Part shown: positions 1-64,000 of the stretch, piece by piece
Layout of the letters: each line of letters starts with the position of its first letter
How positions within the stretch are numbered: position 1 is the stretch's first letter
IMG/VR virus record: IMGVR_UViG_3300032331_003609
Span: 124,001-188,000 of that record
Reading direction: 5' to 3' (one strand)
DNA: 64,000 nucleotides
The notes under the pieces: generated by a model
Database searches by the model: none
Seen by the model: the letters and a program-made list of their open reading frames with translations, nothing else
Told to the model about the DNA's origin: nothing
Made by a program: the position numbers and the translations under genes

Positions 1-1
1 A

Positions 2-400
2 GCAGTTGATCAAAACCCTGGTGAGATCACTCAACAGTATAAGAATGCTAAAAGATATTATGCAGGAGCAAGACCACAAAGAACCGGTCTTGATCTTACT
101 ATAAATTTTGAAGTTAACTTAGATGAAAACAATTCGATGTATGTTTTCAAAACTATGAGACAATGGGCAGATTTAATCTACAACCCATTAACAGGAGCAT
201 TGGGTCTTAAAAAAGACTATACTGGAAATATACTTATCAGTGTATTTAATAAAGCAGGCGACGTACACAGAAGAATAAGTTGCAAAGATTGCTTTATTAT
301 GACCCCATTATCACAAATGGATTTAAACTACACCAATACTAACTTGTTTGCTTTAAGAGTTACATGGGCAGTTGATTATTTCGATGACGTATTTATATAA
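2..400 (+). CDS. gp19: Tail tube protein, T4 gp19-like, paralog 1 (5'-truncated by window edge)
   Basis: The frame of track ORF 137..400 is open back to nt 2 (AVDQNPGEITQQYKNAKRYYAG...NFEVNLDENNSMYVFKTMRQWADLIYNPLTG). It aligns by eye along its length with 410..988. Confidence 0.75.
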   Translation, partial: AVDQNPGEITQQYKNAKRYYAGARPQRTGLDLTINFEVNLDENNSMYVFKTMRQWADLIYNPLTGALGLKKDYTGNILISVFNKAGDVHRRISCKDCFIMTPLSQMDLNYTNTNLFALRVTWAVDYFDDVFI

Positions 401-409
401 AAATAAAAA

Positions 410-988
410 ATGGCAGGATTACCACATTTTACTAGTGCAAAAGCGGCAGTAAGCCTTTACGAACCGGTATATTTAAACCAGTTCGAGGTTATTATTCAGC
501 CACCTGCTGCGGTTTCTAACCCAGCTGGTACTGCGGGAAGAACCTTAATGGTAGAGAATGTAACACAGATTGGCGGATTAGCAGTGGATAAAACTCCAGC
601 ACCAGTAATGCAAAACTATAAATTTGCAGGAAGAAGATACGCAGGTGCAGCAGTTGATGATACTGGTGTTAAGATCACAGTTAACTTTCAAACAAATTTA
701 GACGATAATAACTCTAACTATGTCCACAAGACACTTAGACAATGGAGTGATTTAGTTTATAACCCATTAACGGGTGCTATGGGAATTAAATCTAACTATG
801 CTGGCGGAACGTACATTCTAATTAGCATATTTAATAAACAAGGAGATGTTTTTAGAAGAATGAAATTCTTAAATTGCTTTCCGACTAAAGCTATAGATCC
901 TATGCCACTTACATATGACAATGGAGCAAATATGTACACGATTGCTGCTGAATTTAGAGCAGATTATTTTGAAGATGTGTTCAATTAA
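410..988 (+). CDS. gp19: Tail tube protein, T4 gp19-like, paralog 2
   Basis: 192 aa with typical gp19 pattern (N.FEV.I, ...LRQWSDLVYNP, FLNCFP, F..DYFE); lies upstream of baseplate hub genes. Confidence 0.8.
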   Translation: MAGLPHFTSAKAAVSLYEPVYLNQFEVIIQPPAAVSNPAGTAGRTLMVENVTQIGGLAVDKTPAPVMQNYKFAGRRYAGAAVDDTGVKITVNFQTNLDDNNSNYVHKTLRQWSDLVYNPLTGAMGIKSNYAGGTYILISIFNKQGDVFRRMKFLNCFPTKAIDPMPLTYDNGANMYTIAAEFRADYFEDVFN

Positions 989-1002
989 GAATTACTTAAA
1001 AT

Positions 1003-1010
1003 GATATATA
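1003..1010 (+). promoter_or_regulatory. Putative late promoter GATATATA abutting the terminator
   Basis: Exact copy of the motif recurring in front of structural genes. Confidence 0.45.
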
Positions 1011-1038
1011 AAAGGCTTATCCTACCGATAAGCCTTTT
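1011..1038 (+). terminator. Intrinsic terminator after the tail tube genes
   Basis: AAAGGCTTATC-ctacc-GATAAGCCTTT hairpin followed by T-run. Confidence 0.8.
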
Positions 1039-1041
1039 TAT

Positions 1042-1323
1042 TTGCACATCATTTTAAAAAGGAATAGAACTCCAACATGGACGACCCCGGTGATAGAAAA
1101 AACAATCAAAAAATACAAAGAAAAAGAAAAAAGACTAGTCTTTTACAAAGATACGTCCCTAATGTTAGCTATGTTCTTTCTCCCATTTGGCTACGACGCA
1201 TTGTTCAAGTTAATAATGGACATGAGTGGTTCATATTGGGTAGCAGATATTGTTTTTTATTCAATTTCAGGTTGCTTCTGGTTGTCGTATATCTTACTTA
1301 CGAAACGTTTAAGTAGAAAATAG
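1042..1323 (+). CDS. Small membrane protein with two predicted TM helices (start may be GTG 1090)
   Basis: Basic N-terminus, hydrophobic segments LMLAMFFLPFGY and WVADIVFYSISGCFWLSYILL, basic C-terminus. Confidence 0.55.
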   Translation: MHIILKRNRTPTWTTPVIEKTIKKYKEKEKRLVFYKDTSLMLAMFFLPFGYDALFKLIMDMSGSYWVADIVFYSISGCFWLSYILLTKRLSRK

Positions 1324-1362
1324 GATAAAACCCTTGCATTTTCTGAATTATATTTTGTCTTA

Positions 1363-1394
1363 GATACTAAAAGAGTATAGATAGATAAAATATA
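1363..1394 (+). promoter_or_regulatory. Variant ECF-type promoter GATACTA-N16-TAAAATATA
   Basis: Same spacing and -10 box as the 46165 copy; two differences from GAAACTT in the -35 box. Confidence 0.35.
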
Positions 1395-1404
1395 AAATAG
1401 CTTC

Positions 1405-2388
1405 ATGGAAGATAATTTAGACGAGATAGCTTTAAAGCATTTGTCACAAAAAGAAAGCGAAAGCGGATTAGAGTATGACAATATCCCAGAAATTCAAGAA
1501 CCCCCTAAATCTTTAGGTAAAGCTTCATTTGTCCAAGAGATCGAAGAAACAGCATTAGGAATGGAATCTCCATGGAAAAAGATTCCGTTTACAAATTTAC
1601 CCTCAGAAGGGTTTGGCTATCCTCCGGAAACTGAAATAACAATCAGATCAGCAGAGGTAGGAGAAATTCGTCATTTTTCAACAATAGATGAAAACGATCC
1701 TATTGATATAGATGATAAAATAAATCATATAATTTCTAAATGCTGTGTAATTAGATGGAAGGAAGGCGTTTTAAATTACATGGACATTTATCAAGAAGAT
1801 AGATTCTATATCTTTATGTCTGTCAGGGATTTGACATTTGTCAAAGGAGAGAACCGAATTTACATCCCTGTTCAAAAAACTTGCGATAAAGATGAGTGTC
1901 CTATTCCGAGCGATATAGAATTGACATCTGCTATACTTTCTAATTTTAAGCTGGATCTAAAATTAAAGAAATATTATGACCATGAAAATGGATTCTTTCA
2001 ATTGGTTCCAAAAAACGGGGATCCTGCAATTCAATTATTCATTCCTACAATAGGCGTTTCACAAAAAATTAGAAAAATCTTAAGAGATAAAGTGAATAGT
2101 GGAAAAAAGTATGACGAATCTTTTGCTAGCATGTCTCCCTTTATAATTCCAAATTGGAGGGATCTGTCAGAATCAGCATACGATGAATACGAAAGAATCT
2201 CCAAAGGATGGACATACACACAATTTGTATTAGCAGATACTATATCCAAACAAATAACTTTCGCAACTAAGAACACACTATCAGTTCAGTGTTCAAAATG
2301 CAGTGCTGAGGTCACTGCACCTATCCGATTTCGCGGCGGAATCAGATCCCTTTACATTGTTTCAGATATCTTTGGACAATTACTTTGA
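1405..2388 (+). CDS. gp26: Baseplate hub / tail assembly protein, T4 gp26-like
   Basis: I.IR...V.E motif, C-terminal C-x2-C (CSKC); position between tube and putative tape-measure genes. Confidence 0.6.
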   Translation: MEDNLDEIALKHLSQKESESGLEYDNIPEIQEPPKSLGKASFVQEIEETALGMESPWKKIPFTNLPSEGFGYPPETEITIRSAEVGEIRHFSTIDENDPIDIDDKINHIISKCCVIRWKEGVLNYMDIYQEDRFYIFMSVRDLTFVKGENRIYIPVQKTCDKDECPIPSDIELTSAILSNFKLDLKLKKYYDHENGFFQLVPKNGDPAIQLFIPTIGVSQKIRKILRDKVNSGKKYDESFASMSPFIIPNWRDLSESAYDEYERISKGWTYTQFVLADTISKQITFATKNTLSVQCSKCSAEVTAPIRFRGGIRSLYIVSDIFGQLL

Positions 2389-2563
2389 TATAAAGTATAA
2401 ATTTTCAAAGGACTTTAATATCAGCTTTAGTGAGCTTGAGAAGATGCCATATTTTGAATTTCAGATAATTCTAGATAAGATCAACGAGGCTATTGAAGAA
2501 AAGAATCAGAAAATAGTTCAGGAAAAAGACGGCATGGTACCTTTATTTAATTTAGGTAAGTAA
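2357..2563 (+). CDS. Small gp51-like hub assembly protein (no ATG; TTG 2357 or GTG 2303 start, or frameshift fusion to gp26)
   Basis: SLDNYF..KY....NISFSELEKMPYFE....LDKINEAIEE resembles the SLENYY...YSLTELENM.PWE pattern of T4-like phages; overlaps the gp26 3' end. Confidence 0.55.
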   Translation: MFQISLDNYFDIKYKFSKDFNISFSELEKMPYFEFQIILDKINEAIEEKNQKIVQEKDGMVPLFNLGK

Positions 2564-2599
2564 TAATCCTATCAATATATAGGGTAAATAAATTCCAAA

Positions 2600-4327
2600 T
2601 TGGCAGAAGAGCAATTACCAGATTTAAGCACAGACACTAAAAGGGTTGAACACTTCAATAAAAAGGTTGAAGAGTTTAGGAAAGAGAGCTCAGATGTTGC
2701 AGAGGCTCCTAAGCAAGCATTTGATATGGCAAGGCAGTATGCCCAACAACAGGTGTTTCCCCCGTTTGGGTTTATAGCATTTCCTGAAGATTCTAAGAAA
2801 CACACACCGGATGAGATGGGGATCGGTATAGCTGCGGGAAGAGTGTTATTTGGGGCTGCTAGATTCTTAGATGGTTTAAAAAAAGATTCCCCTGAAAATT
2901 TAGTACAAAAGGGGATAGACACTTATAAAGGATTTGATGATTCTACTGCAGTGAATGAATTAACAGGAGCCACCAGAATGTCTTTTGCAACAGTTAAAGA
3001 CGGTTTACAAGAAATAAAATCAGCAATTAGCGCTGATGATAAAGAAGCAGAAGATCCATTCGAAAAAAACCCGATCCTTAGCAAGTTAAACCCTGATGAT
3101 ATAGAAAATTTACTGGACTCTACGGTCCTTAAATTCATCAAAGAATTAGGTTTAAAAAGAGCAGATGAAGCTAGTGATAAACCAATATTAGATAAAGGTG
3201 AGGTATCATTCACAAAGGCAAAAGAACTTGCAGCTAAGACAAATCCGATTGCACCAACAAATATAGAGGCTTCAAAGTTAAACACAAAAGATGACCCTGA
3301 GTATATGGCTAGATTAGAAAAAGCCAAAAAGGAAGATGCTTTGATGGATTCTCTTGATACAAATAAAGCAGGAGCTAAAATTTCTCCCCGCGAGGGGAAA
3401 AAAACAGAGGCTAAGCCGGAGGGGATTAGAGCAACTGAAACCCCTGTTAATACACCTCCCGTAGCTCCAACAACCATAGAGAAAGCACAAAGTGAATTAG
3501 TAGCACTTAGCTCAAACGTAACTAGTAACGTAACTAATAATACAACTAGTAATGCAATCTCTGTTACACAAGATCCTGATGCAAAACCTAAACCTATATT
3601 AAAATCAGAAACACAGGTAAAACAGGAAGCACCAAAGCCAATAGTTACAAAACAAGATGCAACACCAGCGTCAACCAATCCTCCAATTGAAGCAAAGAGT
3701 GCGGGGACTGCTCCTGTTGGATTGGGAAATAAGAGCTCTGTTTCCGACGACGAAACCCCACTCCTAAAAATGCTAGGAGAAAGCATGGGAATGTCCGCAG
3801 ATGATATAGCTAAGATGTTTGCGGGTAAAGAAGACAACTTACAAAAGGGATTAGATCTTACATTTGGTTCTGAAGCAGAGGCAACAGGAATAAAATCAGA
3901 TCAGCCAGAAAATCCTGCTAAGTTTTTACCCGATGAACCTAAATCAACGATAGTTGAAAAAGCATCAAATGCTACAGTAGGACAAGCACAAAAAGTAGCT
4001 CAGCAAGCAACTGCTATTTCTACTGCCACAAAAACATCAGAACCTGTTAAGATTGCAGAGGCTACACCTACACCAAAACAAGAGCCTACACCAGAGCCTA
4101 CACCCGAACCAACACCTCCAGCCCCTGTTCAACCAGAGCAGACTAATACGGAATCTACGGGGACAGAATCTAAGGAATCCCCGGCACTTGAAACAAAAAC
4201 TCCAGAGGATAGTACAAATAAAGAGGCAGGTCCAAGTAATGATGATCTATTGAAAGTTATGAAGGAAATATTAAAAACTCTTCAAGGTCCGTTAATAGTT
4301 ACCGAGAGTACGCCTAAGTACTCATAG
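2600..4327 (+). CDS. 575-aa protein at the tape-measure/baseplate position with Pro/Thr/Glu/Lys-rich low-complexity C-half
   Basis: Long ORF with TTG start, PEPTPEPTP repeats near 4075-4120, AATATATA late-like box at 2574. Confidence 0.6.
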   Translation: MAEEQLPDLSTDTKRVEHFNKKVEEFRKESSDVAEAPKQAFDMARQYAQQQVFPPFGFIAFPEDSKKHTPDEMGIGIAAGRVLFGAARFLDGLKKDSPENLVQKGIDTYKGFDDSTAVNELTGATRMSFATVKDGLQEIKSAISADDKEAEDPFEKNPILSKLNPDDIENLLDSTVLKFIKELGLKRADEASDKPILDKGEVSFTKAKELAAKTNPIAPTNIEASKLNTKDDPEYMARLEKAKKEDALMDSLDTNKAGAKISPREGKKTEAKPEGIRATETPVNTPPVAPTTIEKAQSELVALSSNVTSNVTNNTTSNAISVTQDPDAKPKPILKSETQVKQEAPKPIVTKQDATPASTNPPIEAKSAGTAPVGLGNKSSVSDDETPLLKMLGESMGMSADDIAKMFAGKEDNLQKGLDLTFGSEAEATGIKSDQPENPAKFLPDEPKSTIVEKASNATVGQAQKVAQQATAISTATKTSEPVKIAEATPTPKQEPTPEPTPEPTPPAPVQPEQTNTESTGTESKESPALETKTPEDSTNKEAGPSNDDLLKVMKEILKTLQGPLIVTESTPKYS

Positions 4328-4343
4328 ATACATTTTTTATTAC

Positions 4344-4373
4344 GAAACTTTTTAACTATATTTGTATAGTATA
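4344..4373 (+). promoter_or_regulatory. Overlapping ECF-type (GAAACTT-N16-TAGTATA) and Bacteroidota -7 (TATATTTG, 4357-4364) promoters
   Basis: Both motifs are present 11-20 nt upstream of the 4385 start. Confidence 0.6.
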
Positions 4374-4384
4374 CTTAAAAAAAG

Positions 4385-4636
4385 ATGTCAGAGAGTAAAA
4401 AAACCTATATTGTATCAAAAGATCTTATTGAAAAGATCGTTGATTTTTTAGAAAACCCGTTCGATAACACAAAAGAATCTATAGAGATTCTTAAAAGCAA
4501 AGATTCTTTTACTGAAGATGAGATCAACAAAATAGTTGCTCTGTTAGGTAAATTTCCTGCTTATTCGGTATACCCAATAATTGATTTATTTAAAGGAAAT
4601 TTAAAAGTAGAAGAAATTGACCAGCAACAAGAATAA
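4385..4636 (+). CDS. Hypothetical protein
   Basis: 83-aa ORF, first gene after the promoter, overlaps the next gene. Confidence 0.7.
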   Translation: MSESKKTYIVSKDLIEKIVDFLENPFDNTKESIEILKSKDSFTEDEINKIVALLGKFPAYSVYPIIDLFKGNLKVEEIDQQQE

Positions 4637-5090
4637 CTACAAAGAACACACAGAAAAAGATTGTCAGGATCTAAAACAATTTAAATTAGATACTGTATAT
4701 CTAAAAATGGCTCAAGTGTGGGCATCTAACTCGCATTGCAAAAGAAGCCAGGTTGGATGTTTGGTGGTAAAAGATAAAACAATTATTTCCGATGGATATA
4801 ACGGAACTCCAACAGGATTTCCTAATATTTGCGAAGATGAAGATAATCAAACACTATCTTCTGTTCTTCATGCAGAAGCTAATGCTATAACAAAACTGGC
4901 AATGAATACAGTTACCTCAAACGGAAGTACAATGTACGTTACGCTATCTCCATGTTTTGATTGTTCGAAACTTATCATTCAATCCGGGATTAAAAGAATA
5001 GTCTTTTCTGAATTGTACAGAAAGATAGATTCTTTAGATTTGCTTAACCAGGCAGGTATTGAAATAATTTATATTAACTTACAACCCTAA
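4617..5090 (+). CDS. cd: dCMP deaminase (ComEB/Cd family)
   Basis: S.C.RSQVG, GYNG, HAEANAI and PC..C zinc motifs. Confidence 0.93.
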   Translation: MTSNKNNYKEHTEKDCQDLKQFKLDTVYLKMAQVWASNSHCKRSQVGCLVVKDKTIISDGYNGTPTGFPNICEDEDNQTLSSVLHAEANAITKLAMNTVTSNGSTMYVTLSPCFDCSKLIIQSGIKRIVFSELYRKIDSLDLLNQAGIEIIYINLQP

Positions 5091-5102
5091 ACCCAACACG
5101 AG

Positions 5103-5726
5103 ATGGCAAAAAGCATTCAAGACTTAGCAGAAAAATTTTTAGAAACAACTTTAGAGAAAGATTTTAAATATCTCTATGATCGAATTAAGCCTGGTTTATT
5201 AAATCATTGTAAATCTATTCTTATAGACGAAGAAATTGCTCAGGATGCAGTTTCAAAAACATTTGAAAAGATTTGGGTAAAGGTTGCTCAGTATGATCCA
5301 GCAAGGGGGAATTTTTCGACTTGGGCTTATAACATAGCTAGAAATGAATCCCTTCTTATAAAAAAGAATTCCAAAAAATTTACTCCTTTGGTTTATGAAT
5401 CAGTTGAACTGGAGGGGAGAGATTATGACGAATTCATTCCACTGTCAGACATTACGCCTGAAAGTATTTTTTCAGAGCCTGAATGGGAAATAAATAATAA
5501 AGAGGGTGGATTCGATGATTTATATGAAGTTGTATTGGAAAAGATGGAGCATTTACCAGCAATTTATAAAGATATCTTAATGGACAGAGAAATTCACAAA
5601 ATGAAGTATCAAGAAATTGCTGATAAATATAGTATGAAAAAAAGAGCAATAGCTACAAGGATCAGAAGAGCAAGAATTAAGATAAGAGAAATGTTCCCGG
5701 GTATTAAATTAAATTTTATTGACTAA
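5103..5726 (+). CDS. ECF-type (sigma70 group 4) RNA polymerase sigma factor
   Basis: Region 2 AQDAVSKTFEKIW...FSTWAYNIARN; region 4 LP..YKDIL..R.....KYQEIA......IATRIRRAR. Confidence 0.88.
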   Translation: MAKSIQDLAEKFLETTLEKDFKYLYDRIKPGLLNHCKSILIDEEIAQDAVSKTFEKIWVKVAQYDPARGNFSTWAYNIARNESLLIKKNSKKFTPLVYESVELEGRDYDEFIPLSDITPESIFSEPEWEINNKEGGFDDLYEVVLEKMEHLPAIYKDILMDREIHKMKYQEIADKYSMKKRAIATRIRRARIKIREMFPGIKLNFID

Positions 5727-6198
5727 TATGAAATCACTATTCTTTAGCATCTTTAAAATATTTGGCGTCATTAAGGACATCAAAAATTACATCTTTCTTA
5801 GAAAAATAATCAAGGACCAAATGATGGATTCTCCTCTTTGGGTTAAGAATAATCTAAGGGTTGATTGGATAGGAAGAATCTATACTGTAGTAAATCTTCC
5901 TCCTGAAGTAACAATGGCTCCTGATCTTCCAAAAGAACTCTGGCCTGCTTATTTAATAGATCAATCCAAAGGGTTGAACGAATATTTAACTTCATTAAAT
6001 TTACATGAGATTATAATTCCGGAATATAAAGAAATTCCGGATTCAACATCTTATCTTCTAGTTTACTATCCTTATTTTAGATCGTTTACAAAATGGTGGA
6101 TCTATACAAGGATAATTTTCTGGACATCCGTTGTATTAATACAACACTACACCCACTGGTTCTCTAACACGTATCAGTGGATAATATCACATTTTTAG
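5719..6198 (+). CDS. Hypothetical protein with C-terminal TM helix
   Basis: 159 aa; hydrophobic WWIYTRIIFWTSVVLI segment. Confidence 0.7.
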   Translation: MTNMKSLFFSIFKIFGVIKDIKNYIFLRKIIKDQMMDSPLWVKNNLRVDWIGRIYTVVNLPPEVTMAPDLPKELWPAYLIDQSKGLNEYLTSLNLHEIIIPEYKEIPDSTSYLLVYYPYFRSFTKWWIYTRIIFWTSVVLIQHYTHWFSNTYQWIISHF

Positions 6199-6201
6199 AA
6201 T

Positions 6202-6948
6202 TTGCAAAACTCAAAAATTGAAAGAAAAAGCTACTCGTGGGGAAGAGCTTACGAAGTTACGAGGGATAGTCATCCCAAGCTTATTTTACCTTCCGTTACA
6301 ACAGTTTTAAAGCTCGTCACTGAACCAAAATTCAAGCACTTAAGAGAAAAGTTTGGGGAAGCAAGATGGCAAAAAATACTTGACGATGCATCATATAGAG
6401 GAACTGTAATGCACAGTATGCTTGAAAACTTTCTGCTAGAATTTTCCACATCTAGGTCTATAGAAAAGTGCTTACAAATAGCACAAGCTACAGCAAAAGA
6501 CATAGAAGATAAAGAACCGCATAACTCAGGACTAATTAAAAAAGGCAGAGATTTATTTTGGAATTTCTATCACGAGAATTTCTGGGGGAATATTAAAACA
6601 GTGTTACATAATGAGCTTTTTCTTTGGAGTGATTTTAAAGGAGGCTGGGCAGGAGCAACCGATTTTATATTTGAAGACTATTTTGAAAATCACGTAGTTA
6701 TAGATTTTAAATCCTCATCATCACCAAAGGACGAAGATTCTGTTCTATCATATAAAATGCAAATATCTGCTTACATGTTTGCTTATGCGGAAAGATCCGG
6801 TGTTATACCCGATAGGGGAGAAATATGGATAGCAAATGAGAAAGATTCTAAGTTGCAAAGATTCATAGTAACAAAGGACGAGTTTAAAATATACCTCAGA
6901 CAATTTCTAGATTTACTTGCAGAATTTCAAAAAATACACGGGATTTAA
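6202..6948 (+). CDS. PD-(D/E)XK exonuclease (Cas4/RecB-like fold)
   Basis: LPSVTTVL, RGTVMH, GATD, IDFKSS, QISAY motifs. Confidence 0.85.
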   Translation: MQNSKIERKSYSWGRAYEVTRDSHPKLILPSVTTVLKLVTEPKFKHLREKFGEARWQKILDDASYRGTVMHSMLENFLLEFSTSRSIEKCLQIAQATAKDIEDKEPHNSGLIKKGRDLFWNFYHENFWGNIKTVLHNELFLWSDFKGGWAGATDFIFEDYFENHVVIDFKSSSSPKDEDSVLSYKMQISAYMFAYAERSGVIPDRGEIWIANEKDSKLQRFIVTKDEFKIYLRQFLDLLAEFQKIHGI

Positions 6949-6949
6949 C

Positions 6950-6980
6950 GAAACTTAACCCCCACAGAAACTAAAATATA
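6950..6980 (+). promoter_or_regulatory. ECF-type promoter GAAACTT-N15-TAAAATATA
   Basis: Seen directly upstream of the 6996 start. Confidence 0.5.
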
Positions 6981-6995
6981 AATAAAATTAAAAAC

Positions 6996-7448
6996 ATGTC
7001 AGAAGAAGTTTTACAAGAAGTAGTTATTGACGAAGCTAAAGTTGCTGCGTCCCAAAAAGCATTGGATGCTAAAATGGCAGAACTTTCTAATAAAGTTTAT
7101 GCAGTTTCGATGAACGCGGCATCATTGGAGGTATATTTCCAGGTAATTGAATCTATCAAATGGAAGGGTAAAGAAGGTTTAGGAATTTTAGAAATCACTA
7201 AGAAATTGAGCGAGGTAAAGGATAAGGGGATTTCAAATGATGCTATCTTTTTAAATGCTCTTACGATTGAAGCGAGTCATTATTTTTTAAACAGATACGA
7301 ATCGCAAGGAAGTAATACTGCAGAGGGATTTATTGATTTATTCAAAAAAATAGAGCAAGCGTTATCAGCAGTTTCGCAAGACAATAAAGATTTAGAGGAT
7401 CTTAATAAGGATTTAGCAGCTGCCCAACAAGGATTAGAAGCTGTATAA
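6996..7448 (+). CDS. Hypothetical alpha-helical/coiled-coil protein
   Basis: 150-aa ORF with A-rich leader and downstream terminator. Confidence 0.75.
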   Translation: MSEEVLQEVVIDEAKVAASQKALDAKMAELSNKVYAVSMNAASLEVYFQVIESIKWKGKEGLGILEITKKLSEVKDKGISNDAIFLNALTIEASHYFLNRYESQGSNTAEGFIDLFKKIEQALSAVSQDNKDLEDLNKDLAAAQQGLEAV

Positions 7449-7479
7449 TTAGACTTTTTTTACAGTTTTGCCCATATAT

Positions 7480-7507
7480 AGGCCTACTTTATTAAGTGGG
7501 CCTTTTT
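7480..7507 (+). terminator. Intrinsic terminator
   Basis: AGGCCTACTT-tatt-AAGTGGGCCT (one G-U pair) followed by TTTT. Confidence 0.7.
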
Positions 7508-7513
7508 CTTGTG

Positions 7514-7521
7514 GATATATA
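7514..7521 (+). promoter_or_regulatory. Late promoter GATATATA
   Basis: 23 nt upstream of the 7545 start. Confidence 0.65.
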
Positions 7522-7544
7522 AGGTTTAAGAATATAATAAAAGA

Positions 7545-9044
7545 ATGAAAGAGAATAAGATTTTTCCATGGTTAGTTGCAGTTGCTGCTGCTAGTATTTC
7601 TTTCTCTGCTGCTTTCTATTCAATTTTTGGTATAGGTAAGATGTTTGCAGGGGCTGCGACTAACGTTATGATAATGGCAACCAGTTTAGAATTTGCTAAA
7701 TTGGTGATTGCATCATTTCTATATAGATTTTGGAATGATGTAAATAGAGGTTTAAGAGCATATTTAACAATTGCTTGCTTTGTTTTAATACTTATAACAT
7801 CAGCAGGTATTTATGGATTTTTATCATCAGCTTATCAAGATACTGCAAATAAAGTAGAGAATTCAGACAAAAGCACCTTAGTAATAACCAAAAGGAAGGA
7901 CATGCTTCAGAAGCAGTTAGATCAGACAGAGAAGCAGTTGGAATTTAAGAGCACCAGACAGAATACGCTATCTGATATGAGAAGCAGACAGCAGTCAAAT
8001 GCTGATAATCTTATATCTAATAATAGATCCGTGTCTTCTGTTAGAACCCAGATGAATCAATTAGGTAAAGAGAGTAGCTTATTAGATAATGACATTAAGG
8101 TTTTACAGGACTCTATAACCTCAAAAACACAACAGATATCATCTTTAGATAATGAGATATTAGCAATATCGACAAATTCAGATTTAGCAAATGAGGTAGG
8201 ACCGTTAAAATACATAGCTAAATTAACGGGCAAAACTTTGGATCAGGTAGTAAACTGGTTTATAATTGCATTAATGCTCGTATTTGATCCATTAGCTATT
8301 GCCCTTGTTGTTGCAGCAAACTTTGTATTCTCCTATATAGGAGGAAAGAAAAAAGAAGCTGATGATTTTGAGGAATGGAAAAAAGAAAAAGCGGAAGAAG
8401 CTGCTAGACTGATAGCTGAAGAAGAAGCTAGATTAATAGCTGAAGAAGAGGCAAGAATAAAAGCTGAGGAAGAAGAAGCTGCTAGATTGATAGCTGAGGA
8501 AGAAGCAAGACTAATAGCTGAAGAGGAAGCAAGAATAAAAGCAGAGGAAGAAGAAGCTGCTAGATTGATAGCTGAGGAAGAAGCAAGACTAATAGCTGAA
8601 GAGGAAGCAAGATTATTAGCTGAAGAACAAGCAAGATTATTAGCTGACATAAAAGCTGCTAGATTACTTGCTGAAGAAGAAGCAAAAAGAGAAGCAGAAT
8701 GGGAGGAAATCATATCATTCTCTCCGGAAGAAGAGAATGCTTCTAAAAATTTCATTATTGGAGATACCCCGGTTAAACCTATAGAGGAATTTGTAGAAGA
8801 AACCGAATATTTCGTAGATTCTTACATAGAGAATGAATCTGAATATATTGCAGAGGATACATTCATCCCAGATGCTGAAACGGAGGCACCAGAAGAAGAA
8901 AAGGAAGAAGAAGATGGTGAATTTGGTGGTTATAAACTAGGAAACGTTTACGAAAAAAAATCGACCAACATAAAGGATTACGATAATATGAAAGATGTTC
9001 CTAGAGCCATCTTAGTAACTAAGGGTGATCCAACAAGATTATAA
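7545..9044 (+). CDS. Membrane protein: 3 N-terminal TMs, coiled coil, TM, charged E/A/R repeat helix, acidic tail
   Basis: Hydropathy pattern; EVGPLKYIA...FDPLAIALVVAA; EEEARLIA repeats. Confidence 0.8.
   Translation: MKENKIFPWLVAVAAASISFSAAFYSIFGIGKMFAGAATNVMIMATSLEFAKLVIASFLYRFWNDVNRGLRAYLTIACFVLILITSAGIYGFLSSAYQDTANKVENSDKSTLVITKRKDMLQKQLDQTEKQLEFKSTRQNTLSDMRSRQQSNADNLISNNRSVSSVRTQMNQLGKESSLLDNDIKVLQDSITSKTQQISSLDNEILAISTNSDLANEVGPLKYIAKLTGKTLDQVVNWFIIALMLVFDPLAIALVVAANFVFSYIGGKKKEADDFEEWKKEKAEEAARLIAEEEARLIAEEEARIKAEEEEAARLIAEEEARLIAEEEARIKAEEEEAARLIAEEEARLIAEEEARLLAEEQARLLADIKAARLLAEEEAKREAEWEEIISFSPEEENASKNFIIGDTPVKPIEEFVEETEYFVDSYIENESEYIAEDTFIPDAETEAPEEEKEEEDGEFGGYKLGNVYEKKSTNIKDYDNMKDVPRAILVTKGDPTRL
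8394..8690 (+). repeat. Tandem 78-bp (26-aa) repeat built from EEEARLIA units
   Basis: GAAGCTGCTAGAYTGATAGCT recurs at 8397, 8475 and 8553 (78-bp period). Confidence 0.85.
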
Positions 9045-9052
9045 GAAGAGAA

Positions 9053-9616
9053 ATGGCAAATATACTATCGACCGATCCAAGGAGTATTAAATATTTAGAT
9101 TGTAATCCGGAAAAGCAAAAGAAAATTGTTTTCGAAGGAGCATCGTTAAAGATTTTAATGGGATCTCAAGTTTTAGATACTGTCGATATGTCTTCTTTAT
9201 TCCATCCTGTTTCAATAAATGGCGGAAATTTTAAGAAGAGAATTTACATTCCATCTGACGGGTCCTATAATTTATATGGCGGAAATATAGCTCAGGATCA
9301 GGGTGAGGTTTCTTTGGTTGTTATAAGGGTTAGGTATGATAAAAGCATTCCTGAAGGAGATAGAGTAATATATTGGGAATATAAAGGAAATATATTTCCG
9401 TGTAAGAATCTAATGTTCTTAACGGGTAAAACACTGGATTCAATACCCCATAAAGGGTGGGATTTAGAACCGTATAATGCTGACGTTTCACCAGCTCCTG
9501 TTTTTTCCCCAGCATTAGATCCTCAACCAACATCTCCTGATTTATCTTTAGGAGGAATTAAAATAAATAACCCGACATTAAAAGAGGTTGAATTAGAAAT
9601 ATTAGTAATGAATTAA
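9053..9616 (+). CDS. Hypothetical, probably virion-associated protein
   Basis: 187-aa beta-rich ORF; GGI..NP....V.L.I end shared with the next gene's globular part. Confidence 0.7.
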   Translation: MANILSTDPRSIKYLDCNPEKQKKIVFEGASLKILMGSQVLDTVDMSSLFHPVSINGGNFKKRIYIPSDGSYNLYGGNIAQDQGEVSLVVIRVRYDKSIPEGDRVIYWEYKGNIFPCKNLMFLTGKTLDSIPHKGWDLEPYNADVSPAPVFSPALDPQPTSPDLSLGGIKINNPTLKEVELEILVMN

Positions 9617-10269
9617 TGGCAAAAGCACCACTTATATGTCAAGCAGACCTAGCAAATACACTTATTCAAGGAGGGCATTTTGACAGATGTACTTTTACTG
9701 TGACTAAGGATTCATCAGTGATGAATTCTTTTAGTTTTTGCGATTATTCATTGGATATAGATGACTTTTTTTCACAAAATGTAACACTGACTGGTGGAAG
9801 AGCATTTCTTCTTGATGATGCAGGTCTTGGTAATTCTTTTGGAGAGGTTAAATTCCTACTCATTAGTGCTAAGTATTCTTCATCATTCACAAGTGATAGC
9901 AACAAGTACATCCATTTAATTTATGAAGGAAAAACATACCCAATAGGAGCACTTCATATTTGGACAGGGCAACCAGGAGAAAGTGCAGGATCTGGTATAA
10001 CGCTAAATCCTAATGGATCCGGACTAACAAGTCCACAATTTAGTGAAGGCGGAATAGTTTTATATAATCCTCATGCAGGATCGGTAGATTTAAAAATAGT
10101 AATAGCATCAGGAGGACCAATTCTTTCCGCTGGTAGTGCATCATCAGGAACAAGCGGAACATCAGGAAGTACCTCCGGATCATCTGGATCAGCTGGATCA
10201 TCAGGATCATCAGGAGCTAACAGATTATATTACGGAACTAGCGGAACGATAATAACAATACAAACATAA
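9616..10269 (+). CDS. Hypothetical virion protein with short SGTSG repeat, distantly related to 9053..9616
   Basis: Both contain Y.GK.YP/Y.G.IFP..L....G and GGI...NP motifs; S/G/T repeat near 10140-10215. Confidence 0.7.
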   Translation: MAKAPLICQADLANTLIQGGHFDRCTFTVTKDSSVMNSFSFCDYSLDIDDFFSQNVTLTGGRAFLLDDAGLGNSFGEVKFLLISAKYSSSFTSDSNKYIHLIYEGKTYPIGALHIWTGQPGESAGSGITLNPNGSGLTSPQFSEGGIVLYNPHAGSVDLKIVIASGGPILSAGSASSGTSGTSGSTSGSSGSAGSSGSSGANRLYYGTSGTIITIQT

Positions 10270-10278
10270 GAAAGAATA

Positions 10279-10926
10279 ATGTCCTATCCTAATATAATAT
10301 TAACCACAGATCCTAATCTATCTTTTGCGCAATATGATTTTATTCAGATTGTTCATGATGAAAATAATTATATTGAAGCTAGGGTAGTAAGTTATAATTC
10401 TTCTACTGGTGAATTGATAGCAAGTCCTATTCATCATCACGGATCAGGAAGCTTTAATGACTGGAAAATTATGCTAGCGGGAGAACCAGGAACTGGAACT
10501 AGTGGTCAAGCAGGAGCATCGGGAACTTCTGGAACAAGTGGTACAGATGGTACTTCAGGAACTTCAGGCACAGATGGTACTTCTGGAACAAGTGGTACAG
10601 ACGGTACTTCAGGAACTTCAGGAACAAGTAATCTTCTTGCCTCTACAGAATGGAATATTGAAAGCGAATATCAAATCAGTAGCAACGAGCAACTTACATT
10701 CTCTGGGGACTATGTTCTTGATGATTCCTATTTATATATAGAAGGCAGTGACGAACAAGTAGAATATTCAGCGAATAAATTTTTTAAAAAAACTGGTAAA
10801 ATTTTCATCGGAGGTAATTTATTGCTCAAGAATTCACAGATAGAAAACGACGGAGAAATAAGTGTTGGAGGTGAAGTTATATTAACAGGTAATTCACAAA
10901 TAATAGGAACAGGAACAATAATATAA
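10279..10926 (+). CDS. Fibre-associated protein with Gly-X-Y (GTS/GTD) repeat
   Basis: [19 protein letters not shown] repeat at about 10490-10630. Confidence 0.75.
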
Positions 10927-10932
10927 AAAGAT

Positions 10933-13512
10933 ATGCAATACATTCAATTACAGGGACAGATAGCATCGGATCTGGATTTACCGATATCAGGAAGTTATAA
11001 TCTGTTTATAGATACTTCAGATAACTCTATTAAAGCGAAAGATTCTGATGGAGTTGTTCGTGGAGGGGGAATTTCATTAATAGAATTAACAAGATCTGAA
11101 ATTCAAACATTAGTGGACGAATCGGATCTTACCCCGGGTGCTTTTTACAAAATCACAGGCGTTGCAACTAAGGCATTTTATGATAGCATGGAATGGTCAT
11201 ACACTGGACCAGGTAATGAAATACAGGACGGTGGAACAACAATCATTCTACAAGCTACATCGTCCAAGACCCTATCTAAAAAAGGAATTGGCTTATTCTA
11301 TGTTCCAAACTATGAGGATCCTGACAACCCAACTAATGCTCCGGATTATAATTACTTAGTCTGGGATAATACACACAGATTAGATTTTACAAATCTGAGT
11401 GGTGTATTTGATCATGATGAATATGTTCAATTATATTCACAGGGAGAATCCACATCAACAGATGCATATTTGGTAGCAAACGTAGGAAATAATACCTTAA
11501 CCATTGTATATGATAGCTCCAGCGATACATTTTTAAATGACAGCAATAATTTTGGGGGATTAACAATAACAGGTGATTCCTCAGGGGCTACAGCAGATAT
11601 CACAGACAGCGAACGTATATCTTCATACAGTGCCAACGATAAAGTAATTTGGGGAGGTAGAGTTTGGAGAAATTTAAATGGAAATATCGGAAGCACGACT
11701 GGCGGATGGCCACTTGCTCAATTGACTTTAAATTCTGCTGATTGGGAGAAAGTTGCTTTCAACGAAACGGATTATACGATAGTTGCTGACCTAATTGAAT
11801 ATGAATTTGAATGGGATAATATTTCCTATAGAAAGAGCAAGAACAACAACGAGGTAACATGTATAGCAAAAGTAATGTTTGACAATTGGGGATATAACAC
11901 AATGAAGTATTTTCCTTGGGGACATTACCAAACACAAAATATAAGTATCAGCAATTCATATCTGGATGCATTTGTTAACTACCCTCACGATTCTTGGGCT
12001 AGTGAAATTAAGTTCGATGACTACGGTGGATTCAATGCACACTATTGGGGTCGTTCAACCGAAATATACAACATATCAGGAGACAAGGGTGCACACATGG
12101 TTAGTTTGAACCTAGGATACAACACAGAAATTAACAATATCAAATTGGGTATGGATGCTTATTTGTCTGACATCTATACTTATGATAACGACAACGGCAA
12201 TACTGCTATTTCGAATATTGTATTGGGTGATAATGCTTCTATTAACGATTGGGACGATACGATTTATATGTATAACGGATCATGGATGGAAAATTTAATC
12301 CTAGAAAATGATTCACACATTACTGATATTAACTTATATTCCAATGCATCAATCAGAGATTCTAAACTAGGAATTAATGCATATATCTCAGGAATTGGTA
12401 TGGACCCTTATGCAGCCTTTAGACAGGTTGAAATGGGAAATAGCAGTTACATTTCAAATATGAATATGAGTGTTAGTGCTTGTTTCAAAAGGGTTAAGAT
12501 GGGGATTGATAGTAATATCAATGCTATGTCTATTGGAGAAAACGGATATTTTAAACATATAGAAATGGGTGATGCCTCCTATATGTATTGCAACGGTATT
12601 GGAGATAATTCATATTTTCAATATGTCAATCTTGGAATAGATTCAGGAATTTATACAATAAATCAATCCAGCGGAAATTCCAATTTTGAATACGTAAATA
12701 CAGGAATTAACTCGGAAATATATAGTGTTTCTCTGGGTGAATATGGAGGATTTAGCAATATAGAATTGGGTATTAATAGCTCTATTAATGGCATTAACGC
12801 AACCGGGGATTACGCATATATTTCAAATATAAAGACATCAAATAATTCCTATATAAATTCTATCTATATGGGTGATAATTCCTATATAGCAAAGGTTGAT
12901 ATTGGAAGCGGATCTGGATTTAGCGGTATCGTATTGACTGCAAATTCACACATAGAGAATTTTCAAATTGGAAATGATTCTTCCTTCGGGGAATTCACAT
13001 TAACATCCGGTGCTGATCTTGTTGATTTTGAAATTGGCCAAGCTAGCGGATTTGGCGGATCTGCAATCTCATCAAATAAAAACTATGTAACAATCAGCAG
13101 GGGATTTACAAACATGTTGAATACACAGGTACAAAATGCTGAAAATACTAATGGGACTACTGGAAATCCTCTTATTGATTTTAGTAATAGAGGCATTGTA
13201 ACTATCGACATAACAGGATTAACAGCATCTCAGGGATTTGAATTACCGGATGGGGAATACGAGGGTCAAGAACTTACATTTGTATTAAAATCTGATGGAA
13301 CTCATACAATAGATTCTACTCAAATCAATATATGGACAACTAAATTGGTAACAAGTGGTGGAGGATATGGAGTATATGATAACACAGGTTCAACATATGC
13401 ATTTAGACCATTTGCAAGATGGTATAATAACGCTTGGGATTGGAGAAATGTAACCAAAGCAATTTGGACAGGTGGAGTATGGGTAACTGATGCAGAATCA
13501 TTCAACGATTAA
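10933..13512 (+). CDS. Putative tail spike / receptor-binding protein with parallel beta-helix
   Basis: Long run of ~11-aa units (NIVLGDNASIN, QVEMGNSSYIS, RVKMGIDSNIN, NIELGINSSIN) with Asn/Ile ladders. Confidence 0.7.
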   Translation: MQYIQLQGQIASDLDLPISGSYNLFIDTSDNSIKAKDSDGVVRGGGISLIELTRSEIQTLVDESDLTPGAFYKITGVATKAFYDSMEWSYTGPGNEIQDGGTTIILQATSSKTLSKKGIGLFYVPNYEDPDNPTNAPDYNYLVWDNTHRLDFTNLSGVFDHDEYVQLYSQGESTSTDAYLVANVGNNTLTIVYDSSSDTFLNDSNNFGGLTITGDSSGATADITDSERISSYSANDKVIWGGRVWRNLNGNIGSTTGGWPLAQLTLNSADWEKVAFNETDYTIVADLIEYEFEWDNISYRKSKNNNEVTCIAKVMFDNWGYNTMKYFPWGHYQTQNISISNSYLDAFVNYPHDSWASEIKFDDYGGFNAHYWGRSTEIYNISGDKGAHMVSLNLGYNTEINNIKLGMDAYLSDIYTYDNDNGNTAISNIVLGDNASINDWDDTIYMYNGSWMENLILENDSHITDINLYSNASIRDSKLGINAYISGIGMDPYAAFRQVEMGNSSYISNMNMSVSACFKRVKMGIDSNINAMSIGENGYFKHIEMGDASYMYCNGIGDNSYFQYVNLGIDSGIYTINQSSGNSNFEYVNTGINSEIYSVSLGEYGGFSNIELGINSSINGINATGDYAYISNIKTSNNSYINSIYMGDNSYIAKVDIGSGSGFSGIVLTANSHIENFQIGNDSSFGEFTLTSGADLVDFEIGQASGFGGSAISSNKNYVTISRGFTNMLNTQVQNAENTNGTTGNPLIDFSNRGIVTIDITGLTASQGFELPDGEYEGQELTFVLKSDGTHTIDSTQINIWTTKLVTSGGGYGVYDNTGSTYAFRPFARWYNNAWDWRNVTKAIWTGGVWVTDAESFND

Positions 13513-13541
13513 TAAAAACAAAATATAAATAAAAACAAATT

Positions 13542-13838
13542 ATGGCAAGATATACAACAAACCCAGATGCTAAAAGACCAGAGGGCGGTATTGAAGTAAC
13601 ACTTAGCAGCCCGATTGTAACACGTTCTTTTAGTGGATCAGAGATCAAAAGAGGAATTATCACAATCAAAAAATTCATGGACAATCCTGGTAGAAAAATA
13701 GTAGCAGCGATGACCGATGATAATAAATTATACGAATTATGGAAGGATGAAGCGTATGATGCTATTGGTGATTGGACAACTGAACAAGCAGTGGCAAGAC
13801 TTAAGGAATTAGCAGAAGCTGGAAATCCTGGAGCATAA
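13542..13838 (+). CDS. Small hypothetical virion protein
   Basis: 98-aa ORF in fibre cluster with A-rich leader; LWKDEAYDAIGDWT motif. Confidence 0.7.
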   Translation: MARYTTNPDAKRPEGGIEVTLSSPIVTRSFSGSEIKRGIITIKKFMDNPGRKIVAAMTDDNKLYELWKDEAYDAIGDWTTEQAVARLKELAEAGNPGA

Positions 13839-13853
13839 AAAACAAACAAAAAA

Positions 13854-15941
13854 ATGTTCGAAAGCAAATTAAATAGGGGTAAAGCGAATGGATATGCCCC
13901 GCTAGATTCAGAAGGGAAAGTTCCTGCTGATAGAATCCATGCGGGTGCTAGCGGAACATCTGGTGTATCCGGAACTTCAGGTACATCGGGATTGAATGGA
14001 TCACAAGGACTTAATGGTACATCAGGATCTGCAGGAACATCTGGTATATCAGGATCTGCAGGAACATCAGGAAGCGATGGAACTTCCGGTTCTAGCGGCA
14101 TAAATGGCACTAGCGGAACAAATGGCTCAAGCGGAACTTCAGGTTCTTCTGGAACATCAGGTTCTGGATTTGTTTGGAGAGGGGCGTGGCAACCAAGTCC
14201 AACAGTTTATGTAGGCGGTCAAGATGTAGTTTCATATACCGGAGGTTCATACATAAAGATTGGAGACGGTAATTCAGGTAGCGCACCGCCATTTGATTCA
14301 ATTCGTTGGAGCCCAATTGCAGAATCAGGAAGTTCTGGTGATAATGGGACAGATGGTAATGATTCTTCAAATAGCGGTAGATGGATTTATGCTGCCACTA
14401 TTACTCCTGGAAGTGGAAATTTTGGAACAGATGATCCTGTAATGAGTTTAATCGAATATGTCTACATAAATACAGATGAGGTAAACGGGGCAAATTATTC
14501 TACATGGCTTTCCGGAGTAGACAGTATACAGAACCTTGGTTACCCTGTCTATTTACAAATCACACAAGTAGGTTCTAACAATATTATTGGTATCTGGAGA
14601 GTTATATCCATTACTTCAACTGGTGGTGTTTACGAGTTTCAAGTTGATACGCCACTTGTGGCGAATGGTACTATAACTATATCAGATGTTTTTACAATAT
14701 CATGGGTATACAATGGGATAAGTGGTTCTTCAGGTTCAGCAGGAACTTCTGGCACTTCAGGTACGAGCGGTACATCAGGTACTACTGGAACTAGCGGTTC
14801 AAGCGGTTCAGCTGGCACCTCAGGTTCATCTGGTTCTGCTGGAACAAGTGGAACTTCAGGAACTTCTGGCACTTCAGGTACGAGTGGTACTTCCGGTTCT
14901 GCTGGAACTTCAGGTTCGAGTGGATCAGCTGGAACTAGCGGTACTTCGGGTTCTTCTGGATCTGCTGGAACGAGCGGTTCTTCAGGATCGAGTGGTTCAG
15001 CAGGTACAAGCGGTACTTCAGGATCAAGCGGTTCAGCAGGAACTTCAGGTACATCAACCCCCGGGCCACAGAATTATACACAAGTTTTAGGATCCCAAGT
15101 AAATAGTGTTAGCACAACAGGAATAACCATAATTTCAGGATCGATCACGACAACTGGCAATCCGGTCAAGATCCAAGTAACAGGTGATGCAAATCCACAA
15201 TCAGTATCAGGATGGGTGAGACTTCAAATATACAGAGAATCTACCCCTATAGGTAATATAATTCAATGCGAAACAGCAGGAAATAATGTAAATGTTCCTT
15301 ACTGTGTGGATTTTATAGATACCCCTGCAGCGGGTACCTACACATACTCAATGAGAACTGTTAGCGGTATTGCTGGAACATTCCAATTTGGAGAGGTAAA
15401 CGGGCCTACACTAAGTATGACTGAAATGGCGGGGGCAATTGGATCTTCAGGAACTTCCGGAGCTAATGGATTATCAGGTAGTTCTGGATCAAGCGGGGCA
15501 TCAGGAACGTCCGGAGCTAATGGATTGTCTGGTAGTTCTGGATCTTCCGGATCTACTGGAACATCAGGATCTACCGGTGCATCAGGAACATCGGGTACTT
15601 CATTCACCTCTCCATATTCCGGTAATCTAAATGGAACTGCAGGTCAATCCTGGATGTCGTCATTCGGAGCAACAACTTCAATAAACTGGAATAATGGAAA
15701 CGTACAAACACGTACACTTGCTGCTAGTGAGACGTTTACTTTTGCAAATCCACAAAACGGAGCAACTTATATTTTGGTAATAAAACAAGCAGCAGCTGGT
15801 AACTATACGATTACTTGGCCAACTATTAGTTGGATGGGGGGAGCACCTCCAACTATGACAACAACTGCTAATAAAACTGACATTTACACATTTGTATACG
15901 CTAATAGTACATATTTCGGATCTTACGCACAAAACTTCTAA
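13854..15941 (+). CDS. Modular tail fibre with three Gly-Thr/Ser-Ser repeat blocks separating globular domains
   Basis: N-terminal KANGYAPLDSEGKVP fibre motif; GTS/GSS blocks; C-terminal beta domain (GATYILVIKQ...YTITWP...W.GG..P). Confidence 0.8.
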   Translation: MFESKLNRGKANGYAPLDSEGKVPADRIHAGASGTSGVSGTSGTSGLNGSQGLNGTSGSAGTSGISGSAGTSGSDGTSGSSGINGTSGTNGSSGTSGSSGTSGSGFVWRGAWQPSPTVYVGGQDVVSYTGGSYIKIGDGNSGSAPPFDSIRWSPIAESGSSGDNGTDGNDSSNSGRWIYAATITPGSGNFGTDDPVMSLIEYVYINTDEVNGANYSTWLSGVDSIQNLGYPVYLQITQVGSNNIIGIWRVISITSTGGVYEFQVDTPLVANGTITISDVFTISWVYNGISGSSGSAGTSGTSGTSGTSGTTGTSGSSGSAGTSGSSGSAGTSGTSGTSGTSGTSGTSGSAGTSGSSGSAGTSGTSGSSGSAGTSGSSGSSGSAGTSGTSGSSGSAGTSGTSTPGPQNYTQVLGSQVNSVSTTGITIISGSITTTGNPVKIQVTGDANPQSVSGWVRLQIYRESTPIGNIIQCETAGNNVNVPYCVDFIDTPAAGTYTYSMRTVSGIAGTFQFGEVNGPTLSMTEMAGAIGSSGTSGANGLSGSSGSSGASGTSGANGLSGSSGSSGSTGTSGSTGASGTSGTSFTSPYSGNLNGTAGQSWMSSFGATTSINWNNGNVQTRTLAASETFTFANPQNGATYILVIKQAAAGNYTITWPTISWMGGAPPTMTTTANKTDIYTFVYANSTYFGSYAQNF
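14723..15057 (+). repeat. Uninterrupted G-(T/S/A)-(S/T/A) triplet repeat, about 110 aa
   Basis: [17 protein letters not shown]...; synonymous codons vary between units. Confidence 0.9.
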
Positions 15942-15947
15942 TTAAAT

Positions 15948-17297
15948 ATGATACTATATCCATTAGCATTTATATCAAGATCAACTTCTTTTGTAACGTC
16001 AGGAATGATTATGCAATTGGATGCTTATGATAGGGCAAGCTATTCCGGATCTGGCACCACAGTTAATGACCTAACAGGTTCGTATACTCACACTTTAACT
16101 GGTGCTTCATTCACAATTCTTGATGGAATTAGATGTTTTGCTTGCACGACAGGAAATAACAGGGTTGTTGTAAATGGAACCGGACCTACACTACCAACAA
16201 CAGGATATACATATATCACTTGGGCTAGATTAATGAGTAGTAATTCCGGATTTAGAACATTACTTTACACAAACTCCCCTAAATACACACCGATTACTAT
16301 CCCTAATGGGACAAGTACGTTGGGATATTGGGACAGCTCATTTAAGACTTCTGAATATGATGTCTCATCTTCCTCGGATACGTGGGTTCAATTTGCAGTA
16401 GTTGGAGATAGTTCATCCCAAACATTTTATATAAATGGTTCACAGGTAGGAAGTACAATTAATGCAGGTTCAGGCGGAAGAACACATTGGGGATGGGGCA
16501 ATAACGATACTGCAGGTCAACCCTGGGGGCATGTTGCTAATTTATTTCTTTATGATAGAAAATTATCTGTTGAAGAAATCATAGGAATGTATAACCACTT
16601 AGCACCAAGATTTGTAACACCGGTTACCTCTAATCTAGTTTTACATTATGATCCATATCAAAAACCTAGCTATGCTGGGTCGGGTGCAACCCTATATGAT
16701 TTAACAAGTAATGGTTTAAATGGAACACTTAGTAACACAACATATACAAGTCCATATTTAACTTATAATGGGTCAAGTTCACAAATTTCTGTTGCTGATA
16801 ATGCATTATTAGAGCCAGGAAGCGGGGATTGGACCATGGAGGTTTGGGTAAATCAATCAGTATCGGGTAACGATGTCGTGTTAGGAAAGTTTGATCCAGG
16901 TGGACTATCACAGGACGTAAGTTATAGTATTAGAACAACCAATACCACATATTACGCACAAATTGGTTCAGGCTCTGGTTCGGGGGCAACTCTATTTGTT
17001 AATAGTACTAACTATACGGGAACTATTGGTACGTGGTACCAGTTAGTTTATGTATTTACCAACGTAGCCGCTAATACACTCCAAACATTTGTCAATGGTG
17101 CAAGTATAGGCACGGTATCACACAGTTTAGCCAGTATATTAAATACCTCGGCTAACCTATACATAGGTTCATATAATAATGGTGAATTTGCACAGTGGTT
17201 CGACGGAAAAATTGGAATTGTAAGGATTTACAACAAGTCTCTTACTTCTACTGAGGTTCTAAACAACTATAATGCTGATAAATGGAAGTATCAGTAA
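15948..17297 (+). CDS. Tandem LamG / concanavalin A-like domain virion protein
   Basis: Two units starting L.LHYD/MQLDA..SY.GSG.T..DL; WYQLV, LYIG, G.IGIVRIYNKSLT..EV..NYNA. Confidence 0.85.
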   Translation: MILYPLAFISRSTSFVTSGMIMQLDAYDRASYSGSGTTVNDLTGSYTHTLTGASFTILDGIRCFACTTGNNRVVVNGTGPTLPTTGYTYITWARLMSSNSGFRTLLYTNSPKYTPITIPNGTSTLGYWDSSFKTSEYDVSSSSDTWVQFAVVGDSSSQTFYINGSQVGSTINAGSGGRTHWGWGNNDTAGQPWGHVANLFLYDRKLSVEEIIGMYNHLAPRFVTPVTSNLVLHYDPYQKPSYAGSGATLYDLTSNGLNGTLSNTTYTSPYLTYNGSSSQISVADNALLEPGSGDWTMEVWVNQSVSGNDVVLGKFDPGGLSQDVSYSIRTTNTTYYAQIGSGSGSGATLFVNSTNYTGTIGTWYQLVYVFTNVAANTLQTFVNGASIGTVSHSLASILNTSANLYIGSYNNGEFAQWFDGKIGIVRIYNKSLTSTEVLNNYNADKWKYQ

Positions 17298-17339
17298 ATA
17301 TTACATGGGATACAATTAATCGGATCCTTCTTAGTTTTT

Positions 17340-17408
17340 GATATATAATGGATATACTGACTTTAAACTCTGAATGCTTAAAAAATGGTTTTAGAACATA
17401 GATATATA
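17340..17408 (+). promoter_or_regulatory. Two GATATATA late promoters (17340-17347, 17401-17408)
   Basis: Exact motifs in the 132-bp intergenic region; the second is 21 nt before the 17430 start. Confidence 0.65.
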
Positions 17409-17429
17409 CAATAAAATAAATCCCTCAAA

Positions 17430-19679
17430 ATGGATAGAATTAATTTCGACGATAATCTGTCACAGATAAAAATGGAAAAGGCTAAAGCTGCTGCCACTCT
17501 TTTAAATGAGAGCTGGGGTGGTAACGGAGGTTTTATTCCAGGCGCTGCTGGCTCGTATACAGACGGTTTACAAAAAGAGATAGCTAATATGTCTACAGAA
17601 GACAGAAACCTAGCTAAACCTTCTTTTTCTGTTGGTGTGTTAGAAACAGCAATGGCTTTAAACAATACATCATTCACTGAATTGCCAGAAGCTAAGGTCC
17701 TGGTTGAGAAATACATCAATCATGCAGCGGTTAAAGGAATTTCTGAGGCTTACCTGATTGAATCAATGATCTCTGAATTGGAAAACTTTGCTTGGGAAAA
17801 GAATGTAAAATCTGCATTAAATACCCTAAAGAAAACATTTGAAAGCAATAGAAGAGAAATTGAAGTAGCAAAGGCTATTGAAGAAATTAATAGATCAGCA
17901 GGTAGAGATTTATTTTCTGGTATTGTTGAATCAATGAGAAATTGGTTAGCAGCAGATCAAAGAATTTCAGAAAGTCTTTTAAGAGACCTTAAGAAATGGG
18001 GATTTAACCCAACAGTTAGAAATCTAGTTGAGAAGGTATCTTATTTGGAGAATAACAGCTCAAGCAGATTTAGTATTAAAGTAGCATCTGATACATGCAG
18101 TGTCAGCCCTATTATTGCTCCAAGTTTAGTTACTGAAAGTTCTTCAATATTTGTAACATCTGATAGATTCTTCAGAGCTACAGAAGAAGGAGTATCTGTA
18201 ATGGAAAGAGCAGAAGCTTCAAAACTTCCTGGTAAATTCTTAAATGCAGTTTTAGCACTTTCTAATCCAAATGTTAAAGTTAACGAAAGTGGTTTAGATC
18301 TTTATATAGGTAAAAATAAAATCTCTGTTGTTTTTGAAAGTGAAACAGATACTAAAAATATTTTCTTCAACGGTAAAAGAGTAGCAGAAGATAAATTAGG
18401 ATTCACATTATCTTTTGAATTAAGAAATGGCTTCCAAGGATCTGCTAATGCAATTGAAAATGCAGTTCAAGTAGTAGAAGCTGCTAACTATCTTTCTGAA
18501 ATTGATTTTGGTAAAAAGATCTCTTCTAAAATCTACGAAGGAGTAGAAGCTAACGTATTTAAATTTGGCGAAAAGGTTTACGTTCATAAAGTAAACCCTG
18601 CTATGAGAAAGAACGAGCTTTTAGAAGGAAACGGCAATCAAGCAGTTAATATAGTAAAAGAATTCTTAGGATTTGATCTTTCTGAATCTATGACAGAAGT
18701 TTTAGAAAAAGAAGAAAGAATCTTAGCTATCATGAAGAATGACAAAGAATCTATCAAGAAAAACCTATCTATCGTAGAGAGCGAAATGAACAAGATTGCT
18801 AAAGCACTTGAATCAAATCCTTCTTTACAAAATTCTGATGAAATTAAAGAAGCTCAAGTAATGCTTAGCAATGAGTCTACTGCATTAAAATCTAAATGGA
18901 ATCAAATCTCAGTTGAGATTGAAAGATTCGAAAAAGGAGCTAAGAAGGTATCTAAAATCTCTGAAAACGAAGGATATGGTATTAACACCGATGTTAAAAT
19001 AAACAGAAACGGAGAAAAAGGTAGAGTTGTAGGTGTAAATGGTAATTCTAAAACATACACAGTTATGTTTGAGAATGGAAAAACCGGAGAATTTTTCTTC
19101 AATGATGTAACTGATATCTCAGATGAAATTAACAACATTGAATTACAACCAGTTAATGATTTACAAGAAGAGGAAACAAACGAATCAGCTGAAGCTAACT
19201 TAGCAGAAGCACCGGACACAACTGCAGCAGGATCAGCAAAAGATATTGACGATTTAAATGCTCACAATTTAGCAAATTTAGATGTTAAAGGTGGTAAGAA
19301 ATTAAAAGAAGATCCAAAAGGAACTTCTGGTAAACATGAATTAGCAACTGCTCCTGAGCACACAGCAAAGACAGGAAAGAAATTCGTTCAAAAAGAAAAG
19401 AATGCTAACTTAGCTGATGCACCACATAGCACATCTGCTGGATCAGCAAAAGATATTGAAGATTTAAAAGCTCACAATTTAGCAATTATCGAGTCTCAAA
19501 AGAATGCTAACTACGAAAAAGCACCTTCTGGCAAGAAAGAGAAAGTTAAAAAATTAGTTCTTGGTAAAAAAGGAACTTTGGCTAAAGCACCAGGTAATAG
19601 CAAGCATAACGGTAAAGGTGATCACGAGCCTCTTAATAGAGCAACCCTATCTAAAGCACCGTCTACAAAAAAAAAGTAA
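17430..19679 (+). CDS. Large head-associated protein (prohead core / internal head-like), 749 aa
   Basis: Late promoter; many L/I/V-x-E sites (LLNES, IVES, VTES, ISEN); coiled coil, SH3/KOW-like segment, C-terminal LA.AP repeats; lies in the head module. Confidence 0.7.
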   Translation: MDRINFDDNLSQIKMEKAKAAATLLNESWGGNGGFIPGAAGSYTDGLQKEIANMSTEDRNLAKPSFSVGVLETAMALNNTSFTELPEAKVLVEKYINHAAVKGISEAYLIESMISELENFAWEKNVKSALNTLKKTFESNRREIEVAKAIEEINRSAGRDLFSGIVESMRNWLAADQRISESLLRDLKKWGFNPTVRNLVEKVSYLENNSSSRFSIKVASDTCSVSPIIAPSLVTESSSIFVTSDRFFRATEEGVSVMERAEASKLPGKFLNAVLALSNPNVKVNESGLDLYIGKNKISVVFESETDTKNIFFNGKRVAEDKLGFTLSFELRNGFQGSANAIENAVQVVEAANYLSEIDFGKKISSKIYEGVEANVFKFGEKVYVHKVNPAMRKNELLEGNGNQAVNIVKEFLGFDLSESMTEVLEKEERILAIMKNDKESIKKNLSIVESEMNKIAKALESNPSLQNSDEIKEAQVMLSNESTALKSKWNQISVEIERFEKGAKKVSKISENEGYGINTDVKINRNGEKGRVVGVNGNSKTYTVMFENGKTGEFFFNDVTDISDEINNIELQPVNDLQEEETNESAEANLAEAPDTTAAGSAKDIDDLNAHNLANLDVKGGKKLKEDPKGTSGKHELATAPEHTAKTGKKFVQKEKNANLADAPHSTSAGSAKDIEDLKAHNLAIIESQKNANYEKAPSGKKEKVKKLVLGKKGTLAKAPGNSKHNGKGDHEPLNRATLSKAPSTKKK

Positions 19680-19930
19680 ACACAATTTCTGAACATAGAA
19701 AAGAGTTCGTTTCCGAAGGTATAGGAAGCGAACTCTCTTTTTTTGCAGAGGATCTGACAAAGACCATAGGTAAATTGAAGGAATTAGAAACAACCAGTCA
19801 CTCTAACAGTAAGATAGGATTGAAGACCATACAAGACAGCATAAAAAAACTTGTGGCTTTAGAGGAAGATGTAACTAGACAAATGGAAACATTAGAAGGT
19901 CATTTCTCTCAAGAAAATAATACAGACTAA
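19676..19930 (+). CDS. ATG-less 84-codon open frame, candidate -1 frameshift extension of 17430..19679
   Basis: VNTISEHRKEFVSEGIGSELSFFAEDLTKTIGKLKELETTSHSNSKIGLKTIQDSIKKLVALEEDVTRQMETLEGHFSQENNTD*; frame open from 19655; fills the whole gap before gp55. Confidence 0.55.
   Translation, partial: VNTISEHRKEFVSEGIGSELSFFAEDLTKTIGKLKELETTSHSNSKIGLKTIQDSIKKLVALEEDVTRQMETLEGHFSQENNTD
19702..19744 (+). terminator. 13-bp stem-loop plus T-run (terminator or attenuator) inside the candidate extension frame
   Basis: AGAGTTCGTTTCC-gaaggtata-GGAAGCGAACTCT (one G-U pair) then CTTTTTTT. Confidence 0.65.
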
Positions 19931-19935
19931 ACCAA

Positions 19936-20292
19936 ATGGAGTATGTTAAAAACAAAGATCTAAAAAGAGCGATATTAGAATCAAAAGAGAATGGAAAATT
20001 AACCGCAGAAACGGTTAAAATGTTTACTTTAATAGTAAATGGTCTTTCAAAAACAAAATCCTATCGGGATATTGAAGATAAAGAAGATTGCATAGCATTT
20101 GGAATGGAGGATTTAATTAAATATTGGGACAGATTTGATCCAGCTAAATCCGATAATCCATTTGCATTTATTTCACAAATTGCCAAAAACGGAATGCAAA
20201 AAGGTTGGAAAAAAATACATTCAACCAGGTCTATAAAAACCATCCCCTTTTCTAGACTTACAAGGGATGATAATCAAAATTATAATGTCTAA
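19936..20292 (+). CDS. gp55: Late-transcription sigma factor, T4 gp55-like
   Basis: YVKNKDL...LIVNGLS...SY...EDCI..G.E.LIKY...FDP.KSDNPFAFISQIA.NG matches the gp55 pattern (YVNNKEL...LIAEGLS...NFD..K..NPHAYITQ). Confidence 0.85.
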   Translation: MEYVKNKDLKRAILESKENGKLTAETVKMFTLIVNGLSKTKSYRDIEDKEDCIAFGMEDLIKYWDRFDPAKSDNPFAFISQIAKNGMQKGWKKIHSTRSIKTIPFSRLTRDDNQNYNV

Positions 20293-20779
20293 AACCAATA
20301 TAAAAAATGTCAAACCTAATGGCAGATTTAAATCGGGAAAATTCGTACCAAGAAATCCCGAGAAGTATATTGGCGATATTCACAACATAATCTATAGATC
20401 ATCATGGGAAGGGAGATTTTGTATGTATTGCGATCAGAATCCTAGCATCTTAAAATGGGCTTCAGAAGCGGTGCAAATAGAATATTGGAATCCCATTGAT
20501 AAAAAAACCCACATTTACCACCCCGATTATTACATAAAGGTTCAAAAAAGGGATATGTCAACTGAGGATTGGATTATTGAAATAAAACCATCTTCCCAAT
20601 ATCAGTTAGAAAAAAAACCAGTTTTAAAAGAACCGATGACGGAAAAGAGAATTAGATCTCATAACGATCAAATGCAAATATGGATCGTGAACAGAGCTAA
20701 ATTTGATGCTGCAATGAATTTTGCAAAGTTTAATGGATATAAGTTTGGAGCCATAGATGAAAATTTCATTTTTAGATAA
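20267..20779 (+). CDS. gp4: Head completion nuclease, T4 gp4-like (TnsA-type fold)
   Basis: GKF.P.NPEKYIGD...I.YRSSWE..F...CD.NP.ILKWASE; YHPDYY; IEIKP. Confidence 0.9.
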   Translation: MIIKIIMSKTNIKNVKPNGRFKSGKFVPRNPEKYIGDIHNIIYRSSWEGRFCMYCDQNPSILKWASEAVQIEYWNPIDKKTHIYHPDYYIKVQKRDMSTEDWIIEIKPSSQYQLEKKPVLKEPMTEKRIRSHNDQMQIWIVNRAKFDAAMNFAKFNGYKFGAIDENFIFR

Positions 20780-21351
20780 TGGATTTTAAAATAGAAATAA
20801 GAGATGCTATAGAGAAAGCTGGATCCCCTGCAAAATTAGCGGAGGAAAGTTTTTTGAATTATTCAAAGAACTATGCAGTACTTACTAGTTCAGAGTCGCT
20901 TAGGAGTTTAGTTCAGGGAAAGATCTACACATTTTATTATGATTCAGATATTAAGGCAGATAAGGGATTTGTTAATAGAAGACCCGTAGTGTTCTTTGAA
21001 TCAAAAGAGATAACCCCATCAAAAAGCATAATAAAAGGAATAGACATGATCTTGCTAAGTCCAAAAGACAGAAAGAATTTCTTCATCCGATTACATTCTA
21101 TTTATGGTAAAATCATGGATCAGAACGAAAAAAGAGATAGATCTGCGCACATGCCTTTAAGATTTGACCCCTCAGTATTAGAAACTTTAATGGGAGGTAT
21201 CAAGTATAATCATGCATACACCGGATACAAAATGGAAAAAATAAAAGGATTAAAGGAAATAGAAAGAGAGGAGTGGAGATATTTAGTCTATCTAAACACC
21301 AAATCTATTGAGGGGGCTGATTTGAACGATATATACAACAAATATCAATAA
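20779..21351 (+). CDS. gp2: DNA end protector, T4 gp2-like
   Basis: GKIYTFYYD...RPVV...G..M..L.PK.R pattern; synteny gp4-gp2-portal. Confidence 0.65.
   Translation: MDFKIEIRDAIEKAGSPAKLAEESFLNYSKNYAVLTSSESLRSLVQGKIYTFYYDSDIKADKGFVNRRPVVFFESKEITPSKSIIKGIDMILLSPKDRKNFFIRLHSIYGKIMDQNEKRDRSAHMPLRFDPSVLETLMGGIKYNHAYTGYKMEKIKGLKEIEREEWRYLVYLNTKSIEGADLNDIYNKYQ
21328..21335 (+). promoter_or_regulatory. Late promoter GATATATA inside the gp2 3' end
   Basis: 15 nt before the portal-1 ATG. Confidence 0.55.
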
Positions 21352-22943
21352 TGGCAGGATTTTTAGGAGATAATAGGAGCAATCCATTTTTTAGTAACGT
21401 TCTAAATAACCTTAGAAAAATAGGTTCTTTTGGAATGAGCTATGGTGACATGGTTGTTAAAAACTCCCAAGCGGTAGGTACTACCGAGGCAATGTTCTTA
21501 AAACAGGGCGGAATTCAGGATGAAAATTTCTTATATGCTTTAAGAAAGGCAGATACCACAGCTAAACAATACATAGCTTATTTTGATAGGGATTACATCA
21601 ATAAGAAAACATATCTTAGAAGCTTTGCACTTAATCCTGAAATAGAATTTATTTTAGATACCGTTTGCGACGAAGCTATTGTATATGATGATAAAAACTT
21701 CTTTTCATATTTTGTATCAACAGATATCAAGGGTATTGGCGAAGAGATGGAACAGCAAATACAAGACAGATATAAAGAAATTTATAGCTTATTTGGCTTT
21801 AATGAAGGAATCTCTGCATGGCACTTTTTTAGGAACTTTTTAATTGATGGGATATTAGCATTTGAAATCATATTTGACTCGAGGGGAAAGAATATTATAG
21901 GATTTAAAGAATTAGATCCTGCATCCTTATTGCCTTCCGTCGAAAAACAACTTGACGGTAATTTCGTAGAATGCTGGATTCAATACCCAGACAATCCCTC
22001 TTTATCTAGAAAATTGTACGATTCACAGATTATTTATATTTCATACGCTAAGGGAAATACAACAACAAGAGTAAGTTATGTAGAAAGATTGATTAGATCT
22101 TTTAATCTATTAAGAATTATGGAGCATACCAGAGTAATTTGGAATGTTATGAATTCATCATATAGAATGACAATGACTGTTCCAGTAGGAACAAAATCCC
22201 CGCAAAAAGCAAAACAATCATTAGCTGAGCTGATGAGCATCTATAAAGAAGATATTAGTCTTAATCAAGATAGCGGTGAGCTTTTTGTGAACGGAAAACC
22301 AAACATTCAGTTCTTTAAAAATTATCTGATGCCGTCTACTCCCAACGGAACACCTGATATAACACCATTAGCAGGAAGCGGAGATGCAACACCTTTTAGC
22401 GATTTAAAAGCTTTAGCATATTTTGCAGATAAGCTTAAATTAGATTCTAAAATTCCATATTCAAGATTTGATAGAGAGGATAGAGGTACACAGGGTACAT
22501 TCAGTGGTAACGCAGAAGGATTAGATCAAGAAGAGATAAGATTCTTTAAATTCATTACAAGATTAAGATCCATCTATCAAGATATACTTCTAAAACCTTT
22601 ATGGATACAATTTTGCTTGGATCATCCAGAGCATAAAAGGGATTTTATGGTTAAGAGCCAATTCGGTTTAGATTATGTTAAAGATAATTCTTTTGCTGAA
22701 ATAAAATATATGGAGATCCTCAATGCAAGAAAAGATCAAGTAACTAAAATTGCAGGTCTTTTAGATGCTGACGGAACACCGTATTTCTCGTTGAATTATG
22801 TACTAGACAAGTATCTTGGAATGACCGATGATGATAAGATAGCTAACGAGAAAGCAAAAGAGGCAGCAGAGAAGAAGAAAAAAGAGAAGGAGAAAGAAGC
22901 AGGAGAAGCAGGAGAAGCACCAGAAGGAGAATTTAAACTTTAA
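21351..22943 (+). CDS. gp20: Portal vertex protein, T4 gp20-like, paralog A
   Basis: PEIEFILD..CDEAIVYD, FR..LIDG.L.F, ELDP, SY.ERLIRSFNLLRIME...VIW, KA.Q....LM..YK, EEIRFFKFI.RLR. Confidence 0.9.
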   Translation: MAGFLGDNRSNPFFSNVLNNLRKIGSFGMSYGDMVVKNSQAVGTTEAMFLKQGGIQDENFLYALRKADTTAKQYIAYFDRDYINKKTYLRSFALNPEIEFILDTVCDEAIVYDDKNFFSYFVSTDIKGIGEEMEQQIQDRYKEIYSLFGFNEGISAWHFFRNFLIDGILAFEIIFDSRGKNIIGFKELDPASLLPSVEKQLDGNFVECWIQYPDNPSLSRKLYDSQIIYISYAKGNTTTRVSYVERLIRSFNLLRIMEHTRVIWNVMNSSYRMTMTVPVGTKSPQKAKQSLAELMSIYKEDISLNQDSGELFVNGKPNIQFFKNYLMPSTPNGTPDITPLAGSGDATPFSDLKALAYFADKLKLDSKIPYSRFDREDRGTQGTFSGNAEGLDQEEIRFFKFITRLRSIYQDILLKPLWIQFCLDHPEHKRDFMVKSQFGLDYVKDNSFAEIKYMEILNARKDQVTKIAGLLDADGTPYFSLNYVLDKYLGMTDDDKIANEKAKEAAEKKKKEKEKEAGEAGEAPEGEFKL

Positions 22944-22946
22944 TAA

Positions 22947-24680
22947 ATGGCAGGATTCATTGACAATTTTTCACAGAGTAACCCAAACATGGGGCGTATA
23001 CTCAAAGCCGTAAGTAAAATCGGAAGCTTCGGAATGGAGTATAAAGATCTTGTTGTGAAAAATTCTCAAGCAATTGGGGTTTCAGAAGCAATGATGAGAC
23101 AAAAATTAGCATTAACAGATTCTGATGAGGATTTTATTTTTAGCCTTGCAGCTGCAGATACCACTAGTAGAAAATACATTGCTTATTTTGATAAAGATTA
23201 TCCATACAAAAGAGATTTTTTAAGAAGCTTTGCACTTAATGCCGAGATAGAATGGATTTTAGACATCCTTGCTGATGAAGCTATAGTTTATGATGACAGA
23301 AATTTTTGCTGCAGTCTATCACTGGTTAATATGGATCTAAAGGATGAAATAGCAGACTCATTGAGGGAGAACTTTAGAAAGATCTATGTCTCCCATGGAT
23401 TTAACAACGGAATTTCAGCTTGGCAGTATTTTAGACAATTTTTAATAGATGGATTTTTATCTTTTGAAATAGTTTATTCAGATGATGGAAAACAAATAGT
23501 AGGATTTAAAGAATTAGATCCAGTTTCATTGACCCCATCTGTAGAGAGAAACCCTGGAGGACAAACTGTTCAAATATGGTATCAGTACTATGGAGACAGT
23601 GTTAGAGAAAGAAAGCTATATGATGCTCAGGTCATATATGTTTCTTTTGCAAATGGTAATGGCACAAGCAGAACAAGTTATGCTGAAAGATTAATTAGAT
23701 CCCATAATCTTCTAAAGATAATGGAGCATACCAGAATCATTTGGAATGTTATGAATGCTTCTTTCCGATTGAAGATGACTATCCCGGTTGGTTCTAGATC
23801 TCCTCAAAAAGCAAAAGAGACATTAGGGGAATTGATGAACATGTATAAGGAGGATATTAAACTTAATACTGATTCCGGAGAATTAAGTATTAACGGACGT
23901 CCAAATTTACAATTTTATAAGAACTATCTTTTCCCTGTCCAAGGAGGAGAATCACCTAAAATAGAGACTATTAATAATGCAGGGCCAAACTTAAATGTTA
24001 TAGATGCTGTGGTTTATTTCTTCAATAAATTAAAAGCAGATTCTAAGATACCATTTAATAGATTCGCTGCTAGATCTGGTGGAACCGTAGGAACATATAA
24101 GATAGGAGCAGAATCTGCAGAAAGGGATGAAATCAGATATAATAAATTCATTAATAGAATTAGATCAATCTATCAAGAGATCATACTAAAACCATTATGG
24201 ATTCAGATGACTTTGGATTATCCTGAACTTGATAAGGATTCTATATTTAGATCCCAATTAGGGCTTAAATTTAACTCCGATAATCAGTTTGGTGAATCTA
24301 AAGAGATAGAACAACTAATTAAGAAAATAGATTTTATAGCAGGACTTTCTGAAATTAAAGAAAAGAAAGGCGAAGAAGAACTTCCTTATTTTAGCCAGGA
24401 TTTTCTTATAGATAAATTTTTAGGATTGACCAACGAAGATAGAAGGGTTAATAATATTTACAAGAAAAAGGAGGAGGAGGAAGGCAAAGCAGCAGCTGCA
24501 ATTTCAGGATCTGCTACACCAGCACCAGCAGGTGGAGGTGACACAGCAACTCCAGCAGCAGAAACTGGAGGCGATGAAGCAGCACCAGCAGCTGAAGCCC
24601 CTGCGGAAGAAGCACCAGCAGCAGAAGCCACACCAGCACCAGCACCAGCAGCAGCAGCAACAGAGACTGAAGCACCTTAA
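22947..24680 (+). CDS. gp20: Portal vertex protein, T4 gp20-like, paralog B with Ala/Pro/Glu-rich tail
   Basis: Same motifs as paralog A along the full length (RDEIRYNKFI.RIR); C-terminal PAAEAPAEEAPAAEA tail. Confidence 0.9.
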   Translation: MAGFIDNFSQSNPNMGRILKAVSKIGSFGMEYKDLVVKNSQAIGVSEAMMRQKLALTDSDEDFIFSLAAADTTSRKYIAYFDKDYPYKRDFLRSFALNAEIEWILDILADEAIVYDDRNFCCSLSLVNMDLKDEIADSLRENFRKIYVSHGFNNGISAWQYFRQFLIDGFLSFEIVYSDDGKQIVGFKELDPVSLTPSVERNPGGQTVQIWYQYYGDSVRERKLYDAQVIYVSFANGNGTSRTSYAERLIRSHNLLKIMEHTRIIWNVMNASFRLKMTIPVGSRSPQKAKETLGELMNMYKEDIKLNTDSGELSINGRPNLQFYKNYLFPVQGGESPKIETINNAGPNLNVIDAVVYFFNKLKADSKIPFNRFAARSGGTVGTYKIGAESAERDEIRYNKFINRIRSIYQEIILKPLWIQMTLDYPELDKDSIFRSQLGLKFNSDNQFGESKEIEQLIKKIDFIAGLSEIKEKKGEEELPYFSQDFLIDKFLGLTNEDRRVNNIYKKKEEEEGKAAAAISGSATPAPAGGGDTATPAAETGGDEAAPAAEAPAEEAPAAEATPAPAPAAAATETEAP

Positions 24681-24712
24681 TTGAAACATTTTTTATAATC
24701 GGGTTTTTTATT

Positions 24713-24720
24713 TACATTTG
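24713..24720 (+). promoter_or_regulatory. Bacteroidota-type -7 promoter box TACATTTG
   Basis: TAnnTTTG 18 nt upstream of the ligase ATG. Confidence 0.6.
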
Positions 24721-24738
24721 ACCTGTAAATAAACAAAC

Positions 24739-26058
24739 ATGCATAAAGAATTAGAACTGTTATTAGAAATAGAAGGATCCACTGGTGAGGGATCCCAAAA
24801 AAGAAAACAGGAGCTTATCTCCTCTAATCTAACTCCAGAATTGGAGTATATCCTATCAATCTGTTTTGATCCATTTGTTACGACAAAGCTACACAAGCTT
24901 AATTACGGGGATACAGATTCTCAAGAAAATCCAAACCTTTTCAATGAATTCGTTTCATTATGCGAGGAGCTTAAGAAAGCACCAGCGATAAACGACAATC
25001 TAAGGACCAAGGCTGAACGTTTGATTGAATCTACTGGTTATCATACAGAATTAAATAAAGTACTCGCTAAGGTGCTTACAAAGCGAATGAATATAGGGGT
25101 GGGTGCTAAACTCATTAATAAAGCAGTCGGAAAAGAACTAATTCCTGATCCTAGCCTAATGCTAGCAGAAGATGATCATAAAGCCATCGATAAATGGAAT
25201 TCTATTGTTTGTGAAGAAAAATATGATGGCGTTAGGGTTATTTGTGTAATAGAAGACCGAATTCCTAAATTCTATACTAGAGCATTCAATGAACTGAATA
25301 GCAAATTTCTTTCTAAAATAGCAAACCAACTATTAATCATTTCAGAAGGAATAGATGGTATTTTTTTCGACGGGGAGCTTACAGATTTAGACAGGAAGGG
25401 GGTTAGTGGAAAAGTTAATCAAATGTTAAAGGGATCACCAAAAGAGTCCATAGGTGACGATCTTCTTTTTAACACATTCGATATAGATCCTATTACATCT
25501 ATTAGGAACGGCAAGGGAACTACCGCATACACAGAACGTAGAGATTTATTAGAAAAGCTTTTTCAAAATACAGAAACACCTAATATAGTTTTAGCAAGAA
25601 AATGGGAAGCAAAGACCAAGGAGGAATTAATGCCAATTTATGATCAAATAGTAGCTAATGGAGGTGAAGGAGTTATTATGAAAGATCCATCCCATGTATA
25701 TGAATGTAAAAGATCTAAATCTTGGATTAAATTTAAGGAAGTAGAAGATTGTGATTTAGAAGTTACTGGTTGGTATCCCGGTGAAGGAAAAAGGGAAGGA
25801 TTTATTGGAGGATTTAATTGTAAAGATGCATCAGGGGAATATCAGGTAAAAGTTGGATCTGGATTTACAGAAGCAGATCTTATTTCTCTATCTAAAAATC
25901 CTGATTCTTTGATTGGTAGAATTGTAACATTACAATATAACGTCCCTATAGAAGATAAGAACGGTAGTAAATCTTTATTCTTACCTAGATTTATAGAAGT
26001 TAGAAGTGATAAGACAGAACCAGAAAACCTAGTAACAAGATTTAACGAAAAGAAATAA
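24739..26058 (+). CDS. gp30: ATP-dependent DNA ligase (T4 gp30-like)
   Basis: EEKYDGVR (KxDG), FDGEL, GGEGVIMK, WIKFK, OB domain VGSGF...LFLPRF. Confidence 0.95.
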   Translation: MHKELELLLEIEGSTGEGSQKRKQELISSNLTPELEYILSICFDPFVTTKLHKLNYGDTDSQENPNLFNEFVSLCEELKKAPAINDNLRTKAERLIESTGYHTELNKVLAKVLTKRMNIGVGAKLINKAVGKELIPDPSLMLAEDDHKAIDKWNSIVCEEKYDGVRVICVIEDRIPKFYTRAFNELNSKFLSKIANQLLIISEGIDGIFFDGELTDLDRKGVSGKVNQMLKGSPKESIGDDLLFNTFDIDPITSIRNGKGTTAYTERRDLLEKLFQNTETPNIVLARKWEAKTKEELMPIYDQIVANGGEGVIMKDPSHVYECKRSKSWIKFKEVEDCDLEVTGWYPGEGKREGFIGGFNCKDASGEYQVKVGSGFTEADLISLSKNPDSLIGRIVTLQYNVPIEDKNGSKSLFLPRFIEVRSDKTEPENLVTRFNEKK

Positions 26059-27002
26059 TGATCAATATTCTATTAACAGAGAAATTAAGACCAAAAGAAC
26101 TAAAGCACATGATCCTTCCAGAAAGGATTAAAGATGCTTTTCAAAACGGGCTACAGCAAAATGTTCTATTGACAGGATCACCAGGATCTGGTAAAACATC
26201 TCTTGCTAAAATATTATCTGCGGATTCTCCACGGCTTTTTATTAACGTTTCTGACGAAAGCTCGGTTGATACAGTTAGGGAAAAAATAGTAGGATTTTGT
26301 TCTACTATCTCTATTATGAACGAAGAGAATGCTATGAAGGTTGTAGTACTGGATGAGTTTGATGGTGCATCTGATCAATTCTATAAAGCCCTCAGAGGAA
26401 CAATAGAAAAATTCGCTAAGACCACTAGATTTGTTGCAACGTGTAACTGGATCAATAAAGTTCCTGCTCCGATGCAAAGTAGATTTCAGGTTTTTATTTT
26501 TGATCCAGTAAATAAGGAAGAGGAAGAAGATCTAAGGAATCAATGGAGATCCAGAATTAGATTGATCCTAACAAAGATGAATATTTCTATAGACGATAAT
26601 GCATTAAATTCTTTTGTTAAGAAATATTATCCAGATATGAGATCTGGATTGAATTGTATTCAAAGATGGCAAATTCAAGGATTAGATTCCATAACAGAAG
26701 AAAAGGTTTCTGAATCATCTTGGGATTACGAAGAACTATATGAAATGATCTTTCAAAAATTGGATCCAGTAAAAAGCTATCAGGTTATAGTTGGACAGTA
26801 CTCTAATTCAGTTGGAGAAATTATGGAATCTTTAGGAAGAGAATTCATAGAATGGGTAAAAGAAAAAAAACCCGGAAAAGTTCAGATGATTCCAGCATCT
26901 ATGATCCTTATTGCGCAGCACCAGGCTCAAAGAAACCAGGTAATTGATCCAGTTGTTAGTCTTTTGTCCTTATTCTATTCTTTACAAAAATTAACACAGT
27001 AG
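26058..27002 (+). CDS. gp44: Clamp loader large subunit (gp44 / RFC AAA+)
   Basis: EKLRP, GSPGSGKTS, INVSDE..VD.VR.KI, LDEFD, SRF, YPDMR. Confidence 0.92.
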   Translation: MINILLTEKLRPKELKHMILPERIKDAFQNGLQQNVLLTGSPGSGKTSLAKILSADSPRLFINVSDESSVDTVREKIVGFCSTISIMNEENAMKVVVLDEFDGASDQFYKALRGTIEKFAKTTRFVATCNWINKVPAPMQSRFQVFIFDPVNKEEEEDLRNQWRSRIRLILTKMNISIDDNALNSFVKKYYPDMRSGLNCIQRWQIQGLDSITEEKVSESSWDYEELYEMIFQKLDPVKSYQVIVGQYSNSVGEIMESLGREFIEWVKEKKPGKVQMIPASMILIAQHQAQRNQVIDPVVSLLSLFYSLQKLTQ

Positions 27003-27473
27003 ATGAGAAGTAAAATAGTAATTGTTGGCAGAGGAGGTTCGGGTAAAGATTTTCTGAGAAAAAAATTCGAATCAAGAGGATTTAAATACTGTGTTTCGTG
27101 TACAAGCAGACCTATTAGGGAAAACGAAGAAGATGGAAAGGATTATAGATTTACAGACGTTCAATTTTTTGAGAATAACTTTCTTAAGTTCTATGAGATT
27201 GATGAGTTCAATGAATGGAAGTACGGAACTTTGATAGAGGATTTTGAGAATTCAAATTTATTTATTATGACCCCAAGAGGGGTTAATCACATAAAACCAG
27301 AAGACAGAGCAAATTGCTTTGTTATATTTATAGATCCGGATAAACAAACAATAAAGAAAAGACTTCTTGAAAGAAGAGACGCAGATTCAGCTGACAGAAG
27401 AATAGAAGCTGATGACAAGGATTTTTTCGAATTTTCCAACTATGATATGAGGGTAACAAATCACGATTTTTAA
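27003..27473 (+). CDS. gmk: Guanylate kinase
   Basis: GRGGSGKD, TSRPIRENEEDGKDY.F, YGT. Confidence 0.9.
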   Translation: MRSKIVIVGRGGSGKDFLRKKFESRGFKYCVSCTSRPIRENEEDGKDYRFTDVQFFENNFLKFYEIDEFNEWKYGTLIEDFENSNLFIMTPRGVNHIKPEDRANCFVIFIDPDKQTIKKRLLERRDADSADRRIEADDKDFFEFSNYDMRVTNHDF

Positions 27474-27474
27474 T

Positions 27475-28605
27475 ATGGTTAGTGTAATTATAGACGGCAA
27501 TTATCTTTTTCATAAGACCTTTGCTATATTTTCAGATTTTGGTGCTAAACAACCAGGTGAGGTTCTTTCTCAAGAAGCTGATCAGGGTATGTTTATGAGA
27601 AAGATAATGACAGATCTTTGTTATTCCCTAAATCAAATCCCGGTAAATGGACATGTAATATTTTGTAAGGATTCTAGATCTTGGAGAAAGGATTTGAAAA
27701 TAGAGAGAGCTGACTATAAAGGATCTAGGGTAAAGGACGAAAAAGTAGATTGGGGATCATTCTTTGATCTAATGGACGAATTTGGAAAATTCTTAGAATT
27801 AAGTGGATATATTTATTCTAAATCTAACGGAGCAGAAGGAGATGATTTACTTTGGTTTTGGAATCAAAAGTTGAGAGGACTAGGTCATAACGTTGTGGTA
27901 TATTCAGGAGACAAGGATAGTCATCAATTAGTTGGGTGTGAAGATACCTGGACTATATGTTGGAATGCTAATTCAAAAAATAATAAAATATTTTGCCCAA
28001 ATAATTGGAAAGAAGATTATCTTGATAAAGAAAGAGAAACGTCTATTTTTAATTTGGACTTTATAGCTGATAATGAAAAGGATAAAATAATGAATTTAAT
28101 ATCATCAGCTACATTAGAATATACTGATCCTATCAGATTGCTATTTGAAAAGATTCTAACCGGAGATAAGGGTGATGATGTTCCAAGCGTTTTTTCCTAT
28201 GAAAAAACACCAGGTAAGATTTTTAAATTGACAAAGGCAAAAGCAGAATCTATCTATGAAAGTTTTAAACAATCAGGATGGGGAAATTCTAGACTAGAAG
28301 ATGTATGGAAAGAAGTCGAGTTCCTAGATTGGATTTCTGGTTATGTTTTAAGATCTTTAAATTACACAGACAACGGAAATAATCGTAAAGAGGTATCTAA
28401 TAACTATCAAGAAAATGCACAGTTAGTTTGGTTATCAGACCAGGTAATTCCAGAGAAGGTTTTAGCTGATATGGAATTTACATACACTACTACAGATCTT
28501 GCGGTTAAACCCGTATTAATAGATAAGAAAAATTTAATTGGCAGATCGAGATGGGATCAATACGAAGCTCCTTCTGCATTTAATCCTTTTAAGAGTTTTA
28601 AATAA
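27475..28605 (+). CDS. rnh: 5'-3' exonuclease / RNase H (FEN family)
   Basis: IIDGN, D..SWRK, YKGSR, EGDD, SGDKD..QL, GDKGDDVP. Confidence 0.88.
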   Translation: MVSVIIDGNYLFHKTFAIFSDFGAKQPGEVLSQEADQGMFMRKIMTDLCYSLNQIPVNGHVIFCKDSRSWRKDLKIERADYKGSRVKDEKVDWGSFFDLMDEFGKFLELSGYIYSKSNGAEGDDLLWFWNQKLRGLGHNVVVYSGDKDSHQLVGCEDTWTICWNANSKNNKIFCPNNWKEDYLDKERETSIFNLDFIADNEKDKIMNLISSATLEYTDPIRLLFEKILTGDKGDDVPSVFSYEKTPGKIFKLTKAKAESIYESFKQSGWGNSRLEDVWKEVEFLDWISGYVLRSLNYTDNGNNRKEVSNNYQENAQLVWLSDQVIPEKVLADMEFTYTTTDLAVKPVLIDKKNLIGRSRWDQYEAPSAFNPFKSFK

Positions 28606-29003
28606 TGGAATTATTCGACATTTTAAAAGCATTTTTTGATGATGAAAAATGGAAAGAAGTATCTAGTTATGACAAATCTAGGAATTTCTTTATGATCAAC
28701 AGAATGATGGGAATTGCATTTCCTTTACAGTCCAATGCGTTTAATAACACTAAAATAGATCCAGTTTCAGTGGTAGATTACTGGAAAGAAGCATTAAGCA
28801 CCAAATATAAAGCGCCTCCAGGATGGTTTTTTACTTCAACTAAGAAGAAAGAAAAATCCGAATCATTTTCCCCAGAAGAAGAGGTTTCAGAATTTATTAG
28901 ATTTAGGTATGAAATTTCCAGTAGAGAAATCAAGGATCTAGGTAAATATTTTCCAAAGCAGTTTAAAGAATTTTCTAAATCGATTAAAGATCTACTAGGT
29001 TAG
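28605..29003 (+). CDS. gp62: Probable clamp loader small subunit (gp62-like)
   Basis: FFMINRMMG...N..N and FIRFRYEISSREI resemble the gp62 PF.INR.LS / V..YY.YS..KA motifs. Confidence 0.55.
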   Translation: MELFDILKAFFDDEKWKEVSSYDKSRNFFMINRMMGIAFPLQSNAFNNTKIDPVSVVDYWKEALSTKYKAPPGWFFTSTKKKEKSESFSPEEEVSEFIRFRYEISSREIKDLGKYFPKQFKEFSKSIKDLLG

Positions 29004-29021
29004 TACTGCTTATTTTCTGCG

Positions 29022-29029
29022 GATATATA
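29022..29029 (+). promoter_or_regulatory. Late promoter GATATATA
   Basis: 19 nt before the 29049 start. Confidence 0.65.
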
Positions 29030-29048
29030 AGTAAAGTATCAACCAGAA

Positions 29049-29975
29049 ATGACAGAACTAACAGAATTAAATCTACAATCCATTTTAAATTCGCCGGATT
29101 ATAGGTTATCAACAGAAAAGAATTTTAACCAAATACAGGAAGCTATAGATTTGCTTCAATCTGCATTTGGTATTCAATTCGAGCCCAATCCCGCTATAAA
29201 TTCACAAAATGCATCATTTGCAATAGGGGTGCTAAAGGGTAATTCAGTTAAACTTCCACTAACAGGAGCAACTAAGATTAGTCTAGATGGAACAAACGGG
29301 GGAATAACTGGATCTTCTATAAATGTTTCTAAAAATTCTTATGTTGGTGGAGATCTTTTGCTTTATAATGATTCTGGTAGTGACGGTAGAATTAAATTCT
29401 CGGTGGACAAAGTTAATGATGAGATTAAGGTACCAGAGGTTGGTCAAATAAGATTTACAGGTAGCGCATTTCAGGGATATGCAGTTCAAGATGAGGTTTC
29501 TTCTAAATTTTCTTTCACTATAGGATCTACAGGAAGTGGAAATTTCACATTATCTTATGCTGGGTCTGCGATTTTAACAATAGCTTGGCAAGGAACAGCG
29601 CATTCAACCGCTAATAAAATAGTTTCTGAAATAGCAGATCTCTCTGATATAGCAAATGCAAACGGACCGGCAATAAAGGCATCATCTTCAATAAATACAG
29701 TAACCATCGAATCGTTACCTGGATTTGCATCAGCAATGAATAGTGTTGCAGTTTCAGTATCTGCTTCGGGTATGACAATTACGCCTTCCTCAGGTAATAT
29801 GACGGGAGGTATAGATGGAACAGCGAGATGGGTAAATTTCTTTAACGGTGAAACTGTTCTTTACACACCGGGTACACCTAGTAGTTGGAATGGTACAGCA
29901 CCTACAACCTTACAAGGAGCTATAGACAGATTAGCGGCATTAGTTAAAACATTAAACAGCGGAACCGGGGCTTAA
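29049..29975 (+). CDS. Probable virion structural protein (beta-rich, fibre/vertex-like)
   Basis: Late promoter; G/S/T-rich; C-terminal WNGTAPTTLQGAIDRLAA helix. Confidence 0.65.
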   Translation: MTELTELNLQSILNSPDYRLSTEKNFNQIQEAIDLLQSAFGIQFEPNPAINSQNASFAIGVLKGNSVKLPLTGATKISLDGTNGGITGSSINVSKNSYVGGDLLLYNDSGSDGRIKFSVDKVNDEIKVPEVGQIRFTGSAFQGYAVQDEVSSKFSFTIGSTGSGNFTLSYAGSAILTIAWQGTAHSTANKIVSEIADLSDIANANGPAIKASSSINTVTIESLPGFASAMNSVAVSVSASGMTITPSSGNMTGGIDGTARWVNFFNGETVLYTPGTPSSWNGTAPTTLQGAIDRLAALVKTLNSGTGA

Positions 29976-30008
29976 TATTTAAATAGCAAAATAAACGACA
30001 GTACTAAT

Positions 30009-30539
30009 ATGTCTAAATTAACAGAGGTAGATAAAAAAATAATAGATGGTGTAATATCATCTATTGACTGGGGTCAAATAGTTAAATTCTATAAGATACT
30101 AGACAGAAGAATCGGATATGAGCAGGTTAGAATAAAAGGCATAGAAAGAAGTTCTAAAATAACAATAGATTCTGCAAAAGAAGAATTGTACAAGGTTTTA
30201 GAATATGTTATTGAAGGGGATATCCCCGAAATGTCATATGGACCTTGGGCAATTATTTGGGTTAATGGAGAATGGGAAATTATAGAGAGCATACAGGTGA
30301 ACGAAGACGAACCTGCTGAAGAAATTCAAATCCCTATTATGGAATCTAAACTTCAGGTTCATTTTGTACCACAGAGTGTAACAATGAAAGAAGAAGTTGA
30401 TTTTCCCCAAGAATTTTTTCAGATGGATGATATGATAGTTTTAGAAGGAAGACTTAAAGAATGCGTTGAAGAAGAAGATTATGTACTAGCTGGAAAGATA
30501 AGGGACGTTCTTGATGAACTTAATAAAAGAAAAAAATGA
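30009..30539 (+). CDS. Hypothetical protein with C-terminal UVR (UvrB/C) motif
   Basis: LEGRLKECVEEEDYVLAGKIRDVL matches L...L..A...E.YE.AA..RD. Confidence 0.7.
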   Translation: MSKLTEVDKKIIDGVISSIDWGQIVKFYKILDRRIGYEQVRIKGIERSSKITIDSAKEELYKVLEYVIEGDIPEMSYGPWAIIWVNGEWEIIESIQVNEDEPAEEIQIPIMESKLQVHFVPQSVTMKEEVDFPQEFFQMDDMIVLEGRLKECVEEEDYVLAGKIRDVLDELNKRKK

Positions 30540-31459
30540 GCATTAAAAAATTAAACGAGCAATTTGCTCAGACATTTAGCGGTGATGGATTTAATAGCTC
30601 TAATGGGGTTTTTAAAGTTAAGTATAAGGCTTTTGATGATTTATCAAAAGCTAAAGGAAGAGAAATAAATCCTTATGACCATATTAAAGGTGAAGAGTAT
30701 CAAATAGGTGATATAGTTTTAGCAAGGCTAAGTGGAAATAGCAAAAAGAAGAGGATAAAAGCTGAAGTTATATCATCAATAAGAACTGATGATGGTAAAG
30801 GAACTGAATTTAAAATCAGAAGTTTAGTATCAAAAAAGATTTACACTGTTCCTTCGTATGCCCTTGATTTTTATGAGGACAGAGGACATAGGGGCGGAAG
30901 TCATTCCGGAGCTAGTACTATTAGCAATAAAGAAAAATTCCTAAACTCGTTGAAATACAATAATGGTAATTTTATTTGGGGATCTTTAGAATCTAAAAAT
31001 AATAATATGAGAACTGATATGCTATTAAAAGAAGGTGATTCTGTTTCGGAAAGACCTAGCATCATAGATCCTTCTATAAATGTTGTACTAATAGATACCA
31101 ATCATCCGGACTATAATCTTCATATAGAGAATTTTAAAAAGCTTGGAGGTATTTACACTATCCCAGAGAATAAAAGTATTTATATACACAAAGAAGATCC
31201 TAATTTTTCTAAATTCAATGATAACCATTTAACTGTTATAGAAGCAGTAGAAATTGCAAAGATGCTATCTAAAGAATCATCTGTTGACGAAAAATATAGT
31301 GACGTCCTTGCTGCTCAAATTCTAAGAAACAAAGGACACAAGGATGCATATAAGATTATAGCTTCCAATTTTTTAAAGAAGCATGGAATTTCTTACGGGG
31401 AGGCAGTTGACGAATTAGCGCCCTCTATGAAAAACCATCTACCAGAAAAAGAAATGTAA
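30536..31459 (+). CDS. Hypothetical protein with SH3/KOW-like segment
   Basis: YQIGDIVLA...KAEVI...FKI; N-terminal IKKLNE. Confidence 0.7.
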   Translation: MSIKKLNEQFAQTFSGDGFNSSNGVFKVKYKAFDDLSKAKGREINPYDHIKGEEYQIGDIVLARLSGNSKKKRIKAEVISSIRTDDGKGTEFKIRSLVSKKIYTVPSYALDFYEDRGHRGGSHSGASTISNKEKFLNSLKYNNGNFIWGSLESKNNNMRTDMLLKEGDSVSERPSIIDPSINVVLIDTNHPDYNLHIENFKKLGGIYTIPENKSIYIHKEDPNFSKFNDNHLTVIEAVEIAKMLSKESSVDEKYSDVLAAQILRNKGHKDAYKIIASNFLKKHGISYGEAVDELAPSMKNHLPEKEM

Positions 31460-32163
31460 TGTCCATTGATAGAATAAGAAGAATACCATTCCCAGAAAAT
31501 ATAACTAATAATAATTCTCTCACTATTGATTCAGAAAAATTTAAAAACAGAGATATCGGGGAGTACAGTAAATTTGTCAATAAGCATTCTAATGAATCAT
31601 TTATAGTTTGTGCATGTGGCGTTTCTCTAAACGATTATGACAATTTTGATAACCACATAACTATTGGGGTAAATGATGCAGGTAAGAAAGTCTGGTGTAA
31701 ATATCTGGTTGTAGTTAACGAGCCAAGCACCTTTAAATTTAAAAGATGGCCAGACGTTCAAAGTAATAACTCAGAATTTGTTTTTACCCACATGAAAACT
31801 TTACCTATTGATAATCCGGAAGGAAGAATAATAAAGGTAAATCTCGGAAAATATGAAGGCGTAGATCTAGACAATTATGGATTTATAGATTACACTACCA
31901 ATTCACCATATATGGCTATAGTTATAGCATATCAAATGGGAGCTAGAAAAATAGCATTGGTTGGAGTCGATTTTACAATGAATCACTTCTTTGGTGAAAC
32001 AGGAAAACACCAGATAATGAGAGAAATAGAGAGGGTGAAGGAACAATATTCGGTTCTTGGAAAAGCATTAACGGAAAAAGGTATTAAAATAGCAAACCTG
32101 TCAAAAGACAGTCTTATTGAGTCGTGGCCCAAAATGACACTGCAAGAATTCGAAACTATATAG
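31459..32163 (+). CDS. GT29/Maf-type (DUF115-like) Rossmann sugar-transferase-like protein
   Basis: IVCACGVSL, TIGVND, TNSPYMAI.IAYQMGARKIALVGVDF. Confidence 0.7.
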   Translation: MSIDRIRRIPFPENITNNNSLTIDSEKFKNRDIGEYSKFVNKHSNESFIVCACGVSLNDYDNFDNHITIGVNDAGKKVWCKYLVVVNEPSTFKFKRWPDVQSNNSEFVFTHMKTLPIDNPEGRIIKVNLGKYEGVDLDNYGFIDYTTNSPYMAIVIAYQMGARKIALVGVDFTMNHFFGETGKHQIMREIERVKEQYSVLGKALTEKGIKIANLSKDSLIESWPKMTLQEFETI

Positions 32164-32180
32164 GGTTTAAAAATTATAAT
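32152..32180 (+). promoter_or_regulatory. ECF-type promoter GAAACTA-N16-TATAAT
   Basis: Ends 4 nt before the 32185 ATG, so the transcript may be leaderless. Confidence 0.45.
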
Positions 32181-32184
32181 ACTT

Positions 32185-32952
32185 ATGAGCGATCAAAAGA
32201 CGGGATTATTAATAAGATTTCCCCTAAGCCCAAAGAAAGGAAAAAAATCCACATACACAGTTTCTTTCTACGGCTTTATGGAAAGAAAAATAGCTGAGGG
32301 AATTAATCTGGGGTACAAATGTTTTATCTTCGAAGTATCTGACGATGATTTCGATGTCCTTGATTTTGAGGTACATGGGGATATTAGACAATCCTTAAAT
32401 TCTTACATACGGGAAGGAATAAGATTGGCAATCTATATAAAGGTAAAAAAATATCTAACATCCGATTCTATTGACGAAATAAATGAAGCACACAGTCAAA
32501 TAACTACGTGCTTGAATTTTGTTAAAAACTTTACTATATCAGATCCTCAAGAATTTCCTATCATTTTACATGTTGGAGGTGCTAAAGGGGATAGGAGAGG
32601 TACCATGGAAGATTTTTGTAAAAAAATAGAAAAATTATTTAATCCAGACGATATCCTGAGTCTTGCTGTTGTTAATGACGAGAAGCCAAGTCTTTTCTCG
32701 GTCAAAGATCTTCTTCCCGGCGTATTTTATAAAATAAGAATTCCTATAGTTTTTAGATCAACGTCATATCCAACTAATCAAGGGAACCTGACACTTAATG
32801 AATCACTATTCCTAGCAGCTTCCACGTGGAAGAGAACGATCAATCCTATTTTTGTTTACCTTCCAGGGAACACCCAAATCAACGGGGATCAAACTAAGCC
32901 ATTTGGTTTAGAATTAGATTTTGTCTTTGATAACAGATTACCCGAACCATAG
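32185..32952 (+). CDS. UV-damage endonuclease (UvsE/UVDE) homolog lacking several catalytic residues
   Basis: IILHVGGAKGD...F......LAVVNDEKPSLFSVKDL..GV...IRIPIVF aligns to UVDE, but ENDD is VNDE and DYHHH is RSTSY. Confidence 0.75.
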   Translation: MSDQKTGLLIRFPLSPKKGKKSTYTVSFYGFMERKIAEGINLGYKCFIFEVSDDDFDVLDFEVHGDIRQSLNSYIREGIRLAIYIKVKKYLTSDSIDEINEAHSQITTCLNFVKNFTISDPQEFPIILHVGGAKGDRRGTMEDFCKKIEKLFNPDDILSLAVVNDEKPSLFSVKDLLPGVFYKIRIPIVFRSTSYPTNQGNLTLNESLFLAASTWKRTINPIFVYLPGNTQINGDQTKPFGLELDFVFDNRLPEP

Positions 32953-32978
32953 CATTTTATTGTCTCGAGGATTTCTTT

Positions 32979-32986
32979 TATATTTG
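32979..32986 (+). promoter_or_regulatory. Bacteroidota-type -7 box TATATTTG
   Basis: 17 nt before ATG 33004. Confidence 0.6.
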
Positions 32987-33003
32987 TGAAAACAAATAAG
33001 GAT

Positions 33004-33825
33004 ATGCCTGAAATCAGCGAAGTAAGAATAATGTCAGACTTTATCAATAAAGTCTCTTCTAAGGTTGACTATTTTATTGGGATCTCTAAAAACCCAGAGC
33101 ACAAAAGCAAAACAATTCTAGTTATTCCGTTTGACCATTTTCAGATTAAAGCATATTCCAGGGGAAAGGAATTGATGATTCGGTTTATAAATCTGGATTT
33201 TTCATATTCTGACATAACCGATTCTAAGCCCCTAGTTTTTACCATGGGTATGAGTGGCAACTGGAATTATTCAAAGAATATGTTTGAAATACCTAAGCAC
33301 ACACATTTTATGATTATGGGTTCTGATGGTAGTGTATTAGGAATGAATGATGTCAGAAGATTTGCCCGTTGGGATTGGCGCAGCTGGAATTCTGAAAGGG
33401 GTCATGATCCTGTTCAGGAGACAGAACTTTTTAAAAAAAATATCTTAGAAAATTTAATGAAGGACAGGGTATTTCAAAAACCTATCTTTGAAGTCATGAT
33501 GAATCAAAAATATTTCAACGGGGTTGGAAATTATCTAAGAGCTGAGATTCTGGGTAGGATAGATTTAGATCCGAGAATATCTGCTAGTGATTATATTACT
33601 CGAGCGGGAGATAAATTTTTTAATATGACAGAAAAAATAATTGTTGAATCATATGAACTTGGGGGAGGTCAATTTAAGGACTGGTATAATCAAGCAGATT
33701 TAGAAAAAAAGAAAAGTAAAGAATTTCAAGCATGGATGCAATTCTATTTCAATAAAGATAGTTGCGTTCCTATCAAAGATAAAAACGATCGTAATTTTTG
33801 GATTGATAAAAAATGGCTAATATGA
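33004..33825 (+). CDS. nei: Fpg/Nei DNA glycosylase/AP lyase, NEIL1-like, zincless finger
   Basis: True start M-P-E (catalytic Pro2/Glu3) at 33004; RGKEL, MGMSG, D.RRF.RW, H2TH FNGVGNYLRAEIL; no Cys4 finger. Confidence 0.92.
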   Translation: MPEISEVRIMSDFINKVSSKVDYFIGISKNPEHKSKTILVIPFDHFQIKAYSRGKELMIRFINLDFSYSDITDSKPLVFTMGMSGNWNYSKNMFEIPKHTHFMIMGSDGSVLGMNDVRRFARWDWRSWNSERGHDPVQETELFKKNILENLMKDRVFQKPIFEVMMNQKYFNGVGNYLRAEILGRIDLDPRISASDYITRAGDKFFNMTEKIIVESYELGGGQFKDWYNQADLEKKKSKEFQAWMQFYFNKDSCVPIKDKNDRNFWIDKKWLI

Positions 33826-34517
33826 TAAGTAAAGACACACTTAAAAAAATTCTATATTTTGATATAGAAACTGCCGGAATTAAAGAAACGTTTTCCGATC
33901 TAAAAAATTCAGATCCTAGACTTGCAAAGATTTGGGAAAAAAGATGTGTCTGGCTAAGAAAGAATTCTGGGGATGAATACAAGGAAGCAACAGAAGATCA
34001 ATTATGGGCAGACAAATCATCATTACATCCAGAATTTGCTAAAGTTGTTTGTATTAGCTTTGGAGCATATAATGGCGATGATGTTAAAATCCAATCAGTT
34101 ATAGGAGAGGAGAATGAAATTCTTGCAAATGCTAATAAGATTTTTAATAATGCAGTATCAAAAGGCTGGAAACTCGGGGGTCACACAATTAAGAATTTTG
34201 ACATACCCTTTGTTGGAAAAAGAATGATCATAAACAGAATAGATCCCTCGCCTTTGATTGGCCAATTAAACAGAAAACCCTGGGATTCTCCAGTAATAGA
34301 TATTTCAGAGATTTTTGCTTTTGGTGGATATGGCCAAACTCATTCTTCTTTGGATCTCATGTGCTCAGTCTTTGGTCATGAATCACCTAAAGATGAAATG
34401 GACGGATCTCTTGTCCATTCATATTTTCACTCAGGAAGAATAGAAGAAATAAAGAAATATTGCGAAATGGACGTTAAGTATCTTATAAAATGCTACGAGT
34501 CATTCTCTTTCGAATAG
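33813..34517 (+). CDS. DEDD 3'-5' exonuclease (PolB-exo2-like)
   Basis: FDIET, LHPEF.K..CI, GH.IKNFDIPF, SLD.M, I..YC..DV. Confidence 0.85.
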   Translation: MANMISKDTLKKILYFDIETAGIKETFSDLKNSDPRLAKIWEKRCVWLRKNSGDEYKEATEDQLWADKSSLHPEFAKVVCISFGAYNGDDVKIQSVIGEENEILANANKIFNNAVSKGWKLGGHTIKNFDIPFVGKRMIINRIDPSPLIGQLNRKPWDSPVIDISEIFAFGGYGQTHSSLDLMCSVFGHESPKDEMDGSLVHSYFHSGRIEEIKKYCEMDVKYLIKCYESFSFE

Positions 34518-34533
34518 CATAGCACACACTATG

Positions 34534-34541
34534 GATATATA
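34534..34541 (+). promoter_or_regulatory. Late promoter GATATATA
   Basis: 15 nt before GTG 34557. Confidence 0.65.
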
Positions 34542-34556
34542 CAATAAAATATCCGG

Positions 34557-35303
34557 GTGGTCAATCGTATTAAAAATTTTAAACAGTGGATTTTAAATGA
34601 GGGTGAATTCTATCAGAATGAGCTTAATACCCTTTTTTGGACCAATTCTCAGTTTGATCCCTCTATAAGAGAAAAGCTACTTCAGATCGCTAATGAATTT
34701 TATCAAACGTTCAAATTAGAAATCCCAATCTCCGATATTCAATTAACTGGATCTTTAGCTAACTATAACTGGACACCTAAGTCAGATCTTGACGTTCACG
34801 TCCTAATAGATTTTTCTAAACTTAATCCAGATATTGCTTTAGTTAAAAAGGGAATAGACGGACAAAGATTTATCTGGAACTTAAGACATAATATAGTTAT
34901 GAGAGGACATGATGTTGAATTATATCTTCAAGACGTAAACGAGCCTCACATAGCTTCTGGTCTATTTTCTCTTTTAAATAACGAATGGATAAGAATCCCT
35001 AAGTATAATCCGCCCCAAATAGATGAAATGGATGTGCAAAAGAAGTTTGAGGGAATAGTAAATGATATAGATCAATTAAATGCTAATCTTGAAAGCGGAA
35101 GTTCAGCTATATCTCCGAGGGAGCTTTATGACCATTCAGAAAAGGTTAAATCTAGAATCATGAAAATGAGAAAAGAGGGTCTTGCAGAGAGGGGGGAATT
35201 CTCTGTAGAAAATTTAGTGTTTAAAAAGCTCAGAAACGAAGGATATATACAGAATCTTATCGACCTAATATCCAGGTCATACGAGAAAATTTATAACGAA
35301 TAA
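34557..35303 (+). CDS. Pol-beta superfamily nucleotidyltransferase with capsid-targeting-like N-terminus
   Basis: LTGSLANYNW...SDLDVH (GS..DxD) and DVELY; N-terminus IKNFKQWILNE. Confidence 0.8.
   Translation: MVNRIKNFKQWILNEGEFYQNELNTLFWTNSQFDPSIREKLLQIANEFYQTFKLEIPISDIQLTGSLANYNWTPKSDLDVHVLIDFSKLNPDIALVKKGIDGQRFIWNLRHNIVMRGHDVELYLQDVNEPHIASGLFSLLNNEWIRIPKYNPPQIDEMDVQKKFEGIVNDIDQLNANLESGSSAISPRELYDHSEKVKSRIMKMRKEGLAERGEFSVENLVFKKLRNEGYIQNLIDLISRSYEKIYNE
35242..35249 (+). promoter_or_regulatory. GATATATA inside the NTase 3' end, possible promoter of 35315..37840
   Basis: Exact motif 65 nt upstream of the next start. Confidence 0.4.
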
Positions 35304-35314
35304 AAACCAAAAAG

Positions 35315-37840
35315 ATGTCAGGAATTTACAAAGGATACAATCCTATTTTCGAATCAATGAAGCAAGAGCTTTTTGAGGAGGAAACTAAAATAGACGTAGA
35401 TGCACTTATTAGAGCTATCTACGACACTTTTGTTAACCTAATAGTTAATGGAACAGACGAGGCAGTTAAAACTCCTGATGGATTTAAAGCATACATGGAA
35501 AAGGCTTTACAAGCCAGCTCTTTAAATGGTATTCAGGCTGAATTTGAAAAAAGAATAGATTTAATGGCTGCTACTGATAAAAGTCAAGCAGAAGCATTAA
35601 ACCAATCTAGATCCTATATTGGACAATTATTCTCATCATTAAAATCTGCAGTAGGTGAAGATTCCAAAGGTCTACAAAAAGCTATAGATAAAATGACATC
35701 TTTAATGGGATCTACAATAACTAGTTTTCAATCAGTTCAGGTTGAACTTCAAAAGAACGAAAGCTTAGTTAGCAGATACTTAATGGAAGATAATGAGCAA
35801 TTAACAGGAGAGGAAGCAGATTCTGAAGATGGATTAGCAGATAAATGGTATACCCAATTATCTAAAAATCTTTTAGACAGCGCAACGTCTTTTAAAGGAG
35901 AAACAGCATCTGCCATGGCTAGCAAAAATTTAGCTGGCAATTCCGAGGTTCAGAATTTTTCTCAATCTTCTCAGCAATATCTGGAGCAAGCAAAGCAATT
36001 AGCAATATCAGGGGGTAGGAGAGGATTATTTCAAACAGGAAAACTCCAAACAGCTTCAGGTCCTATGAAAGCTAAAGATTATAGAGTAAAGGCTCAAAAT
36101 CTTGTCAATGAGATAATCAGACAAAGAGAAGAATTTAGAAAATTAAATTACAAACTATCTAATATTCCTGCACCAACAAATCCAATCGTGGTTTGCCCAA
36201 CAGGTATGGCGTTTGATGTAGCAAAAAATGCTTGCGTATTTGTTACCGTTCCTGTAGTTAATACAGGAGGAGGAGGCGGGGACACTAAACCACCAAGGCC
36301 AAAGCCAACACCAGTTACAACTGGATGTACTTTTCCAGTTGCTATAGGAGCATCTAAATGCTCGGAGGTAGCAGCACTTCAAGGTAAATTGATTAGTATG
36401 GGATCTTGTATGGCTGATATCTTAAATGCAGCAGGGGGAGCAGATGGAAGATATGGTAAAGTAACAGCTAAGTTAGCAAACATCACTTATGCTTATATGA
36501 TGAAGTCAAATTCATTTAATGCAGCAGGAGAATTAACCCAAGAAATGTATAATGCTATAATGGCAGGAGGCCAGGTAATATACCAACAGCCACCAACAGC
36601 AGTGAAAGATTCATTAGACGTTTCTAAAGTTTTAGAAAACAAAACATTTGAAAAAGAACATCAAACAGGGACACCAGTTTTATCATTTGGTGATTTCTCT
36701 AAGATCCTAACAGAAGCTGTCTATTTAACTGAAGATGCAGGTATTCCTAATACATCAAGAAGCATAGCATCTTGTATATGTTCAACATATCAATCTGGAA
36801 ATATAGATCCAAATTGCTTCTCAATTGTCCCAGTACCAGTTCCAAACCCTACAGGAGGAACAGGAGCAACAGGAGGAACAGAGCCAATACCGGGTCAAGC
36901 AGATTGGAAAGGACTTAAATATGTTAATAGTGGATCTTATCCGGTTTCATTCGACGAAAGTCTTTTAAGTTTCTGGACCAAAGAAATAATAATTGATGCT
37001 TTAACATTCTGGGCACCAGGAGGAACATACGCTCTAAAAGCAGGAGCAACGGGTCTTAAATCATTAGGTATCAAGGGAGCCTCTAAAGCTGGAATGACAA
37101 AATTAGCTACTAAATTGGCAGCTAGCGCATCAACTAAAGCAGCTACACTAGGAACTGAAAAAGTAGCTTCTAAATTAGCTAACGTTTCTGCAGGATATTT
37201 TGCTAAATATGGTAGAATTCCTATCGCAAAGAGAACAGCAGCTGGACTTCTTGGAGGAACGGTTGGTGGTGCATTCTTTGACTTCATAGCGGGAAGAGAC
37301 ACTTTTGTTATCACATCAGTAGAAGGATTTGTAGAAAGAAACATGATAATGGGAATAGCTAAGGGTCTGACAAATACACTTGATGGATACTGCAGTGATG
37401 ACGATTGGGCATGCATAACACAGGTTTTAGCTATTACTAAAGGCGGTTGGACAGTGGACGAGGATGATAAAGCAGTATCAATTTGGTCACAGCTTAAGAA
37501 ATTCTACATGGAATCAGAAGGCGAGGAATTAATAGACGATATAAAGAGTGTTAAAGCTAAATTTGGAGATGTTGAAGGATATCCTAATGTTAAATCACTT
37601 TCTCCGCTTGCAAGTGTATCTGATCTTGATTGGGATTTAGCAAAAGCTGAGACTAATAGATTTGTTGATGCTCTTGAAAGAAACGAATCTAAGCTAGCGG
37701 AAAACCTTGCTAAACTTCCTGAAAAGTACGTTCAAGCATTCGTAGAGGGTGCTTATGATGAGATTGATGAAGAAGGAGAAGCAACTTCTGCTGACGGAAA
37801 AGAAGCTCCGGAGGAAAAAGCAATAAACAAACCTCAATAA
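35315..37840 (+). CDS. 841-aa putative internal/ejection protein with peptidoglycan-binding-like motif and hydrophobic Gly/Ala segment
   Basis: YNPIFES N-terminus; EVAALQ.KL...GADG.YG..T motif; AAGLLGGTVGGAFF segment. Confidence 0.7.
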   Translation: MSGIYKGYNPIFESMKQELFEEETKIDVDALIRAIYDTFVNLIVNGTDEAVKTPDGFKAYMEKALQASSLNGIQAEFEKRIDLMAATDKSQAEALNQSRSYIGQLFSSLKSAVGEDSKGLQKAIDKMTSLMGSTITSFQSVQVELQKNESLVSRYLMEDNEQLTGEEADSEDGLADKWYTQLSKNLLDSATSFKGETASAMASKNLAGNSEVQNFSQSSQQYLEQAKQLAISGGRRGLFQTGKLQTASGPMKAKDYRVKAQNLVNEIIRQREEFRKLNYKLSNIPAPTNPIVVCPTGMAFDVAKNACVFVTVPVVNTGGGGGDTKPPRPKPTPVTTGCTFPVAIGASKCSEVAALQGKLISMGSCMADILNAAGGADGRYGKVTAKLANITYAYMMKSNSFNAAGELTQEMYNAIMAGGQVIYQQPPTAVKDSLDVSKVLENKTFEKEHQTGTPVLSFGDFSKILTEAVYLTEDAGIPNTSRSIASCICSTYQSGNIDPNCFSIVPVPVPNPTGGTGATGGTEPIPGQADWKGLKYVNSGSYPVSFDESLLSFWTKEIIIDALTFWAPGGTYALKAGATGLKSLGIKGASKAGMTKLATKLAASASTKAATLGTEKVASKLANVSAGYFAKYGRIPIAKRTAAGLLGGTVGGAFFDFIAGRDTFVITSVEGFVERNMIMGIAKGLTNTLDGYCSDDDWACITQVLAITKGGWTVDEDDKAVSIWSQLKKFYMESEGEELIDDIKSVKAKFGDVEGYPNVKSLSPLASVSDLDWDLAKAETNRFVDALERNESKLAENLAKLPEKYVQAFVEGAYDEIDEEGEATSADGKEAPEEKAINKPQ

Positions 37841-37844
37841 TAGA

Positions 37845-37852
37845 GATATATA
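37845..37852 (+). promoter_or_regulatory. Late promoter GATATATA of the protease-capsid operon
   Basis: 19 nt before ATG 37872. Confidence 0.7.
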
Positions 37853-37871
37853 GTAAAATAAATAAAATAGA

Positions 37872-39953
37872 ATGAGTCTTAACCCTGAATTCGTTTTGGT
37901 CTTGGAAAAATCTTCACATAACCTGAAGTCCGAGAAGAATGGTAACGAATATTATCTTGAAGGTATAGCAGCAGTGTTTGGTAAAGAGAATTCAAACCAA
38001 AGAATCTACGAGGAAAGAGAATATCTTCCCCATTTGCAATATTTAAAAGAAAAGATAGAACAAAAAAGATTAGTAGGTGAATTAGATCACCCTAAGGAAT
38101 TTGATGTGTCTTTAAAGAATATTTCACACCTAGTTGAAGAGCTTGCTTATGATCAAGAGAATAGAACTTTAAGAATTAAAGTTAGACTTTTAGATACACC
38201 AGCAGGTAAAATAGCTAAATCTTTAGTTGATGCTGGTATTCCAGTTTCTATCTCATCAAGAGCAGCAGGCAACGTGATGGAAAACAAAAAAGTACAAATT
38301 AAGAAGATTTTTACCTATGATCTAGTTGCTGATCCTGGATTTGAGAATGCTCAATTAGAAAGAGTTTACGAAAGCTATGGATACAATCTTAACGAAAAGT
38401 CAAAAAATGAATCCATTTTAAATGGTCTTCCTTTGATGAACGAAAGCTTAGGATTAGAAAATGATTCAAATTTTAAGATATATAGAATCAAAGATCAAGA
38501 TAAGATACAAAAGCTTCTAGATAAGGAGCCAAATAAGAGTTTAATCATGGAAAATAATTTCGTTACAGCGGAAGAAATGAATGGATATTCTAAACTAATC
38601 AAAAAAGAAATGGACACTATTAAAGGGTCTATTGAATCATTGAAAGGGATTAAAGAATCTTCCAAAATAACAGAATCATCTTCTCTTGAGGAAAGAGTTG
38701 GTAAGTTAGAAAAGTATGCTGATTATTTAGCAGAAAACCTAGAGGCATCTATTAAGTATGGTGAATACCTAGCTGAAAATTTAGAAGATTCAGTTTCTTA
38801 TTCTAAGTATCTTGCAGAGAACCTAGACAAATCTATTTCTTATGCAAAATATCTTGCTGAGCATTTAGATCACAATATCTCTTATTCTGAGTACATTGCA
38901 GAGAACGTTGACAACAACGTAACAGCAGTTAAAGGTCTAACAGAGAAAGTTGATCAATCTATTGCTTATGCAGAATATGTAGCAGAGAACGTAGACAAGA
39001 ACATTAAGTATAGCGAATACCTTGCTGAAAACTTAGATAAGAACATCTCTTATTCTGAGTATCTTGCTGAGAACGTAGATAAGAACATTTCTTATTCTGA
39101 GTACTTAGCAGAAAACCTAGATAAAGGTTTAGCTTATAGCGAATACTTAGCTGAGAAATTAGATAAGAACATTTCTTATTCTGAGTACTTAGCAGAAAAC
39201 CTAGATAAAGGTTTAGCTTATTCTGATTATCTTGGTGAGAACCTAGATAAGACAGTTCATTACAGTGAGTATATCGCTGAAAAATTAGCTAACAACATCA
39301 GCTATGCAGAATACATCGCTGAGTCTGTAAATGCAGCTTCAGGAACCGCAGAGGTAAAAGAAGCAGTAACAAAAGCAATTTCTGAAAACACAAGAACTTC
39401 AGGATATGCAGGAGATTACACAGAGATCTCTTCTAAAATTGACAATTTATTGAACACTGTCGGTAAACAAAAGACAGAAGAAATAGCAGAAAATAAGAAC
39501 TATCCTTTCTTAAAGCTTATGGGCGAACAAGGACAAAGAGAATTTTTATCACTGCACGAAGGCCAAAAACAAAAGGTCGCCAAATCCTTAAACGAAAACA
39601 ATTACTCATCCGAAAAAGAGGTAGTTGAAATTATGGGTAAAACTCTGAATGAGCAAAATCAATCCGGAGAAAAATTCCTAGATTTAATGCCAGAAAAATA
39701 CAAAACTACATGGGAGAATATGAATGAGTCTCAAAAGGCCTCTATATTAGCTCAAAGTAAGTTTCATAAATTGGATACTCCTTACCAAATCCAGAATTTC
39801 TGGGCTACAAGAGGTATTGCAGTTACCAAGGCAAATATCGAAAGAATAGACGAATCCCAAGAACAAATAACCGCAGCTCCTCAGCCAAAGGGAATATCTA
39901 GAGAATATTTAGATAATCTTTCTGAAGCTTTAGCTGTTAGGTTTAAAAAATAA
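37872..39953 (+). CDS. gp21: Prohead protease (gp21, U9 family) fused to gp22-like scaffold
   Basis: LEGIA...N.N.RIY, GELDHP, NISH, LDTPAGKIAK.L, ISSRA.G, TYDLVADPGF; then about 500 aa helical scaffold directly before gp23. Confidence 0.93.
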   Translation: MSLNPEFVLVLEKSSHNLKSEKNGNEYYLEGIAAVFGKENSNQRIYEEREYLPHLQYLKEKIEQKRLVGELDHPKEFDVSLKNISHLVEELAYDQENRTLRIKVRLLDTPAGKIAKSLVDAGIPVSISSRAAGNVMENKKVQIKKIFTYDLVADPGFENAQLERVYESYGYNLNEKSKNESILNGLPLMNESLGLENDSNFKIYRIKDQDKIQKLLDKEPNKSLIMENNFVTAEEMNGYSKLIKKEMDTIKGSIESLKGIKESSKITESSSLEERVGKLEKYADYLAENLEASIKYGEYLAENLEDSVSYSKYLAENLDKSISYAKYLAEHLDHNISYSEYIAENVDNNVTAVKGLTEKVDQSIAYAEYVAENVDKNIKYSEYLAENLDKNISYSEYLAENVDKNISYSEYLAENLDKGLAYSEYLAEKLDKNISYSEYLAENLDKGLAYSDYLGENLDKTVHYSEYIAEKLANNISYAEYIAESVNAASGTAEVKEAVTKAISENTRTSGYAGDYTEISSKIDNLLNTVGKQKTEEIAENKNYPFLKLMGEQGQREFLSLHEGQKQKVAKSLNENNYSSEKEVVEIMGKTLNEQNQSGEKFLDLMPEKYKTTWENMNESQKASILAQSKFHKLDTPYQIQNFWATRGIAVTKANIERIDESQEQITAAPQPKGISREYLDNLSEALAVRFKK
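38712..39341 (+). repeat. 15 tandem 42-bp (14-aa) repeats, consensus SYSEYLAENLDKNI
   Basis: Counted in translation from KYADYLAENLEASI to SYAEYIAESVNAAS; unit 6 is degenerate. Confidence 0.92.
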
Positions 39954-39968
39954 ACATTTTTATAGAAA

Positions 39969-41726
39969 ATGCAACTTATCAATCAACATGAAATCTATGA
40001 AACCTGGGCACCAATATTGGAAAGCAAAACAGGTATTCAAGAGAGAGGTAAATTAGACTGGTTAACTAAATACTGTCATTACCACTCATTAAACGAATCT
40101 GCCGGAGCGTATAACTCTTTAGGCGTATTAAACGGTATGGGCCAAGTATCTCCTGCTTCTAACGTAGGTTTATCTGGCGGTCCTGCTGGCTTTTATGCAG
40201 GCGGATCTTATTCTGGAACTGGTCTTGGTTCTGGCGATAAATTCCCTTCTCTTTTACCTTTAGCTATTCAAGTAGCTGCTAAAACAGTAGGTTTTGATAT
40301 CGTTCCAGTTATCCCAATGAGCGGTCCTACAGGCGTATTATCATACTTAGACTATGTTTACGCAGGTGGTAAATTATCTGGTACTGACTCTGTATCTCCA
40401 TACACAGCAAACACTCCAGATTTAATTAAAGTTCCAACAACAACAGCTTCTCCAGTTACTGGTTTAGCAGTAGGAACCACTTACCTTTTAGGTGCTTCTG
40501 GTCTTTCTTCAACAAAAGACTTAGACTCTGCAGGTGTAGGTGCTTTAGTAGCTGGTAAATTCGTCGGTAGTTCAAGAATCGATGGTTTCCCAATTTTCCA
40601 AGTGGTAGCATTAACTGTAGGTTTCTCTATTGCTGACGCAATCGGGGCAGACGCAGTTATTTACTCTGGTTCATATAATACAGGTACAAAGGTTTATACA
40701 ATCTCTGCAACAGTAGGATATGCAAACGGTGCTGCTCAATTAGTTAAAACTTTAGAAGATCACGTACAAGGATTTACTGGTTCTGGCGTTGCTAACGACG
40801 GTACATGGTCTGGTCCTTATGTAGACGGTACTAAAGCTTACGATCCAATGTCAAGAGGAACTGCAGAAGGCACTTACTTCAAGTCATTAGGTCTTTCTAC
40901 ATTCACTAAGTTTGTAGAGGCTGGTACATTCCAAGTTGCTGCTTCTGTTACAACTGAGCAAATCCAAGATTTGAACAAGCAATTCGGTATCGACGTAGTT
41001 TCTATGATCGAGAACGCACTTGTTAACGAGGTTTCTCAAGCGATCAACAAGCACATCTTATCTAGAGCATTTGCTTTAGGTTGGTCTAACCACTATGAAT
41101 TTGCAAACACCGAATTAGGTGGAGCATCTTCTGCTTCTCTAAACATCAATTTAAATATTGGTTCTGGTGGAGCTTCAACCGCATCTTTCATCGGTAAGGA
41201 CAATGGATCTTTAACAATCTATACTCCTGGCGATATTGCTACAGGCGGATACGAGAACCAATCAACTGTACAAAGAAGATTATTCTCAAGAATCTTGGCT
41301 GCTGCTAACGTAGTAGCAAACAGAGGAAGAAGAGGACCTGCTAACTTTATTGTTACTAACGCTCAGGTAGCTTCTGCTTTACAAGATATTTCACAATTCA
41401 CATTTGCTCCTTTTACAAACACGTTAACTCAAAATAACGGTACTTTATATCCAGTTGGTTCAATCGCTGGTATGACCGTTTATGTTGATCAAAACATGTC
41501 TTTTGGCGATACGAGAGTATTAGTTGGAAGAAAAGGTGCTGATGACGAACCAGGTATGAAATTTATGCCTTACATGATGGCTGAGTCAATTCAGACTATC
41601 TCTGAAGGTACAATGTCACCTAAAATTGCAGTTAAGTCTAGATACTCTTTAGTAGAGGCTGGACATCATCCTCAAACAATGTACTTATGCTTCAAAGCTA
41701 TAGTACCTGCAACTGGTATCGCTTAG
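39969..41726 (+). CDS. gp23: Major capsid protein, T4 gp23-like
   Basis: W.PIL, VGFDIVPV.PMSGPTG, Q.AA..T.EQIQDL...GID...., NF.V...VAS.L, G...G..VYVD, G.KF.PY, SRY.L; strong codon bias. Confidence 0.96.
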   Translation: MQLINQHEIYETWAPILESKTGIQERGKLDWLTKYCHYHSLNESAGAYNSLGVLNGMGQVSPASNVGLSGGPAGFYAGGSYSGTGLGSGDKFPSLLPLAIQVAAKTVGFDIVPVIPMSGPTGVLSYLDYVYAGGKLSGTDSVSPYTANTPDLIKVPTTTASPVTGLAVGTTYLLGASGLSSTKDLDSAGVGALVAGKFVGSSRIDGFPIFQVVALTVGFSIADAIGADAVIYSGSYNTGTKVYTISATVGYANGAAQLVKTLEDHVQGFTGSGVANDGTWSGPYVDGTKAYDPMSRGTAEGTYFKSLGLSTFTKFVEAGTFQVAASVTTEQIQDLNKQFGIDVVSMIENALVNEVSQAINKHILSRAFALGWSNHYEFANTELGGASSASLNINLNIGSGGASTASFIGKDNGSLTIYTPGDIATGGYENQSTVQRRLFSRILAAANVVANRGRRGPANFIVTNAQVASALQDISQFTFAPFTNTLTQNNGTLYPVGSIAGMTVYVDQNMSFGDTRVLVGRKGADDEPGMKFMPYMMAESIQTISEGTMSPKIAVKSRYSLVEAGHHPQTMYLCFKAIVPATGIA

Positions 41727-41750
41727 TATTAATTAAGTTAACCTTTAATA

Positions 41751-41780
41751 AAAAGCCTCTGAGAGATCAGAGGCTTTTTT
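41751..41780 (+). terminator. Intrinsic terminator after gp23
   Basis: AAAAGCCTCTGA-gaga-TCAGAGGCTTTT followed by further Ts. Confidence 0.9.
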
Positions 41781-41804
41781 TATTCTCTTTCGAATCTATT
41801 GTGG

Positions 41805-41812
41805 GATATATA
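41805..41812 (+). promoter_or_regulatory. Late promoter GATATATA
   Basis: 16 nt before ATG 41829. Confidence 0.7.
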
Positions 41813-41828
41813 AAGAAAAAGTTTACAT

Positions 41829-42941
41829 ATGAAGCTTATTGAAAATTTTAAATCATATAGTGATTGCAAAGAAGCATTAATAGAATCGTATGGTGATATT
41901 GATATTGCAAAAACCAAATTAATTAAAAAGGGATATTCATCGGATGATTTAGACGAAAGTTTAAATGCAATCAAAGAATCATTAGGCGATAAGATTATTA
42001 ACTTTTTTTCTAAAAATCTAGGGGGTGGTATTTCTAAAATAGACAGAATACTAAGAGATATAAAAGAAGAAGAAATTAGATTTATCAGGGACGAGCATGA
42101 AGCAGAATCTAAATTCTATAAATTAAGCACAGCACTAGGACAATTAAAAAGGGATAAAGCAGACAAGTCGGAAATGGATCAATATGTTATTAAATTGAAT
42201 AAGATTCAAAAATTAATAAGAGATTTAGTTTCTTCACACAGCTCTATTATGGATAGCCTAGAAAAACAAATAGATGTTCTAACTAATAAGAAGAATAGAA
42301 GAAGCGAGTACTATAACTTAAAAAGAGCAGAGGATGCTGTAGAGACTAAAAAACTAAGAGCAGAATTTAAAAAGAAGCTTATTAGTCAAGAAGATGATTC
42401 TGAGTACTTAAAAGATATTCAAAAGATTCTTGGAAATCCCAAAGATGCAGAGAAAGATTTAGAAAAAGCTAAGGAGAACCTAGCTAAAGAAAAAGGTGAA
42501 ATAGGAGCAAGCGACGAGGTTTCTAGAATGTCACCAGATAAGATAGAAAATATCTTGAGTGAATATCATAAAGAAATTATGGCTTCGCTCAAAGACGTTA
42601 AAGACTATACAGAAAAATCATTAGACAGGATTCAAGAGCTTTCTGATAATAAGAAAATGAATCAAGGAGCTTATAACAGTATGAAAAATACATTTGAATC
42701 TAAGATAAGTAAGATTTCTAAGTATGTTGAAGAAGCTAAGAGTAAAATATCACAAATAGGAACTTCCGATGAAGAGATAGGAGAAGATTCAAATAAAGCA
42801 ATAACTTATCTTTTGAACCTGGAAAAAGCAGTTACCAATATAAAGTATTATACTTGGCCAGCTGATGATCTTTCTAAAGAGAAAAAAGAGATTCAATCTG
42901 CTTTAGAAGTAGTAGAAGACGAAATACAAAAAGCAGCTTAA
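41829..42941 (+). CDS. Charged coiled-coil putative internal head protein
   Basis: MKLIENFKSY N-terminus; K/E-rich helical composition. Confidence 0.75.
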   Translation: MKLIENFKSYSDCKEALIESYGDIDIAKTKLIKKGYSSDDLDESLNAIKESLGDKIINFFSKNLGGGISKIDRILRDIKEEEIRFIRDEHEAESKFYKLSTALGQLKRDKADKSEMDQYVIKLNKIQKLIRDLVSSHSSIMDSLEKQIDVLTNKKNRRSEYYNLKRAEDAVETKKLRAEFKKKLISQEDDSEYLKDIQKILGNPKDAEKDLEKAKENLAKEKGEIGASDEVSRMSPDKIENILSEYHKEIMASLKDVKDYTEKSLDRIQELSDNKKMNQGAYNSMKNTFESKISKISKYVEEAKSKISQIGTSDEEIGEDSNKAITYLLNLEKAVTNIKYYTWPADDLSKEKKEIQSALEVVEDEIQKAA

Positions 42942-43768
42942 TGAAGAAGTACTCAGACTTCATATTGGACGATTCCCTTAATGAAGGTTTTCTAAAGAAC
43001 CTCTTTGGAAAAATAGGATCTTTCCTCAAGGGCAGTAAAAGATCTATTTTAGATAAGATTTCTAAAATGAAAGATGCCGAAAAGGAATTCATCAATAAAT
43101 CTGATGAATTAAATTATGATATCTTTTCTTCAGAACTAGGAAGAAACCAAGATCCAAATTCAAGACAAAGAGCATTGATGAGCAAAAGAGCACTTGAAGC
43201 TATAAGGCTTGCAAAAAATGGTGAAATAAATTTCATAGTAAAGGAAGTGAAAGAAATATGCGGTTCTGATCCTTCCCTTGCAAATTTTTACAATCAACAA
43301 AAAATGCTAGCAGACACAGAGCTTGCACAATATGCCTATGAGAAAGCCAAAAAATTTAAAGATAATGATTATGAGAGGGATTTTTATAATCAATGGAAAA
43401 CTTTAGACTCCGAGGTTCAAAAGGTTAAATTTGACAGTTTTGAAGATGAAGAAGACACTGTTGCTAATTTAGGAATGTTTGATCTTCCGTTAAAAGAATT
43501 TGTTAGTCAAATACAAGGATTACCTAAATCTGACATAGCTCAATTATTAAGCGATGCAAATGATTTAAAATGGAAAATTGCTGACGATTATAGAAAAAAA
43601 TCAATGAGCATTCGCGAATTAAAAAATAGATCATATAGATCCGGCGATATATCCTCTTTTAATTTTTCAAGAGAGAAGTTTGAAGAAATGAAAAATATAT
43701 ACAGAAAGGCTAATGTCTCTATAGACAATAAAATATCAATGCTAAAAAACAGATTAAAGAATATATAA
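42941..43768 (+). CDS. Charged coiled-coil putative internal head protein, related to 41829..42941
   Basis: MKKYSDFILDDSLNE|G; a FF/FL-...-I..I...E.EFI pattern is shared with the preceding gene. Confidence 0.75.
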   Translation: MKKYSDFILDDSLNEGFLKNLFGKIGSFLKGSKRSILDKISKMKDAEKEFINKSDELNYDIFSSELGRNQDPNSRQRALMSKRALEAIRLAKNGEINFIVKEVKEICGSDPSLANFYNQQKMLADTELAQYAYEKAKKFKDNDYERDFYNQWKTLDSEVQKVKFDSFEDEEDTVANLGMFDLPLKEFVSQIQGLPKSDIAQLLSDANDLKWKIADDYRKKSMSIRELKNRSYRSGDISSFNFSREKFEEMKNIYRKANVSIDNKISMLKNRLKNI

Positions 43769-43779
43769 TATAAAAAAAG

Positions 43780-46143
43780 ATGAAAAATAACATCTATAAC
43801 CCACTTTTTGAAAGCTTGCTTAAAAAAGTAAACGATTACGAAAATCCACAAGGCATCTCAGAACAAGATGGTGCGGTGAAAGGAACTATTTTTAGCGACT
43901 ATATGAAAGCTATGTCTCAATTAGGTTCTAAATTGGTTGCACAATATGCCAATGCTATTCAGACCTATCCTAAGACTGCTGTTAAGACTGAATACATGAA
44001 AACCTTTACTGATAAATTAAAGGCCATTGAAAGCTCTATAGATATTACAAAAACACCATCTATCCAATTGGATGCTTTATTTAACAATGTTAAAACTGAG
44101 GCAACAGCATTTTTTGGATTGGGTGCTAAAGAAGATAAAAATCTTGTTAAATACCTAGAGCCATGGAGAGATGCATTTAGAACAGGATTTCAACTTTATA
44201 CCCAAGCATTTAAAAGCTTAATGGAATATGTTAAAAAACAAGAAGAGAGTGGCCAAGCTAAAATTAGCGAAACTGAAAAGGGTATGATGAAAGCAGGTGT
44301 TAGTAAATTTATTGCATCACTTACTGCATCTTTTGAAAAAAACAAGACAATCACAGATACTAAATGGGGAGAACCCGTTGTTGGTGAGTCTTTAGTTAGA
44401 GATAACTCAGTTATAGAAAAACTAATTCAAAACAAAATATGCGTTGATTTTAACACCTTTAATACAGTAGTTAATGAAGCTAAAGAGGATAGAATTGCAA
44501 GAAGAGCAGCAAAATCAGCAAGGGTTAATATAGAAGTATTACAGGCAAACATTTCAAATGTTCTAAACCAAATAGGAGGGAGACTTGGAGATCCGGCTAA
44601 AGCTAATTTTAAATCTCTAGCAATGGCTCCTGAATTTAACAAGATTGCAAACACTCTAGTTTCTATCCAAGACGAATTGTCAATTGATAGGTCAGAATTA
44701 AAGAATGTTCAATTTGATGATTTAGATAAACAAATTGCCAATCTAACGGATCTATTCAAGACTAAAAAAGATTCTTATGATAAGACATATTCTGAAGAAG
44801 AAAAAACACTAAGAAGTTCTAAAACATTAGAAATTGCAACACCAGAGGTTGCCAAGTTTATTGCAGACGGAGATGCTCAATTCGATGCATTATCAGATCT
44901 GGCTCAAAACGGAGCTAATCTTTTCTCTGCAGATATTGAAAAAGCAAAACAAGATAAATCACAAGCAGATAAAATAAAGGGAGAATCTCAACCAAAGAAT
45001 CCAGGCAAGAAAGACGGAGAGGTACAAAAAGGTCAAGACGGAGCAGATTGGAAATGGGACGCTAAAGCAAAGGTTTGGAATAAAGTAGAAGTTGCTGATC
45101 CTGTTTCTACCTCAAATATTAAAATTGCATCACCGATTAAAAAAGGTGCTAAAGGTGATCAGGTTAAAGCAGTTCAGCAATTGATCATGGATAAAATGGG
45201 TACAAAATTGAAAGATGTACCTCAGTATAAGAAATTTGCTAAATACGGAGCAGATGGTATATTCGGAGGATCCACAGCATCTTTAGTTCCTGCGATGAAA
45301 GGGGCGTTAGGGTTAAAAGACACTTCTTCTGATATTACACAGGAATTGGTTGATAAATTATCAGCAGTTATTAAAGAATCATTTGTTTTCGAACAAGATT
45401 TCGATATGGACGTTTTTAATAAAATCATAGGAAGCGGAGGGGGAGGAGACACCAAACCAGCAAAGGGAAGTTCGGGTGCAGGATCACCTATAAATTCTGC
45501 AGCTTTTAAATGTATTAAAGCTAAGGAAACTACAGAATTTGCAATGAAGGGAGGAAAAGCAGTGGTAACAAGGGCAACTACTGGAAATATTCACGAATTT
45601 AAAGCAGACGGAAGTTATAGAATTTACATAAAAAGTGAGGATAAATGGAAAAGGGGTGTTTGGAGTTGTGCGGGTAATTCTTATCAAGCAACAATAGAAG
45701 GAGGCGAAGTCTATCTTGGTGATTATCAGAATTTTAAAAGTGAAATTGATAAATCGCAAAAAGTAGCAGCAGAAGCAGCAGCTAAAAAAGCAGCAGAACA
45801 GATTGCTAGTGCTAGAGTAATTTGTCAGATTCTCCTTCAAGCAATGGCAGGTGCTAGTGAAGATGAGGGAACAGTTTATAAAACATTCCAGGATAAAATC
45901 ACAACCAAGGAGATGTTTAATACTGTTGAGGCCCAGTGGAATTCGCTTTGGCCAAGTAAAGCTGATATGAACGGCACGATGATATCAGCTAAATCAAAAA
46001 GTTGGGAAGAACTTAAGAAAGCGTGTGCATTTACTGGAACAAAGAATGGATTTAGCTTTAGAAACATATTTACACAGTTTTTTAGTTCTTCTGAAATAGC
46101 TAGATTGAATCAATATTTACCAGCAGGGGTTAAAGCAATTTAA
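43780..46143 (+). CDS. 787-aa putative internal/ejection protein with peptidoglycan-binding-like motif
   Basis: YNPLFES N-terminus; IKKGAKGDQVKAVQQ...YGADGIFG..T motif. Confidence 0.72.
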   Translation: MKNNIYNPLFESLLKKVNDYENPQGISEQDGAVKGTIFSDYMKAMSQLGSKLVAQYANAIQTYPKTAVKTEYMKTFTDKLKAIESSIDITKTPSIQLDALFNNVKTEATAFFGLGAKEDKNLVKYLEPWRDAFRTGFQLYTQAFKSLMEYVKKQEESGQAKISETEKGMMKAGVSKFIASLTASFEKNKTITDTKWGEPVVGESLVRDNSVIEKLIQNKICVDFNTFNTVVNEAKEDRIARRAAKSARVNIEVLQANISNVLNQIGGRLGDPAKANFKSLAMAPEFNKIANTLVSIQDELSIDRSELKNVQFDDLDKQIANLTDLFKTKKDSYDKTYSEEEKTLRSSKTLEIATPEVAKFIADGDAQFDALSDLAQNGANLFSADIEKAKQDKSQADKIKGESQPKNPGKKDGEVQKGQDGADWKWDAKAKVWNKVEVADPVSTSNIKIASPIKKGAKGDQVKAVQQLIMDKMGTKLKDVPQYKKFAKYGADGIFGGSTASLVPAMKGALGLKDTSSDITQELVDKLSAVIKESFVFEQDFDMDVFNKIIGSGGGGDTKPAKGSSGAGSPINSAAFKCIKAKETTEFAMKGGKAVVTRATTGNIHEFKADGSYRIYIKSEDKWKRGVWSCAGNSYQATIEGGEVYLGDYQNFKSEIDKSQKVAAEAAAKKAAEQIASARVICQILLQAMAGASEDEGTVYKTFQDKITTKEMFNTVEAQWNSLWPSKADMNGTMISAKSKSWEELKKACAFTGTKNGFSFRNIFTQFFSSSEIARLNQYLPAGVKAI

Positions 46144-46164
46144 TTTTACATTTTTTATCTAGGG

Positions 46165-46196
46165 GAAACTTTAGTACATTTGGGATATAAAATATA
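46165..46196 (+). promoter_or_regulatory. Overlapping ECF-type (GAAACTT-N16-TAAAATATA) and Bacteroidota -7 (TACATTTG, 46175-46182) promoters
   Basis: Both motifs precede the 46203 ATG. Confidence 0.6.
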
Positions 46197-46202
46197 AATT
46201 TT

Positions 46203-46742
46203 ATGTCCCTTTTTGTTATTGAAGGAGCTAGAAAATCTGGTAAAACACATTTTGTTAGTTCCCAAAGTTGGATCCCCGTATTTAAATTTGATTTCAATGG
46301 ATTGTACACATCCTTGGATCTTCCTGCAGAGGGTGAAAAAACTCACCATATTGGACTGGGTAAGGAGCTAATGGTTCAGCAACTAAACAGGGATGGTTTT
46401 CTTTCAGATCTAATGATGGACCGGGGAATTATTACTAATTCAGTCTGGGGTATTCTAAATAAAAGGGTAAGCAAAAAATCTGTTTATAAAGAGCTAGATT
46501 ATATGCTTGAAAACAATCTTTTTAAAGACACCTTCTTTTTTTTAATCACTGGAACATCCCCAGAGAATAGAGAGAAAGATGTTTGGGATTATATGGACAA
46601 GAAGATTCCTGAAGAAAGTGCTCTTTTTATAGAACTTGGAAATTATCTTTCAGAAAGAGGGGTAAAGATTCAGACAATCGAAAATAAATTTGATGCTGAA
46701 TCACTCTCTGCATTCCAAACTATAATTAAAAACCTTAAATAA
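46203..46742 (+). CDS. P-loop (deoxy)nucleoside monophosphate kinase, thymidylate kinase-like
   Basis: VIEGARKSGKT Walker A; MDRG motif. Confidence 0.75.
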   Translation: MSLFVIEGARKSGKTHFVSSQSWIPVFKFDFNGLYTSLDLPAEGEKTHHIGLGKELMVQQLNRDGFLSDLMMDRGIITNSVWGILNKRVSKKSVYKELDYMLENNLFKDTFFFLITGTSPENREKDVWDYMDKKIPEESALFIELGNYLSERGVKIQTIENKFDAESLSAFQTIIKNLK

Positions 46743-46743
46743 T

Positions 46744-48177
46744 ATGTGTGGAATACTAATTGCTCATAATCCCTCCGAGGAAAGAATTAAGTCAATATCG
46801 CACAGGGGTATCGAATATTCCACACACTCAGATGCATCGGGATTAACCCTATGCCATCACAGATTGCCTATCCAAACAGCAATAGGTGACGGTTGGATTC
46901 AACCGGTCGAGATATCGAAAGACAAGTACCTTCTATTCAATGGCGAAATTTTTAATTATCCCACGGAGCTATATGATTCAGATACTGCGTATCTAGCTAG
47001 TCTTTTTTCTACCTGCCTAGACTTTTCATCACTTGAGATGTTTAGTGCTCTCTACGAGCCCCATATTAAGAGCTGGGATGGTTTCTGGGCTATTTGTCTG
47101 GTTGATATGAAGACAAAGAACGTTATTTGTTTTACAGACCCTCTAGGTAAGAAGTGCCTATACTATAATGATCTTGGAGAAATCTGCTCTGAAATGAAAG
47201 GACTTATTAATAGTGCTTCTTTCTTAGATAGATCCTTTATGGGCGGTGTAAGAAAATGGGGGTATGTTCCTAATGAATCTACCCCATTTGAAAACATCCA
47301 GAAGATCCGACCAAACTACTTTTATCAATGGAATTTTGCTGCTCCAGACTTCAAGAAGCTATATGGTCCCTATTTCTCATTTAAACCCCCCAAATTTGAG
47401 TTTAATTCTGAGGATGAGATGTTAGATTGGGTTTGGAACAAAGTTGAAGCAGCGACAAAGAATAGACTGTTAAGCTTGGACTATCCTATATCCATCCTGC
47501 TTTCAGGAGGTCTGGATTCATCTATCATTGGTGGGCTTCTTCTTAAGCTAGGTGCGGATGTTAGTTGGTATACCATAAACAACGGACCGGACAATGATTA
47601 TGTCAGAGAATGCGAGAATTATTGGGGTATTAAAGTAAACCAATTGGAATATACAATGAACGAAGATAGTATTAATCTGGATGAATTGTATTTTAAGTGG
47701 AATGAATCTCCTATAGATTTAGGCAGCGTGGTACCACAGTACCTGCTATTTGATGCGATTAAAAAAGGAACAGACACTAGAATAGTCCTATCAGGGGACG
47801 GAGCAGATGAAATGTTTGGAGGATATAGAAGGATAGATGAGTACGACTCACAAGGATCTGATGTTTTCCATGAATTAACATATTACCATTTACCAAGACT
47901 TGATAAAATGAGCATGGCACACACATTAGAGCTTAGAAATCCTTTTCTGAATTTAGAGCTTCTTCAAATGGCACTAAATCTTCCGATGGATTTAAGGAAA
48001 CATAAGACCATTCTTAAGAAAGCATTCAAAGGATTGGTTCCAGATTCTGTTATAGAAAGAAAAAAGCATCCATTAAAGAATGAAAGAATAGTGAAAGATC
48101 CTATGGAATATAGAATAGAAGCTATTGAAAGCTTTAAAAAGGGATACAGCGATTTTTTAGAAAGAGGAGAATATTAA
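46744..48177 (+). CDS. asnB: Asparagine synthase-like glutamine-dependent amidotransferase (AsnB family)
   Basis: N-terminal MCGI, HRG, H.RL.I, FNGEIFNY, LLSGGLDSS, LSGDGADEMFGGY, LELRNPFL. Confidence 0.93.
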   Translation: MCGILIAHNPSEERIKSISHRGIEYSTHSDASGLTLCHHRLPIQTAIGDGWIQPVEISKDKYLLFNGEIFNYPTELYDSDTAYLASLFSTCLDFSSLEMFSALYEPHIKSWDGFWAICLVDMKTKNVICFTDPLGKKCLYYNDLGEICSEMKGLINSASFLDRSFMGGVRKWGYVPNESTPFENIQKIRPNYFYQWNFAAPDFKKLYGPYFSFKPPKFEFNSEDEMLDWVWNKVEAATKNRLLSLDYPISILLSGGLDSSIIGGLLLKLGADVSWYTINNGPDNDYVRECENYWGIKVNQLEYTMNEDSINLDELYFKWNESPIDLGSVVPQYLLFDAIKKGTDTRIVLSGDGADEMFGGYRRIDEYDSQGSDVFHELTYYHLPRLDKMSMAHTLELRNPFLNLELLQMALNLPMDLRKHKTILKKAFKGLVPDSVIERKKHPLKNERIVKDPMEYRIEAIESFKKGYSDFLERGEY

Positions 48178-49661
48178 TAAAGCTCAATTCCTGCTAGAGA
48201 ATCACCTTTTGCATTAAGTGGTGAATAATCTTCTGGTTCATCCGTCAAAAGAAACGTCTTACTTGCATCGACAACTAAACCAGCTATTCCCATAAATCCC
48301 CTGTTAATTAGTATCGGAGTACTTTTGTTAGTTCTATCAACAATAGAAAATTTAACCTTCTTGTAAACCATTTCCCCGAATTCAATATCTAAAAGAATAA
48401 CTGGCCTTTTATCAGTTTGATCCCCAACTTCTGCATGGGAATATTCCATTATTCTGTTACTAAAGGATTTACCCCCAACTGTCCAATTTAAAAATCCATC
48501 AACCTCTTCTGAAAAATCTGCATGAAGAGAACACGCAATAGATCCGTTGCCAGTATCTAATTTACCTATAAATTTGCCAACCCCCTTGATATCAAAGCTC
48601 TCTCTAAATCCCACCATTTTTCGAGGATAATTCCAGTTCTTTTTATCAAGTATAAAATCTAAGATAATTCCTGTTACGTCAAGACCCGTTGCTTTTTCTA
48701 TGCCGTCAGTTCCTGGTGATGCGTTTACTTCTAAAACATATGGTATACCAGTATTTTTTCCAATAATAATATCAACACCACACCACGAGCATTCAGTTGC
48801 TTTAGCAGCTCCTATTGCTATTTTTTCTATCTCTTTAGATATTTCTACTGCCTCTGCTACCCCACCTAAAGACACGTTTGTTCTAAAGTCATTCTCTATT
48901 CTGTGTCTTTTCATAGAGGCTATAATTGTATAATCATCCCCGTCGCCTGTAGAATTTCTAGATCCAACTACGTGTATTCTTAAATCAAAGTCAGCTTCTA
49001 TTTTTTCTTGGACTATTAATTCAGTTTCTGGCGAAAGCTTCCATATTGTTTGTAAAGTTGAGAAAAGAGACGTTTTAGAATCTATCTGAAATACACCTAT
49101 TCCTTTGGTGCCGCTTAATGTTTTTACTACAATAGGGTATTTTCCCCCGATTTTACTCATAGCATTTTCTATATCATCCTCTGATGATATTAAAGCAGTT
49201 TTTGGTGTCGGTATTCCTTTTTCTTGGAGTTTTTGAACAGTGTCTAACTTATCTTCACAAAGAAGTACAGATCTTGGTGAATTCACTGATACAAATCCAA
49301 GAGATTCAAGTTTTTCAAAAAATTTAACAGCTGCTGTTGAGTTTATTGATGATCTTCTAGCAAGTATTGCTGTATTTTTAATATCAATCTCATACTTGTT
49401 GTTGCTTCCTTTATTTCTAATAAAGAAGCTTCCTGTTTCACTTTTTTCGATTTCCCCCTGCGATGTGTTAATTATGATGCATTTAAATCCTAAAGAAGTG
49501 GATTTCTCCATCATTTTTTTAACAGTTGGAGCAAGATAGTTTTTTCTTGATTCTAATTTGGTTGTAAGAATCACAAGGGAAATAGGCTTTTTTGAGCCTA
49601 TCTTTAGATTCTCAGCTCCCTGAAAAACAAAATCATCTTCTTTGGTCAATAAATTATCCAT
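48174..49661 (-). CDS. rimK: RimK-family ATP-grasp ligase fused to C-terminal retropepsin-like (RimB/ATP-dependent Zn-protease family) domain
   Basis: DKL.T...L...GIP.PKT, P.VVK...G..GIGV, DLR..V.G, FR.NVS.GG, GVDII, LEVN.SPG; then KLDTGNG...SLHA...RPVI.LD..F...FSIVDR...ILINR.FM. Confidence 0.9.
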   Translation of the reverse strand: MDNLLTKEDDFVFQGAENLKIGSKKPISLVILTTKLESRKNYLAPTVKKMMEKSTSLGFKCIIINTSQGEIEKSETGSFFIRNKGSNNKYEIDIKNTAILARRSSINSTAAVKFFEKLESLGFVSVNSPRSVLLCEDKLDTVQKLQEKGIPTPKTALISSEDDIENAMSKIGGKYPIVVKTLSGTKGIGVFQIDSKTSLFSTLQTIWKLSPETELIVQEKIEADFDLRIHVVGSRNSTGDGDDYTIIASMKRHRIENDFRTNVSLGGVAEAVEISKEIEKIAIGAAKATECSWCGVDIIIGKNTGIPYVLEVNASPGTDGIEKATGLDVTGIILDFILDKKNWNYPRKMVGFRESFDIKGVGKFIGKLDTGNGSIACSLHADFSEEVDGFLNWTVGGKSFSNRIMEYSHAEVGDQTDKRPVILLDIEFGEMVYKKVKFSIVDRTNKSTPILINRGFMGIAGLVVDASKTFLLTDEPEDYSPLNAKGDSLAGIELY

Positions 49662-49678
49662 CTAAAACTTAATTGATC

Positions 49679-49686
49679 TATATATC
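49679..49686 (-). promoter_or_regulatory. Late promoter GATATATA for the RimK fusion
   Basis: TATATATC on +, 17 nt before the minus-strand ATG. Confidence 0.65.
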
Positions 49687-49696
49687 CTTGGCAAAT

Positions 49697-49726
49697 AAAA
49701 AAGGAGATCTTTGAGGATCTCCTTTT
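49697..49726 (-). terminator. Intrinsic terminator between the Glu-rich gene and rimK
   Basis: AAAAGGAGATC-6 nt-GATCTCCTTTT perfect inverted repeat with T-run on the minus strand. Confidence 0.8.
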
Positions 49727-49749
49727 GTTTATTTTGTTTTAATTTATTG

Positions 49750-50331
49750 TTAATTGAAAAATCTATTAAAAGCAGGGTTTAAAATTTCTTCAGATTCTTC
49801 TTCTTCATGATCCATTTCCTCGCCTTCTTCCATTTCTTCGTGGGTCATTTCTTCTCCTTCCTCCATTTCTTCATCTTCTTCCATTTCTTCCTCATTGACA
49901 TCCGCTTCATCTTCTAGTTCTTCCTCCTCATTATACTCATCTAGGTCAATTTCTTCCTCTTCACCATCCTCTTCATCCTCATCTTCTTCGTTCATATTTT
50001 CTTCCATATCTTCCTCTTCTTCCATACTTTCTTCTTCTTCCTCTTCTTCCATACTTTCTTCTTCTTCCTCTTCTTCTTCCTCGTTATCTGTCATATCATC
50101 AGAAGTGGTATCATCGTCCATATCAAATGAGGAATCTACTCCATCAGTTTCTTCATCTTCTTCTTCTGTTTCATCGTCAGTAGGAATTGAATCTGCACCA
50201 CCATCGGTTTCAGTTTCTTCTTGATCTGCTGTATCTGCAGTGTCCATATCCATTTCTGTATTGTCTTGACCAAGTGTTCCTTCAGTGTATTGTTTAGAAA
50301 ACTCCTCAAAACTTAATATCTTTTTTTCCAT
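49750..50331 (-). CDS. Extremely acidic poly-Glu/Asp protein, putative internal head or core protein
   Basis: 193 aa with runs such as EEEEEEEESMEEEEEEESMEEEE; MEKKILSFEEF N-terminus; GATATATA 18 nt upstream. Confidence 0.8.
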   Translation of the reverse strand: MEKKILSFEEFSKQYTEGTLGQDNTEMDMDTADTADQEETETDGGADSIPTDDETEEEDEETDGVDSSFDMDDDTTSDDMTDNEEEEEEEEESMEEEEEEESMEEEEDMEENMNEEDEDEEDGEEEEIDLDEYNEEEELEDEADVNEEEMEEDEEMEEGEEMTHEEMEEGEEMDHEEEESEEILNPAFNRFFN

Positions 50332-50349
50332 TTTTGAATTATTTATATC

Positions 50350-50357
50350 TATATATC
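50350..50357 (-). promoter_or_regulatory. Late promoter GATATATA
   Basis: 18 nt upstream of the 50331 ATG. Confidence 0.65.
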
Positions 50358-50376
50358 TTTTTGCGTGATCGCATTC

Positions 50377-50610
50377 TTATTCTGCACCCCCTGATTCTAC
50401 TGCTCCGTTGCCTGGATAATCTATCTTAGATTGATTTTTAAAAATAGCGTCCCCATAACCAACATACTCGTAAGGTTTTTCTAATTTAATTTCATGAAAA
50501 GGGGATCTATCCTCTTTACTCATGTTCTTAGGATTCCATGGGTCTGCTATAACTTTTAAGAAGTCTTTAAACTCTAAGATCTCCCTCTTTTTTACGTTTT
50601 TCTGATGCAT
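50377..50610 (-). CDS. Small putative internal head protein
   Basis: 77 aa; ILEFKDFLK motif similar to neighbours. Confidence 0.6.
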   Translation of the reverse strand: MHQKNVKKREILEFKDFLKVIADPWNPKNMSKEDRSPFHEIKLEKPYEYVGYGDAIFKNQSKIDYPGNGAVESGGAE

Positions 50611-50624
50611 CTTTTCTTTTTTTA

Positions 50625-51323
50625 TTATCCTAGTCCTAAAAGACTTAATATTCCAGTATTAGTACTACCTGTTCCGTCGGTCGATTTGGCTGATGTTTTA
50701 GCTGCAGTAGCTAAATCTTTTTCTGAGAATTTTCCGCCTCCAAATATACTTTTGAATGATGTTCCTTCCCCACAAACTATTCCCTCTAATTTAGTTTCTA
50801 GCATAGTTGCAAAAGCGGTAGAGTTTATATAGGTAGTTAATGCCTCTCTTGTTGAAGCTACAAAAGTACCTCCTAAACCAGATTCAAAATTAATGTTTAT
50901 TCCTAATCCTCTAGAAAGTATAAGTGAGATAGCTTTTTCTTCTATTGTTTCTGTTAATCCTAATGTTATTGCTTTTGTCCAATATTTACAAGATCCTGCC
51001 CCGAAATAACTACCAATGTGCATAAATGAGATATTTTCCACTATATTCTTTGCAAATTCACTCATAAACCCACCGTCGTTTGGTAATCCGAATTTGTCCA
51101 AAAGCCATCCAGCAGCATAGTTTTTTAGTCTATCTTCAAATCCACCCATTAATTTACCGCCTAGACCGCTAATTAAATCCCAAAGGCCTTCATTTATTTG
51201 ATCTACTGATTCACCTTTGTGCAGCATATCATTATAATGAGCTTCTAAACCTTCCACTATTCTGAAATATTCTTCGTCTGTTACATTAACCTTTGTAAAT
51301 TCTGAATATTTGATGACTTTCAT
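50625..51323 (-). CDS. Putative internal head / membrane-active protein (true start MKVIKYSEF at 51323)
   Basis: GATATATA 17 nt upstream of this ATG; amphipathic Gly-rich helices (GLWDLISGLGGKLMGG; GILSLLGLG). Confidence 0.75.
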   Translation of the reverse strand: MKVIKYSEFTKVNVTDEEYFRIVEGLEAHYNDMLHKGESVDQINEGLWDLISGLGGKLMGGFEDRLKNYAAGWLLDKFGLPNDGGFMSEFAKNIVENISFMHIGSYFGAGSCKYWTKAITLGLTETIEEKAISLILSRGLGININFESGLGGTFVASTREALTTYINSTAFATMLETKLEGIVCGEGTSFKSIFGGGKFSEKDLATAAKTSAKSTDGTGSTNTGILSLLGLG

Positions 51324-51340
51324 TTCTACTTTATTTTTAT

Positions 51341-51379
51341 TATATATCTCTTCTATAATAATAAAACCAAAGATATATA
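51341..51379. promoter_or_regulatory. Divergent pair of GATATATA late promoters (51341-51348 minus, 51372-51379 plus)
   Basis: Back-to-back exact motifs between divergent genes. Confidence 0.7.
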
Positions 51380-51400
51380 ACCATATAATCAAGTCACCCA

Positions 51401-51973
51401 TTGAAACACCTTCTAAGTTATAGAGATTTATTTGAAAGTACCTCTGCTGGATCCCAGGATAGGGGATCTTCAGATGTGCCTCCGTTCAAGTTTGCTATAA
51501 ACTTCGACCCTAGACTAGGATACACTAAAAACGATTTTGTGCAGGATTTGACTGAGATCTATTTGGGATATCCATTAAAGGACCGTAGAGATCTTATGGA
51601 TGCTGTTTTTAAAAGCGCTGGTGTTTTTAAAATATCAGACATTCAGGATCTTCCGCAGGACAGGGTAGATAAATTAATCAAAAGCGTAGAAGAGTATATG
51701 GAAAGTAAATCCGAGTATAAATTAGAAATACTTCCAGACGGGTTTATTCTTTGCTTTGAGGGGCTTAAACACCGAAAAAGAACTTGTGATGTTTATTACT
51801 CCCCGACGGAAAGAAAAGTAAAAATATCATATACCGACGCCTATCCAGAAAATGAAGAGATAATAATTGGGATAGATGGATTTTCTCCTATATCAGTAGG
51901 AGTTGATAATAACGATTTTATGGCGACGGTTGAAAAGTGCGATGATTATGCTAAAAAGTCTAATCCCTTATAG
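51401..51973 (+). CDS. Hypothetical protein with capsid-targeting-like N-terminus (TTG start)
   Basis: MKHLLSYRDLFE|S; late promoter 21 nt upstream. Confidence 0.7.
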   Translation: MKHLLSYRDLFESTSAGSQDRGSSDVPPFKFAINFDPRLGYTKNDFVQDLTEIYLGYPLKDRRDLMDAVFKSAGVFKISDIQDLPQDRVDKLIKSVEEYMESKSEYKLEILPDGFILCFEGLKHRKRTCDVYYSPTERKVKISYTDAYPENEEIIIGIDGFSPISVGVDNNDFMATVEKCDDYAKKSNPL

Positions 51974-52696
51974 CATAGAAAGATAATCCCTATAATTATT
52001 AACTATAAATTCTATTGACTTGTCTTTCATAACCTCAAATGATATTTCATCTTCGCCCTTGGCCTTTTGCAAATCCACAATAATAAAACAATCGGTATAC
52101 TTAGAAAAGTTTTTGATCTCCTTTTCAAAAAAGTTATAGATTTTTCTGTCAGACTTTGTATACTCGGGTAACGGGTCCATCAATTCGCTTAACAAAAGAC
52201 CTACCTGCTCAACCTCATCAACTTTAATAATAGAAAACAACCAAGAGTAAATTTTCATTTTCTTGTTCTTGTTATTTCTCATAACAACATATCCGCGGTC
52301 TTTAGAGAAAAAATCCTCATTGTGTATTCTGAACTCTAAAGATTTTTCTATTTCTTCGAGGTAGGGATTTAACTTCTCCATAAAATTGTCTAACACCTCT
52401 AATGTTCCGTCTAATATAAGTGGAACTTCTTCATTCTCGTCGACAAGTGTTATTAGTTCATGGGTTTTCTCTATTTCGTCCTGGGTCATATTTTTAACAG
52501 TCTTATCACTAAGTCTATTAAACTTTTGAAAACTTTTTACATCATTGTAAACCCTGGTTATTTTTTGGATTTGCTCTGAGTATTTTTTCTTGCCAAGATC
52601 AGTTTCCACAGATTGCAGAAAATCCATCAGAATATAATACTTATGCTCTGCATCTATAGGATCTTGTAAAAACCAATATGGTTGTAAATTTTTCAT
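51968..52696 (-). CDS. Conserved hypothetical protein
   Basis: 242 aa; WF...PID.EHK.YIL..FLQ N-terminal motif. Confidence 0.75.
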   Translation of the reverse strand: MKNLQPYWFLQDPIDAEHKYYILMDFLQSVETDLGKKKYSEQIQKITRVYNDVKSFQKFNRLSDKTVKNMTQDEIEKTHELITLVDENEEVPLILDGTLEVLDNFMEKLNPYLEEIEKSLEFRIHNEDFFSKDRGYVVMRNNKNKKMKIYSWLFSIIKVDEVEQVGLLLSELMDPLPEYTKSDRKIYNFFEKEIKNFSKYTDCFIIVDLQKAKGEDEISFEVMKDKSIEFIVNNYRDYLSML

Positions 52697-52767
52697 TGCT
52701 TACTACTATAATATATAACCCAAAACGTGACGGATTCCTCTCATAAAAAAAATATTTCTCGTTTTTG

Positions 52768-52796
52768 GAAACTTTCCACTAAAACACAACTAAGAT
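52768..52796 (+). promoter_or_regulatory. ECF-type promoter GAAACTT-N16-TAAGAT
   Basis: Upstream of the first glycosyltransferase gene. Confidence 0.45.
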
Positions 52797-52842
52797 TGTT
52801 ATCTATTAACATCCTGGGTTATGAATATATCTATAGTCTCTT

Positions 52843-53430
52843 ATGAGCCCCTTTCTAGTAATAGCTTATTATACCTTAGGAAACCCTTACCAGCAACTCT
52901 CGGAAAATCTTACAAAATCTTGTAAAGAATTTAATCTACCCCATTTTTTAAAACCAATAGAAGACTTAGGGTCTTGGGAAAAGAACACACACTATAAAGC
53001 AAACTTTATCAGTGACTGTTTAGAAAGATTCTCAGAAAATCTAGTTTATGTAGACGTTGATGCAGAGTTTAAAAGATATCCAGATCTATTTGAATCTTTA
53101 GATTGCGATATAGCATACAGGACAGAGAATTTTAGATGGAGACAGAACGAAGCTTTAAGTGGAACAATCTTTATAAGAAATAATGATAAGGTAAGATCCC
53201 TAGTTAATCTTTGGAAATCGATCAATGAATTAACCCCAGCTATCAGAAATAAGCCAGACACATGGGAACAGGCTAATCTGCAAAGGGCAACCCAACAGAG
53301 CCCCGAAATAATCTATGAAAATCTGCCGCCGGAATATACCTATATTTTTGATCATACAAAAACAATGTATCCTAGTATTTCTCCAGTGATAGAACACTTT
53401 CAAGCATCTAGAAAATCTCGATCAAATTAA
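52843..53430 (+). CDS. GT-A fold glycosyltransferase
   Basis: W..N..YK..FI...L, YVDVDA (DxD), LSG.IF, WEQ..LQ, I.HFQASR. Confidence 0.8.
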   Translation: MSPFLVIAYYTLGNPYQQLSENLTKSCKEFNLPHFLKPIEDLGSWEKNTHYKANFISDCLERFSENLVYVDVDAEFKRYPDLFESLDCDIAYRTENFRWRQNEALSGTIFIRNNDKVRSLVNLWKSINELTPAIRNKPDTWEQANLQRATQQSPEIIYENLPPEYTYIFDHTKTMYPSISPVIEHFQASRKSRSN

Positions 53431-53463
53431 CAATAATGAGGATTTTGGATCATAAACATGAAT

Positions 53464-53471
53464 GATATATA
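53464..53471 (+). promoter_or_regulatory. Late promoter GATATATA at the head of the glycosylation operon
   Basis: 18 nt before ATG 53490; downstream genes overlap or abut through 62530. Confidence 0.65.
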
Positions 53472-53489
53472 AAAAGCGTAACCCATAGA

Positions 53490-54620
53490 ATGTTATCAGG
53501 AAAAATAAGTAAGATACGAAAAATTTGGAATCCTATTAAGGATTTTATTAAACCCGAATTGGATATAAATGATACCCCGAAGAATCCGGGTGTTACCGGC
53601 AATACATCAAACGTTACTGTTAAACATAAGATCATCAGCTATTATGCTGATTATGAAGAAAGAAAATATTATAAGGGATTTGCCAAAGCACTTATAGAGA
53701 GGTGCAAAGGATTTGGCTTGGACTATGATATTGCAGAAATTGAATCCAGAGGAAACTATGGAGATAATTGTCTAATGAAGCCTGAGTTTATCCTTGAAAA
53801 ATTAAAGCAGTATAAAAAACCTCTAATATGGATGGATTGCGACACCGACTTTAGAGAGCCGTTTGATCATTTCAATGAGGTTACAGAGGATATAGGAATG
53901 GCAACTCATAGCGGGAATATTGAGGGAATCAAAGCATCCCCCTTATATTTAAATTACACTAAAGGTGCTTTTAGAATAATAAGAGAGTGGGTGATTCATT
54001 GTAGAGAATGTTATGATAATGGTATAGTCGAATTAGATCATGACGCATTAAAGCACTACGTACTAGATACAATTAAAGGATCATATTCGATATACATACT
54101 AAATAAAAATTGGAACGACTTTGTACATGGGCGTTATATTTGGAATGGGAACTCAAAAGTCGAAGGCAAGGTACAGACCCATAGACAGGTAGGTGTTACA
54201 GATGATGTAAGAAGATCCTACTCACAAAATGCTAAGACATTTAAAATTATATTCAAATCGGAGACACCAGAGGATTTTAAATCTGGGTTGATCTTCTTAG
54301 ATCAATTTTCAGATAGATCCAGAATTAATTTTATTTTTAAAAAGAAGCTTTTAGCCGAATCTATAGATAATGATGATTTTGCTAGACTTAAAATAGAATC
54401 TGGCGGATTGATATACTTTGATCCCTCCGTTCTTGATTCTATTGAACCAGGAAAATCCGATATTATTATAGAAGCTACAAACGTCACAAGCATAGAGCAA
54501 GATTGGGATCTTAAAATTATATCGAGTATAGACACGGAACAAAATCCACTTGATGATTTATTTTTTGATTCAAAAGAAGGGGGAGTTAGAATAAAAACAT
54601 ATAAAAAACTATGGAGCTAA
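53490..54620 (+). CDS. GT-A glycosyltransferase (paralog of 52843..53430) with degenerate C-terminal domain
   Basis: NCLMKPEFIL..L, WMDCD, ASPLY, DHDAL. Confidence 0.75.
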   Translation: MLSGKISKIRKIWNPIKDFIKPELDINDTPKNPGVTGNTSNVTVKHKIISYYADYEERKYYKGFAKALIERCKGFGLDYDIAEIESRGNYGDNCLMKPEFILEKLKQYKKPLIWMDCDTDFREPFDHFNEVTEDIGMATHSGNIEGIKASPLYLNYTKGAFRIIREWVIHCRECYDNGIVELDHDALKHYVLDTIKGSYSIYILNKNWNDFVHGRYIWNGNSKVEGKVQTHRQVGVTDDVRRSYSQNAKTFKIIFKSETPEDFKSGLIFLDQFSDRSRINFIFKKKLLAESIDNDDFARLKIESGGLIYFDPSVLDSIEPGKSDIIIEATNVTSIEQDWDLKIISSIDTEQNPLDDLFFDSKEGGVRIKTYKKLWS

Positions 54621-55471
54621 TAAAAGGCATAGGAATGCCATTTCCTGAGAATTATTCTTCATGCTCTAATCTGCCGCCAAAAGAATTTTGCTGGACTAGT
54701 AAGGAGGGTATAGCAGATATCTATATTGATGATAAAATAATGGACGGGTTACAAACTCCTAAGAGTAATTCTAAATTTGGATGGCTTTGTGAATCTAGAG
54801 AGATCGCTATAGATATTTTTAATACTATATTACAAAATCCTAAAAAATTCAAAGAAAAATATGCAGGTATTTTTACGTGTGATGAGACTTTATTAGGGTG
54901 TGATTCTTTATTCATATATGCACCACCAGGATCTAATCTTCCGTGGACCAAGCCTGAAGAAATATCAATTTATGAAAAAAGTAAACTATGCTCTATGTTA
55001 TGCTCGCCTAAGGCAAGAACAGAAGGGCATAAACTCAGACTAGAAGTAGCAAAGACCCTAATGAATAGATTGGATTTATTCGGAGGTGCCCATGGATCCC
55101 CTAGAATAGGTGAGGGATTTGGACCAAAGCAGGATTGGTGGAGATCTAAATTACCAGCTTTAAAAGATTACATGTTTTCAATTGTTTTCGAAAATGCTGT
55201 TTATGACAAGTATTACACTGAAAAAATAACAGACTGTTTTGCAACAGGGACAATTCCAGTTTATTGGGGAACTAAAAAAGTGGTAGAGGATTTTAATTCT
55301 GATGGAATTATATTTTATGATGAACTGGGTTCAATAGAAGATCTAAATGAAGAATTATATCTTTCTAAATCAGATTCAATCAAAGATAATTTAGAAAGAG
55401 TCAGATCATTAAAGTCTGGAGATGATTGTGTTTATTCTGCTATAAAAACAATTCAAAATGCAGAAAAATAA
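54611..55471 (+). CDS. GT10-like (fucosyltransferase-type) glycosyltransferase
   Basis: K...LKDYMFSIVFEN....YYTEKITDCF.TGTIPVYWG. Confidence 0.82.
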   Translation: MELIKGIGMPFPENYSSCSNLPPKEFCWTSKEGIADIYIDDKIMDGLQTPKSNSKFGWLCESREIAIDIFNTILQNPKKFKEKYAGIFTCDETLLGCDSLFIYAPPGSNLPWTKPEEISIYEKSKLCSMLCSPKARTEGHKLRLEVAKTLMNRLDLFGGAHGSPRIGEGFGPKQDWWRSKLPALKDYMFSIVFENAVYDKYYTEKITDCFATGTIPVYWGTKKVVEDFNSDGIIFYDELGSIEDLNEELYLSKSDSIKDNLERVRSLKSGDDCVYSAIKTIQNAEK

Positions 55472-56096
55472 AACTATCTTAGTAACCCAATTTTACATTC
55501 CCGATGACGTTAAAAGATATCAGGAATTAAAGTATTGTGTGAAAGAGAATATTTCCAATACACTAATAGATCAAATTGTTTTGGTTGTTGAAAGGGGAAC
55601 TTCTGATAGACTGATCCCATTCCACGAGAAAATAAAAATTAATTGGATAGAAAATAGGCCAACATACCAAGATCTTTTTAAGATAGCAAAAAAAACACTC
55701 GGAAACAAAAAAGGATTAATGGTAATATCTAATAGTGATATTTTTTATGATGAAGATTGTATTTCTAAAATGTATGAAAAAATTTCCAATCAAGAACCCC
55801 TAGCCCTTTCAAGATGGGAATTCAAAATAGGAAGCAACCCGGTTCATCATGATACTTGGGACAGTCAAGATACGTGGGTGTTTAAGGATTATATTCTTCC
55901 TGGAAAATATGCTATAAATTTAGGAATACCTGGATGTGATAACAAAATAGCTTACGAGCTTCAAAAGGCTGGATATATGGTTAAGAATCCATCTAAGTCT
56001 ATAAAATCCTATCATTATCACACATCAGAGCATAGAACATATAATGAAGAAGATAGAATTTCTGGACCTTATCTTTTTATAAACACTGAAGAATGA
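55458..56096 (+). CDS. Putative GT-A-like glycosyltransferase
   Basis: R.QEL..C...N, RPTY, ISNSDI, LSRWE, SQDTW.F, G.PGCDN.IA. Confidence 0.65.
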   Translation: MQKNKTILVTQFYIPDDVKRYQELKYCVKENISNTLIDQIVLVVERGTSDRLIPFHEKIKINWIENRPTYQDLFKIAKKTLGNKKGLMVISNSDIFYDEDCISKMYEKISNQEPLALSRWEFKIGSNPVHHDTWDSQDTWVFKDYILPGKYAINLGIPGCDNKIAYELQKAGYMVKNPSKSIKSYHYHTSEHRTYNEEDRISGPYLFINTEE

Positions 56097-56743
56097 GTAA
56101 AATAGATTTAAAAAAAATAACTGCGGTTTGTATAGACGGAAGACCCTATGATAAAGAAAGGTATGAGAGGTATAGTGTTATTCTTAATTTCTTTCTAACA
56201 AACGCGGAATTTACATCTATACAAATGATATCCACACACGATCCAGAAATAGAAGGTGTTTCTCATACAAGAATAAAAGAATTTGGAATATCTGATTATT
56301 CAAGATTCTGCTTGCATCATTTATCAGATTGGGTTAATTCTGAGTTTTGCCTTATTTTTCAGGATGATGGATTTATACTCAACCCTAGTTTATGGAACGA
56401 TTCTTTTTATGAGTATGATTATATAGGATCTCCTTGGCCTCTTTATATAGGTTGGCCGGTAGAGGGACAACAAGTAGGAAATGGTGGATTTTCACTCAGA
56501 AGTAAAAGGCTTTTAGAATTTACTAAAACATTTACCGGGCACACCACTGAGAATGAAGACACCTATATAATTTCTGCTAAAAGAAAAGATATAGAAGATG
56601 AAGGATTAAAAATTGCTCCTTTAGAAATTGCTCGACTTTTTTCGATTGAGAATAGTTTAGACCCCGAGCATCGTTTAGATACATGCTTTGGATTTCACGC
56701 CAAGCATTTATTAGATGATGCAATAAAAATGATACAACAATGA
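56093..56743 (+). CDS. Putative glycosyltransferase (DUF5672-like)
   Basis: LIFQDDGF, YDYIGSPW, VGNGGFSLRSK, ED, FS.E, FGFH. Confidence 0.75.
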   Translation: MSKIDLKKITAVCIDGRPYDKERYERYSVILNFFLTNAEFTSIQMISTHDPEIEGVSHTRIKEFGISDYSRFCLHHLSDWVNSEFCLIFQDDGFILNPSLWNDSFYEYDYIGSPWPLYIGWPVEGQQVGNGGFSLRSKRLLEFTKTFTGHTTENEDTYIISAKRKDIEDEGLKIAPLEIARLFSIENSLDPEHRLDTCFGFHAKHLLDDAIKMIQQ

Positions 56744-57468
56744 AAGTAATGGCATATTATCCAGTTCACTATGGAGCTGAGTATTTTAATGCATCTATTA
56801 AATCAATAGATGAACAGGTTGAGAAAATCCTAATTCTTTATACGCCTAAACCTAGTTATGGCCACGGAACAGAAAAGCAATGCCCGGAAACAGAAGATGA
56901 ATTAAAAGAGATAGCATTTGGATCTTCCAACAAAATAGAATGGGTGACAGTAGATGCTGGTAATGAAGGAAATCACCGGGCATTAGCATTTACCAATGCA
57001 TCTGAATATGATATCATGCTAACTCTAGATACCGATGAGGTTTGGGAGTCTACTTCTTTAGAAAGATGTATTCAAGAAGCATATGACGGAGAAGCATGGA
57101 GAAGAAATATTTCCGGATTTATTCATTTTTGGAAATCTTTCAATTGGGCATGTCAAGATGGTTTTGAGCCTGCTAGAATTTTTAATCTAAAAAGAAAAAA
57201 TAATTTAGAGGTTCCAATTAACGGTACAATCTATCATTTTGGGTATGCTCAATCTAAAAAAATAATGGATTACAAGTTTGATATTCACGGACACAAGAAT
57301 GAACTTAAAGAAGGATGGTTAGAAAATACATACTATGGATGGGAACCTGGAAAACTAGATCTTCATCCAACATGTGGGGTTTGGCCAGAAGCTAAACTGT
57401 TTGATAAAAACACACTCCCTGATATTTTAAAATCACATCCAAATTTTGATAAAGAAATAATTTCATGA
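56740..57468 (+). CDS. GT2-like glycosyltransferase
   Basis: LTLDTDEVW DxD motif; IYHFGY. Confidence 0.75.
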   Translation: MKVMAYYPVHYGAEYFNASIKSIDEQVEKILILYTPKPSYGHGTEKQCPETEDELKEIAFGSSNKIEWVTVDAGNEGNHRALAFTNASEYDIMLTLDTDEVWESTSLERCIQEAYDGEAWRRNISGFIHFWKSFNWACQDGFEPARIFNLKRKNNLEVPINGTIYHFGYAQSKKIMDYKFDIHGHKNELKEGWLENTYYGWEPGKLDLHPTCGVWPEAKLFDKNTLPDILKSHPNFDKEIIS

Positions 57469-58400
57469 GAAAAAAGCTTTTATACATTCCTTTAGATTAT
57501 TGTAGACATGCTGAGAGTGATTCAATATTTAACTCCATGTTATCTGGATTTAATACCCAATTTGAAGCTCGTGTTTTTAAAAATATGGAGGAATCTATTT
57601 TATTTAATCCGGACCTTGTTTATATGCACGGTAATGCCATTTCGATTGAAGAATGTCATTTGCTTAAAAAATCAACTAATGCTTTTTTTACCATATGGGT
57701 AGGTGACGTTAGATATGCACCTTTACCCGAGGCAATGAGCATGATTGATGTTGCAAATCTCTATTTATTTCCATTTAAAGGAGAACAATTAAAATCTTTT
57801 TCCCGAATCCTTAATACACCTTGTGAATATCTTTTTGAGGTATTTGATGATAGGCAGATTAGAGATGTAAAGGAGATATCTTCTGGAAGAATAGTATTTG
57901 TTGGCAATGTTTATGAGCATTTTCCAGGGGGTGAAGAAAGAATATCTCTCGTAAAATTTATTGGGAAACATGCTCCTGAATTAGAGTATTATGGATCATT
58001 CCCATATGAGAGTAATTCAGCAAAAGGGGGAATAGATTTCTCAAATGTTCCAGACTTATATAATTCATCATATTTAACTATTGCACATAATAATAGAAAT
58101 GATATAGATGGGTATTTTACTCACCGTAACTTAATAGCGCTAGCATCAGGCTCATGTGTATTGATGAAATATTTTCCTGGTATAGAGGAATTCTTTATTA
58201 ATTGGGAGCATTGCGTTTATTATAAAACAAATTATGAATTATTGGATGTAATTGAATTTTTAAAAAGAAACCCAGACATAAGAAATAAAATTGCTAAAAG
58301 CGGAAATACATATGTTAGGGAAAATTATCTAAATGCTAATTTTGCCTATAAGTATAATGAAATTTTAAATAAAATAAAAAAGCTAAATCATGAAAGATAA
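57465..58400 (+). CDS. GT-B glycosyltransferase (CgeB/DUF3880-like)
   Basis: W.GD.R, IVFVGN, ER, R....LASG, G.EE.F....H.VYY, IAK.G..YV. Confidence 0.78.
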   Translation: MRKKLLYIPLDYCRHAESDSIFNSMLSGFNTQFEARVFKNMEESILFNPDLVYMHGNAISIEECHLLKKSTNAFFTIWVGDVRYAPLPEAMSMIDVANLYLFPFKGEQLKSFSRILNTPCEYLFEVFDDRQIRDVKEISSGRIVFVGNVYEHFPGGEERISLVKFIGKHAPELEYYGSFPYESNSAKGGIDFSNVPDLYNSSYLTIAHNNRNDIDGYFTHRNLIALASGSCVLMKYFPGIEEFFINWEHCVYYKTNYELLDVIEFLKRNPDIRNKIAKSGNTYVRENYLNANFAYKYNEILNKIKKLNHER

Positions 58401-58917
58401 AATAAAAAAATATTCTCTCCATTGGGCTTTAGGTGGAAATGATGCGAACGGAGGACTGGAACAAAATGCTTATGAACTTGAAAAGCTTTGTGAATTTATA
58501 AAGGAAAAAAATATTAAAACCTACACAGAGATAGGGTGTGCTGCTGGACAGCTCCTAAGATTTATGAGGGATGAATTTGAACTTGATACAACGGGAATTA
58601 CTTTAGAACCAAGGGATACTCATAAAGATCTACCCATAATACACGGAAGTTCCAGAGATCCTGAAATAATAAAAACTGCAAAGCCGTGTGATCTTTATTT
58701 CATAGACGGAGATCATTCTTATTTAGGAGTTAAATCTGATTATTTGAATTATAAAGGTCTTTGTAAATACATGGCATTTCACGACATATTAGGGCAAAGA
58801 GACTGTGAAGGGGTTTCCCAATTTTGGAATGAAATAAGAAATGAATATGAATTTATAGAATTTATAGATCCTAATAGGGATATAGCTAGTGGAATCGGAA
58901 TTATTAAAATAATATAA
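58390..58917 (+). CDS. Class I SAM-dependent methyltransferase (Methyltransf_24-like)
   Basis: EIGC..G, FIDGDHSY.GVK.D, AFHDI, V..FW. Confidence 0.82.
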   Translation: MKDKIKKYSLHWALGGNDANGGLEQNAYELEKLCEFIKEKNIKTYTEIGCAAGQLLRFMRDEFELDTTGITLEPRDTHKDLPIIHGSSRDPEIIKTAKPCDLYFIDGDHSYLGVKSDYLNYKGLCKYMAFHDILGQRDCEGVSQFWNEIRNEYEFIEFIDPNRDIASGIGIIKII

Positions 58918-58919
58918 AA

Positions 58920-59954
58920 ATGGAAACTGTAATTATAACCGGATCCTGTGGATTAATTGGAAGTGAAGCTGTTAAATTCTTTCATACACAAGGATTTAAA
59001 ATAATTGGAATTGATGATGATTCTCGAGCTAAATTTTTTGGAAAAGAAGCAAGTACAAATGGGATGCTTTCTCAATTAAAAGAACTTAAAAATTACCAGC
59101 ATCTTTCAATTAATATTTCATCTTATCAAGATCTACAGACTAGTTTATCCAGCATTAAAGATTTAAAGATGATTATTCATACAGCTGCTCAACCTTCTCA
59201 TGATTGGGCAGCAACAAATCCGTTTGCAGATTTTAATGCAAATGCACTTGGTACCTTAAACATGCTAGAAATAACAAGAAATTATTTTCCAGAGGTAGTT
59301 TTTATCTTTACTTCTACTAATAAAGTTTATGGAGATTTACCTAATACTATAACAGAATACACAGAATCTAATTCTAGATTTAATCCGGTTAATTCTGATT
59401 TTATAGAAAAAGGAATTAACGAAAACCTATCAATAGATCAATGTAAGCATTCTTTATTTGGTGTATCAAAAGCTTACGGGGATTTAATAACACAGGAATA
59501 TGGAAAATACTTTGGATTAAAAACTGGCACATTCAGAGGTGGATGCTTAACTGGACAAAATCATTCAGGTGTTAAGGCTCATGGATTTTTATCTTATCTA
59601 GTAAAATGTGCAATGACAGGAGAAAAATATTACATTAATGGATACAAAGGAAAACAAGTTAGAGATAACATACACTCTAGTGATGTTGTCTCCGCCTTTT
59701 ATGAATTTTATAAAAATCCTAATCCCGGTGAAGTCTATAATATAGGAGGAGGAAATCTTTCAAACTGCTCAATTCTAGAAGCTATTGAATTAATTCATGA
59801 AATATCAGGTAAAAGAGTAGACTATGAATTACTTGAAACACCAAGAGAAGGCGACCATATTTGGTATATTAGTGATATGACAAAATTTAGAAATGATTAT
59901 CCAAATTGGATTCAAAAATATGACCTAAGAAAAATAATAAAAGAAATGATATGA
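58920..59954 (+). CDS. NAD-dependent sugar epimerase, CDP-paratose 2-epimerase (RfbE)-like
   Basis: ITGSCGLIG, HTAAQPSH, STNKVYGD, S.FGVSK, FR.GC.TG, GKQVRD..H. Confidence 0.88.
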   Translation: METVIITGSCGLIGSEAVKFFHTQGFKIIGIDDDSRAKFFGKEASTNGMLSQLKELKNYQHLSINISSYQDLQTSLSSIKDLKMIIHTAAQPSHDWAATNPFADFNANALGTLNMLEITRNYFPEVVFIFTSTNKVYGDLPNTITEYTESNSRFNPVNSDFIEKGINENLSIDQCKHSLFGVSKAYGDLITQEYGKYFGLKTGTFRGGCLTGQNHSGVKAHGFLSYLVKCAMTGEKYYINGYKGKQVRDNIHSSDVVSAFYEFYKNPNPGEVYNIGGGNLSNCSILEAIELIHEISGKRVDYELLETPREGDHIWYISDMTKFRNDYPNWIQKYDLRKIIKEMI

Positions 59955-60580
59955 TTAGTATAGTTTTTCCCCACGCTATGAACAAAGAGAATGATGCGGT
60001 TCTCCAATTGAAATTAAAAATGTTAGAAGAGAATTCCACTTACCCCTATGAGGTTATGGTTTTATCCAACACAGGAAGACCTGATTTAGTTTATGAATCA
60101 TGGGATTGGATGATGAGAAGAGCTAAATATGACCTGGTTCTATGGGATAATTCAGATATAACATATGCTCCAAAATTCATGGATAATATTATCAAACACA
60201 AAGATGATGCAGATTGGTTAGGACTCGAATTAATTGAATGTGGAGCCATAGGAGTGGCTGCAACCAACATCCATCAAGATTTTGGAAGAACAGCAAATTC
60301 TTTCAATAGATCAGAATTTGAAAAATGGGTGGAAGAATATTCTAAAGATCGCCCATCAATAAGAGAAGGATTTTGCTGGTACTCTCCTTCAGTTTGGAAG
60401 AAAGAATGGTACATTAAAATAGGTGGTTTTAACTTCTCAAAGCCATTTCCTCACCCGAATGATTCTGAGTTTAGAGAGAAGTGTATAGCAGCAGGATCAA
60501 CATTTGCTGTTGTTAATTCTTTTGCATATCATTTTCAAAGAGCAGGAGAAAATAGGGGAGAAAAACCAGAAAGAGAATAA
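59951..60580 (+). CDS. GT2-like glycosyltransferase
   Basis: ISIVFP, LWDNSD, GGF...P....DSEF, YHF. Confidence 0.65.
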   Translation: MISIVFPHAMNKENDAVLQLKLKMLEENSTYPYEVMVLSNTGRPDLVYESWDWMMRRAKYDLVLWDNSDITYAPKFMDNIIKHKDDADWLGLELIECGAIGVAATNIHQDFGRTANSFNRSEFEKWVEEYSKDRPSIREGFCWYSPSVWKKEWYIKIGGFNFSKPFPHPNDSEFREKCIAAGSTFAVVNSFAYHFQRAGENRGEKPERE

Positions 60581-60590
60581 TCAATGATAT

Positions 60591-61526
60591 ATGAAAAAAA
60601 ATATTGCAATATTTGGATCAACAGGATTAGTTGGTTCTAACATTCTTAAAAAAATAGACACCGAAAAATATAAGGTTTATGCTCCTTCGAGAAAGGAGCT
60701 AGATCTTTTCGATCAGGAAAAGGTCCTAGATTGGTTCTTTGAAAATAAAATGGAATATGTAATCATTGCAGCTGCTAGGGTTGGAGGAATAGTTGCTAAT
60801 TCAACATACCCTACAGAATTCTTGCATGAGAATCTCACAATCCAAAATAATATTATAATGTCTGCTTTAAAGAGCGATGTCAAAAATCTTATATTTCTAG
60901 GATCTTCTTGCATTTATCCGAGAGAATGCCCACAACCAATTAAGGAAGAATATCTACTAACTGGTCCTTTAGAGAAGACAAATAAATCCTATGCCTTGGC
61001 AAAGATTGCTGGTATTCAATTATGTGATTCGATCAAAGAACAATACGGAAATAATTACTATTCTTTAATGCCGTGTAATCTTTATGGTCCGGGTGATAAT
61101 TTTGATCTAGAAGCTTCCCATGTTATTCCGGGAATGATTAGAAAAATTGAAAGCGCTAGAGACAACAATCAACCAACGCTTAAACTACTCGGAACAGGAA
61201 GACCCCTTAGAGAATTTCTTTATGTGGAAGATCTAGCAGAAGCTGTAATATTCATGTTAGAAAACTATAACGGAAAAGATGGTTTAATTAACGTTGGAAG
61301 CGGTTCTGAAATCACGATAAAAGATCTAGCAAATATAATTTCACGTGTCATAGGATATAAAGGTGAAATTCTTTTTGATACTGAGGGATTAGACGGAACA
61401 CCCAGAAAGGTAATGGACAATTCTAAAATAGAATCGCTTGGATGGAAACCCCAAATGACATTAGAAACAGGAATAACCGAAACAGTAAAATGGTATTGGG
61501 ACAATAAGGATAAAATTAGAAAATGA
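60591..61526 (+). CDS. fcl: GDP-L-fucose synthase
   Basis: G..GLVGS, AAARVGGI.AN, LGSSCIYP, YALAK, MPCNLYGP.DNF, SHVIPG, REFL.VEDLA, DG.PRK. Confidence 0.96.
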   Translation: MKKNIAIFGSTGLVGSNILKKIDTEKYKVYAPSRKELDLFDQEKVLDWFFENKMEYVIIAAARVGGIVANSTYPTEFLHENLTIQNNIIMSALKSDVKNLIFLGSSCIYPRECPQPIKEEYLLTGPLEKTNKSYALAKIAGIQLCDSIKEQYGNNYYSLMPCNLYGPGDNFDLEASHVIPGMIRKIESARDNNQPTLKLLGTGRPLREFLYVEDLAEAVIFMLENYNGKDGLINVGSGSEITIKDLANIISRVIGYKGEILFDTEGLDGTPRKVMDNSKIESLGWKPQMTLETGITETVKWYWDNKDKIRK

Positions 61527-62530
61527 AAATAGCATTAATAACAGGAGTAAATGGACAGGATGGGTCATATTTAGCAGAGTTGCTTCTTGACAAGGGATAT
61601 ATGGTTCATGGAACAATTAGAAGGTCTTCTTCTTTTAACTCGGGAAGAATAGAACACTTTAGAGAGCATTCAAATTTCAAGAGACACTATATGGATCTAA
61701 CTGATCCAGGAAGTGTATCCCACGTAATTTCTGAATTAAAGCCTGACGAGATTTATAATTTAGCTGCTCAGAGCCATGTAAAAATTTCTTTTGAAATTCC
61801 AAACTATACCGGACAGGTAGATGCTATGGGTACATTAAATGTTCTGGAAGCAATTCGTGTTCATTCACCAAATTCTAAATTATACCAAGCATCAACCTCC
61901 GAGCTTTATGGAAAAGTTCAGGAAACACCTCAGACTGAAACGACCCCATTCTATCCAAGATCTCCATACGGAGTTGCAAAACTATATGGATATTGGATTG
62001 TTAAAAACTACAGGGAGTCTTATAATCTATTTGCATGTAACGGAATTCTTTTTAATCACACCTCTCCGAGAAGAGGTGAAAACTTTGTTGAGAAGAAAAT
62101 TATAGATTCCCTATGTCAAATTAAAAAAGGAAAGACAGATATACTAACTCTTGGAAATCTTTCTGCTAGAAGGGATATAGGACACGCAAAAGAATACGTT
62201 GAAGGTATGTGGAGAATGCTTCAATTAGAATCCCCCGAAGATTTCGTACTAGCAACAGGCAAGACTCACTCTATTAAAGAAATGGTTGATATGGTTTGTC
62301 AAAAATTAGATATTGATATAGATTGGAAGGGCGGGGGTGAAAGAGAAATTGCAATTGATAAATCCTCTGGAGGAATTATTATAGGAATAGATCCTAAGTA
62401 TTATAGACCAGCTGAAGTAGAGCTTTTACAAGGTGATTCAGCTAAAGCTAAAAAAGTATTAGGATGGGAACCAAAACTATCTCTGTCAGAAATATTTGAT
62501 GAGATGATAGCAGAATCACTAAAGGATTAG
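61523..62530 (+). CDS. gmd: GDP-mannose 4,6-dehydratase
   Basis: ALITG.NGQDGSYLAE.LL, YNLAAQSHV, QASTSELYG, PRSPYGVAK, NGILFNH.SPRRG, RD.GHA.EYV, RP.EV..L.GD. Confidence 0.97.
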   Translation: MKIALITGVNGQDGSYLAELLLDKGYMVHGTIRRSSSFNSGRIEHFREHSNFKRHYMDLTDPGSVSHVISELKPDEIYNLAAQSHVKISFEIPNYTGQVDAMGTLNVLEAIRVHSPNSKLYQASTSELYGKVQETPQTETTPFYPRSPYGVAKLYGYWIVKNYRESYNLFACNGILFNHTSPRRGENFVEKKIIDSLCQIKKGKTDILTLGNLSARRDIGHAKEYVEGMWRMLQLESPEDFVLATGKTHSIKEMVDMVCQKLDIDIDWKGGGEREIAIDKSSGGIIIGIDPKYYRPAEVELLQGDSAKAKKVLGWEPKLSLSEIFDEMIAESLKD

Positions 62531-62760
62531 TGATTAGTGTTTGATACGATTTCATTGGCTTTCAAAAGATCTTCTACTGTTTTAACTGTGTATATTGTTT
62601 GGCCAGGTACACCCCAGTCTTTTTGTTCACCCCAATTGATAAATCCTTGATGTGTGATATGGTTTCCTGAATTATAAGAAAAATCGTGATGTCCTTCTTT
62701 CGAAGACGCCTGTTCAAACTCATCCCTAGATGAAATATTTTTATATCCGTATTTTTCCAT
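62527..62760 (-). CDS. Small hypothetical protein
   Basis: 77-aa ORF; ATG overlaps the stop of the upstream minus-strand gene. Confidence 0.6.
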   Translation of the reverse strand: MEKYGYKNISSRDEFEQASSKEGHHDFSYNSGNHITHQGFINWGEQKDWGVPGQTIYTVKTVEDLLKANEIVSNTNH

Positions 62761-63338
62761 TATTTCTTTTTCTTTCTTAAGTTAGCTTTTGCCTGCTTGT
62801 AAAGTGCCTTATCTCCCATTTTAGATGTCTTACCCCCTGTAACAAACGAGTTAACCCTAGCCATTGCCCATTGTTGAGGATTAGTTCCTGGTATATGTCC
62901 TATTTTCCAAGCAGCATATCCTCTTTTCCACACTTTTTTTAAAATACCTAATGGGAATCTAGTTTTTTCGGATTTCTTTTTAAGTGCTTTATTTACTGGG
63001 CTAGAAACAGAATCTACACCCTCATTAAGATTGTCCAGGTTATGCTCCTCTTTTAGTTCATTAAAAACCTCCCAGGTTGCAATCTCTACTGCTTCATTGA
63101 ATCCTTCAAAACCTAATATTTTGCTGTTTTTATTTTCTCCAAACATTTTCTTGTATTTATTTGTGTATTGGCTAGTTTTTGTGCCAACTTTTTTACCTTT
63201 GCCTGCCTTTCCTGATTTATAATCTGCATCCCATTCAGTGTATGCTGAGGGATCATTATCAGCCTTATCCTTATTATCTTTAATCTCCCTTTTCATTATT
63301 CGGGGATTTTTGGTGAGATATTTCTTAGGTACTTTCAT
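62760..63338 (-). CDS. Basic virion-type protein with C-terminal domain resembling DUF5824-like proteins (true start MKVPKK at 63338)
   Basis: PLGILKKVWKRGYAAWKIGH.PG..PQQWAMARVNSF..GGKT; GATATATA 9 nt upstream. Confidence 0.7.
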   Translation of the reverse strand: MKVPKKYLTKNPRIMKREIKDNKDKADNDPSAYTEWDADYKSGKAGKGKKVGTKTSQYTNKYKKMFGENKNSKILGFEGFNEAVEIATWEVFNELKEEHNLDNLNEGVDSVSSPVNKALKKKSEKTRFPLGILKKVWKRGYAAWKIGHIPGTNPQQWAMARVNSFVTGGKTSKMGDKALYKQAKANLRKKKK

Positions 63339-63347
63339 AATTGTTTT

Positions 63348-63355
63348 TATATATC
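63348..63355 (-). promoter_or_regulatory. Late promoter GATATATA
   Basis: TATATATC on +, just upstream of the 63338 ATG. Confidence 0.6.
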
Positions 63356-63455
63356 CTGAAATAAATGCTTTTAATCTTCTATAATAAACTGGAAGAAAGA
63401 AAATAAAAGCCTTCATGGCCGCATGTTCAAAAAACTCAAGAAAATAATACAAATT

Positions 63456-64000
63456 ATGACAGATAAGGATATTTCCGAATTGAGGGAAGAATATTCCGTT
63501 TTTTCGTATCAGTGGATAAAAGGGGATAATATTTCACAAACCCAACATTTTGAAGATTTAATAGAGGAAGGTGGAAGAAAATACATCTTATTTTCGGATA
63601 AATCTAGAATAGCATTAGATCTATTAGATGAGTATATGATTAAGGTTGAAAGGGGGTTTGAAGAAATAATTCCAACATCCGATGTTAAGCTAGTATCCCA
63701 AACAGATCTTTCCCAAAACAAGGGGGTAAAAAAGAGGGATGCTCAGGAAATTAAAACCCAAGCCGTAGAAGGAAATCCTATTTTTGCTCTTTTATCAAAG
63801 CAAAAAGAAAACTGGGTAGATGTTGATCTAAAGCTCAGTATTAATCTGCCTCCTAGAAGTTTATGGGACGTTTTAATGGGTTCGTTTGATGAAGCGGAAA
63901 AGGATATTTTAGAGTACGTTACTAAAGACCTTGATATAGAGGTAGTCCGCCAATCTCTGAGGGAATCTATAAAGGATATATATAAAAAGCAAAAAACAAT
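63456..64000 (+). CDS. Hypothetical protein, 3'-truncated (absent from the ORF track)
   Basis: Manual translation MTDKDISELREEYSVFSYQWIKGDN...NPIFALLSKQK...LSINLPPRSLWDVL..., open to the window end; alternative ATG at 63423. Confidence 0.75.
   Translation, partial: MTDKDISELREEYSVFSYQWIKGDNISQTQHFEDLIEEGGRKYILFSDKSRIALDLLDEYMIKVERGFEEIIPTSDVKLVSQTDLSQNKGVKKRDAQEIKTQAVEGNPIFALLSKQKENWVDVDLKLSINLPPRSLWDVLMGSFDEAEKDILEYVTKDLDIEVVRQSLRESIKDIYKKQKT

What the first reader, a model, noticed from the sequence alone, without database searches (positions are those of the whole stretch)
34557..35303. Late, probably virion-packaged nucleotidyltransferase
It has an intact GS-x-DxD-x-E pol-beta active site, a late promoter and a capsid-targeting-like leader. 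An NTase injected with the genome would parallel T4 Alt and could NMPylate host proteins or RNA, or interfere with nucleotide-signalling defences. The substrate is unknown.
Basis: partly seen in the sequence, partly recalled or inferred. Interest (0 to 1): 0.6.

Follow-up and report, generated by a model that had tools for sequence, protein, structure and literature searches.

The report
Late, head-packaged phage nucleotidyltransferase
A large freshwater T4-like phage encodes an intact but uncharacterised nucleotide-transferring enzyme that is wired for late-only synthesis and carries a cleavable head-targeting-type leader. It is therefore probably loaded into the capsid and delivered with the DNA, and a relative was found in purified virions of a cyanophage.

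Summary
The ORF at 34557-35303 (+, 248 aa, GTG start) is real. It has an invariant pol-beta nucleotidyltransferase (NTase) catalytic set: G65-S66, D77-x-D79, E121. It belongs to a very large, virus-only, uncharacterised family (PHROG 36119; 3,734 clusters at 50% identity).

The "late promoter" is confirmed. [GA]ATATATA is a genome-wide, strand-specific motif that precedes the tail sheath, tail fibre, neck, portal and prohead protease genes. The genome encodes a gp55-like late sigma factor.

New here: the motif lies in the 5' arm of a covariation-supported hairpin whose 3' arm abuts a conserved non-ATG start codon. This is the T4 gene e/soc/49/I-TevI design, which limits translation to late transcripts.

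The 15-residue leader ends in ILNE|G. The major capsid protein (MCP) propeptide and neighbouring head proteins carry the same LNE|[GSA] site. A hydrophobic-x-Glu site in the leader is enriched across the family.

Gene order exo-NTase-840-aa protein-protease-MCP is conserved in relatives. The S-CREM2 homologue, ORF156, was detected in CsCl-purified virions.

The fold matches pol-beta NTases in general (minimal NTases (MNT), FAM46, aminoglycoside NTases (ANT) and cGAS/DncV-like NTases (CD-NTase), all Z 7 or below). It matches no characterised subfamily, so the substrate remains unknown.

Packaging in this phage is inferred, not shown.

The parts
34533..34541 (+). Late-promoter-like motif GGATATATA, an instance of the genome-wide [GA]ATATATA[ACG], 15 nt before the start codon
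   Evidence: k-mer enrichment and strand bias. The same motif precedes the sheath, fibre, neck, portal and protease genes. It is conserved upstream of the gene in 16 relatives.
34532..34555 (+). Hairpin at the translation initiation region. 5' arm 34532-34538 (contains the promoter motif), loop 34539-34548, 3' arm 34549-34555 abutting the GTG. The MFE fold also pairs the GUG itself with an upstream CAC.
   Evidence: MFE -9.5 kcal/mol. This is the strongest hairpin of this type among about 50 motif sites. In 16 relatives 84% of cells are paired, against 21-61% when the partner is slid; 5 of 10 pairs change on both sides; 0 of 500 shuffles reach the covariation score.
34557..35303 (+). NTase gene, 248 aa plus stop, GTG start. 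The start is non-ATG in all 16 relatives whose DNA was read.
   Evidence: Family PHROG 36119, E 1e-36. 1,389 and 3,734 homologues.
34557..34601 (+). Predicted 15-residue N-terminal propeptide (M1-E15) ending I-L-N-E, with cleavage expected before G16. A candidate capsid-targeting and processing leader.
   Evidence: Low pLDDT for residues 1-18. LNE[GSA] is enriched at N-termini and present in the MCP propeptide. [LIVM]xE is in 48 of 75 family leaders against 26.4 +/- 3.6 in shuffles. The T4 precedent is a 10-19-aa CTS cut after Glu (PMC9026906).
34611..35015 (+). Pol-beta-type NTase domain (aa 19-153) with G65-S66 (34749-34754), D77-x-D79 (34785-34793) and E121 (34917-34919)
   Evidence: Alignments. 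Domain model pLDDT 95.6. VIA-align hits: 2rff Z 7.0, 1ylq 6.7, FAM46B 6.6, HEPN-MNT 5.8, ANT(4') 5.7, CdnE 5.6.
35016..35300 (+). C-terminal three-helix bundle (aa 154-248) carrying the conserved R205...G213-E-x-S-x-E-N-L-x-F-K-x-L-R226 block
   Evidence: Model. Conservation. Only generic helical-bundle matches.
35315..37840 (+). 841-aa protein of unknown family immediately downstream (11-nt spacer). Its N-terminus, Y-N-P-I-F-E|S, has a protease-type site. Candidate internal head or core protein.
   Evidence: No Pfam, PHROG or NCBIfam hit. Position and the [IV][FY]E|S site are conserved in relatives. An RNA-library contig spans 35152-35320.
37872..39953 (+). gp21-type prohead protease (Peptidase_S77) fused to a repeat-rich scaffold-like region. 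The presumed processing enzyme.
   Evidence: Pfam 7.6e-9, phrog_207 1.9e-35. Preceded by the late motif.
39969..41726 (+). gp23-type major capsid protein with the candidate propeptide boundary H-S-L-N-E|S-A-G at residue 45
   Evidence: phrog_138 and Gp23. The site is identical in L007 and L009.
19936..20292 (+). gp55-like late sigma factor, the likely reader of the late motif
   Evidence: phrog_234, E 6.5e-16. tblastn against S-CREM2 gp153, E 1.5e-8.

Best explanation
The gene encodes a catalytically competent pol-beta-fold nucleotidyltransferase that is made only late in infection. Transcripts reading through from the upstream repair genes fold a hairpin that buries the weak GTG start. Transcripts that begin at the late promoter inside the hairpin's 5' arm lack that arm and can be translated.

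The protein's 15-residue N-terminal leader takes it into the assembling prohead core. There the gp21-type protease cuts after I-L-N-E, as it cuts the capsid protein and the neighbouring core proteins. The mature enzyme (about residues 16-248) stays in the head in low copy number and leaves with the DNA at the next infection. It then transfers a nucleotide monophosphate to a host target before any phage gene is expressed. The target is most likely a protein or an RNA end.

Shown: the ORF, the catalytic motifs, the fold, the promoter motif class, the hairpin with covariation, the conserved synteny, and the homologue in virions.
Inferred: cleavage, packaging in this phage, ejection, activity and target.
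For: Catalytic motifs are invariant across hundreds of homologues. The model is confident and shows the NTase fold.

The late motif is genome-wide and sits before structural genes. A gp55-like sigma factor is present.

The hairpin, with the promoter in its 5' arm and a non-ATG start at its 3' arm, is conserved with compensatory changes in 16 relatives. This matches the documented T4 mechanism for genes e, soc, 49 and I-TevI (PMC3014915).

The leader ends in LNE|G, the same site as in the MCP propeptide. The head proteins at 42941 and 17430 carry it too. [LIVM]xE in the leader is enriched family-wide, 48 of 75 against 26.4 +/- 3.6. T4 CTS propeptides are 10-19 aa long and are cut after Glu (PMC9026906).

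The order exo-NTase-840 aa-protease-MCP is conserved down to about 58% identity.

S-CREM2 ORF156, a homologue (E 9e-38), is in the virion proteome together with ORF154 and ORF155. All three are in one block behind a canonical TATAAATA late promoter.

The family is virus-only.
Against: There are no proteomic or activity data for this phage.

The S-CREM2 homologue is only 32% identical and was seen with 6 peptides. Low-level carry-over of an abundant late cytoplasmic protein cannot be excluded.

In S-CRM01, Cr30 and Molly, and in most of the more distant loci, the gene is not in the head module.

Hydrophobic-x-Glu is common by chance: 75 of 264 N-termini in this genome have [LI]xE. The N-terminal 'NFK' resemblance to other proteins is largely AT-rich codon composition. 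The LNE[GSA] motif was chosen after seeing the data.

Two thirds of the family representatives are fusions with varied partners and no MuF-type head anchor.

The transcription start site is predicted, not mapped.
Confidence: 0.5

Rival explanations
1. A cytoplasmic late enzyme that is not packaged. It acts inside the infected cell late in the cycle, for example tailing or repairing RNA or tRNA, or modifying a nucleotide or small molecule. The leader is simply an N-terminal helix of the fold, and the virion detection in S-CREM2 is carry-over.
For: Structural neighbours include RNA-tailing enzymes: FAM46B Z 6.6, Tailor 5.7, TUT1 and PAP about 5.2. The best Pfam hit, below threshold, is the MTPAP-like palm. 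Rare fusions to a 2H phosphoesterase, a PolyA_pol head domain, a kinase and NUDIX point to RNA or nucleotide metabolism. The contexts in Cr30, S-CRM01 and Molly are among replication or nucleotide genes.
Against: The S-CREM2 virions were CsCl-purified, and the adjacent ORF154 and ORF155 were also detected. The position at the head of the head block is conserved. The family-wide Glu-ending leader sits just before the domain and is of low confidence in the model rather than packed on the fold.
Confidence: 0.25
2. A packaged enzyme whose substrate is inside the head or is the phage genome itself. It might nucleotidylylate DNA ends or head proteins rather than a host target.
For: The same packaging evidence as for the best explanation. 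The gene lies beside DNA-repair genes: UvdE, Fpg/Nei and a 3'-5' exonuclease.
Against: A gp2-like DNA end protector is already encoded at 20779-21351. The protein has no recognisable DNA-binding domain. Repair-gene synteny is limited to one clade.
Confidence: 0.1
3. A DNA-repair polymerase or terminal transferase that works with the upstream UvdE, Fpg/Nei, exonuclease and ligase genes as a minimal Pol X-like gap filler.
For: It lies immediately downstream of UvdE-like, Fpg/Nei-like and exonuclease genes, in the same orientation. That order is conserved in relatives.
Against: It has its own late promoter plus a hairpin that blocks translation of read-through transcripts from those very genes. 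It lacks Pol X lyase, fingers and thumb domains, and no Pol X structure is among the listed matches. The linkage is lost outside the clade.
Confidence: 0.07
4. An anti-defence enzyme acting on nucleotide second messengers. It would be CD-NTase-like, making a decoy signal or consuming NTP pools.
For: The top Foldseek hit is CdnE (E 9.6e-4), and several CdnD, CdnC and CdnB hits follow.
Against: TM-scores are only 0.2-0.28 and Z is 5-6.3, no better than for ANT, MNT or FAM46. The C-terminal three-helix bundle is unlike the CD-NTase/OAS helical domain. No Cap-type partner genes are nearby.
Confidence: 0.05

Closest known systems
T4 internal head proteins and Alt (CTS-targeted, gp21-processed, ejected with the DNA)
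   Same: A short N-terminal propeptide ending in hydrophobic-x-Glu. A gp21-type protease in the genome. Late expression. The gene sits beside head-core genes. A homologue is present in virions. The cargo is a diverse enzyme or defence-related protein behind a conserved type of leader (PMC3012670, PMC9026906).
   Different: The fold and chemistry differ: a pol-beta NTase, not an ADP-ribosyltransferase (Alt) or a small basic inhibitor (IPI). There is no sequence relation. Packaging and cleavage are inferred here.
Synechococcus phage S-CREM2 ORF156 (listed as a hypothetical protein in the virion proteome)
   Same: A true homologue: 32% identity over 218 aa, E 9e-38, with the catalytic residues kept. 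It is late-transcribed behind TATAAATA. It was detected in virions.
   Different: It sits in a different genome region, next to gp55, a cytidylyltransferase and the primase. Its leader is different (M-K-K-L-I-S-E...). It was not recognised as an NTase in that paper.
Minimal nucleotidyltransferases (MNT; PDB 2rff, 1ylq, HEPN-MNT 8xeh)
   Same: The best structural and profile matches of the catalytic domain: Z 7.0, 6.7 and 5.8, profile E 0.012. They share the G-S...S-D-h-D-h motif style.
   Different: MNTs are single-domain proteins of about 100-140 aa paired with a HEPN gene. This protein has an extra 95-aa three-helix bundle and no HEPN neighbour. The scores are in the generic range.
Aminoglycoside and lincosamide NTases (ANT(4'), AadA, AAD(9), ANT(6), LinB)
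   Same: The same two-part architecture of about 250 aa, an N-terminal NTase plus a C-terminal helical domain. Foldseek E 1.7e-3 to 2e-2. One homologue is annotated as such in DSL-LC02.
   Different: TM is only about 0.27 and Z about 6. There is no Pfam match to ANT families. The family is virus-only.
Legionella DrrA/SidM AMPylation domain
   Same: The best sequence-profile hit in the PDB with alignment A1 (E 0.004), over the helix-GS-DxD segment. A sub-threshold Pfam SidM_N hit. It is a delivered protein-AMPylating effector, so the biology is analogous.
   Different: The score is marginal and covers about 70 residues. It does not appear among the structural neighbours.
T4 gene e / soc / 49 / I-TevI translation-initiation hairpins
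   Same: The late promoter is encoded in the 5' strand of a hairpin that sequesters the start region, so only late-promoter transcripts are translatable (PMC3014915). The geometry here is the same and is backed by covariation.
   Different: The promoter consensus differs (ATATATA-type rather than TATAAATA). There is no Shine-Dalgarno sequence. The start is GTG or TTG. The transcript ends are not mapped.

Membership tests
Pol-beta-like nucleotidyltransferase superfamily (NTP_transf_2 clan) | hG[GS] motif followed after 9-13 residues by [DE]h[DE]h | tested here: met
   G65-S66, then 10 residues, then D77-L-D79-V. G65, D77 and D79 are invariant or nearly so in alignments of 17, 60 and 99 sequences.
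Pol-beta-like nucleotidyltransferase superfamily (NTP_transf_2 clan) | Third carboxylate on the neighbouring beta strand | tested here: met
   E121 (V-E-L-Y-x-Q-D) is 90% or more conserved and lies on strand 118-126 of the model.
Pol-beta-like nucleotidyltransferase superfamily (NTP_transf_2 clan) | Alpha-beta-alpha-beta-alpha-beta palm fold | tested here: met
   Domain model pLDDT 95.6. 12 of the top 15 VIA-align rows are pol-beta NTases, Z 5.2-7.0.
Pol-beta-like nucleotidyltransferase superfamily (NTP_transf_2 clan) | Pfam model above the gathering score | tested here: inconclusive
   This protein scores below the cut-offs: MTPAP-like 21.5 against 27, NTP_transf_2 19.3 against 21. However, 12 of 99 homologues match NTP_transf_2, down to E 1e-9.
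Pol-beta-like nucleotidyltransferase superfamily (NTP_transf_2 clan) | NTP-dependent nucleotidyl transfer | not testable with these tools
   Needs an enzyme assay.
MNT of HEPN-MNT toxin-antitoxin pairs | Single-domain protein of about 100-140 aa with an adjacent HEPN gene | tested here: not met
   The protein is 248 aa with an added three-helix bundle. Its neighbours are an exonuclease and an 841-aa protein with no HEPN hit.
CD-NTase (cGAS/DncV-like) | CD-NTase/OAS-type C-terminal helical domain, full-length structural match, and a Cap effector operon | tested here: not met
   Foldseek TM 0.18-0.28 and Z 5-6.3 over the palm only. No effector genes nearby.
Class II CCA-adding enzymes / poly(A) polymerases | PolyA_pol head domain (PF01743) | tested here: not met
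   No hit for this protein. One of 99 homologues has it, as a separate fused domain.
Aminoglycoside nucleotidyltransferases (ANT) | NTase plus helical-domain architecture with a specific match to ANT families | tested here: inconclusive
   The architecture is alike. The matches are weak: E 1.7e-3 to 2e-2, TM about 0.27, Z about 6. No Pfam ANT family is matched.
T4-type CTS-bearing internal head proteins (a functional class) | N-terminal propeptide of about 7-19 residues ending in hydrophobic-x-Glu | tested here: met
   M1-E15 ends in I-L-N-E|G. The feature is conserved in relatives and enriched family-wide. The definition is from PMC9026906.
T4-type CTS-bearing internal head proteins (a functional class) | gp21-type prohead protease and late (gp55) transcription in the same phage | tested here: met
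   Peptidase_S77 at 37872-39953. gp55-like sigma at 19936-20292. The late motif lies upstream.
T4-type CTS-bearing internal head proteins (a functional class) | Detected, in processed form, in purified virions | not testable with these tools
   Only a homologue has data: S-CREM2 ORF156, 6 peptides and 15.2% coverage. Its N-terminus was not reported.
T4 gene e-type late-only translation hairpin | Stem sequestering the start region, with the late promoter in the 5' strand | tested here: met
   The definition is from PMC3014915.
T4 gene e-type late-only translation hairpin | Mapped late 5' ends inside the hairpin and untranslated read-through RNA | not testable with these tools
   The RNA-library contigs cover only 35152-35320 and parts of the next gene.

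The most novel reading that the evidence does not exclude
This virus-only NTase family is a widespread 'first-strike' cargo of large phages. It is loaded into heads through a protease-cleaved leader and injected with the DNA. It then AMPylates (or otherwise NMPylates) and so disarms host defence or translation factors before any phage gene is expressed. For example, it could act as a delivered mimic of MNT antitoxins against HEPN-type abortive-infection RNases.
Probability: 0.12. Interest if true: 0.8.

Novelty: new variant of a known kind. Interest (0 to 1): 0.55.

Why it matters
Packaged, injected proteins are how T4-type phages act on the host before any transcription. The known cargoes are an ADP-ribosyltransferase and small anti-restriction proteins. 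A pol-beta nucleotidyltransferase as cargo would add a new chemistry, NMPylation, to that first wave.

The family has thousands of sequence clusters and is found only in viruses: huge phages, Lak phages, T4-like cyanophages, and flavobacterial and Caulobacter phages. No member has been characterised.

The work gives directly testable predictions: a mature N-terminus at G16, late-only translation through a hairpin, and D77/D79-dependent transfer. It also names cultured carriers (S-CREM2, S-CRM01, Cr30, Molly) in which to test them.

Tried and rejected
- Megablast of the 7-kb surroundings against phage records found nothing. NCBIfam gave no hit.
- The full-length VIA-align search was swamped by generic matches to the C-terminal helical bundle. 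The catalytic domain was therefore folded and searched alone.
- BFVD and ESM Atlas structure searches returned only the same uncharacterised viral family.
- The fusion-partner survey of 99 long homologues gave only scattered hits: GNAT 3, 2H phosphoesterase 2, M23 2, and NUDIX, ADK and PolyA_pol 1 each. No MuF-type anchor was found, so there is no consistent functional clue.
- Neighbour clustering in 80 loci found no conserved partner outside the clade.
- The resemblance of the leader's 'I-x-N-F-K' to N-termini of the MoxR/VWA operon and of 41829 was rejected as evidence. AT-rich tripeptides are generally enriched at N-termini in this genome. Only the LNE|[GSA] site, and the 15-nt identical leader DNA shared with one other gene, were kept.
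- A terminator reading of the hairpin was rejected because no T-run follows it.
- Complex prediction of the protease/scaffold with the NTase gave no verdict.
With A1 it found a single MAG contig.
- The S-CRM01 virion paper (PMC4185292) is not held, so g125 could not be checked.
- The Atu_ph07 paper was irrelevant.
- One search was a mistyped reference and returned an error.
Only table 11 was used.
Full report
**What the window is.** The window is bases 124001-188000 of a 244,850-bp viral record, estimated 86% complete, with about 34% G+C. It holds the core of a T4-like phage:
- a gp55-like late sigma factor (19936-20292), a gp4-like head-closure protein and a gp2-like DNA end protector;
- two tandem portal paralogues, a DNA ligase, a clamp loader and an exonuclease;
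- UvdE-like, Fpg/Nei-like and 3'-5' exonuclease genes;
- then the target ORF, an 841-aa protein of unknown family, a Peptidase_S77 prohead protease fused to a repeat-rich scaffold-like region, and a gp23-type major capsid protein (MCP).

Near-identical DNA occurs in freshwater and lake metagenomes from about ten independent studies.

**The observation.** The ORF lies exactly at 34557-35303 (+), 248 aa, with a GTG start.
- Catalytic set: G65-S66, D77-L-D79 and E121 are present. They are invariant or nearly so in alignments of 17 close, 60 diverse and 99 multidomain homologues.
- Pfam: this sequence gives only sub-threshold hits (MTPAP-like palm 21.5 bits, NTP_transf_2 19.3). Twelve of 99 homologues reach NTP_transf_2, down to E 1e-9.
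- Model: AlphaFold2 gives a confident model (pLDDT 90). It has a disordered N-terminus (1-18), an alpha/beta NTase domain (19-153) and a three-helix bundle (154-248).

**Which NTase?** No characterised subfamily stands out.
- Foldseek on the PDB gives weak, mixed hits: CdnE 9.6e-4, AAD(9), ANT(6), CdnD, LinB and AadA, with TM 0.2-0.28.
- The catalytic domain folded alone (pLDDT 95.6) and searched exhaustively gives MNT-type minimal NTases first (2rff Z 7.0, 1ylq 6.7). FAM46B (6.6), HEPN-MNT (5.8), Tailor, ANT(4'), CdnE and OAS2 (about 5.6) follow. All of these are in the generic range.
- Sequence profiles touch 2rff and the DrrA AMPylation domain only marginally.

The protein is therefore a member of the pol-beta NTase superfamily and of no characterised subfamily.
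- Its own family is PHROG 36119, function unknown.
- The family is very large: 1,389 hits in one search and 3,734 clusters at 50% identity in the other.
- It is essentially viral. All Atlas and BFVD relatives are Uroviricota or uncultured phages. A pattern-limited scan of 185,579 species genomes found one MAG contig.
- Carriers include huge phages of 630-735 kb, Lak phages, Maribacter phages Molly and Colly, cluster-C T4-like cyanophages and Caulobacter phage Cr30.
- Two thirds of the best representatives are longer fusions with varied, mostly unknown partners.

**The promoter.**
- An unbiased k-mer count of the 70 nt before 264 ORFs shows ATATATAA in 31 upstream regions against 1.7 expected, and GATATATA in 28 against 1.6.
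- The core occurs 72 times on the + strand and 18 on the - strand, following gene orientation. It typically lies 4-35 nt from a start codon.
- Genes behind it include the tail sheath, a tail fibre, a neck protein, the first portal gene and the prohead protease.
- With the gp55-like sigma factor present, it is the local equivalent of the T4 late promoter.
- The target has GGATATATA at 34533-34541, and all 16 relatives whose DNA I read keep it.

- The first half of the promoter motif is the 5' arm of an inverted repeat, and the 3' arm ends at the start codon.
- The minimum-free-energy fold (-9.5 kcal/mol) also pairs the GUG itself. It is the strongest fold of this kind among about 50 motif sites.
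- Across 16 relatives, 84% of cells pair, against 21-61% when the partner is slid. Five of ten pairs change on both sides. No shuffle of 500 reaches the covariation score.
- The outer stem differs in sequence between lineages but stays complementary.
- No T-run follows the hairpin, so it is not a terminator.
- The start codon is GTG or TTG in all 16 loci, while 83% of ORF calls in this genome start with ATG.

This is the arrangement documented for T4 genes e, soc, 49 and I-TevI. Read-through early transcripts fold and are not translated. [quoted passage not shown] By inference, the NTase is made only from late-promoter transcripts, and weakly. This fits a protein that is harmful early in infection or needed only for assembly.

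**The leader.**
- Residues 1-18 precede the conserved core (Y-x-x-E-L-N-P-x-F-W) and are of low confidence in the model.
- They end in I-L-N-E|G. LNE[GSA] occurs 11 times in the predicted proteome, 7 of them in the first 50 residues, where 17% of residues lie. The binomial p is about 7e-4 by my arithmetic, with the caveat that I chose the motif after looking at the data.
- The seven include the MCP (H-S-L-N-E|S-A-G at residue 45, identical in two relatives), the 275-aa head-module protein at 42941, the 749-aa protein at 17430 and the NTase.
- The other head-module proteins have conserved hydrophobic-x-Glu sites near their N-termini: 841 aa, I-F-E|S; 370 aa, L-I-E|S.
- One unrelated 272-aa protein elsewhere in the genome shares the leader down to 15 identical nucleotides, behind its own late motif.
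- Family-wide, among 75 representatives at 50% identity or less with an N-terminal domain, 48 have [LIVM]xE in the leader. Composition-preserving shuffles give 26.4 +/- 3.6, with a maximum of 38 in 1,000. The Glu is most often three residues before the domain.
- In T4, proteins targeted to the head core carry 10-19-residue propeptides, the capsid targeting sequences (CTS), which gp21 removes after a Glu. This is regarded as a general way for T4-like phages to load diverse proteins (PMC9026906, PMC3012670).

I discarded a broader resemblance (I-x-N-F-K) as evidence, because AT-rich tripeptides are generally enriched at N-termini here.

**Position and experimental support.**
- The order UvdE-(Fpg)-exo-NTase-840 aa-protease-MCP is kept in 17 viral contigs and two further metagenome contigs, down to about 58% identity.
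- In more distant phages the context differs: near the terminase in one clade of about 23 loci, and near replication or nucleotide genes in S-CRM01, Cr30 and Molly.
- The decisive outside evidence is the published virion proteome of Synechococcus phage S-CREM2. ORF156 (126012-126725) was detected in CsCl-purified virions with 6 unique peptides and 15.2% coverage, and was listed as a hypothetical protein (PMC10665884, Table 3). It is a clear homologue of the target: 32% identity over 218 aa, E 9e-38.
- The adjacent ORF154 (cytidylyltransferase) and ORF155 are virion proteins too. The three genes follow a terminator and a canonical TATAAATA late promoter.
- A lake metatranscriptome library contains a 169-nt contig, 99% identical, that spans the 3' end of the NTase gene and the start of the 841-aa gene. 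This is compatible with co-transcription, but DNA carry-over in the library cannot be excluded.

**Explanation and its limits.** I commit, at about 0.5, to the following model.
1. The enzyme is an active NTase made only late in infection.
2. Its leader takes it into the prohead core, and the prohead protease trims it after E15.
3. It is kept in the head in low copy number and ejected with the DNA.
4. In the newly infected cell it NMPylates a host protein or RNA end.

The steps from cleavage onward are inferred.

The main rival, at about 0.25, is a non-packaged late cytoplasmic enzyme, for example one that tails or repairs RNA. The weaker rivals:
- An intra-capsid or DNA-end role. A gp2-like end protector is already encoded.
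- A repair polymerase working with the upstream genes. The hairpin specifically blocks translation of read-through RNA from those genes, and no Pol X features or matches were found.
- A CD-NTase-like signalling role. Similarity to CD-NTases is no more specific than to MNT, ANT or FAM46.

A complex prediction of the protease/scaffold with the NTase gave no verdict and is not used.

**Novelty.** Delivery of enzymes through a CTS is known, and so is the late-only hairpin. New here are three things: the virus-only family is recognised as an intact NTase; a member is linked to a virion proteome; and in this clade the gene combines the T4-style late-only translation switch, a protease-type leader and a fixed place at the head of the head-assembly block. 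I rate it a new variant of a known kind, of moderate to good interest because the predictions are directly testable in cultured phages.

Noticed in passing
window 21351-22943 and 22947-24680: Two tandem portal-protein paralogues, both phrog_213 (E 6e-65 and 5e-59). Only the first has the late motif upstream. This is unusual for a T4-like head.
   Followed up: no
window 37872-39953 (repeats at 38961-39299): The prohead protease (Peptidase_S77) is fused in one 693-aa ORF to a long array of 14-residue repeats (42-nt period, Y-S-E-Y-L-A-E-N-L-D-K-N-I-S). It appears to be a protease-scaffold fusion.
   Followed up: partly
whole genome G000; e.g. window 37841-37871, 21320-21350: Only 18 of 264 ORFs have a Shine-Dalgarno-like motif. 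The late motif often ends only 4-7 nt before the ATG, so many late mRNAs would be nearly leaderless. This hints at a host with SD-independent initiation.
   Followed up: partly
G000:C1 99140-103086 (- strand; locus L003 4141-8086): An operon of a 272-aa unknown protein, a MoxR-type AAA ATPase and a DUF2201 metallopeptidase/VWA protein. The first shares the NTase leader (N-F-K-x-F-L-N-E-G-x-F), including 15 identical nucleotides, behind its own late motif. Its annotated TTG start is probably wrong; the real start is probably M23.
   Followed up: partly
window 35315-37840 and 43780-46143: The 841-aa and 787-aa proteins of unknown family share an N-terminal Y-N-P-[IL]-F-E-S motif and a G-G-G-G-D-T-K-P linker. 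They are candidate paralogous internal head or ejection proteins.
   Followed up: partly
window 41829-42941 and 42941-43768: Two head-module proteins (370 and 275 aa) with no family hit have conserved N-terminal protease-type sites (L-I-E|S and S-L-N-E|G) in this phage and two relatives. They are likely further core or internal proteins.
   Followed up: partly
window 46744-48177 (+) and 48174-49661 (-): A protein starting M-C-G-I-L (glutamine-amidotransferase-like nucleophile) lies next to a convergent RimK/ATP-grasp-like 'S6 glutaminyl transferase' gene. One BFVD relative of the NTase is fused to an amidoligase. This may be a peptide-tagging module.
   Followed up: no
locus L006 (S-CREM2) 2500-4672: ORF154, ORF155 and ORF156 of S-CREM2, all detected in virions, form one block behind a terminator and a canonical CTATAAATAG late promoter. 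The block lies just downstream of the gp55 gene.
   Followed up: yes
window 29049-29975 upstream region: The late motif, with a weaker hairpin of the same design (-6.9 kcal/mol), also precedes the block that leads into the UvdE, Fpg and exonuclease genes. At least part of the repair cluster may therefore be late-transcribed too.
   Followed up: no
window 1042-1323: A late motif is followed directly by a strong hairpin and a T-run (-14.9 kcal/mol) before a TTG 'ORF' of 93 aa. This is more likely a short promoter-terminator unit or a small RNA than a gene.
   Followed up: no

What the first reader, a model, noticed from the sequence alone, without database searches (positions are those of the whole stretch)
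37872..39953. Protease-scaffold fusion with a 15 x 14-aa self-cleavable coiled-coil ruler
T4 encodes gp21 and gp22 separately; here they are one 693-aa ORF. The scaffold holds 15 double-heptad repeats (about 31 nm if a continuous helix). Nearly all contain L/I/V-A-E, matching gp21 cleavage after Glu. Several units are near-identical in DNA (39020-39250), indicating recent expansion. Repeat number could tune capsid size.
Basis: partly seen in the sequence, partly recalled or inferred. Interest (0 to 1): 0.65.

Follow-up and report, generated by a model that had tools for sequence, protein, structure and literature searches.

The report
Protease-scaffold gene with nested scaffold
A huge phage of Bacteroidota-type hosts carries one gene that joins its head-maturation protease to a repeat-built scaffolding protein and very probably also makes the scaffold alone from a conserved internal promoter and start codon, as herpesviruses do; the number of repeats does not follow genome size.

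Summary
ORF 37872-39953 (693 aa) has a T4 gp21-like protease domain with the catalytic His and Ser in place. Behind it come a helical region with exactly 15 in-register 14-aa units (residues 282-491, consensus YSEYLAENLDKNIS) and a conserved C-terminal helical domain. The major capsid gene follows 16 nt later. The protein is not a one-off. Over 4,000 metagenomic homologues exist, and all those examined keep the 14-aa register with 11-17 units. Independent assemblies give the same 15 units, so it is not an assembly artefact.

The ruler idea is not supported. Complete genomes of 373 and 430-434 kb both have 13 units, genomes of 635-735 kb have 11-12, and this roughly 285-kb phage has 15.

The new point is an 8-mer, GATATATA. 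It marks gene starts throughout this genome and is frozen at the DNA level inside the ORF (38477-38484). An invariant in-frame Met226 lies 62 nt downstream. This implies a nested scaffold-only product of 468 aa, as in herpesvirus UL26/UL26.5.

Every unit carries [L/I/V]-x-E, the T4-type cleavage motif, so dicing by the protease is plausible but untested. The fusion itself is already annotated in cultured relatives such as Tenacibaculum phage PTm1.

The parts
37845..37852 (+). GATATATA promoter-like motif 20 nt before the ORF's ATG
   Evidence: 18 matches in the window against 5.4 expected, and 0 of 100 shuffles reach 18; 46 sites in the 245-kb genome, 36 of them in the 7% that is non-coding, mostly 12-31 nt before an ATG; present at -12 to -36 in nearly all of the ~80 IMG/VR loci (all but a few that are cut off there).
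37872..39953 (+). Protease-scaffold ORF, 693 aa (P0001)
   Evidence: phrog_207 'head maturation protease' at 1.9e-35.
37872..38342 (+). Protease domain (residues 1-157), T4 gp21-like. Catalytic His73 is at 38088-38090 and Ser128 at 38253-38255.
   Evidence: Pfam S77 35.8 bits (cut-off 27) and S80 31 bits (cut-off 23.4). Foldseek to 5JBL: E 1e-6, probability 1.0, TMt 0.65. BLASTP to T4 gp21 aligns H73 with H85 and S128 with S140. Both residues are invariant in 42 sequences.
38343..38546 (+). Linker (residues 158-225) with conserved Glu sites VYE|S (165-168) and MNE|SLG (189-194); candidate release sites
   Evidence: Alignments. The same L-N-E|S-x-G motif is invariant in the capsid protein's N-terminus.
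38477..38484 (+). Internal GATATATA inside codons 202-205 (K-I-Y-R)
   Evidence: 83 of 84 relatives use ATA-TAT here, the flanking residues vary but always give G before and (outside Mahaphages) A after; it is the only codon-frozen Ile and Tyr column among 11 and 24 invariant ones; it is one of only four syntenic sites per 8-kb locus.
38547..39953 (+). Proposed nested scaffold-only ORF, Met226 to Lys693 (468 aa)
   Evidence: Met226 is invariant and present in all ~85 relatives. It is the first ATG after the motif and in frame in 72 of 82 relatives, at a spacing of 59-71 nt.
38715..39344 (+). Array of 15 x 14 aa (residues 282-491), consensus Y-S-E-Y-L-A-E-N-L-D-K-N-I-S
39345..39425 (+). Short variable linker (residues 492-518); long and acidic in the 635-735 kb relatives
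   Evidence: Alignment; lengths.
39426..39950 (+). Conserved C-terminal all-helical domain (residues 519-693; invariant F602, P607, W614, F643, W644, R647)
   Evidence: AF2 pLDDT about 65-75. Shared with PTm1 ORF-300 (34% identity, E 3e-8).
39969..41726 (+). Major capsid protein (gp23 family), 585 aa. No GATATATA of its own. Predicted maturation cut at L41-N-E43|S44 (40089-40106).
   Evidence: Pfam Gp23 7.3e-39. N-terminal 48 residues nearly invariant. T4 gp23 is cut at L-T-E|A (PMC9026906).
41750..41779 (+). Terminator-like hairpin (13-bp stem then a T run) closing the protease-scaffold-capsid unit. The next GATATATA is at 41805 and the next gene at 41829.

Best explanation
The ORF encodes the prohead protease of a huge phage fused in frame to that phage's scaffolding (core) protein. 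The phage's genome is estimated at about 285 kb, it encodes bS21, and its gene starts lack Shine-Dalgarno sequences, as in Bacteroidota. Two products are likely. The 693-aa fusion comes from the promoter-like site at 37845. A 468-aa scaffold-only protein starts at Met226 and comes from a second, conserved promoter-like site embedded in the coding sequence at 38477. That second transcript also carries the capsid gene, which has no site of its own, and ends at the hairpin at 41750. This would give little protease and much scaffold and capsid protein, and the fusion would carry the protease into the core, as in herpesvirus UL26/UL26.5.

The scaffold is a long acidic helix built from 14-aa units, ending in a small conserved helical domain. 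After shell assembly the Ser/His protease would cut after Glu in [L/I/V]-x-E. It would free itself at the linker (VYE|S, MNE|S), trim the capsid protein at LNE|S, and probably dice the array at the YLAE|N of each unit so that the core leaves the head.

Shown: the domain identities, the repeat anatomy and its conservation, the DNA-level constraint on the motif, and the operon layout. Inferred: promoter activity, translation from Met226, the scaffold role, and all cleavages.
For: - Protease: (family scores above cut-off, fold match, H73/S128 aligned with T4 H85/S140, invariant).
- Position and role: the capsid gene is 16 nt downstream. There is no T4-type scaffold (PF25623) in this genome or in four relatives' records, two of them complete with terminal repeats. 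The cultured relative PTm1 shares the protease and the C-terminal domain around a different repeat module and is annotated 'prohead core scaffolding protein and protease'.
- Repeats: strict 14-aa register in all ~200 relatives examined, 11-17 units. AF2 predicts a helix through residues 269-488.
- Nested product: the motif is enriched and sits before gene starts. It occurs at only four syntenic places per locus in 78 relatives. The codons are frozen only at I203/Y204. Met226 is invariant and is the first in-frame ATG downstream. A terminator follows the capsid gene and then the next motif.
- Cleavage: the T4 motif is L/I-X-E (PMC9026906). Glu7 is the most conserved unit residue at 99%, and 99% of 977 units carry [LIVM]-x-E. 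The ORF has 29 L/I-x-E sites against 14 +/- 3 in shuffles. LNE|SAG is invariant in the capsid protein. PTm1's unrelated repeats each carry L-S-E, and MaF61's 1404-aa homologue is studded with LNE.
Against:
- The internal motif is 62 nt from Met226, whereas most sites are 4-23 nt from their ATG.
- In the Mahaphage relatives the internal site is degenerate (GATATATG, or lost) although the Met is kept.
- The scaffold part has no detectable homology to any named scaffold family.
- The structure models have low confidence in the array (pLDDT about 40-55).
- The test for binding of the C-terminal domain to the capsid protein gave no answer.
- P1' in the units is Asn or Lys, unlike the Ser seen at the likely capsid and linker sites.
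- The high conservation of Glu7 could be structural.
Confidence: 0.6

Rival explanations
1. Plain fusion only. One 693-aa polypeptide serves as both protease and scaffold at equal copy number (as phage P2 gpO does). The internal GATATATA serves only to raise transcription of the downstream capsid gene, or has another DNA-level role.
For: The capsid gene has no motif of its own in this clade. In Mahaphages, where the capsid gene has its own upstream ATATATA, the internal site is relaxed. The 62-nt spacing to Met226 is atypical.
Against: A transcript from 38477 would carry Met226 as its first AUG, in frame, in 72 of 82 relatives. Met226 is invariant inside an otherwise variable linker, even in Mahaphages. 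This genome's genes use A-rich leaders without Shine-Dalgarno sequences, so a first AUG is likely to be used.
Confidence: 0.25
2. The repeat number is a ruler that sets capsid size.
For: Unit number changes in whole units between close relatives, 11-17. Scaffold proteins are known size determinants in other phages (general knowledge).
Against: Genomes complete with terminal repeats, at 373.5 kb and 430-434.5 kb, both have 13 units and scaffolds of 418-422 aa. Genomes of 635-735 kb have 11-12 units, and this ~285-kb phage has 15. Spearman rho is -0.82 (n = 13, lineages not independent). What lengthens in the largest genomes is the acidic linker after the array.
Confidence: 0.07
3. The C-terminal part is not the scaffold. 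It could be a targeting or tether region for the protease, or an internal head protein that is retained or ejected.
For: There is no homology to known scaffold families. No binding to the capsid protein was predicted (which is not evidence either way). T4 gp21 and phiKZ gp175 have C-terminal propeptides (PMC9026906).
Against: The part is 468 aa and strongly conserved. It lies exactly between the protease and the capsid gene. It has the acidic helical composition and the dense Glu-site pattern of degradable core proteins. No other scaffold candidate of the T4 type is present in complete genomes.
Confidence: 0.1
4. The repeat array or its length is an assembly artefact.
For: Tandem repeats with an identical 42-nt pair can mislead short-read assemblers.
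Against: Independent metagenome assemblies L007, L012, L008 and L011 keep the same units, including the identical 10/12 pair. The protein cluster identical to this one has 28 member sequences, and many others of 693 aa exist. Most unit pairs differ at about 40% of nucleotides, so they are easy to assemble.
Confidence: 0.02

Closest known systems
T4 gp21 prohead protease (MEROPS S77; structure 5JBL) and the phiKZ gp175 family (S80)
   Same: Family scores are above cut-off, the fold matches, and the catalytic His and Ser are aligned. The gene lies just before the capsid gene. Glu-type motifs occur in the likely substrates.
   Different: It carries a 536-aa C-terminal extension. T4 gp21 is 212 aa and its scaffold gp22 is a separate gene.
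T4 gp22 scaffolding core protein (Pfam PF25623 T4_CASP, phrog_237)
   Same: Position between the protease and the capsid gene, acidic helical character, and many L/I-x-E sites. T4 gp22 even contains KFIDHLAKEWLAEN, which resembles 1.5 units (not significant, E 0.8).
   Different: No HMM match. gp22 has no tandem 14-aa array and is translated from its own gene.
Herpesvirus UL26/UL26.5 (assemblin-scaffold fusion with an internal promoter; conserved across Herpesvirales, PMC11565193)
   Same: A protease of the same structural superfamily at the N-terminus, fused in frame to the scaffold. There is an internal promoter-like element and an in-frame internal start, which would give a 3'-coterminal scaffold-only product.
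   Different: The promoter is a phage 8-mer. Expression here is inferred from sequence conservation only. The scaffold is repeat-built. Common descent of the arrangement is not shown.
Tenacibaculum phage PTm1 ORF-300, 'prohead core scaffolding protein and protease' (BBI90692.1), and uncultured huge phages LR756500-LR756504 and LR745206
   Same: The same three-part plan and the same neighbouring capsid gene. The huge-phage proteins carry the same 14-aa units (11-12 copies).
   Different: PTm1 has a different 16-aa repeat (IEKWIKTDFTKELSEG-like). The Mahaphage versions have long acidic linkers and a degenerate internal motif.

Membership tests
Peptidase S77/S80 (T4 gp21-like prohead protease) | Profile match above the curated cut-off | tested here: met
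   PF03420 35.8 bits (cut-off 27); PF20034 31 bits (cut-off 23.4); phrog_207 1.9e-35
Peptidase S77/S80 (T4 gp21-like prohead protease) | Assemblin-like fold | tested here: met
   Foldseek to 5JBL: E 1e-6, probability 1.0, TMt 0.65. The model's domain pLDDT is only about 70.
Peptidase S77/S80 (T4 gp21-like prohead protease) | Catalytic His and Ser at the T4 H85 and S140 positions | tested here: met
   H73 and S128 align with a constant offset of 12 and are invariant in 42 sequences. The third catalytic residue was not assigned.
Peptidase S77/S80 (T4 gp21-like prohead protease) | Cleavage after Glu in L/I-x-E | not testable with these tools
   Only motif evidence; the motif comes from PMC9026906.
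T4 gp22-type scaffold (PF25623 / phrog_237) | Profile match of the C-terminal part | tested here: not met
   No hit at E up to 1. BLASTP to gp22 gives E 0.68.
Nested protease/scaffold gene (UL26/UL26.5, lambda C/Nu3 type) | Protease fused in frame upstream of the scaffold | tested here: met
   Single ORF in the window and in about 200 relatives
Nested protease/scaffold gene (UL26/UL26.5, lambda C/Nu3 type) | Separate expression signal inside the ORF | tested here: inconclusive
   The gene-start motif GATATATA is frozen at the DNA level at 38477. Promoter activity was not measured.
Nested protease/scaffold gene (UL26/UL26.5, lambda C/Nu3 type) | In-frame internal start codon used for a scaffold-only product | tested here: inconclusive
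   Met226 is invariant and is the first in-frame ATG after the motif in 72 of 82 relatives. Translation was not testable.
Canonical left-handed coiled coil | Hydrophobic residues at heptad positions a and d throughout | tested here: not met
   The conserved hydrophobic positions are 1, 4, 5, 9 and 13. In heptad terms these are a, d, e and then b, f. A helix is predicted but at low confidence. Oligomer state was not tested.

The most novel reading that the evidence does not exclude
The protease-scaffold ORF of this very large group of environmental huge phages uses the same expression logic as all Herpesvirales: an assemblin-type protease fused to the scaffold, with an internal promoter giving excess free scaffold. 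If so, the arrangement predates the split of tailed phages and herpesviruses, or has been reinvented in detail. The scaffold would also be a modular array that dices itself, with each 14-aa unit carrying its own cleavage site.
Probability: 0.3. Interest if true: 0.7.

Novelty: new variant of a known kind. Interest (0 to 1): 0.5.

Why it matters
How capsids for genomes of 0.3-0.7 Mb are assembled is poorly known, and no scaffold has been defined for these environmental huge phages. This gene family has thousands of members and gives a clear candidate with testable sites: two promoters, one internal start, and one cleavage motif per unit. It links T4-type head maturation to the herpesvirus expression strategy. 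The comparison across relatives also removes an attractive but wrong idea. Unit number is evolutionarily labile, but it does not scale with genome length.

Tried and rejected
Copy number was judged from independent assemblies instead.
- Near-identical DNA in the phage collection: none.
- Binding of the scaffold C-terminal domain (505-693) to the capsid protein: complex prediction gave 'no answer' (score 0.01). This is not evidence either way.
- Fold of the C-terminal domain: AF2 pLDDT 65. No meaningful PDB match (best Z 5.1 over about 50 residues). BFVD returned only homologues.
- ESM Atlas feature search of the scaffold part: no usable hit.
- Pfam hits in the array (PSCyt2, LTI65_PGEED, DUF6468, DUF7603): below cut-off and treated as repeat or composition noise.
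- Homology to T4 gp22: not detected.
- The 841-aa ORF upstream (35315-37840) could not be shown to be the portal.
- Literature search for the promoter motif and for repeat-built scaffolds in huge phages: nothing specific.
- Sigma-70-type promoter scan: fewer sites than in shuffles, so uninformative.
Full report
**1. The observation**

ORF 37872-39953 on the + strand is open and encodes 693 aa. Residues 282-491 (window 38715-39344) are 15 consecutive 14-aa units with no insertion or deletion. The first units are YADYLAENLEASIK, YGEYLAENLEDSVS and so on. One unit is degenerate (unit 6, AVKGLTEKVDQSIA). A position matrix built from the units scores every copy above 8 bits, whereas shuffled proteins never exceed -6. 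Tandem Repeats Finder also sees periods of 42, 84 and 126 nt. Thirteen units have [L/I/V]-A-E and all fifteen have [L/I/V]-x-E.

At the DNA level only units 10 and 12 are identical (42/42), and units 8 and 11 share 37/42. The median pair shares 26/42. The array as a whole is therefore old, with some homogenisation in its centre.

**2. What the protein is**

The N-terminal 160 residues match Pfam Peptidase_S77 (35.8 bits, cut-off 27), Peptidase_S80 (31 bits, cut-off 23.4) and phrog_207 'head maturation protease' (1.9e-35). An AlphaFold model built on 42 sequences is weak overall (mean pLDDT 54), but its protease domain (about 70) matches T4 gp21, PDB 5JBL, with Foldseek E 1e-6, probability 1.0 and TMt 0.65. 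BLASTP against T4 gp21, taken from NC_000866, aligns His73 with the catalytic His85 and Ser128 with Ser140. Both residues are invariant in the family.

The next gene, 16 nt downstream, is a gp23-family major capsid protein (Pfam Gp23, 7.3e-39).

The part behind the protease consists of:
- a linker (residues 158-225);
- a helical region that includes the array;
- a short variable linker;
- a conserved all-helical C-terminal domain (519-693).

This part matches no named family, including the T4 scaffold family PF25623 and phrog_237. Calling it 'gp22' is therefore a statement about position and likely function, not about homology. No PF25623 gene exists in this genome or in four relatives' records, two of them complete with direct terminal repeats and two linear records that CheckV rates 99-100% complete. 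That leaves this region as the only visible scaffold candidate.

**3. Where it comes from and how common it is**

The window lies in a 244,850-bp IMG/VR virus record that CheckV rates 86% complete, so the genome is roughly 285 kb. The best matches in the phage collection are the uncultured huge phages LR756500-LR756504 and LR745206 (462-735 kb). They match over the full length at 34-43% identity. The Lak megaphages match in the protease domain only, and the capsid protein points the same way.

IMG/VR holds at least 452 relatives, and the 80 best are full length at 50-98% identity. The large protein database holds at least 4,351 homologues of the scaffold part, almost all of them 650-710-aa fusions carrying the S77/S80 domains.

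Gene starts in the window have A-rich leaders without Shine-Dalgarno sequences, and the genome encodes a ribosomal protein bS21. Both features fit the freshwater huge phages of Bacteroidota described in PMC9723584.

Cultured relatives already carry the annotation. Tenacibaculum phage PTm1 ORF-300 (564 aa) is named 'prohead core scaffolding protein and protease' and sits before its capsid gene. It shares the protease (38% identity, E 2e-27) and the C-terminal motif (34%, E 3e-8) with this protein. Between them, however, it has a different repeat of about 16 aa.

**4. The repeat array across relatives**

In all 85 loci and in the 115 full-length database hits the array keeps a strict 14-aa register. 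Unit numbers run from 11 to 17, mostly 13-15. Over 977 units from 73 proteins the most conserved positions are Glu7 (99%), Tyr1 and Tyr4 (97%), Ala6 (90%), Ile13 (88%), [LIV]5 (100%) and [LV]9 (96%). Position 12 is Asn, Gly or Ser.

In heptad terms the hydrophobic residues fall on a, d and e in the first heptad and on b and f in the second, with an acidic c/g face. That is not a canonical two-stranded coiled-coil pattern. It suggests a helix with two alternating contact faces. AlphaFold draws long helices (269-388 and 398-488), but at pLDDT 40-55.

The flank units are orthologous position by position, even at 62% identity. For example, unit 4 is YAKYLAEH.D.NIS in the window, in L014 and in L016. 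Those relatives also have 15 units. The 15-unit state is therefore not a recent expansion.

Close relatives at 66-89% identity nevertheless have 11, 12, 13, 14 or 15 units, with protein lengths differing by multiples of 14 aa. Whole units are evidently gained and lost often, within narrow bounds.

Four independent assemblies keep the same units and the identical 10/12 pair. The cluster of proteins identical to this one has 28 member sequences. An assembly artefact is excluded as far as can be judged without reads.

**5. The ruler idea**

IMG/VR end classes and sizes were obtained for 15 relatives.

| Genome | Size | Units |
|---|---|---|
| Complete, direct terminal repeats | 373.5 kb | 13 |
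| Complete, direct terminal repeats | 430.1 and 434.5 kb | 13 |
| Linear records | 343-349 kb | 13 |
| Estimated | about 272 kb | 13-14 |
| This phage (estimated) | about 285 kb | 15 |
| Huge phage genome | 462 kb | degenerate array of about 9 |
| Huge phage genomes | 635-642 kb | 11-12 |
| Huge phage genome | 735 kb | 12 |

The two size classes of complete genomes (373.5 kb and 430-434.5 kb) have the same scaffold length of 418-422 aa. Spearman rho between unit number and genome length is -0.82 (n = 13; the lineages are not independent, so this shows only that no positive trend exists). What is longer in the largest genomes is the acidic linker behind the array.

**6. A nested gene**

The 8-mer GATATATA occurs 18 times in the window, against 5.4 expected, and no shuffle of 100 reaches 18. 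It occurs 46 times in the 245-kb genome. Thirty-six of those sites lie in the 7% of the genome that is non-coding, and most lie 12-31 nt before a start codon on the same strand. No conserved upstream element accompanies it. This resembles the compact T4 late promoter (my comparison, from general knowledge).

One site precedes this ORF, at 37845. The capsid gene has none. A strong hairpin followed by a T run comes after the capsid gene at 41750-41779, and the next site (41805) and gene (41829) follow that. This layout reads as one transcription unit.

A further site lies inside the ORF at 38477-38484, within codons 202-205. In 78 IMG/VR relatives the motif occurs at only four syntenic places per 8-kb locus:
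- before the upstream 841-aa ORF;
- before this ORF;
- at +605 to +650 inside this ORF;
- after the capsid gene.

At the internal place 83 of 84 relatives use ATA-TAT for Ile-Tyr, although ATA makes up only 22% of Ile codons and TAT 65% of Tyr codons in these genes. The preceding residue varies (K, Q, M, R), but its codon always ends in G. The following residue varies (R, K, N, S, T), but its codon begins with A. As an internal control, of 11 invariant Ile columns and 24 invariant Tyr columns in the alignment, only Ile203 (41/41 ATA) and Tyr204 (41/41 TAT) are codon-frozen. The constraint therefore acts on the DNA or RNA, not on the protein.

Sixty-two nt downstream lies Met226 (ATG at 38547). 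It is invariant in an otherwise variable linker. It is the first ATG after the motif, and in frame, in 72 of 82 relatives, at a spacing of 59-71 nt. In the other ten relatives the earlier ATGs lie within 15 nt of the motif.

The simplest reading is an internal promoter and an internal start that produce a 468-aa scaffold-only protein together with more capsid mRNA. The full-length fusion would supply a smaller amount of protease tethered to the core. This is the arrangement known for herpesvirus UL26/UL26.5, where the scaffold transcript is about ten times more abundant than the fusion transcript, and which is conserved across Herpesvirales (PMC11565193). The herpesvirus protease shares its fold with gp21 (PMC9026906).

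Two caveats apply. The 62-nt leader is longer than at most sites. In the Mahaphage relatives, whose capsid genes have their own upstream ATATATA, the internal site is degenerate or lost although the Met remains.

**7. Cleavage**

T4 gp21 cuts after Glu in L/I-X-E and degrades gp22 into fragments that leave the head (PMC9026906). T4 gp23 is cut at L-T-E|A.

Here the capsid protein has an invariant H-S-L-N-E|S-A-G-A-Y at residues 39-48. The linker behind the protease has M-N-E|S-L-G and V-Y-E|S. These are good candidates for maturation and self-release sites.

Each unit has Y-L-A-E|N, and the ORF holds 29 L/I-x-E sites against 14 +/- 3 in shuffles. PTm1's unrelated repeats each contain L-S-E, and the 1,404-aa homologue in Flavobacterium phage MaF61 is studded with L-N-E. 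Degradable, Glu-site-rich core modules therefore look like a shared design. None of this has been tested biochemically, and Glu7 could be conserved for structural reasons.

**8. Verdict**

The sequence observation is confirmed.
- Right: a protease fused to a probable, probably degradable, repeat-built scaffold, with a labile unit number.
- Wrong: the array as a capsid-size ruler, and the 15 units as a recent expansion.
- Missed: the probable nested scaffold gene.

The fusion as such is already annotated in cultured phages. I did not find three things described in the papers searched: the strictly phased 14-aa array, its bounded copy number across thousands of huge-phage genes, and the conserved internal expression signal. 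I file this as a new variant of a known kind.

The read and RNA checks could not be run. The complex prediction gave no answer. The C-terminal domain has no recognisable fold match.

Noticed in passing
window, 18 sites (e.g. 7514, 17401, 21328, 29022, 34534, 37845, 41805, 53464; minus strand 49679, 50350); whole genome 46 sites: GATATATA is a compact gene-start motif. 36 of 46 sites are intergenic in a genome that is 93% coding, and the ATG usually follows 4-23 nt after the motif, in some cases close enough for leaderless mRNAs. It is probably this phage group's (late?) promoter. No upstream element is conserved.
   Followed up: partly
G000:C1:18962-19114 (outside the window; locus L087): The phage genome encodes a ribosomal protein bS21 homologue (PF01165, 47.8 bits). 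This links it to the bS21-encoding huge phages of Bacteroidota described in PMC9723584. Here the gene is far from the capsid module.
   Followed up: no
G000 positions 24150 and 32265 (outside the window): Two GATATATA sites are followed by a shared sequence (aaaaaatcctcattccgt...) with no ATG within 45 nt. These may be small non-coding RNAs or long leaders.
   Followed up: no
window 35315-37840 (+): An 841-aa ORF sits directly upstream, in the position where a portal gene would be expected. It has no Pfam or PHROG hit and no BLASTP similarity to the PTm1 portal protein.
   Followed up: partly
window 46744-48177 (+), 48174-49661 (-), 32185-32952 (+), 33813-34517 (+): Auxiliary genes near the head module: an asparagine synthase-like gene (PF00733), a RimK-like ATP-grasp gene with a weak Zn-protease tail (PF08443, PF05618), a UvdE-like UV endonuclease, and a 3'-5' exonuclease.
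   Followed up: no
G002:C1:54179-54589 (relative with a 430-kb genome): A second, stand-alone protease-like ORF of 155 aa matches residues 20-153 of the protease domain (28% identity, E 1.4e-4), in addition to the fusion gene.
   Followed up: no
L090:3492-5186 (Tenacibaculum phage PTm1 ORF-300) and L092:93-4307 (Flavobacterium phage MaF61 ORF140): PTm1 has a different repeat of about 16 aa (IEKWIKTDFTKELSEG-like) in the same place, each copy with L-S-E. MaF61 has a 1,404-aa protease-led protein with more than a dozen L-N-E sites, which looks like a polyprotein.
   Followed up: partly
L089:3618-4427 (T4 gene 22), residues 88-101: T4 gp22 contains KFIDHLAKEWLAEN, which resembles one and a half units of the array (K-Y-x-D-Y-LAEN...EYLAEN). 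BLASTP E is 0.8, so this is a lead only. A profile-profile comparison of the two families was not done.
   Followed up: no
L001, L002, L003, L005 (huge phages of 635-735 kb): The linker between the array and the C-terminal domain is 100-190 aa long, acidic or Gln/Ala-rich, against about 30 aa here. Post-array length correlates with genome size (rho 0.66, n = 13, driven by one clade).
   Followed up: partly

What the first reader, a model, noticed from the sequence alone, without database searches (positions are those of the whole stretch)
46165..48177. Early/middle two-gene operon: NMP kinase plus AsnB-family amidotransferase
The genes abut (1-nt gap) behind host-type and ECF-type promoters, which suggests nucleotide metabolism. 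An amidotransferase coupled to a divergent dNMP kinase is the layout expected for making and phosphorylating a modified nucleotide. Alternatives from known AsnB homologs are peptidoglycan amidation (LtsA/AsnB) or sugar amidation (WbpS-type) feeding the nearby glycan island.
Basis: inference. Interest (0 to 1): 0.6.

Follow-up and report, generated by a model that had tools for sequence, protein, structure and literature searches.

The report
Phage nucleotide kinase–amidotransferase gene cassette
A freshwater jumbo phage carries a tightly coupled pair of genes, a thymidylate-kinase-like nucleotide kinase and an asparagine-synthetase-like amidotransferase, which in related viruses sits among DNA-precursor and DNA-modification genes, so it probably builds an unusual DNA base by a step not yet described.

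Summary
The two ORFs are real: 46203-46742 (179 aa) and 46744-48177 (477 aa), 1 nt apart, both under strong purifying selection.

Gene A has no Pfam hit. It folds as a thymidylate/deoxynucleoside kinase (Z 15.6) and keeps the P-loop and DR motif. Its family profile matches yeast TMK, SPbeta YorR and the RB69 ORF045 'nucleotide kinase' of the 5-hydroxycytosine cluster.

Gene B is a complete AsnB-family enzyme (Cys2, NGE, SGGLDS, catalytic Lys). It scores below every equivalog cut-off and shows at most 28% identity to the cellular AsnB genes found.

In 80 of 80 IMG/VR loci holding the amidotransferase, the kinase lies directly upstream. In three more distant lineages the amidotransferase sits beside a dCMP-type thymidylate-synthase homolog, among RNR, dUTPase, dCMP deaminase, DNA methyltransferases and PolB. 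That homolog is also in this genome and in 5 of 5 complete relatives.

The amidated substrate is unknown, and a plain asparagine synthetase is not excluded.

The early/middle timing and the host-type/ECF promoter calls could not be verified; there is only a conserved promoter-like box. The convergent RimK-like ligase is clade-specific. The fucose-type glycan island gives no support for sugar amidation.

The parts
46165..46191 (+). Promoter-like element: GAAACTTT box (46165-46172) followed by GGGATATAAA with a -10-like TATAAA (46186-46191), 12 nt before the start codon
   Evidence: Read from the sequence. The same arrangement, GAAAyTTT...GGGrTATAAt, is conserved upstream of the kinase gene in relatives. 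It does not reach the sigma-70 consensus threshold. The strict pattern occurs 5 times in the genome against about 2.4 expected. Function not shown.
46182..46209 (+). 12-bp AT-rich hairpin (GGGATATAAAAT / ATAA / ATTTTATGTCCC) followed by TTTTTG; its 3' arm contains the ATG of gene A
   Evidence: Terminator-like hit. Relatives L001 and L003 also have a hairpin between the upstream 680-800 aa gene and the kinase gene. Its role (terminator of the upstream structural gene and/or translational control) is not shown.
46203..46742 (+). Gene A: 179-aa P-loop nucleotide kinase of the thymidylate-kinase/deoxynucleoside-kinase superfamily (phage-restricted subfamily; P0001)
   Evidence: Invariant residues: EGxRxSGKT P-loop, D73-R74-G75, K125-D126. 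AlphaFold model pLDDT 92.4. Vaccinia TMK Z 15.6, dGK 14.2, NadR RNK 14.1; Foldseek TMK E 2e-5. The 105-sequence family profile hits yeast TMK 4e-5, SPbeta YorR 2e-4 and dNK 3e-3. hhalign to RB69 ORF045 gives 96.9% probability, E 1.5e-10.
46744..48177 (+). Gene B: 477-aa class-II glutamine amidotransferase with a PP-loop adenylating domain, AsnB family (P0002)
   Evidence: Pfam GATase_7 and Asn_synthase. TIGR01536 scores 218 bits, below the 267 cut-off. Human ASNS 1e-23, E. coli AsnB 7e-19. Invariant residues: C2, N66-G67-E68, D80, S254-GGLDS, SGDGADE 350-356, H382, R385, K441.
48174..49661 (-). Convergent neighbour: 495-aa RimK-family alpha-L-glutamate ligase (ATP-grasp) with a C-terminal retropepsin-like (RimB/RloA-like) domain. 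Its stop overlaps the stop of gene B by 4 nt
   Evidence: Pfam RimK 4e-38. TIGR00768 scores 169.6, above the 143.4 cut-off, and the C-terminus matches RloA3-like at 5e-8. It is next to the pair in only 20 of 80 loci. In 5 of 5 complete relatives it lies elsewhere, 4-8 kb from the TS-like gene.

Best explanation
Genes A and B form a conserved, probably translationally coupled cassette of freshwater T4-like jumbo phages. The cassette belongs to the phage's pathway for a non-canonical (C5-modified cytosine-type) DNA precursor.

Proposed mechanism:
1. A thymidylate-synthase homolog with Asp at ThyA position 177 is encoded elsewhere in this genome (G000 103166-103945). It modifies dCMP at C5.
2. 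Gene A is a TMK/YorR-like kinase of the same family as RB69 ORF045. It phosphorylates a non-canonical nucleotide.
3. Gene B releases ammonia from glutamine at Cys2. It uses ATP at its PP-loop to adenylate an acceptor group, then amidates it.
4. The acceptor is on, or destined for, that nucleotide or DNA modification. It is most likely a carboxylate next to a positively charged amino group, because the acidic pocket D352/D355/E356 is kept.

Shown: the ORFs, the folds, the catalytic residues, the strict linkage of A and B, and the repeated neighbourhood with TS-like and nucleotide/DNA-modification genes.

Inferred: that A acts on a modified dNMP, that B acts in the same pathway, and what B amidates.
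For: - Linkage. The kinase lies directly upstream of the amidotransferase in 80 of 80 IMG/VR loci at 50-96% AsnB identity and in 30 of 30 loci found through the kinase. The genes are 1-3 nt apart or overlap by 4 nt.
- The pair persists outside the head-gene synteny. In L041-L043 the order is UvdE, gp32, UvsX, exonuclease, DnaB, RNR, KINASE, AsnB, TS-like, dUTPase, PolB.
- In L146 (AsnB 42% identical) the operon is dUTPase, KINASE, unknown, N-MTase-like, C5 DNA MTase, AsnB, TS-like, dCMP-deaminase-like.
- In L147 (AsnB 35% identical) the TS-like gene is directly followed by AsnB.
- Distant kinase relatives that lack AsnB also sit by TS and dCMP deaminase genes.
- The TS-like gene is in this genome. 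It is 50% identical to the L041 copy and present in 5 of 5 complete relatives. It keeps the catalytic Cys and D169, and has Asp at position 177. That Asp is the dCMP-specificity determinant (PMC8670742, PMC13326640).
- The kinase family matches RB69 ORF045, a component of the proven 5hoC cluster (PMC13326640).
- No canonical TMK is found in this record or in 5 complete relatives.
- The AsnB clade shows at most 28% identity to the cellular genes the pattern scan found and fails the asparagine-synthase equivalog cut-offs.
- Uncharacterised amidotransferases near phage base-modification kinases have been noted before (PMC8989533).
Against: - No chemistry is shown. There is no known nucleotide substrate for any AsnB-family enzyme.
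- The acidic pocket that binds the alpha-amino group of aspartate in human ASNS is largely retained (D355, E356, and D352 for E364; PMC6748925). This fits free aspartate as well.
- In the window's own clade the pair sits after head genes, not in the nucleotide-metabolism region.
- The TS-like gene was missed in 2 of 5 fragmentary relatives.
- GATase_7 was not enriched in one cytosine-modification virome study (the file was truncated, and the habitats differ).
- The complex prediction gave no verdict.
- RB69 uses a T4 gp1-type kinase for 5hodCMP, so the role of the ORF045-type kinase is itself unproven (PMC13326640).
Confidence: 0.5

Rival explanations
1. Two independent auxiliary genes that merely share a transcript: a dNMP/dTMP kinase that boosts dNTP supply, and a genuine glutamine-dependent asparagine synthetase that supplies Asn for an Asn-rich, AT-rich phage proteome.
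For: The full AsnB catalytic set is present and the alpha-amino-binding acidic residues are kept (PMC6748925). The best family model is asn_synth_AEB. Asn makes up 6.3% of predicted phage proteins. The phage lacks another TMK.
Against: The enzyme scores below the equivalog cut-offs: 218 against 267, and 146 against 499. The invariant changes E364->D and D400->His affect residues conserved in asparagine synthetases (PMC6748925). Identity to the cellular AsnB genes found is at most 28%, unlike a recently captured host gene. Adjacency to the kinase in 80 of 80 loci, and repeated adjacency to TS-like and DNA-modification genes in different gene orders, are hard to explain by co-expression alone.
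Confidence: 0.27
2. A peptide or small-molecule amide pathway with the neighbouring RimK-like ligase, analogous to NAGGN synthesis (ATP-grasp ligase plus AsnO amidotransferase) or to RimK/RimB tailing of ribosomal protein S6. The ligase adds glutamate, gene B amidates it, and the kinase is a bystander.
For: The RimK-family ligase passes its NCBIfam cut-off and carries a RimB-like domain. It overlaps the 3' end of gene B and is kept there in 20 loci. P0002 and P0210 give weak hits to the NAGGN trio models TIGR03104 and TIGR03103. The acidic pocket suits an amino-acid moiety.
Against: RimK is absent from the neighbourhood in 60 of 80 loci and in L041, L146 and L147, while the kinase is always there. 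TIGR03104 scores 117 against a 570 cut-off. In complete relatives RimK lies in the replication/nucleotide region, near the TS-like gene. That placement could equally tie it to the nucleotide pathway.
Confidence: 0.08
3. NAD+ salvage or reconstitution: gene A is a nicotinate/nicotinamide riboside kinase (NadR-RNK-like) and gene B amidates NaMN or NaAD, countering NAD-depleting defences.
For: The NadR RNK domain is among the top structural matches (Z 14.1). 32 of 105 family members give weak AAA_28 hits. PP-loop amidation of nicotinate nucleotides is known chemistry, though in a different family (my own knowledge).
Against: Sequence profiles favour TMK, YorR and dNK. The neighbourhoods hold TS-like, dUTPase, dCMP deaminase, RNR and DNA MTase genes, not NAD genes. 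No NadE-type features are present.
Confidence: 0.05
4. Cell-envelope amidation: gene B amidates peptidoglycan precursors (LtsA/AsnB1-like) or uronic-acid sugars (WbpS-like) feeding the nearby glycan island.
For: AsnB homologs do such reactions (my own knowledge). A glycosyltransferase-rich island lies 5 kb downstream.
Against: The island encodes GDP-mannose 4,6-dehydratase, epimerases/reductases, GT10 fucosyltransferase-like and GT1-like proteins. No recognisable uronic-acid-forming enzyme was found. The island is not next to the pair in L041, L146 or L147. No specific family model is matched.
Confidence: 0.03

Closest known systems
Pre-replicative cytosine-modification clusters of Straboviridae and Pootjesviridae (RB69 gp45-gp55, DLP3 gp76-gp82, RL38J1): TS homolog plus YorR/TMK-like 'nucleotide kinase' plus glycosyltransferases (Lee et al., NAR 2026, PMC13326640)
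   Same: The kinase is of the same family: hhalign to RB69 ORF045 gives 96.9% probability and shares the DRGxxSNxVxG motif. The TS homolog's best solved relative is CMP hydroxymethylase MilA, and it has Asp at ThyA position 177. Glycosyltransferases are plentiful in the genome.
   Different: The TS homolog keeps D169, so it lacks the D169N signature of 5hodCMP synthases. An AsnB-type amidotransferase is welded to the kinase, and no such gene occurs in those clusters. tblastn of P0002 finds only one 21%-identical hit in 50,697 deposited phage genomes. In this clade the TS gene is about 67 kb away from the pair.
T4 dCMP hydroxymethylase (gp42) plus dNMP kinase (gp1) route to 5hmdCTP
   Same: The logic is the same: a TS homolog specific for dCMP, followed by a phage kinase that accepts the modified monophosphate.
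   Different: The kinase here is TMK/YorR-like, not gp1-like (gp1 homology was not tested). There is an extra amidotransferase step of unknown chemistry.
Asparagine synthetase B / human ASNS (PDB 1ct9, 6gq3)
   Same: The two-domain architecture is the same. Shared features are the N-terminal Cys nucleophile, the R/NGE/D glutamine site, the SGGxDS PP-loop, the catalytic Lys, and the D367/E368 equivalents.
   Different: Identity is about 25%, and the protein is about 80 residues shorter. It scores below the equivalog cut-offs. E364 is Asp and D400 is His throughout the viral clade. The genomic context is nucleotide and DNA modification.
Thymidine-hypermodification pathways with the 5-hmdU DNA kinase 5-HMUDK (M6, ViI, PhiW-14, SP10; PMC8989533)
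   Same: A P-loop kinase is linked to base modification. The authors also saw uncharacterised amidoligase/amidotransferase genes nearby.
   Different: The kinase family profile finds nothing in the M6, ViI or PhiW-14 genomes at E<=1. No aGPT-Pplase-type partner gene was noted in the neighbourhoods that I annotated by Pfam, and I ran no dedicated search for one. The TS homolog here is cytosine-type.
NAGGN pathway (Ngg ATP-grasp/GNAT ligase plus AsnO amidotransferase) and the RimK/RimB system
   Same: An ATP-grasp alpha-L-glutamate ligase lies next to an AsnB-type amidotransferase, and the ligase has a retropepsin-like domain.
   Different: The trio models are far below their cut-offs. The ligase is not a constant partner.

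Membership tests
Thymidylate kinase / deoxynucleoside kinase superfamily (P-loop NMP-kinase fold) | Walker A P-loop (GxxxxGK[ST]) preceded by the TMK/dNK-type 'EG' | tested here: met
   E7-G8-A-R10-K-S-G13-K14-T15; E7, G8, R10, G13 and K14 are invariant in 29 homologs, and G8, G13 and K14 are invariant in 105.
Thymidylate kinase / deoxynucleoside kinase superfamily (P-loop NMP-kinase fold) | DR(Y/H/x) motif after strand 3, whose Arg binds the acceptor phosphate | tested here: met
   D73-R74-G75 is invariant. It aligns with the yeast TMK sequence DRYVYSGVAY in the profile hit.
Thymidylate kinase / deoxynucleoside kinase superfamily (P-loop NMP-kinase fold) | Overall fold similarity over the whole domain | tested here: met
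   Vaccinia TMK Z 15.6 (166 aligned residues, rmsd 2.8), S. aureus TMK 14.5, human dGK 14.2. Foldseek TMK E 2.4e-5, TM 0.65.
Thymidylate kinase / deoxynucleoside kinase superfamily (P-loop NMP-kinase fold) | Pfam PF02223 / PF01712 score above the gathering threshold | tested here: not met
   P0001 has no hit. Only 9 of 105 family members give weak TMK hits and 4 of 105 give dNK hits. The family profile against PDB gives yeast TMK 4e-5.
Thymidylate kinase / deoxynucleoside kinase superfamily (P-loop NMP-kinase fold) | Kinase activity and acceptor specificity | not testable with these tools
   Needs an enzyme assay.
RB69 ORF045 / DLP3 gp78-type phage 'nucleotide kinase' | Profile-level homology | tested here: met
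   hhalign 96.9% probability, E 1.5e-10, over the N-terminal 83 residues only. The HMM hits RB69 ORF045 at 4.5e-8.
5-hmdU DNA kinase (5-HMUDK) | Sequence homology to M6 gp54, ViI gp67 or PhiW-14 gp37 | tested here: not met
   The A2 profile finds no match at E<=1 in the M6, ViI and PhiW-14 genomes.
AsnB-family class-II glutamine amidotransferase / PP-loop synthetase | N-terminal Cys nucleophile and the glutamine-binding residues (E. coli R49, N74-G75-E76, D98) | tested here: met
   M1-C2-G3, R40, N66-G67-E68 and D80 are invariant in 23 homologs. R40 is missing in the most distant lineage, L147.
AsnB-family class-II glutamine amidotransferase / PP-loop synthetase | SGGxDS PP-loop and the catalytic Lys (E. 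coli K449 / human K466) | tested here: met
   S254-GGLDS-259 and K441 are invariant. Pfam Asn_synthase scores 135.8 bits against a cut-off of 21.
Asparagine synthetase (glutamine-hydrolysing), equivalog level | Score above the curated cut-offs of TIGR01536 / NF006949 | tested here: not met
   218.3 against 267.1, and 146.5 against 499.
Asparagine synthetase (glutamine-hydrolysing), equivalog level | Aspartate-site acidic cluster (human E364, D367, E368, D400) and R403 | tested here: inconclusive
   D355, E356 and R385 are kept. E364 is replaced by D352 and D400 by H382, invariantly (residue roles from PMC6748925).
NAGGN amidotransferase AsnO (TIGR03104), PEP-CTERM amidotransferase (TIGR03108), lasso-peptide cyclase (NF033535) | Score above the curated cut-off | tested here: not met
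   117 against 570, 133 against 817, and 41 against 525.
RimK family alpha-L-glutamate ligase (the neighbour, 48174-49661) | Score above the TIGR00768 cut-off; ATP-grasp domain | tested here: met
   169.6 against 143.4. Pfam RimK 4e-38.

The most novel reading that the evidence does not exclude
The AsnB-like enzyme carries out a nucleobase or nucleotide amidation or amination that has no precedent. One possibility is converting a carboxyl-bearing substituent on a C5-modified cytosine nucleotide into a carboxamide. Another is PP-loop adenylation and amination of a pyrimidine carbonyl. Either way, these widespread freshwater jumbo phages would carry a new hypermodified base, made by a TS homolog, a TMK-like kinase, an amidotransferase and possibly a RimK-type glutamate ligase.
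Probability: 0.3. Interest if true: 0.85.

Novelty: new variant of a known kind. Interest (0 to 1): 0.66.

Why it matters
Phage DNA hypermodifications defeat restriction and CRISPR defences. They have also supplied enzymes for biotechnology and epigenetic sequencing.

All known pyrimidine pathways use TS homologs, kinases, glycosyl- or amino-acid transferases, PLP or radical-SAM enzymes. An ATP- and glutamine-dependent AsnB-type step has not been described.

The cassette is common in environmental viruses. 247 IMG/VR stretches encode a relative of the amidotransferase, and freshwater metagenomes from several studies hold near-identical sequence. Yet among 50,697 deposited phage genomes tblastn found only one 21%-identical hit. 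A defined three- or four-gene set can now be expressed and tested directly.

If gene B is instead a plain asparagine synthetase, the result is still useful. It would be a deeply diverged viral AsnB, permanently fused in an operon with the phage's only TMK-like kinase.

Tried and rejected
- DNA and tblastn searches of P0001 against 50,697 phage records found nothing. P0002 found one 21%-identical hit.
- The profile of close kinase homologs (A1) against PDB sequences found nothing. Only the wider A2 profile reached TMK.
- The complex prediction for kinase plus amidotransferase scored 0.00, no verdict. It is no evidence either way.
- A search for kinase fusions among the longer family members found no recognisable second domain.
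- Two exact-product look-ups failed because my ORF ends were wrong.
- Pfam scans of the genes downstream of the pair in RimK-less relatives gave only a NUDIX and two DUF hits.
- The MetaGPA supplementary table shows GATase_7 not enriched in cytosine-modified sewage/coastal contigs. The file was truncated and Asn_synthase was not found in it.
- No RNA run holds the locus, so read laying was not used and expression timing was not tested.
- 5-HMUDK membership was rejected.
- Sugar amidation for the glycan island was rejected for lack of a recognisable uronic-acid enzyme.
- No alternative genetic code was needed, and no contig looked human.
Full report
**Setting.** The window is bases 124001-188000 of a 244,850-bp IMG/VR virus record, estimated 86% complete. 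It encodes a gp23-type major capsid protein and a T4-type prohead protease just upstream of the finding. GC content is about 34%. Near-identical sequence occurs in freshwater metagenomes from several independent studies; no RNA run holds it. This is an uncultured freshwater T4-like jumbo phage.

**Observation.**
- ORF A is 46203-46742 (179 aa). ORF B is 46744-48177 (477 aa). One base separates them.
- Both genes are real. There are 87 full-length homologs of A and thousands of B, most on phage-sized contigs.
- dN/dS against a 95%-identical relative is 0.034 for A and 0.026 for B.
- The 59-nt spacer holds a GAAACTTT box (46165-46172) and GGGATATAAA (46182-46191). Relatives conserve this as GAAAyTTT...GGGrTATAAt, so a dedicated promoter is plausible. 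Its class and timing are unknown.
- A hairpin with a T-run (46182-46209) includes the start codon. Relatives also have a hairpin at this junction.
- A different motif, (G/A)ATATATA(A/G), lies 11-40 nt upstream of about 45 genes, including structural genes and the RimK-like neighbour. It is not found in exact form before gene A.

**Gene A.**
- It has no Pfam, PHROG or NCBIfam assignment.
- An alignment of 29 homologs shows an invariant EGxRxSGK[TS] P-loop, DRG, and K125-D126-x-W128.
- The AlphaFold model (pLDDT 92.4) matches thymidylate kinases best: vaccinia TMK Z 15.6 and Foldseek E 2e-5. Next come deoxynucleoside kinases and the NadR ribosylnicotinamide-kinase domain.
- An exhaustive profile search of 1.84 billion representatives finds only 195 clusters, nearly all 160-210 aa.
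- A 105-member profile reaches yeast TMK (4e-5, aligned through the P-loop and the DR motif), SPbeta YorR (2e-4) and dNK (3e-3).
- The same profile matches RB69 ORF045 (hhalign 96.9% probability, E 1.5e-10; HMM 4.5e-8). It finds nothing in the 5-HMUDK-bearing phages M6, ViI and PhiW-14.
- RB69 ORF045 is the YorR/TMK-like 'nucleotide kinase' listed in the RB69 5-hydroxycytosine/arabinose cluster next to its TS homolog (PMC13326640).
- Distant family members sit in nucleotide neighbourhoods. One is DNA methylase, kinase, unknown, TS, dCMP deaminase. Another is dCMP deaminase ... kinase ... nucleoside deoxyribosyltransferase-like, thioredoxin, TS.
- No canonical TMK is detectable in this record or in five complete relatives.

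**Gene B.**
- Pfam gives GATase_7 plus Asn_synthase.
- The best curated model is TIGR01536, at 218 bits against a cut-off of 267. AsnB, AsnO, PEP-CTERM and lasso-cyclase models are far below their cut-offs.
- The closest solved relatives are human ASNS (1e-23) and E. coli AsnB (7e-19).
- The glutaminase residues (C2, R40, N66-G67-E68, D80), the PP-loop (SGGLDS 254-259) and the catalytic Lys (K441) are invariant.
- The phage clade keeps D355 and E356. It has Asp at the E364 position and His at the D400 position, invariantly, down to 36% identity.
- So the chemistry (Gln hydrolysis, adenylation, amidation) is intact and the acceptor probably carries an amino group. The site is not that of a standard asparagine synthetase.
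- In 185,579 species genomes, the only hits at 35% identity or more are short MAG contigs with phage-like content. The genuine cellular genes that the pattern-limited scan found are at most 28% identical.

**Linkage.**
- Searching IMG/VR with the kinase gave 30 loci, all with the amidotransferase immediately downstream.
- Searching with the amidotransferase gave 247 stretches. In the best 80 (50-96% identity) a kinase-family ORF ends at the start of the amidotransferase in 80 of 80.
- Most loci share the head-gene synteny, so by themselves they are weak evidence. The decisive cases are the exceptions:
  - L041-L043 place the pair, overlapping by 4 nt, between a ribonucleotide reductase and a TS-like gene, dUTPase and PolB. 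UvdE, gp32, UvsX, an exonuclease and DnaB lie upstream.
  - L146 (AsnB 42% identical) reads dUTPase, kinase, unknown, N-methyltransferase-like, C5 DNA methyltransferase, AsnB, TS-like, dCMP-deaminase-like. This is the L010 module with methyltransferases and AsnB inserted.
  - L147 (AsnB 35% identical) has the TS-like gene directly followed by AsnB.
- The amidotransferase is therefore found beside a TS homolog in three lineages with different gene orders. It lies beside the kinase everywhere except L147 (no kinase found in the 6.5-kb contig) and L146 (kinase 2.7 kb upstream in the same operon).

**The TS-like partner.**
- This genome encodes it at G000 103166-103945, outside the window, followed by an NT5C-type 5'-nucleotidase.
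- It is 50% identical to the L041 copy and 30% identical to the L010 TS.
- It is present in 5 of 5 complete (92-100%) relatives carrying the pair and in 3 of 5 fragments.
- Its best solved relative is CMP 5-hydroxymethylase MilA.
- It keeps the catalytic Cys, R166, S167 and D169, and has Asp at ThyA position 177.
- Asp177 switches TS enzymes from dUMP to dCMP (PMC8670742; PMC13326640).
- D169N marks 5-hydroxy-dCMP synthases. That change is seen in RB69 ORF048 in my alignment but not here.
- The phage therefore very probably makes a C5-substituted dCMP, but not 5hoC.

**The RimK-like neighbour.**
- The convergent gene 48174-49661 passes the RimK-family cut-off and has a retropepsin-like C-terminal domain.
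- It accompanies the pair in only 20 of 80 loci.
- In five complete relatives a 43-45% identical copy lies elsewhere, 4-8 kb from the TS-like gene inside a replication/nucleotide block. These genomes form one clade, so this counts as one observation.
- It may belong to the same pathway, which would be a glutamate-ligation step, or it may be an independent host-takeover gene. I leave this open.

**Interpretation.** The best reading is a nucleotide-modification cassette. The TS homolog makes a modified dCMP, the TMK-like kinase handles a non-canonical nucleotide, and the AsnB-type enzyme adds an amide nitrogen somewhere in that pathway.
- Shown: the folds, the catalytic residues and the gene linkage.
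- Inferred: the substrates.
- The main rival is a true, deeply diverged asparagine synthetase that merely rides with the kinase. The retained acidic pocket and the Asn-rich proteome (6.3%) keep it alive.
- The NAGGN/RimK-type, NAD-salvage and envelope-amidation readings are less likely, for the reasons given under the rivals.
- The glycan island is GDP-fucose-type: GDP-mannose 4,6-dehydratase, two epimerase/reductases, GT10-like and GT1-like proteins. It offers no carboxylate for amidation.

**Comparison and novelty.** The cassette works like the TS-homolog-plus-kinase front end of known phage cytosine modification (T4, RB69, DLP3). Its kinase is a member of the RB69 ORF045 family. The fixed coupling to an AsnB-type amidotransferase is not described. 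Among 50,697 deposited phage genomes tblastn found only one 21%-identical hit. Lee et al. only remarked on unexplained amidotransferases near thymidine-modification genes (PMC8989533). I class it as a new variant of a known kind.

**Limits.**
- The pattern-seeded locus searches are biased toward conserved motifs.
- Several relatives are fragments.
- The complex prediction gave no verdict.
- No experiment or read-level evidence bears on DNA modification or on transcription.

Noticed in passing
G000 genome-wide; in the window e.g. upstream of 37872 (prohead protease), 41829, 43780, 49661(-), 50331(-), 53490: A motif (G/A)ATATATA(A/G) lies 11-40 nt upstream of about 45 start codons. 31 of 48 genomic ATATATAA copies are within 70 nt of a gene start. 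The genes include structural genes. It looks like the phage's own promoter motif, possibly late and analogous to T4 TATAAATA.
   Followed up: partly
window 53490-62530 (+): A glycan island encodes GDP-mannose 4,6-dehydratase (61523-62530), two NAD-dependent epimerase/reductases, a GT10 fucosyltransferase-like protein, a GT1-like protein and DUF5672. This is a GDP-fucose-type pathway. It could glycosylate DNA, the virion or the host envelope.
   Followed up: partly
G000:C1:103166-105160 (outside the window; locus L006): A divergent dCMP-type thymidylate-synthase homolog (259 aa; Pfam 21 bits, below cut-off; best PDB match MilA) is followed by a zinc-ribbon ORF and an NT5C-type 5'-deoxynucleotidase.
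   Followed up: yes
G007:C1:396502-398403 (locus L141): In a complete 430-kb relative the TS-like gene is one 637-aa open frame. The homology is split into residues 1-182 and 176-258, suggesting an intein or another in-frame insertion.
   Followed up: no
L003 / L004 11552-12736 (-): An IS605-family OrfB/TnpB (Cas12f-like) gene is inserted right after the RimK-like gene in two relatives.
   Followed up: no
window 37872-39953 (+): The prohead protease is unusually long (693 aa). The S77/S80 protease domain is at the N-terminus, and a long C-terminal extension gives weak PSCyt2-like and coiled-coil-type hits.
   Followed up: no
L143-L147 (genome contigs): Contigs carrying the phage cassette are binned into MAGs labelled Fluviibacter, Saprospirales and Candidatus Fonsibacter lacus. 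They are probably mis-binned viral contigs, or hints to hosts.
   Followed up: no
window 49699-49726: A bidirectional terminator-like hairpin (12 bp, T-runs on both sides) lies between the RimK-like gene's upstream region and the next minus-strand gene.
   Followed up: no
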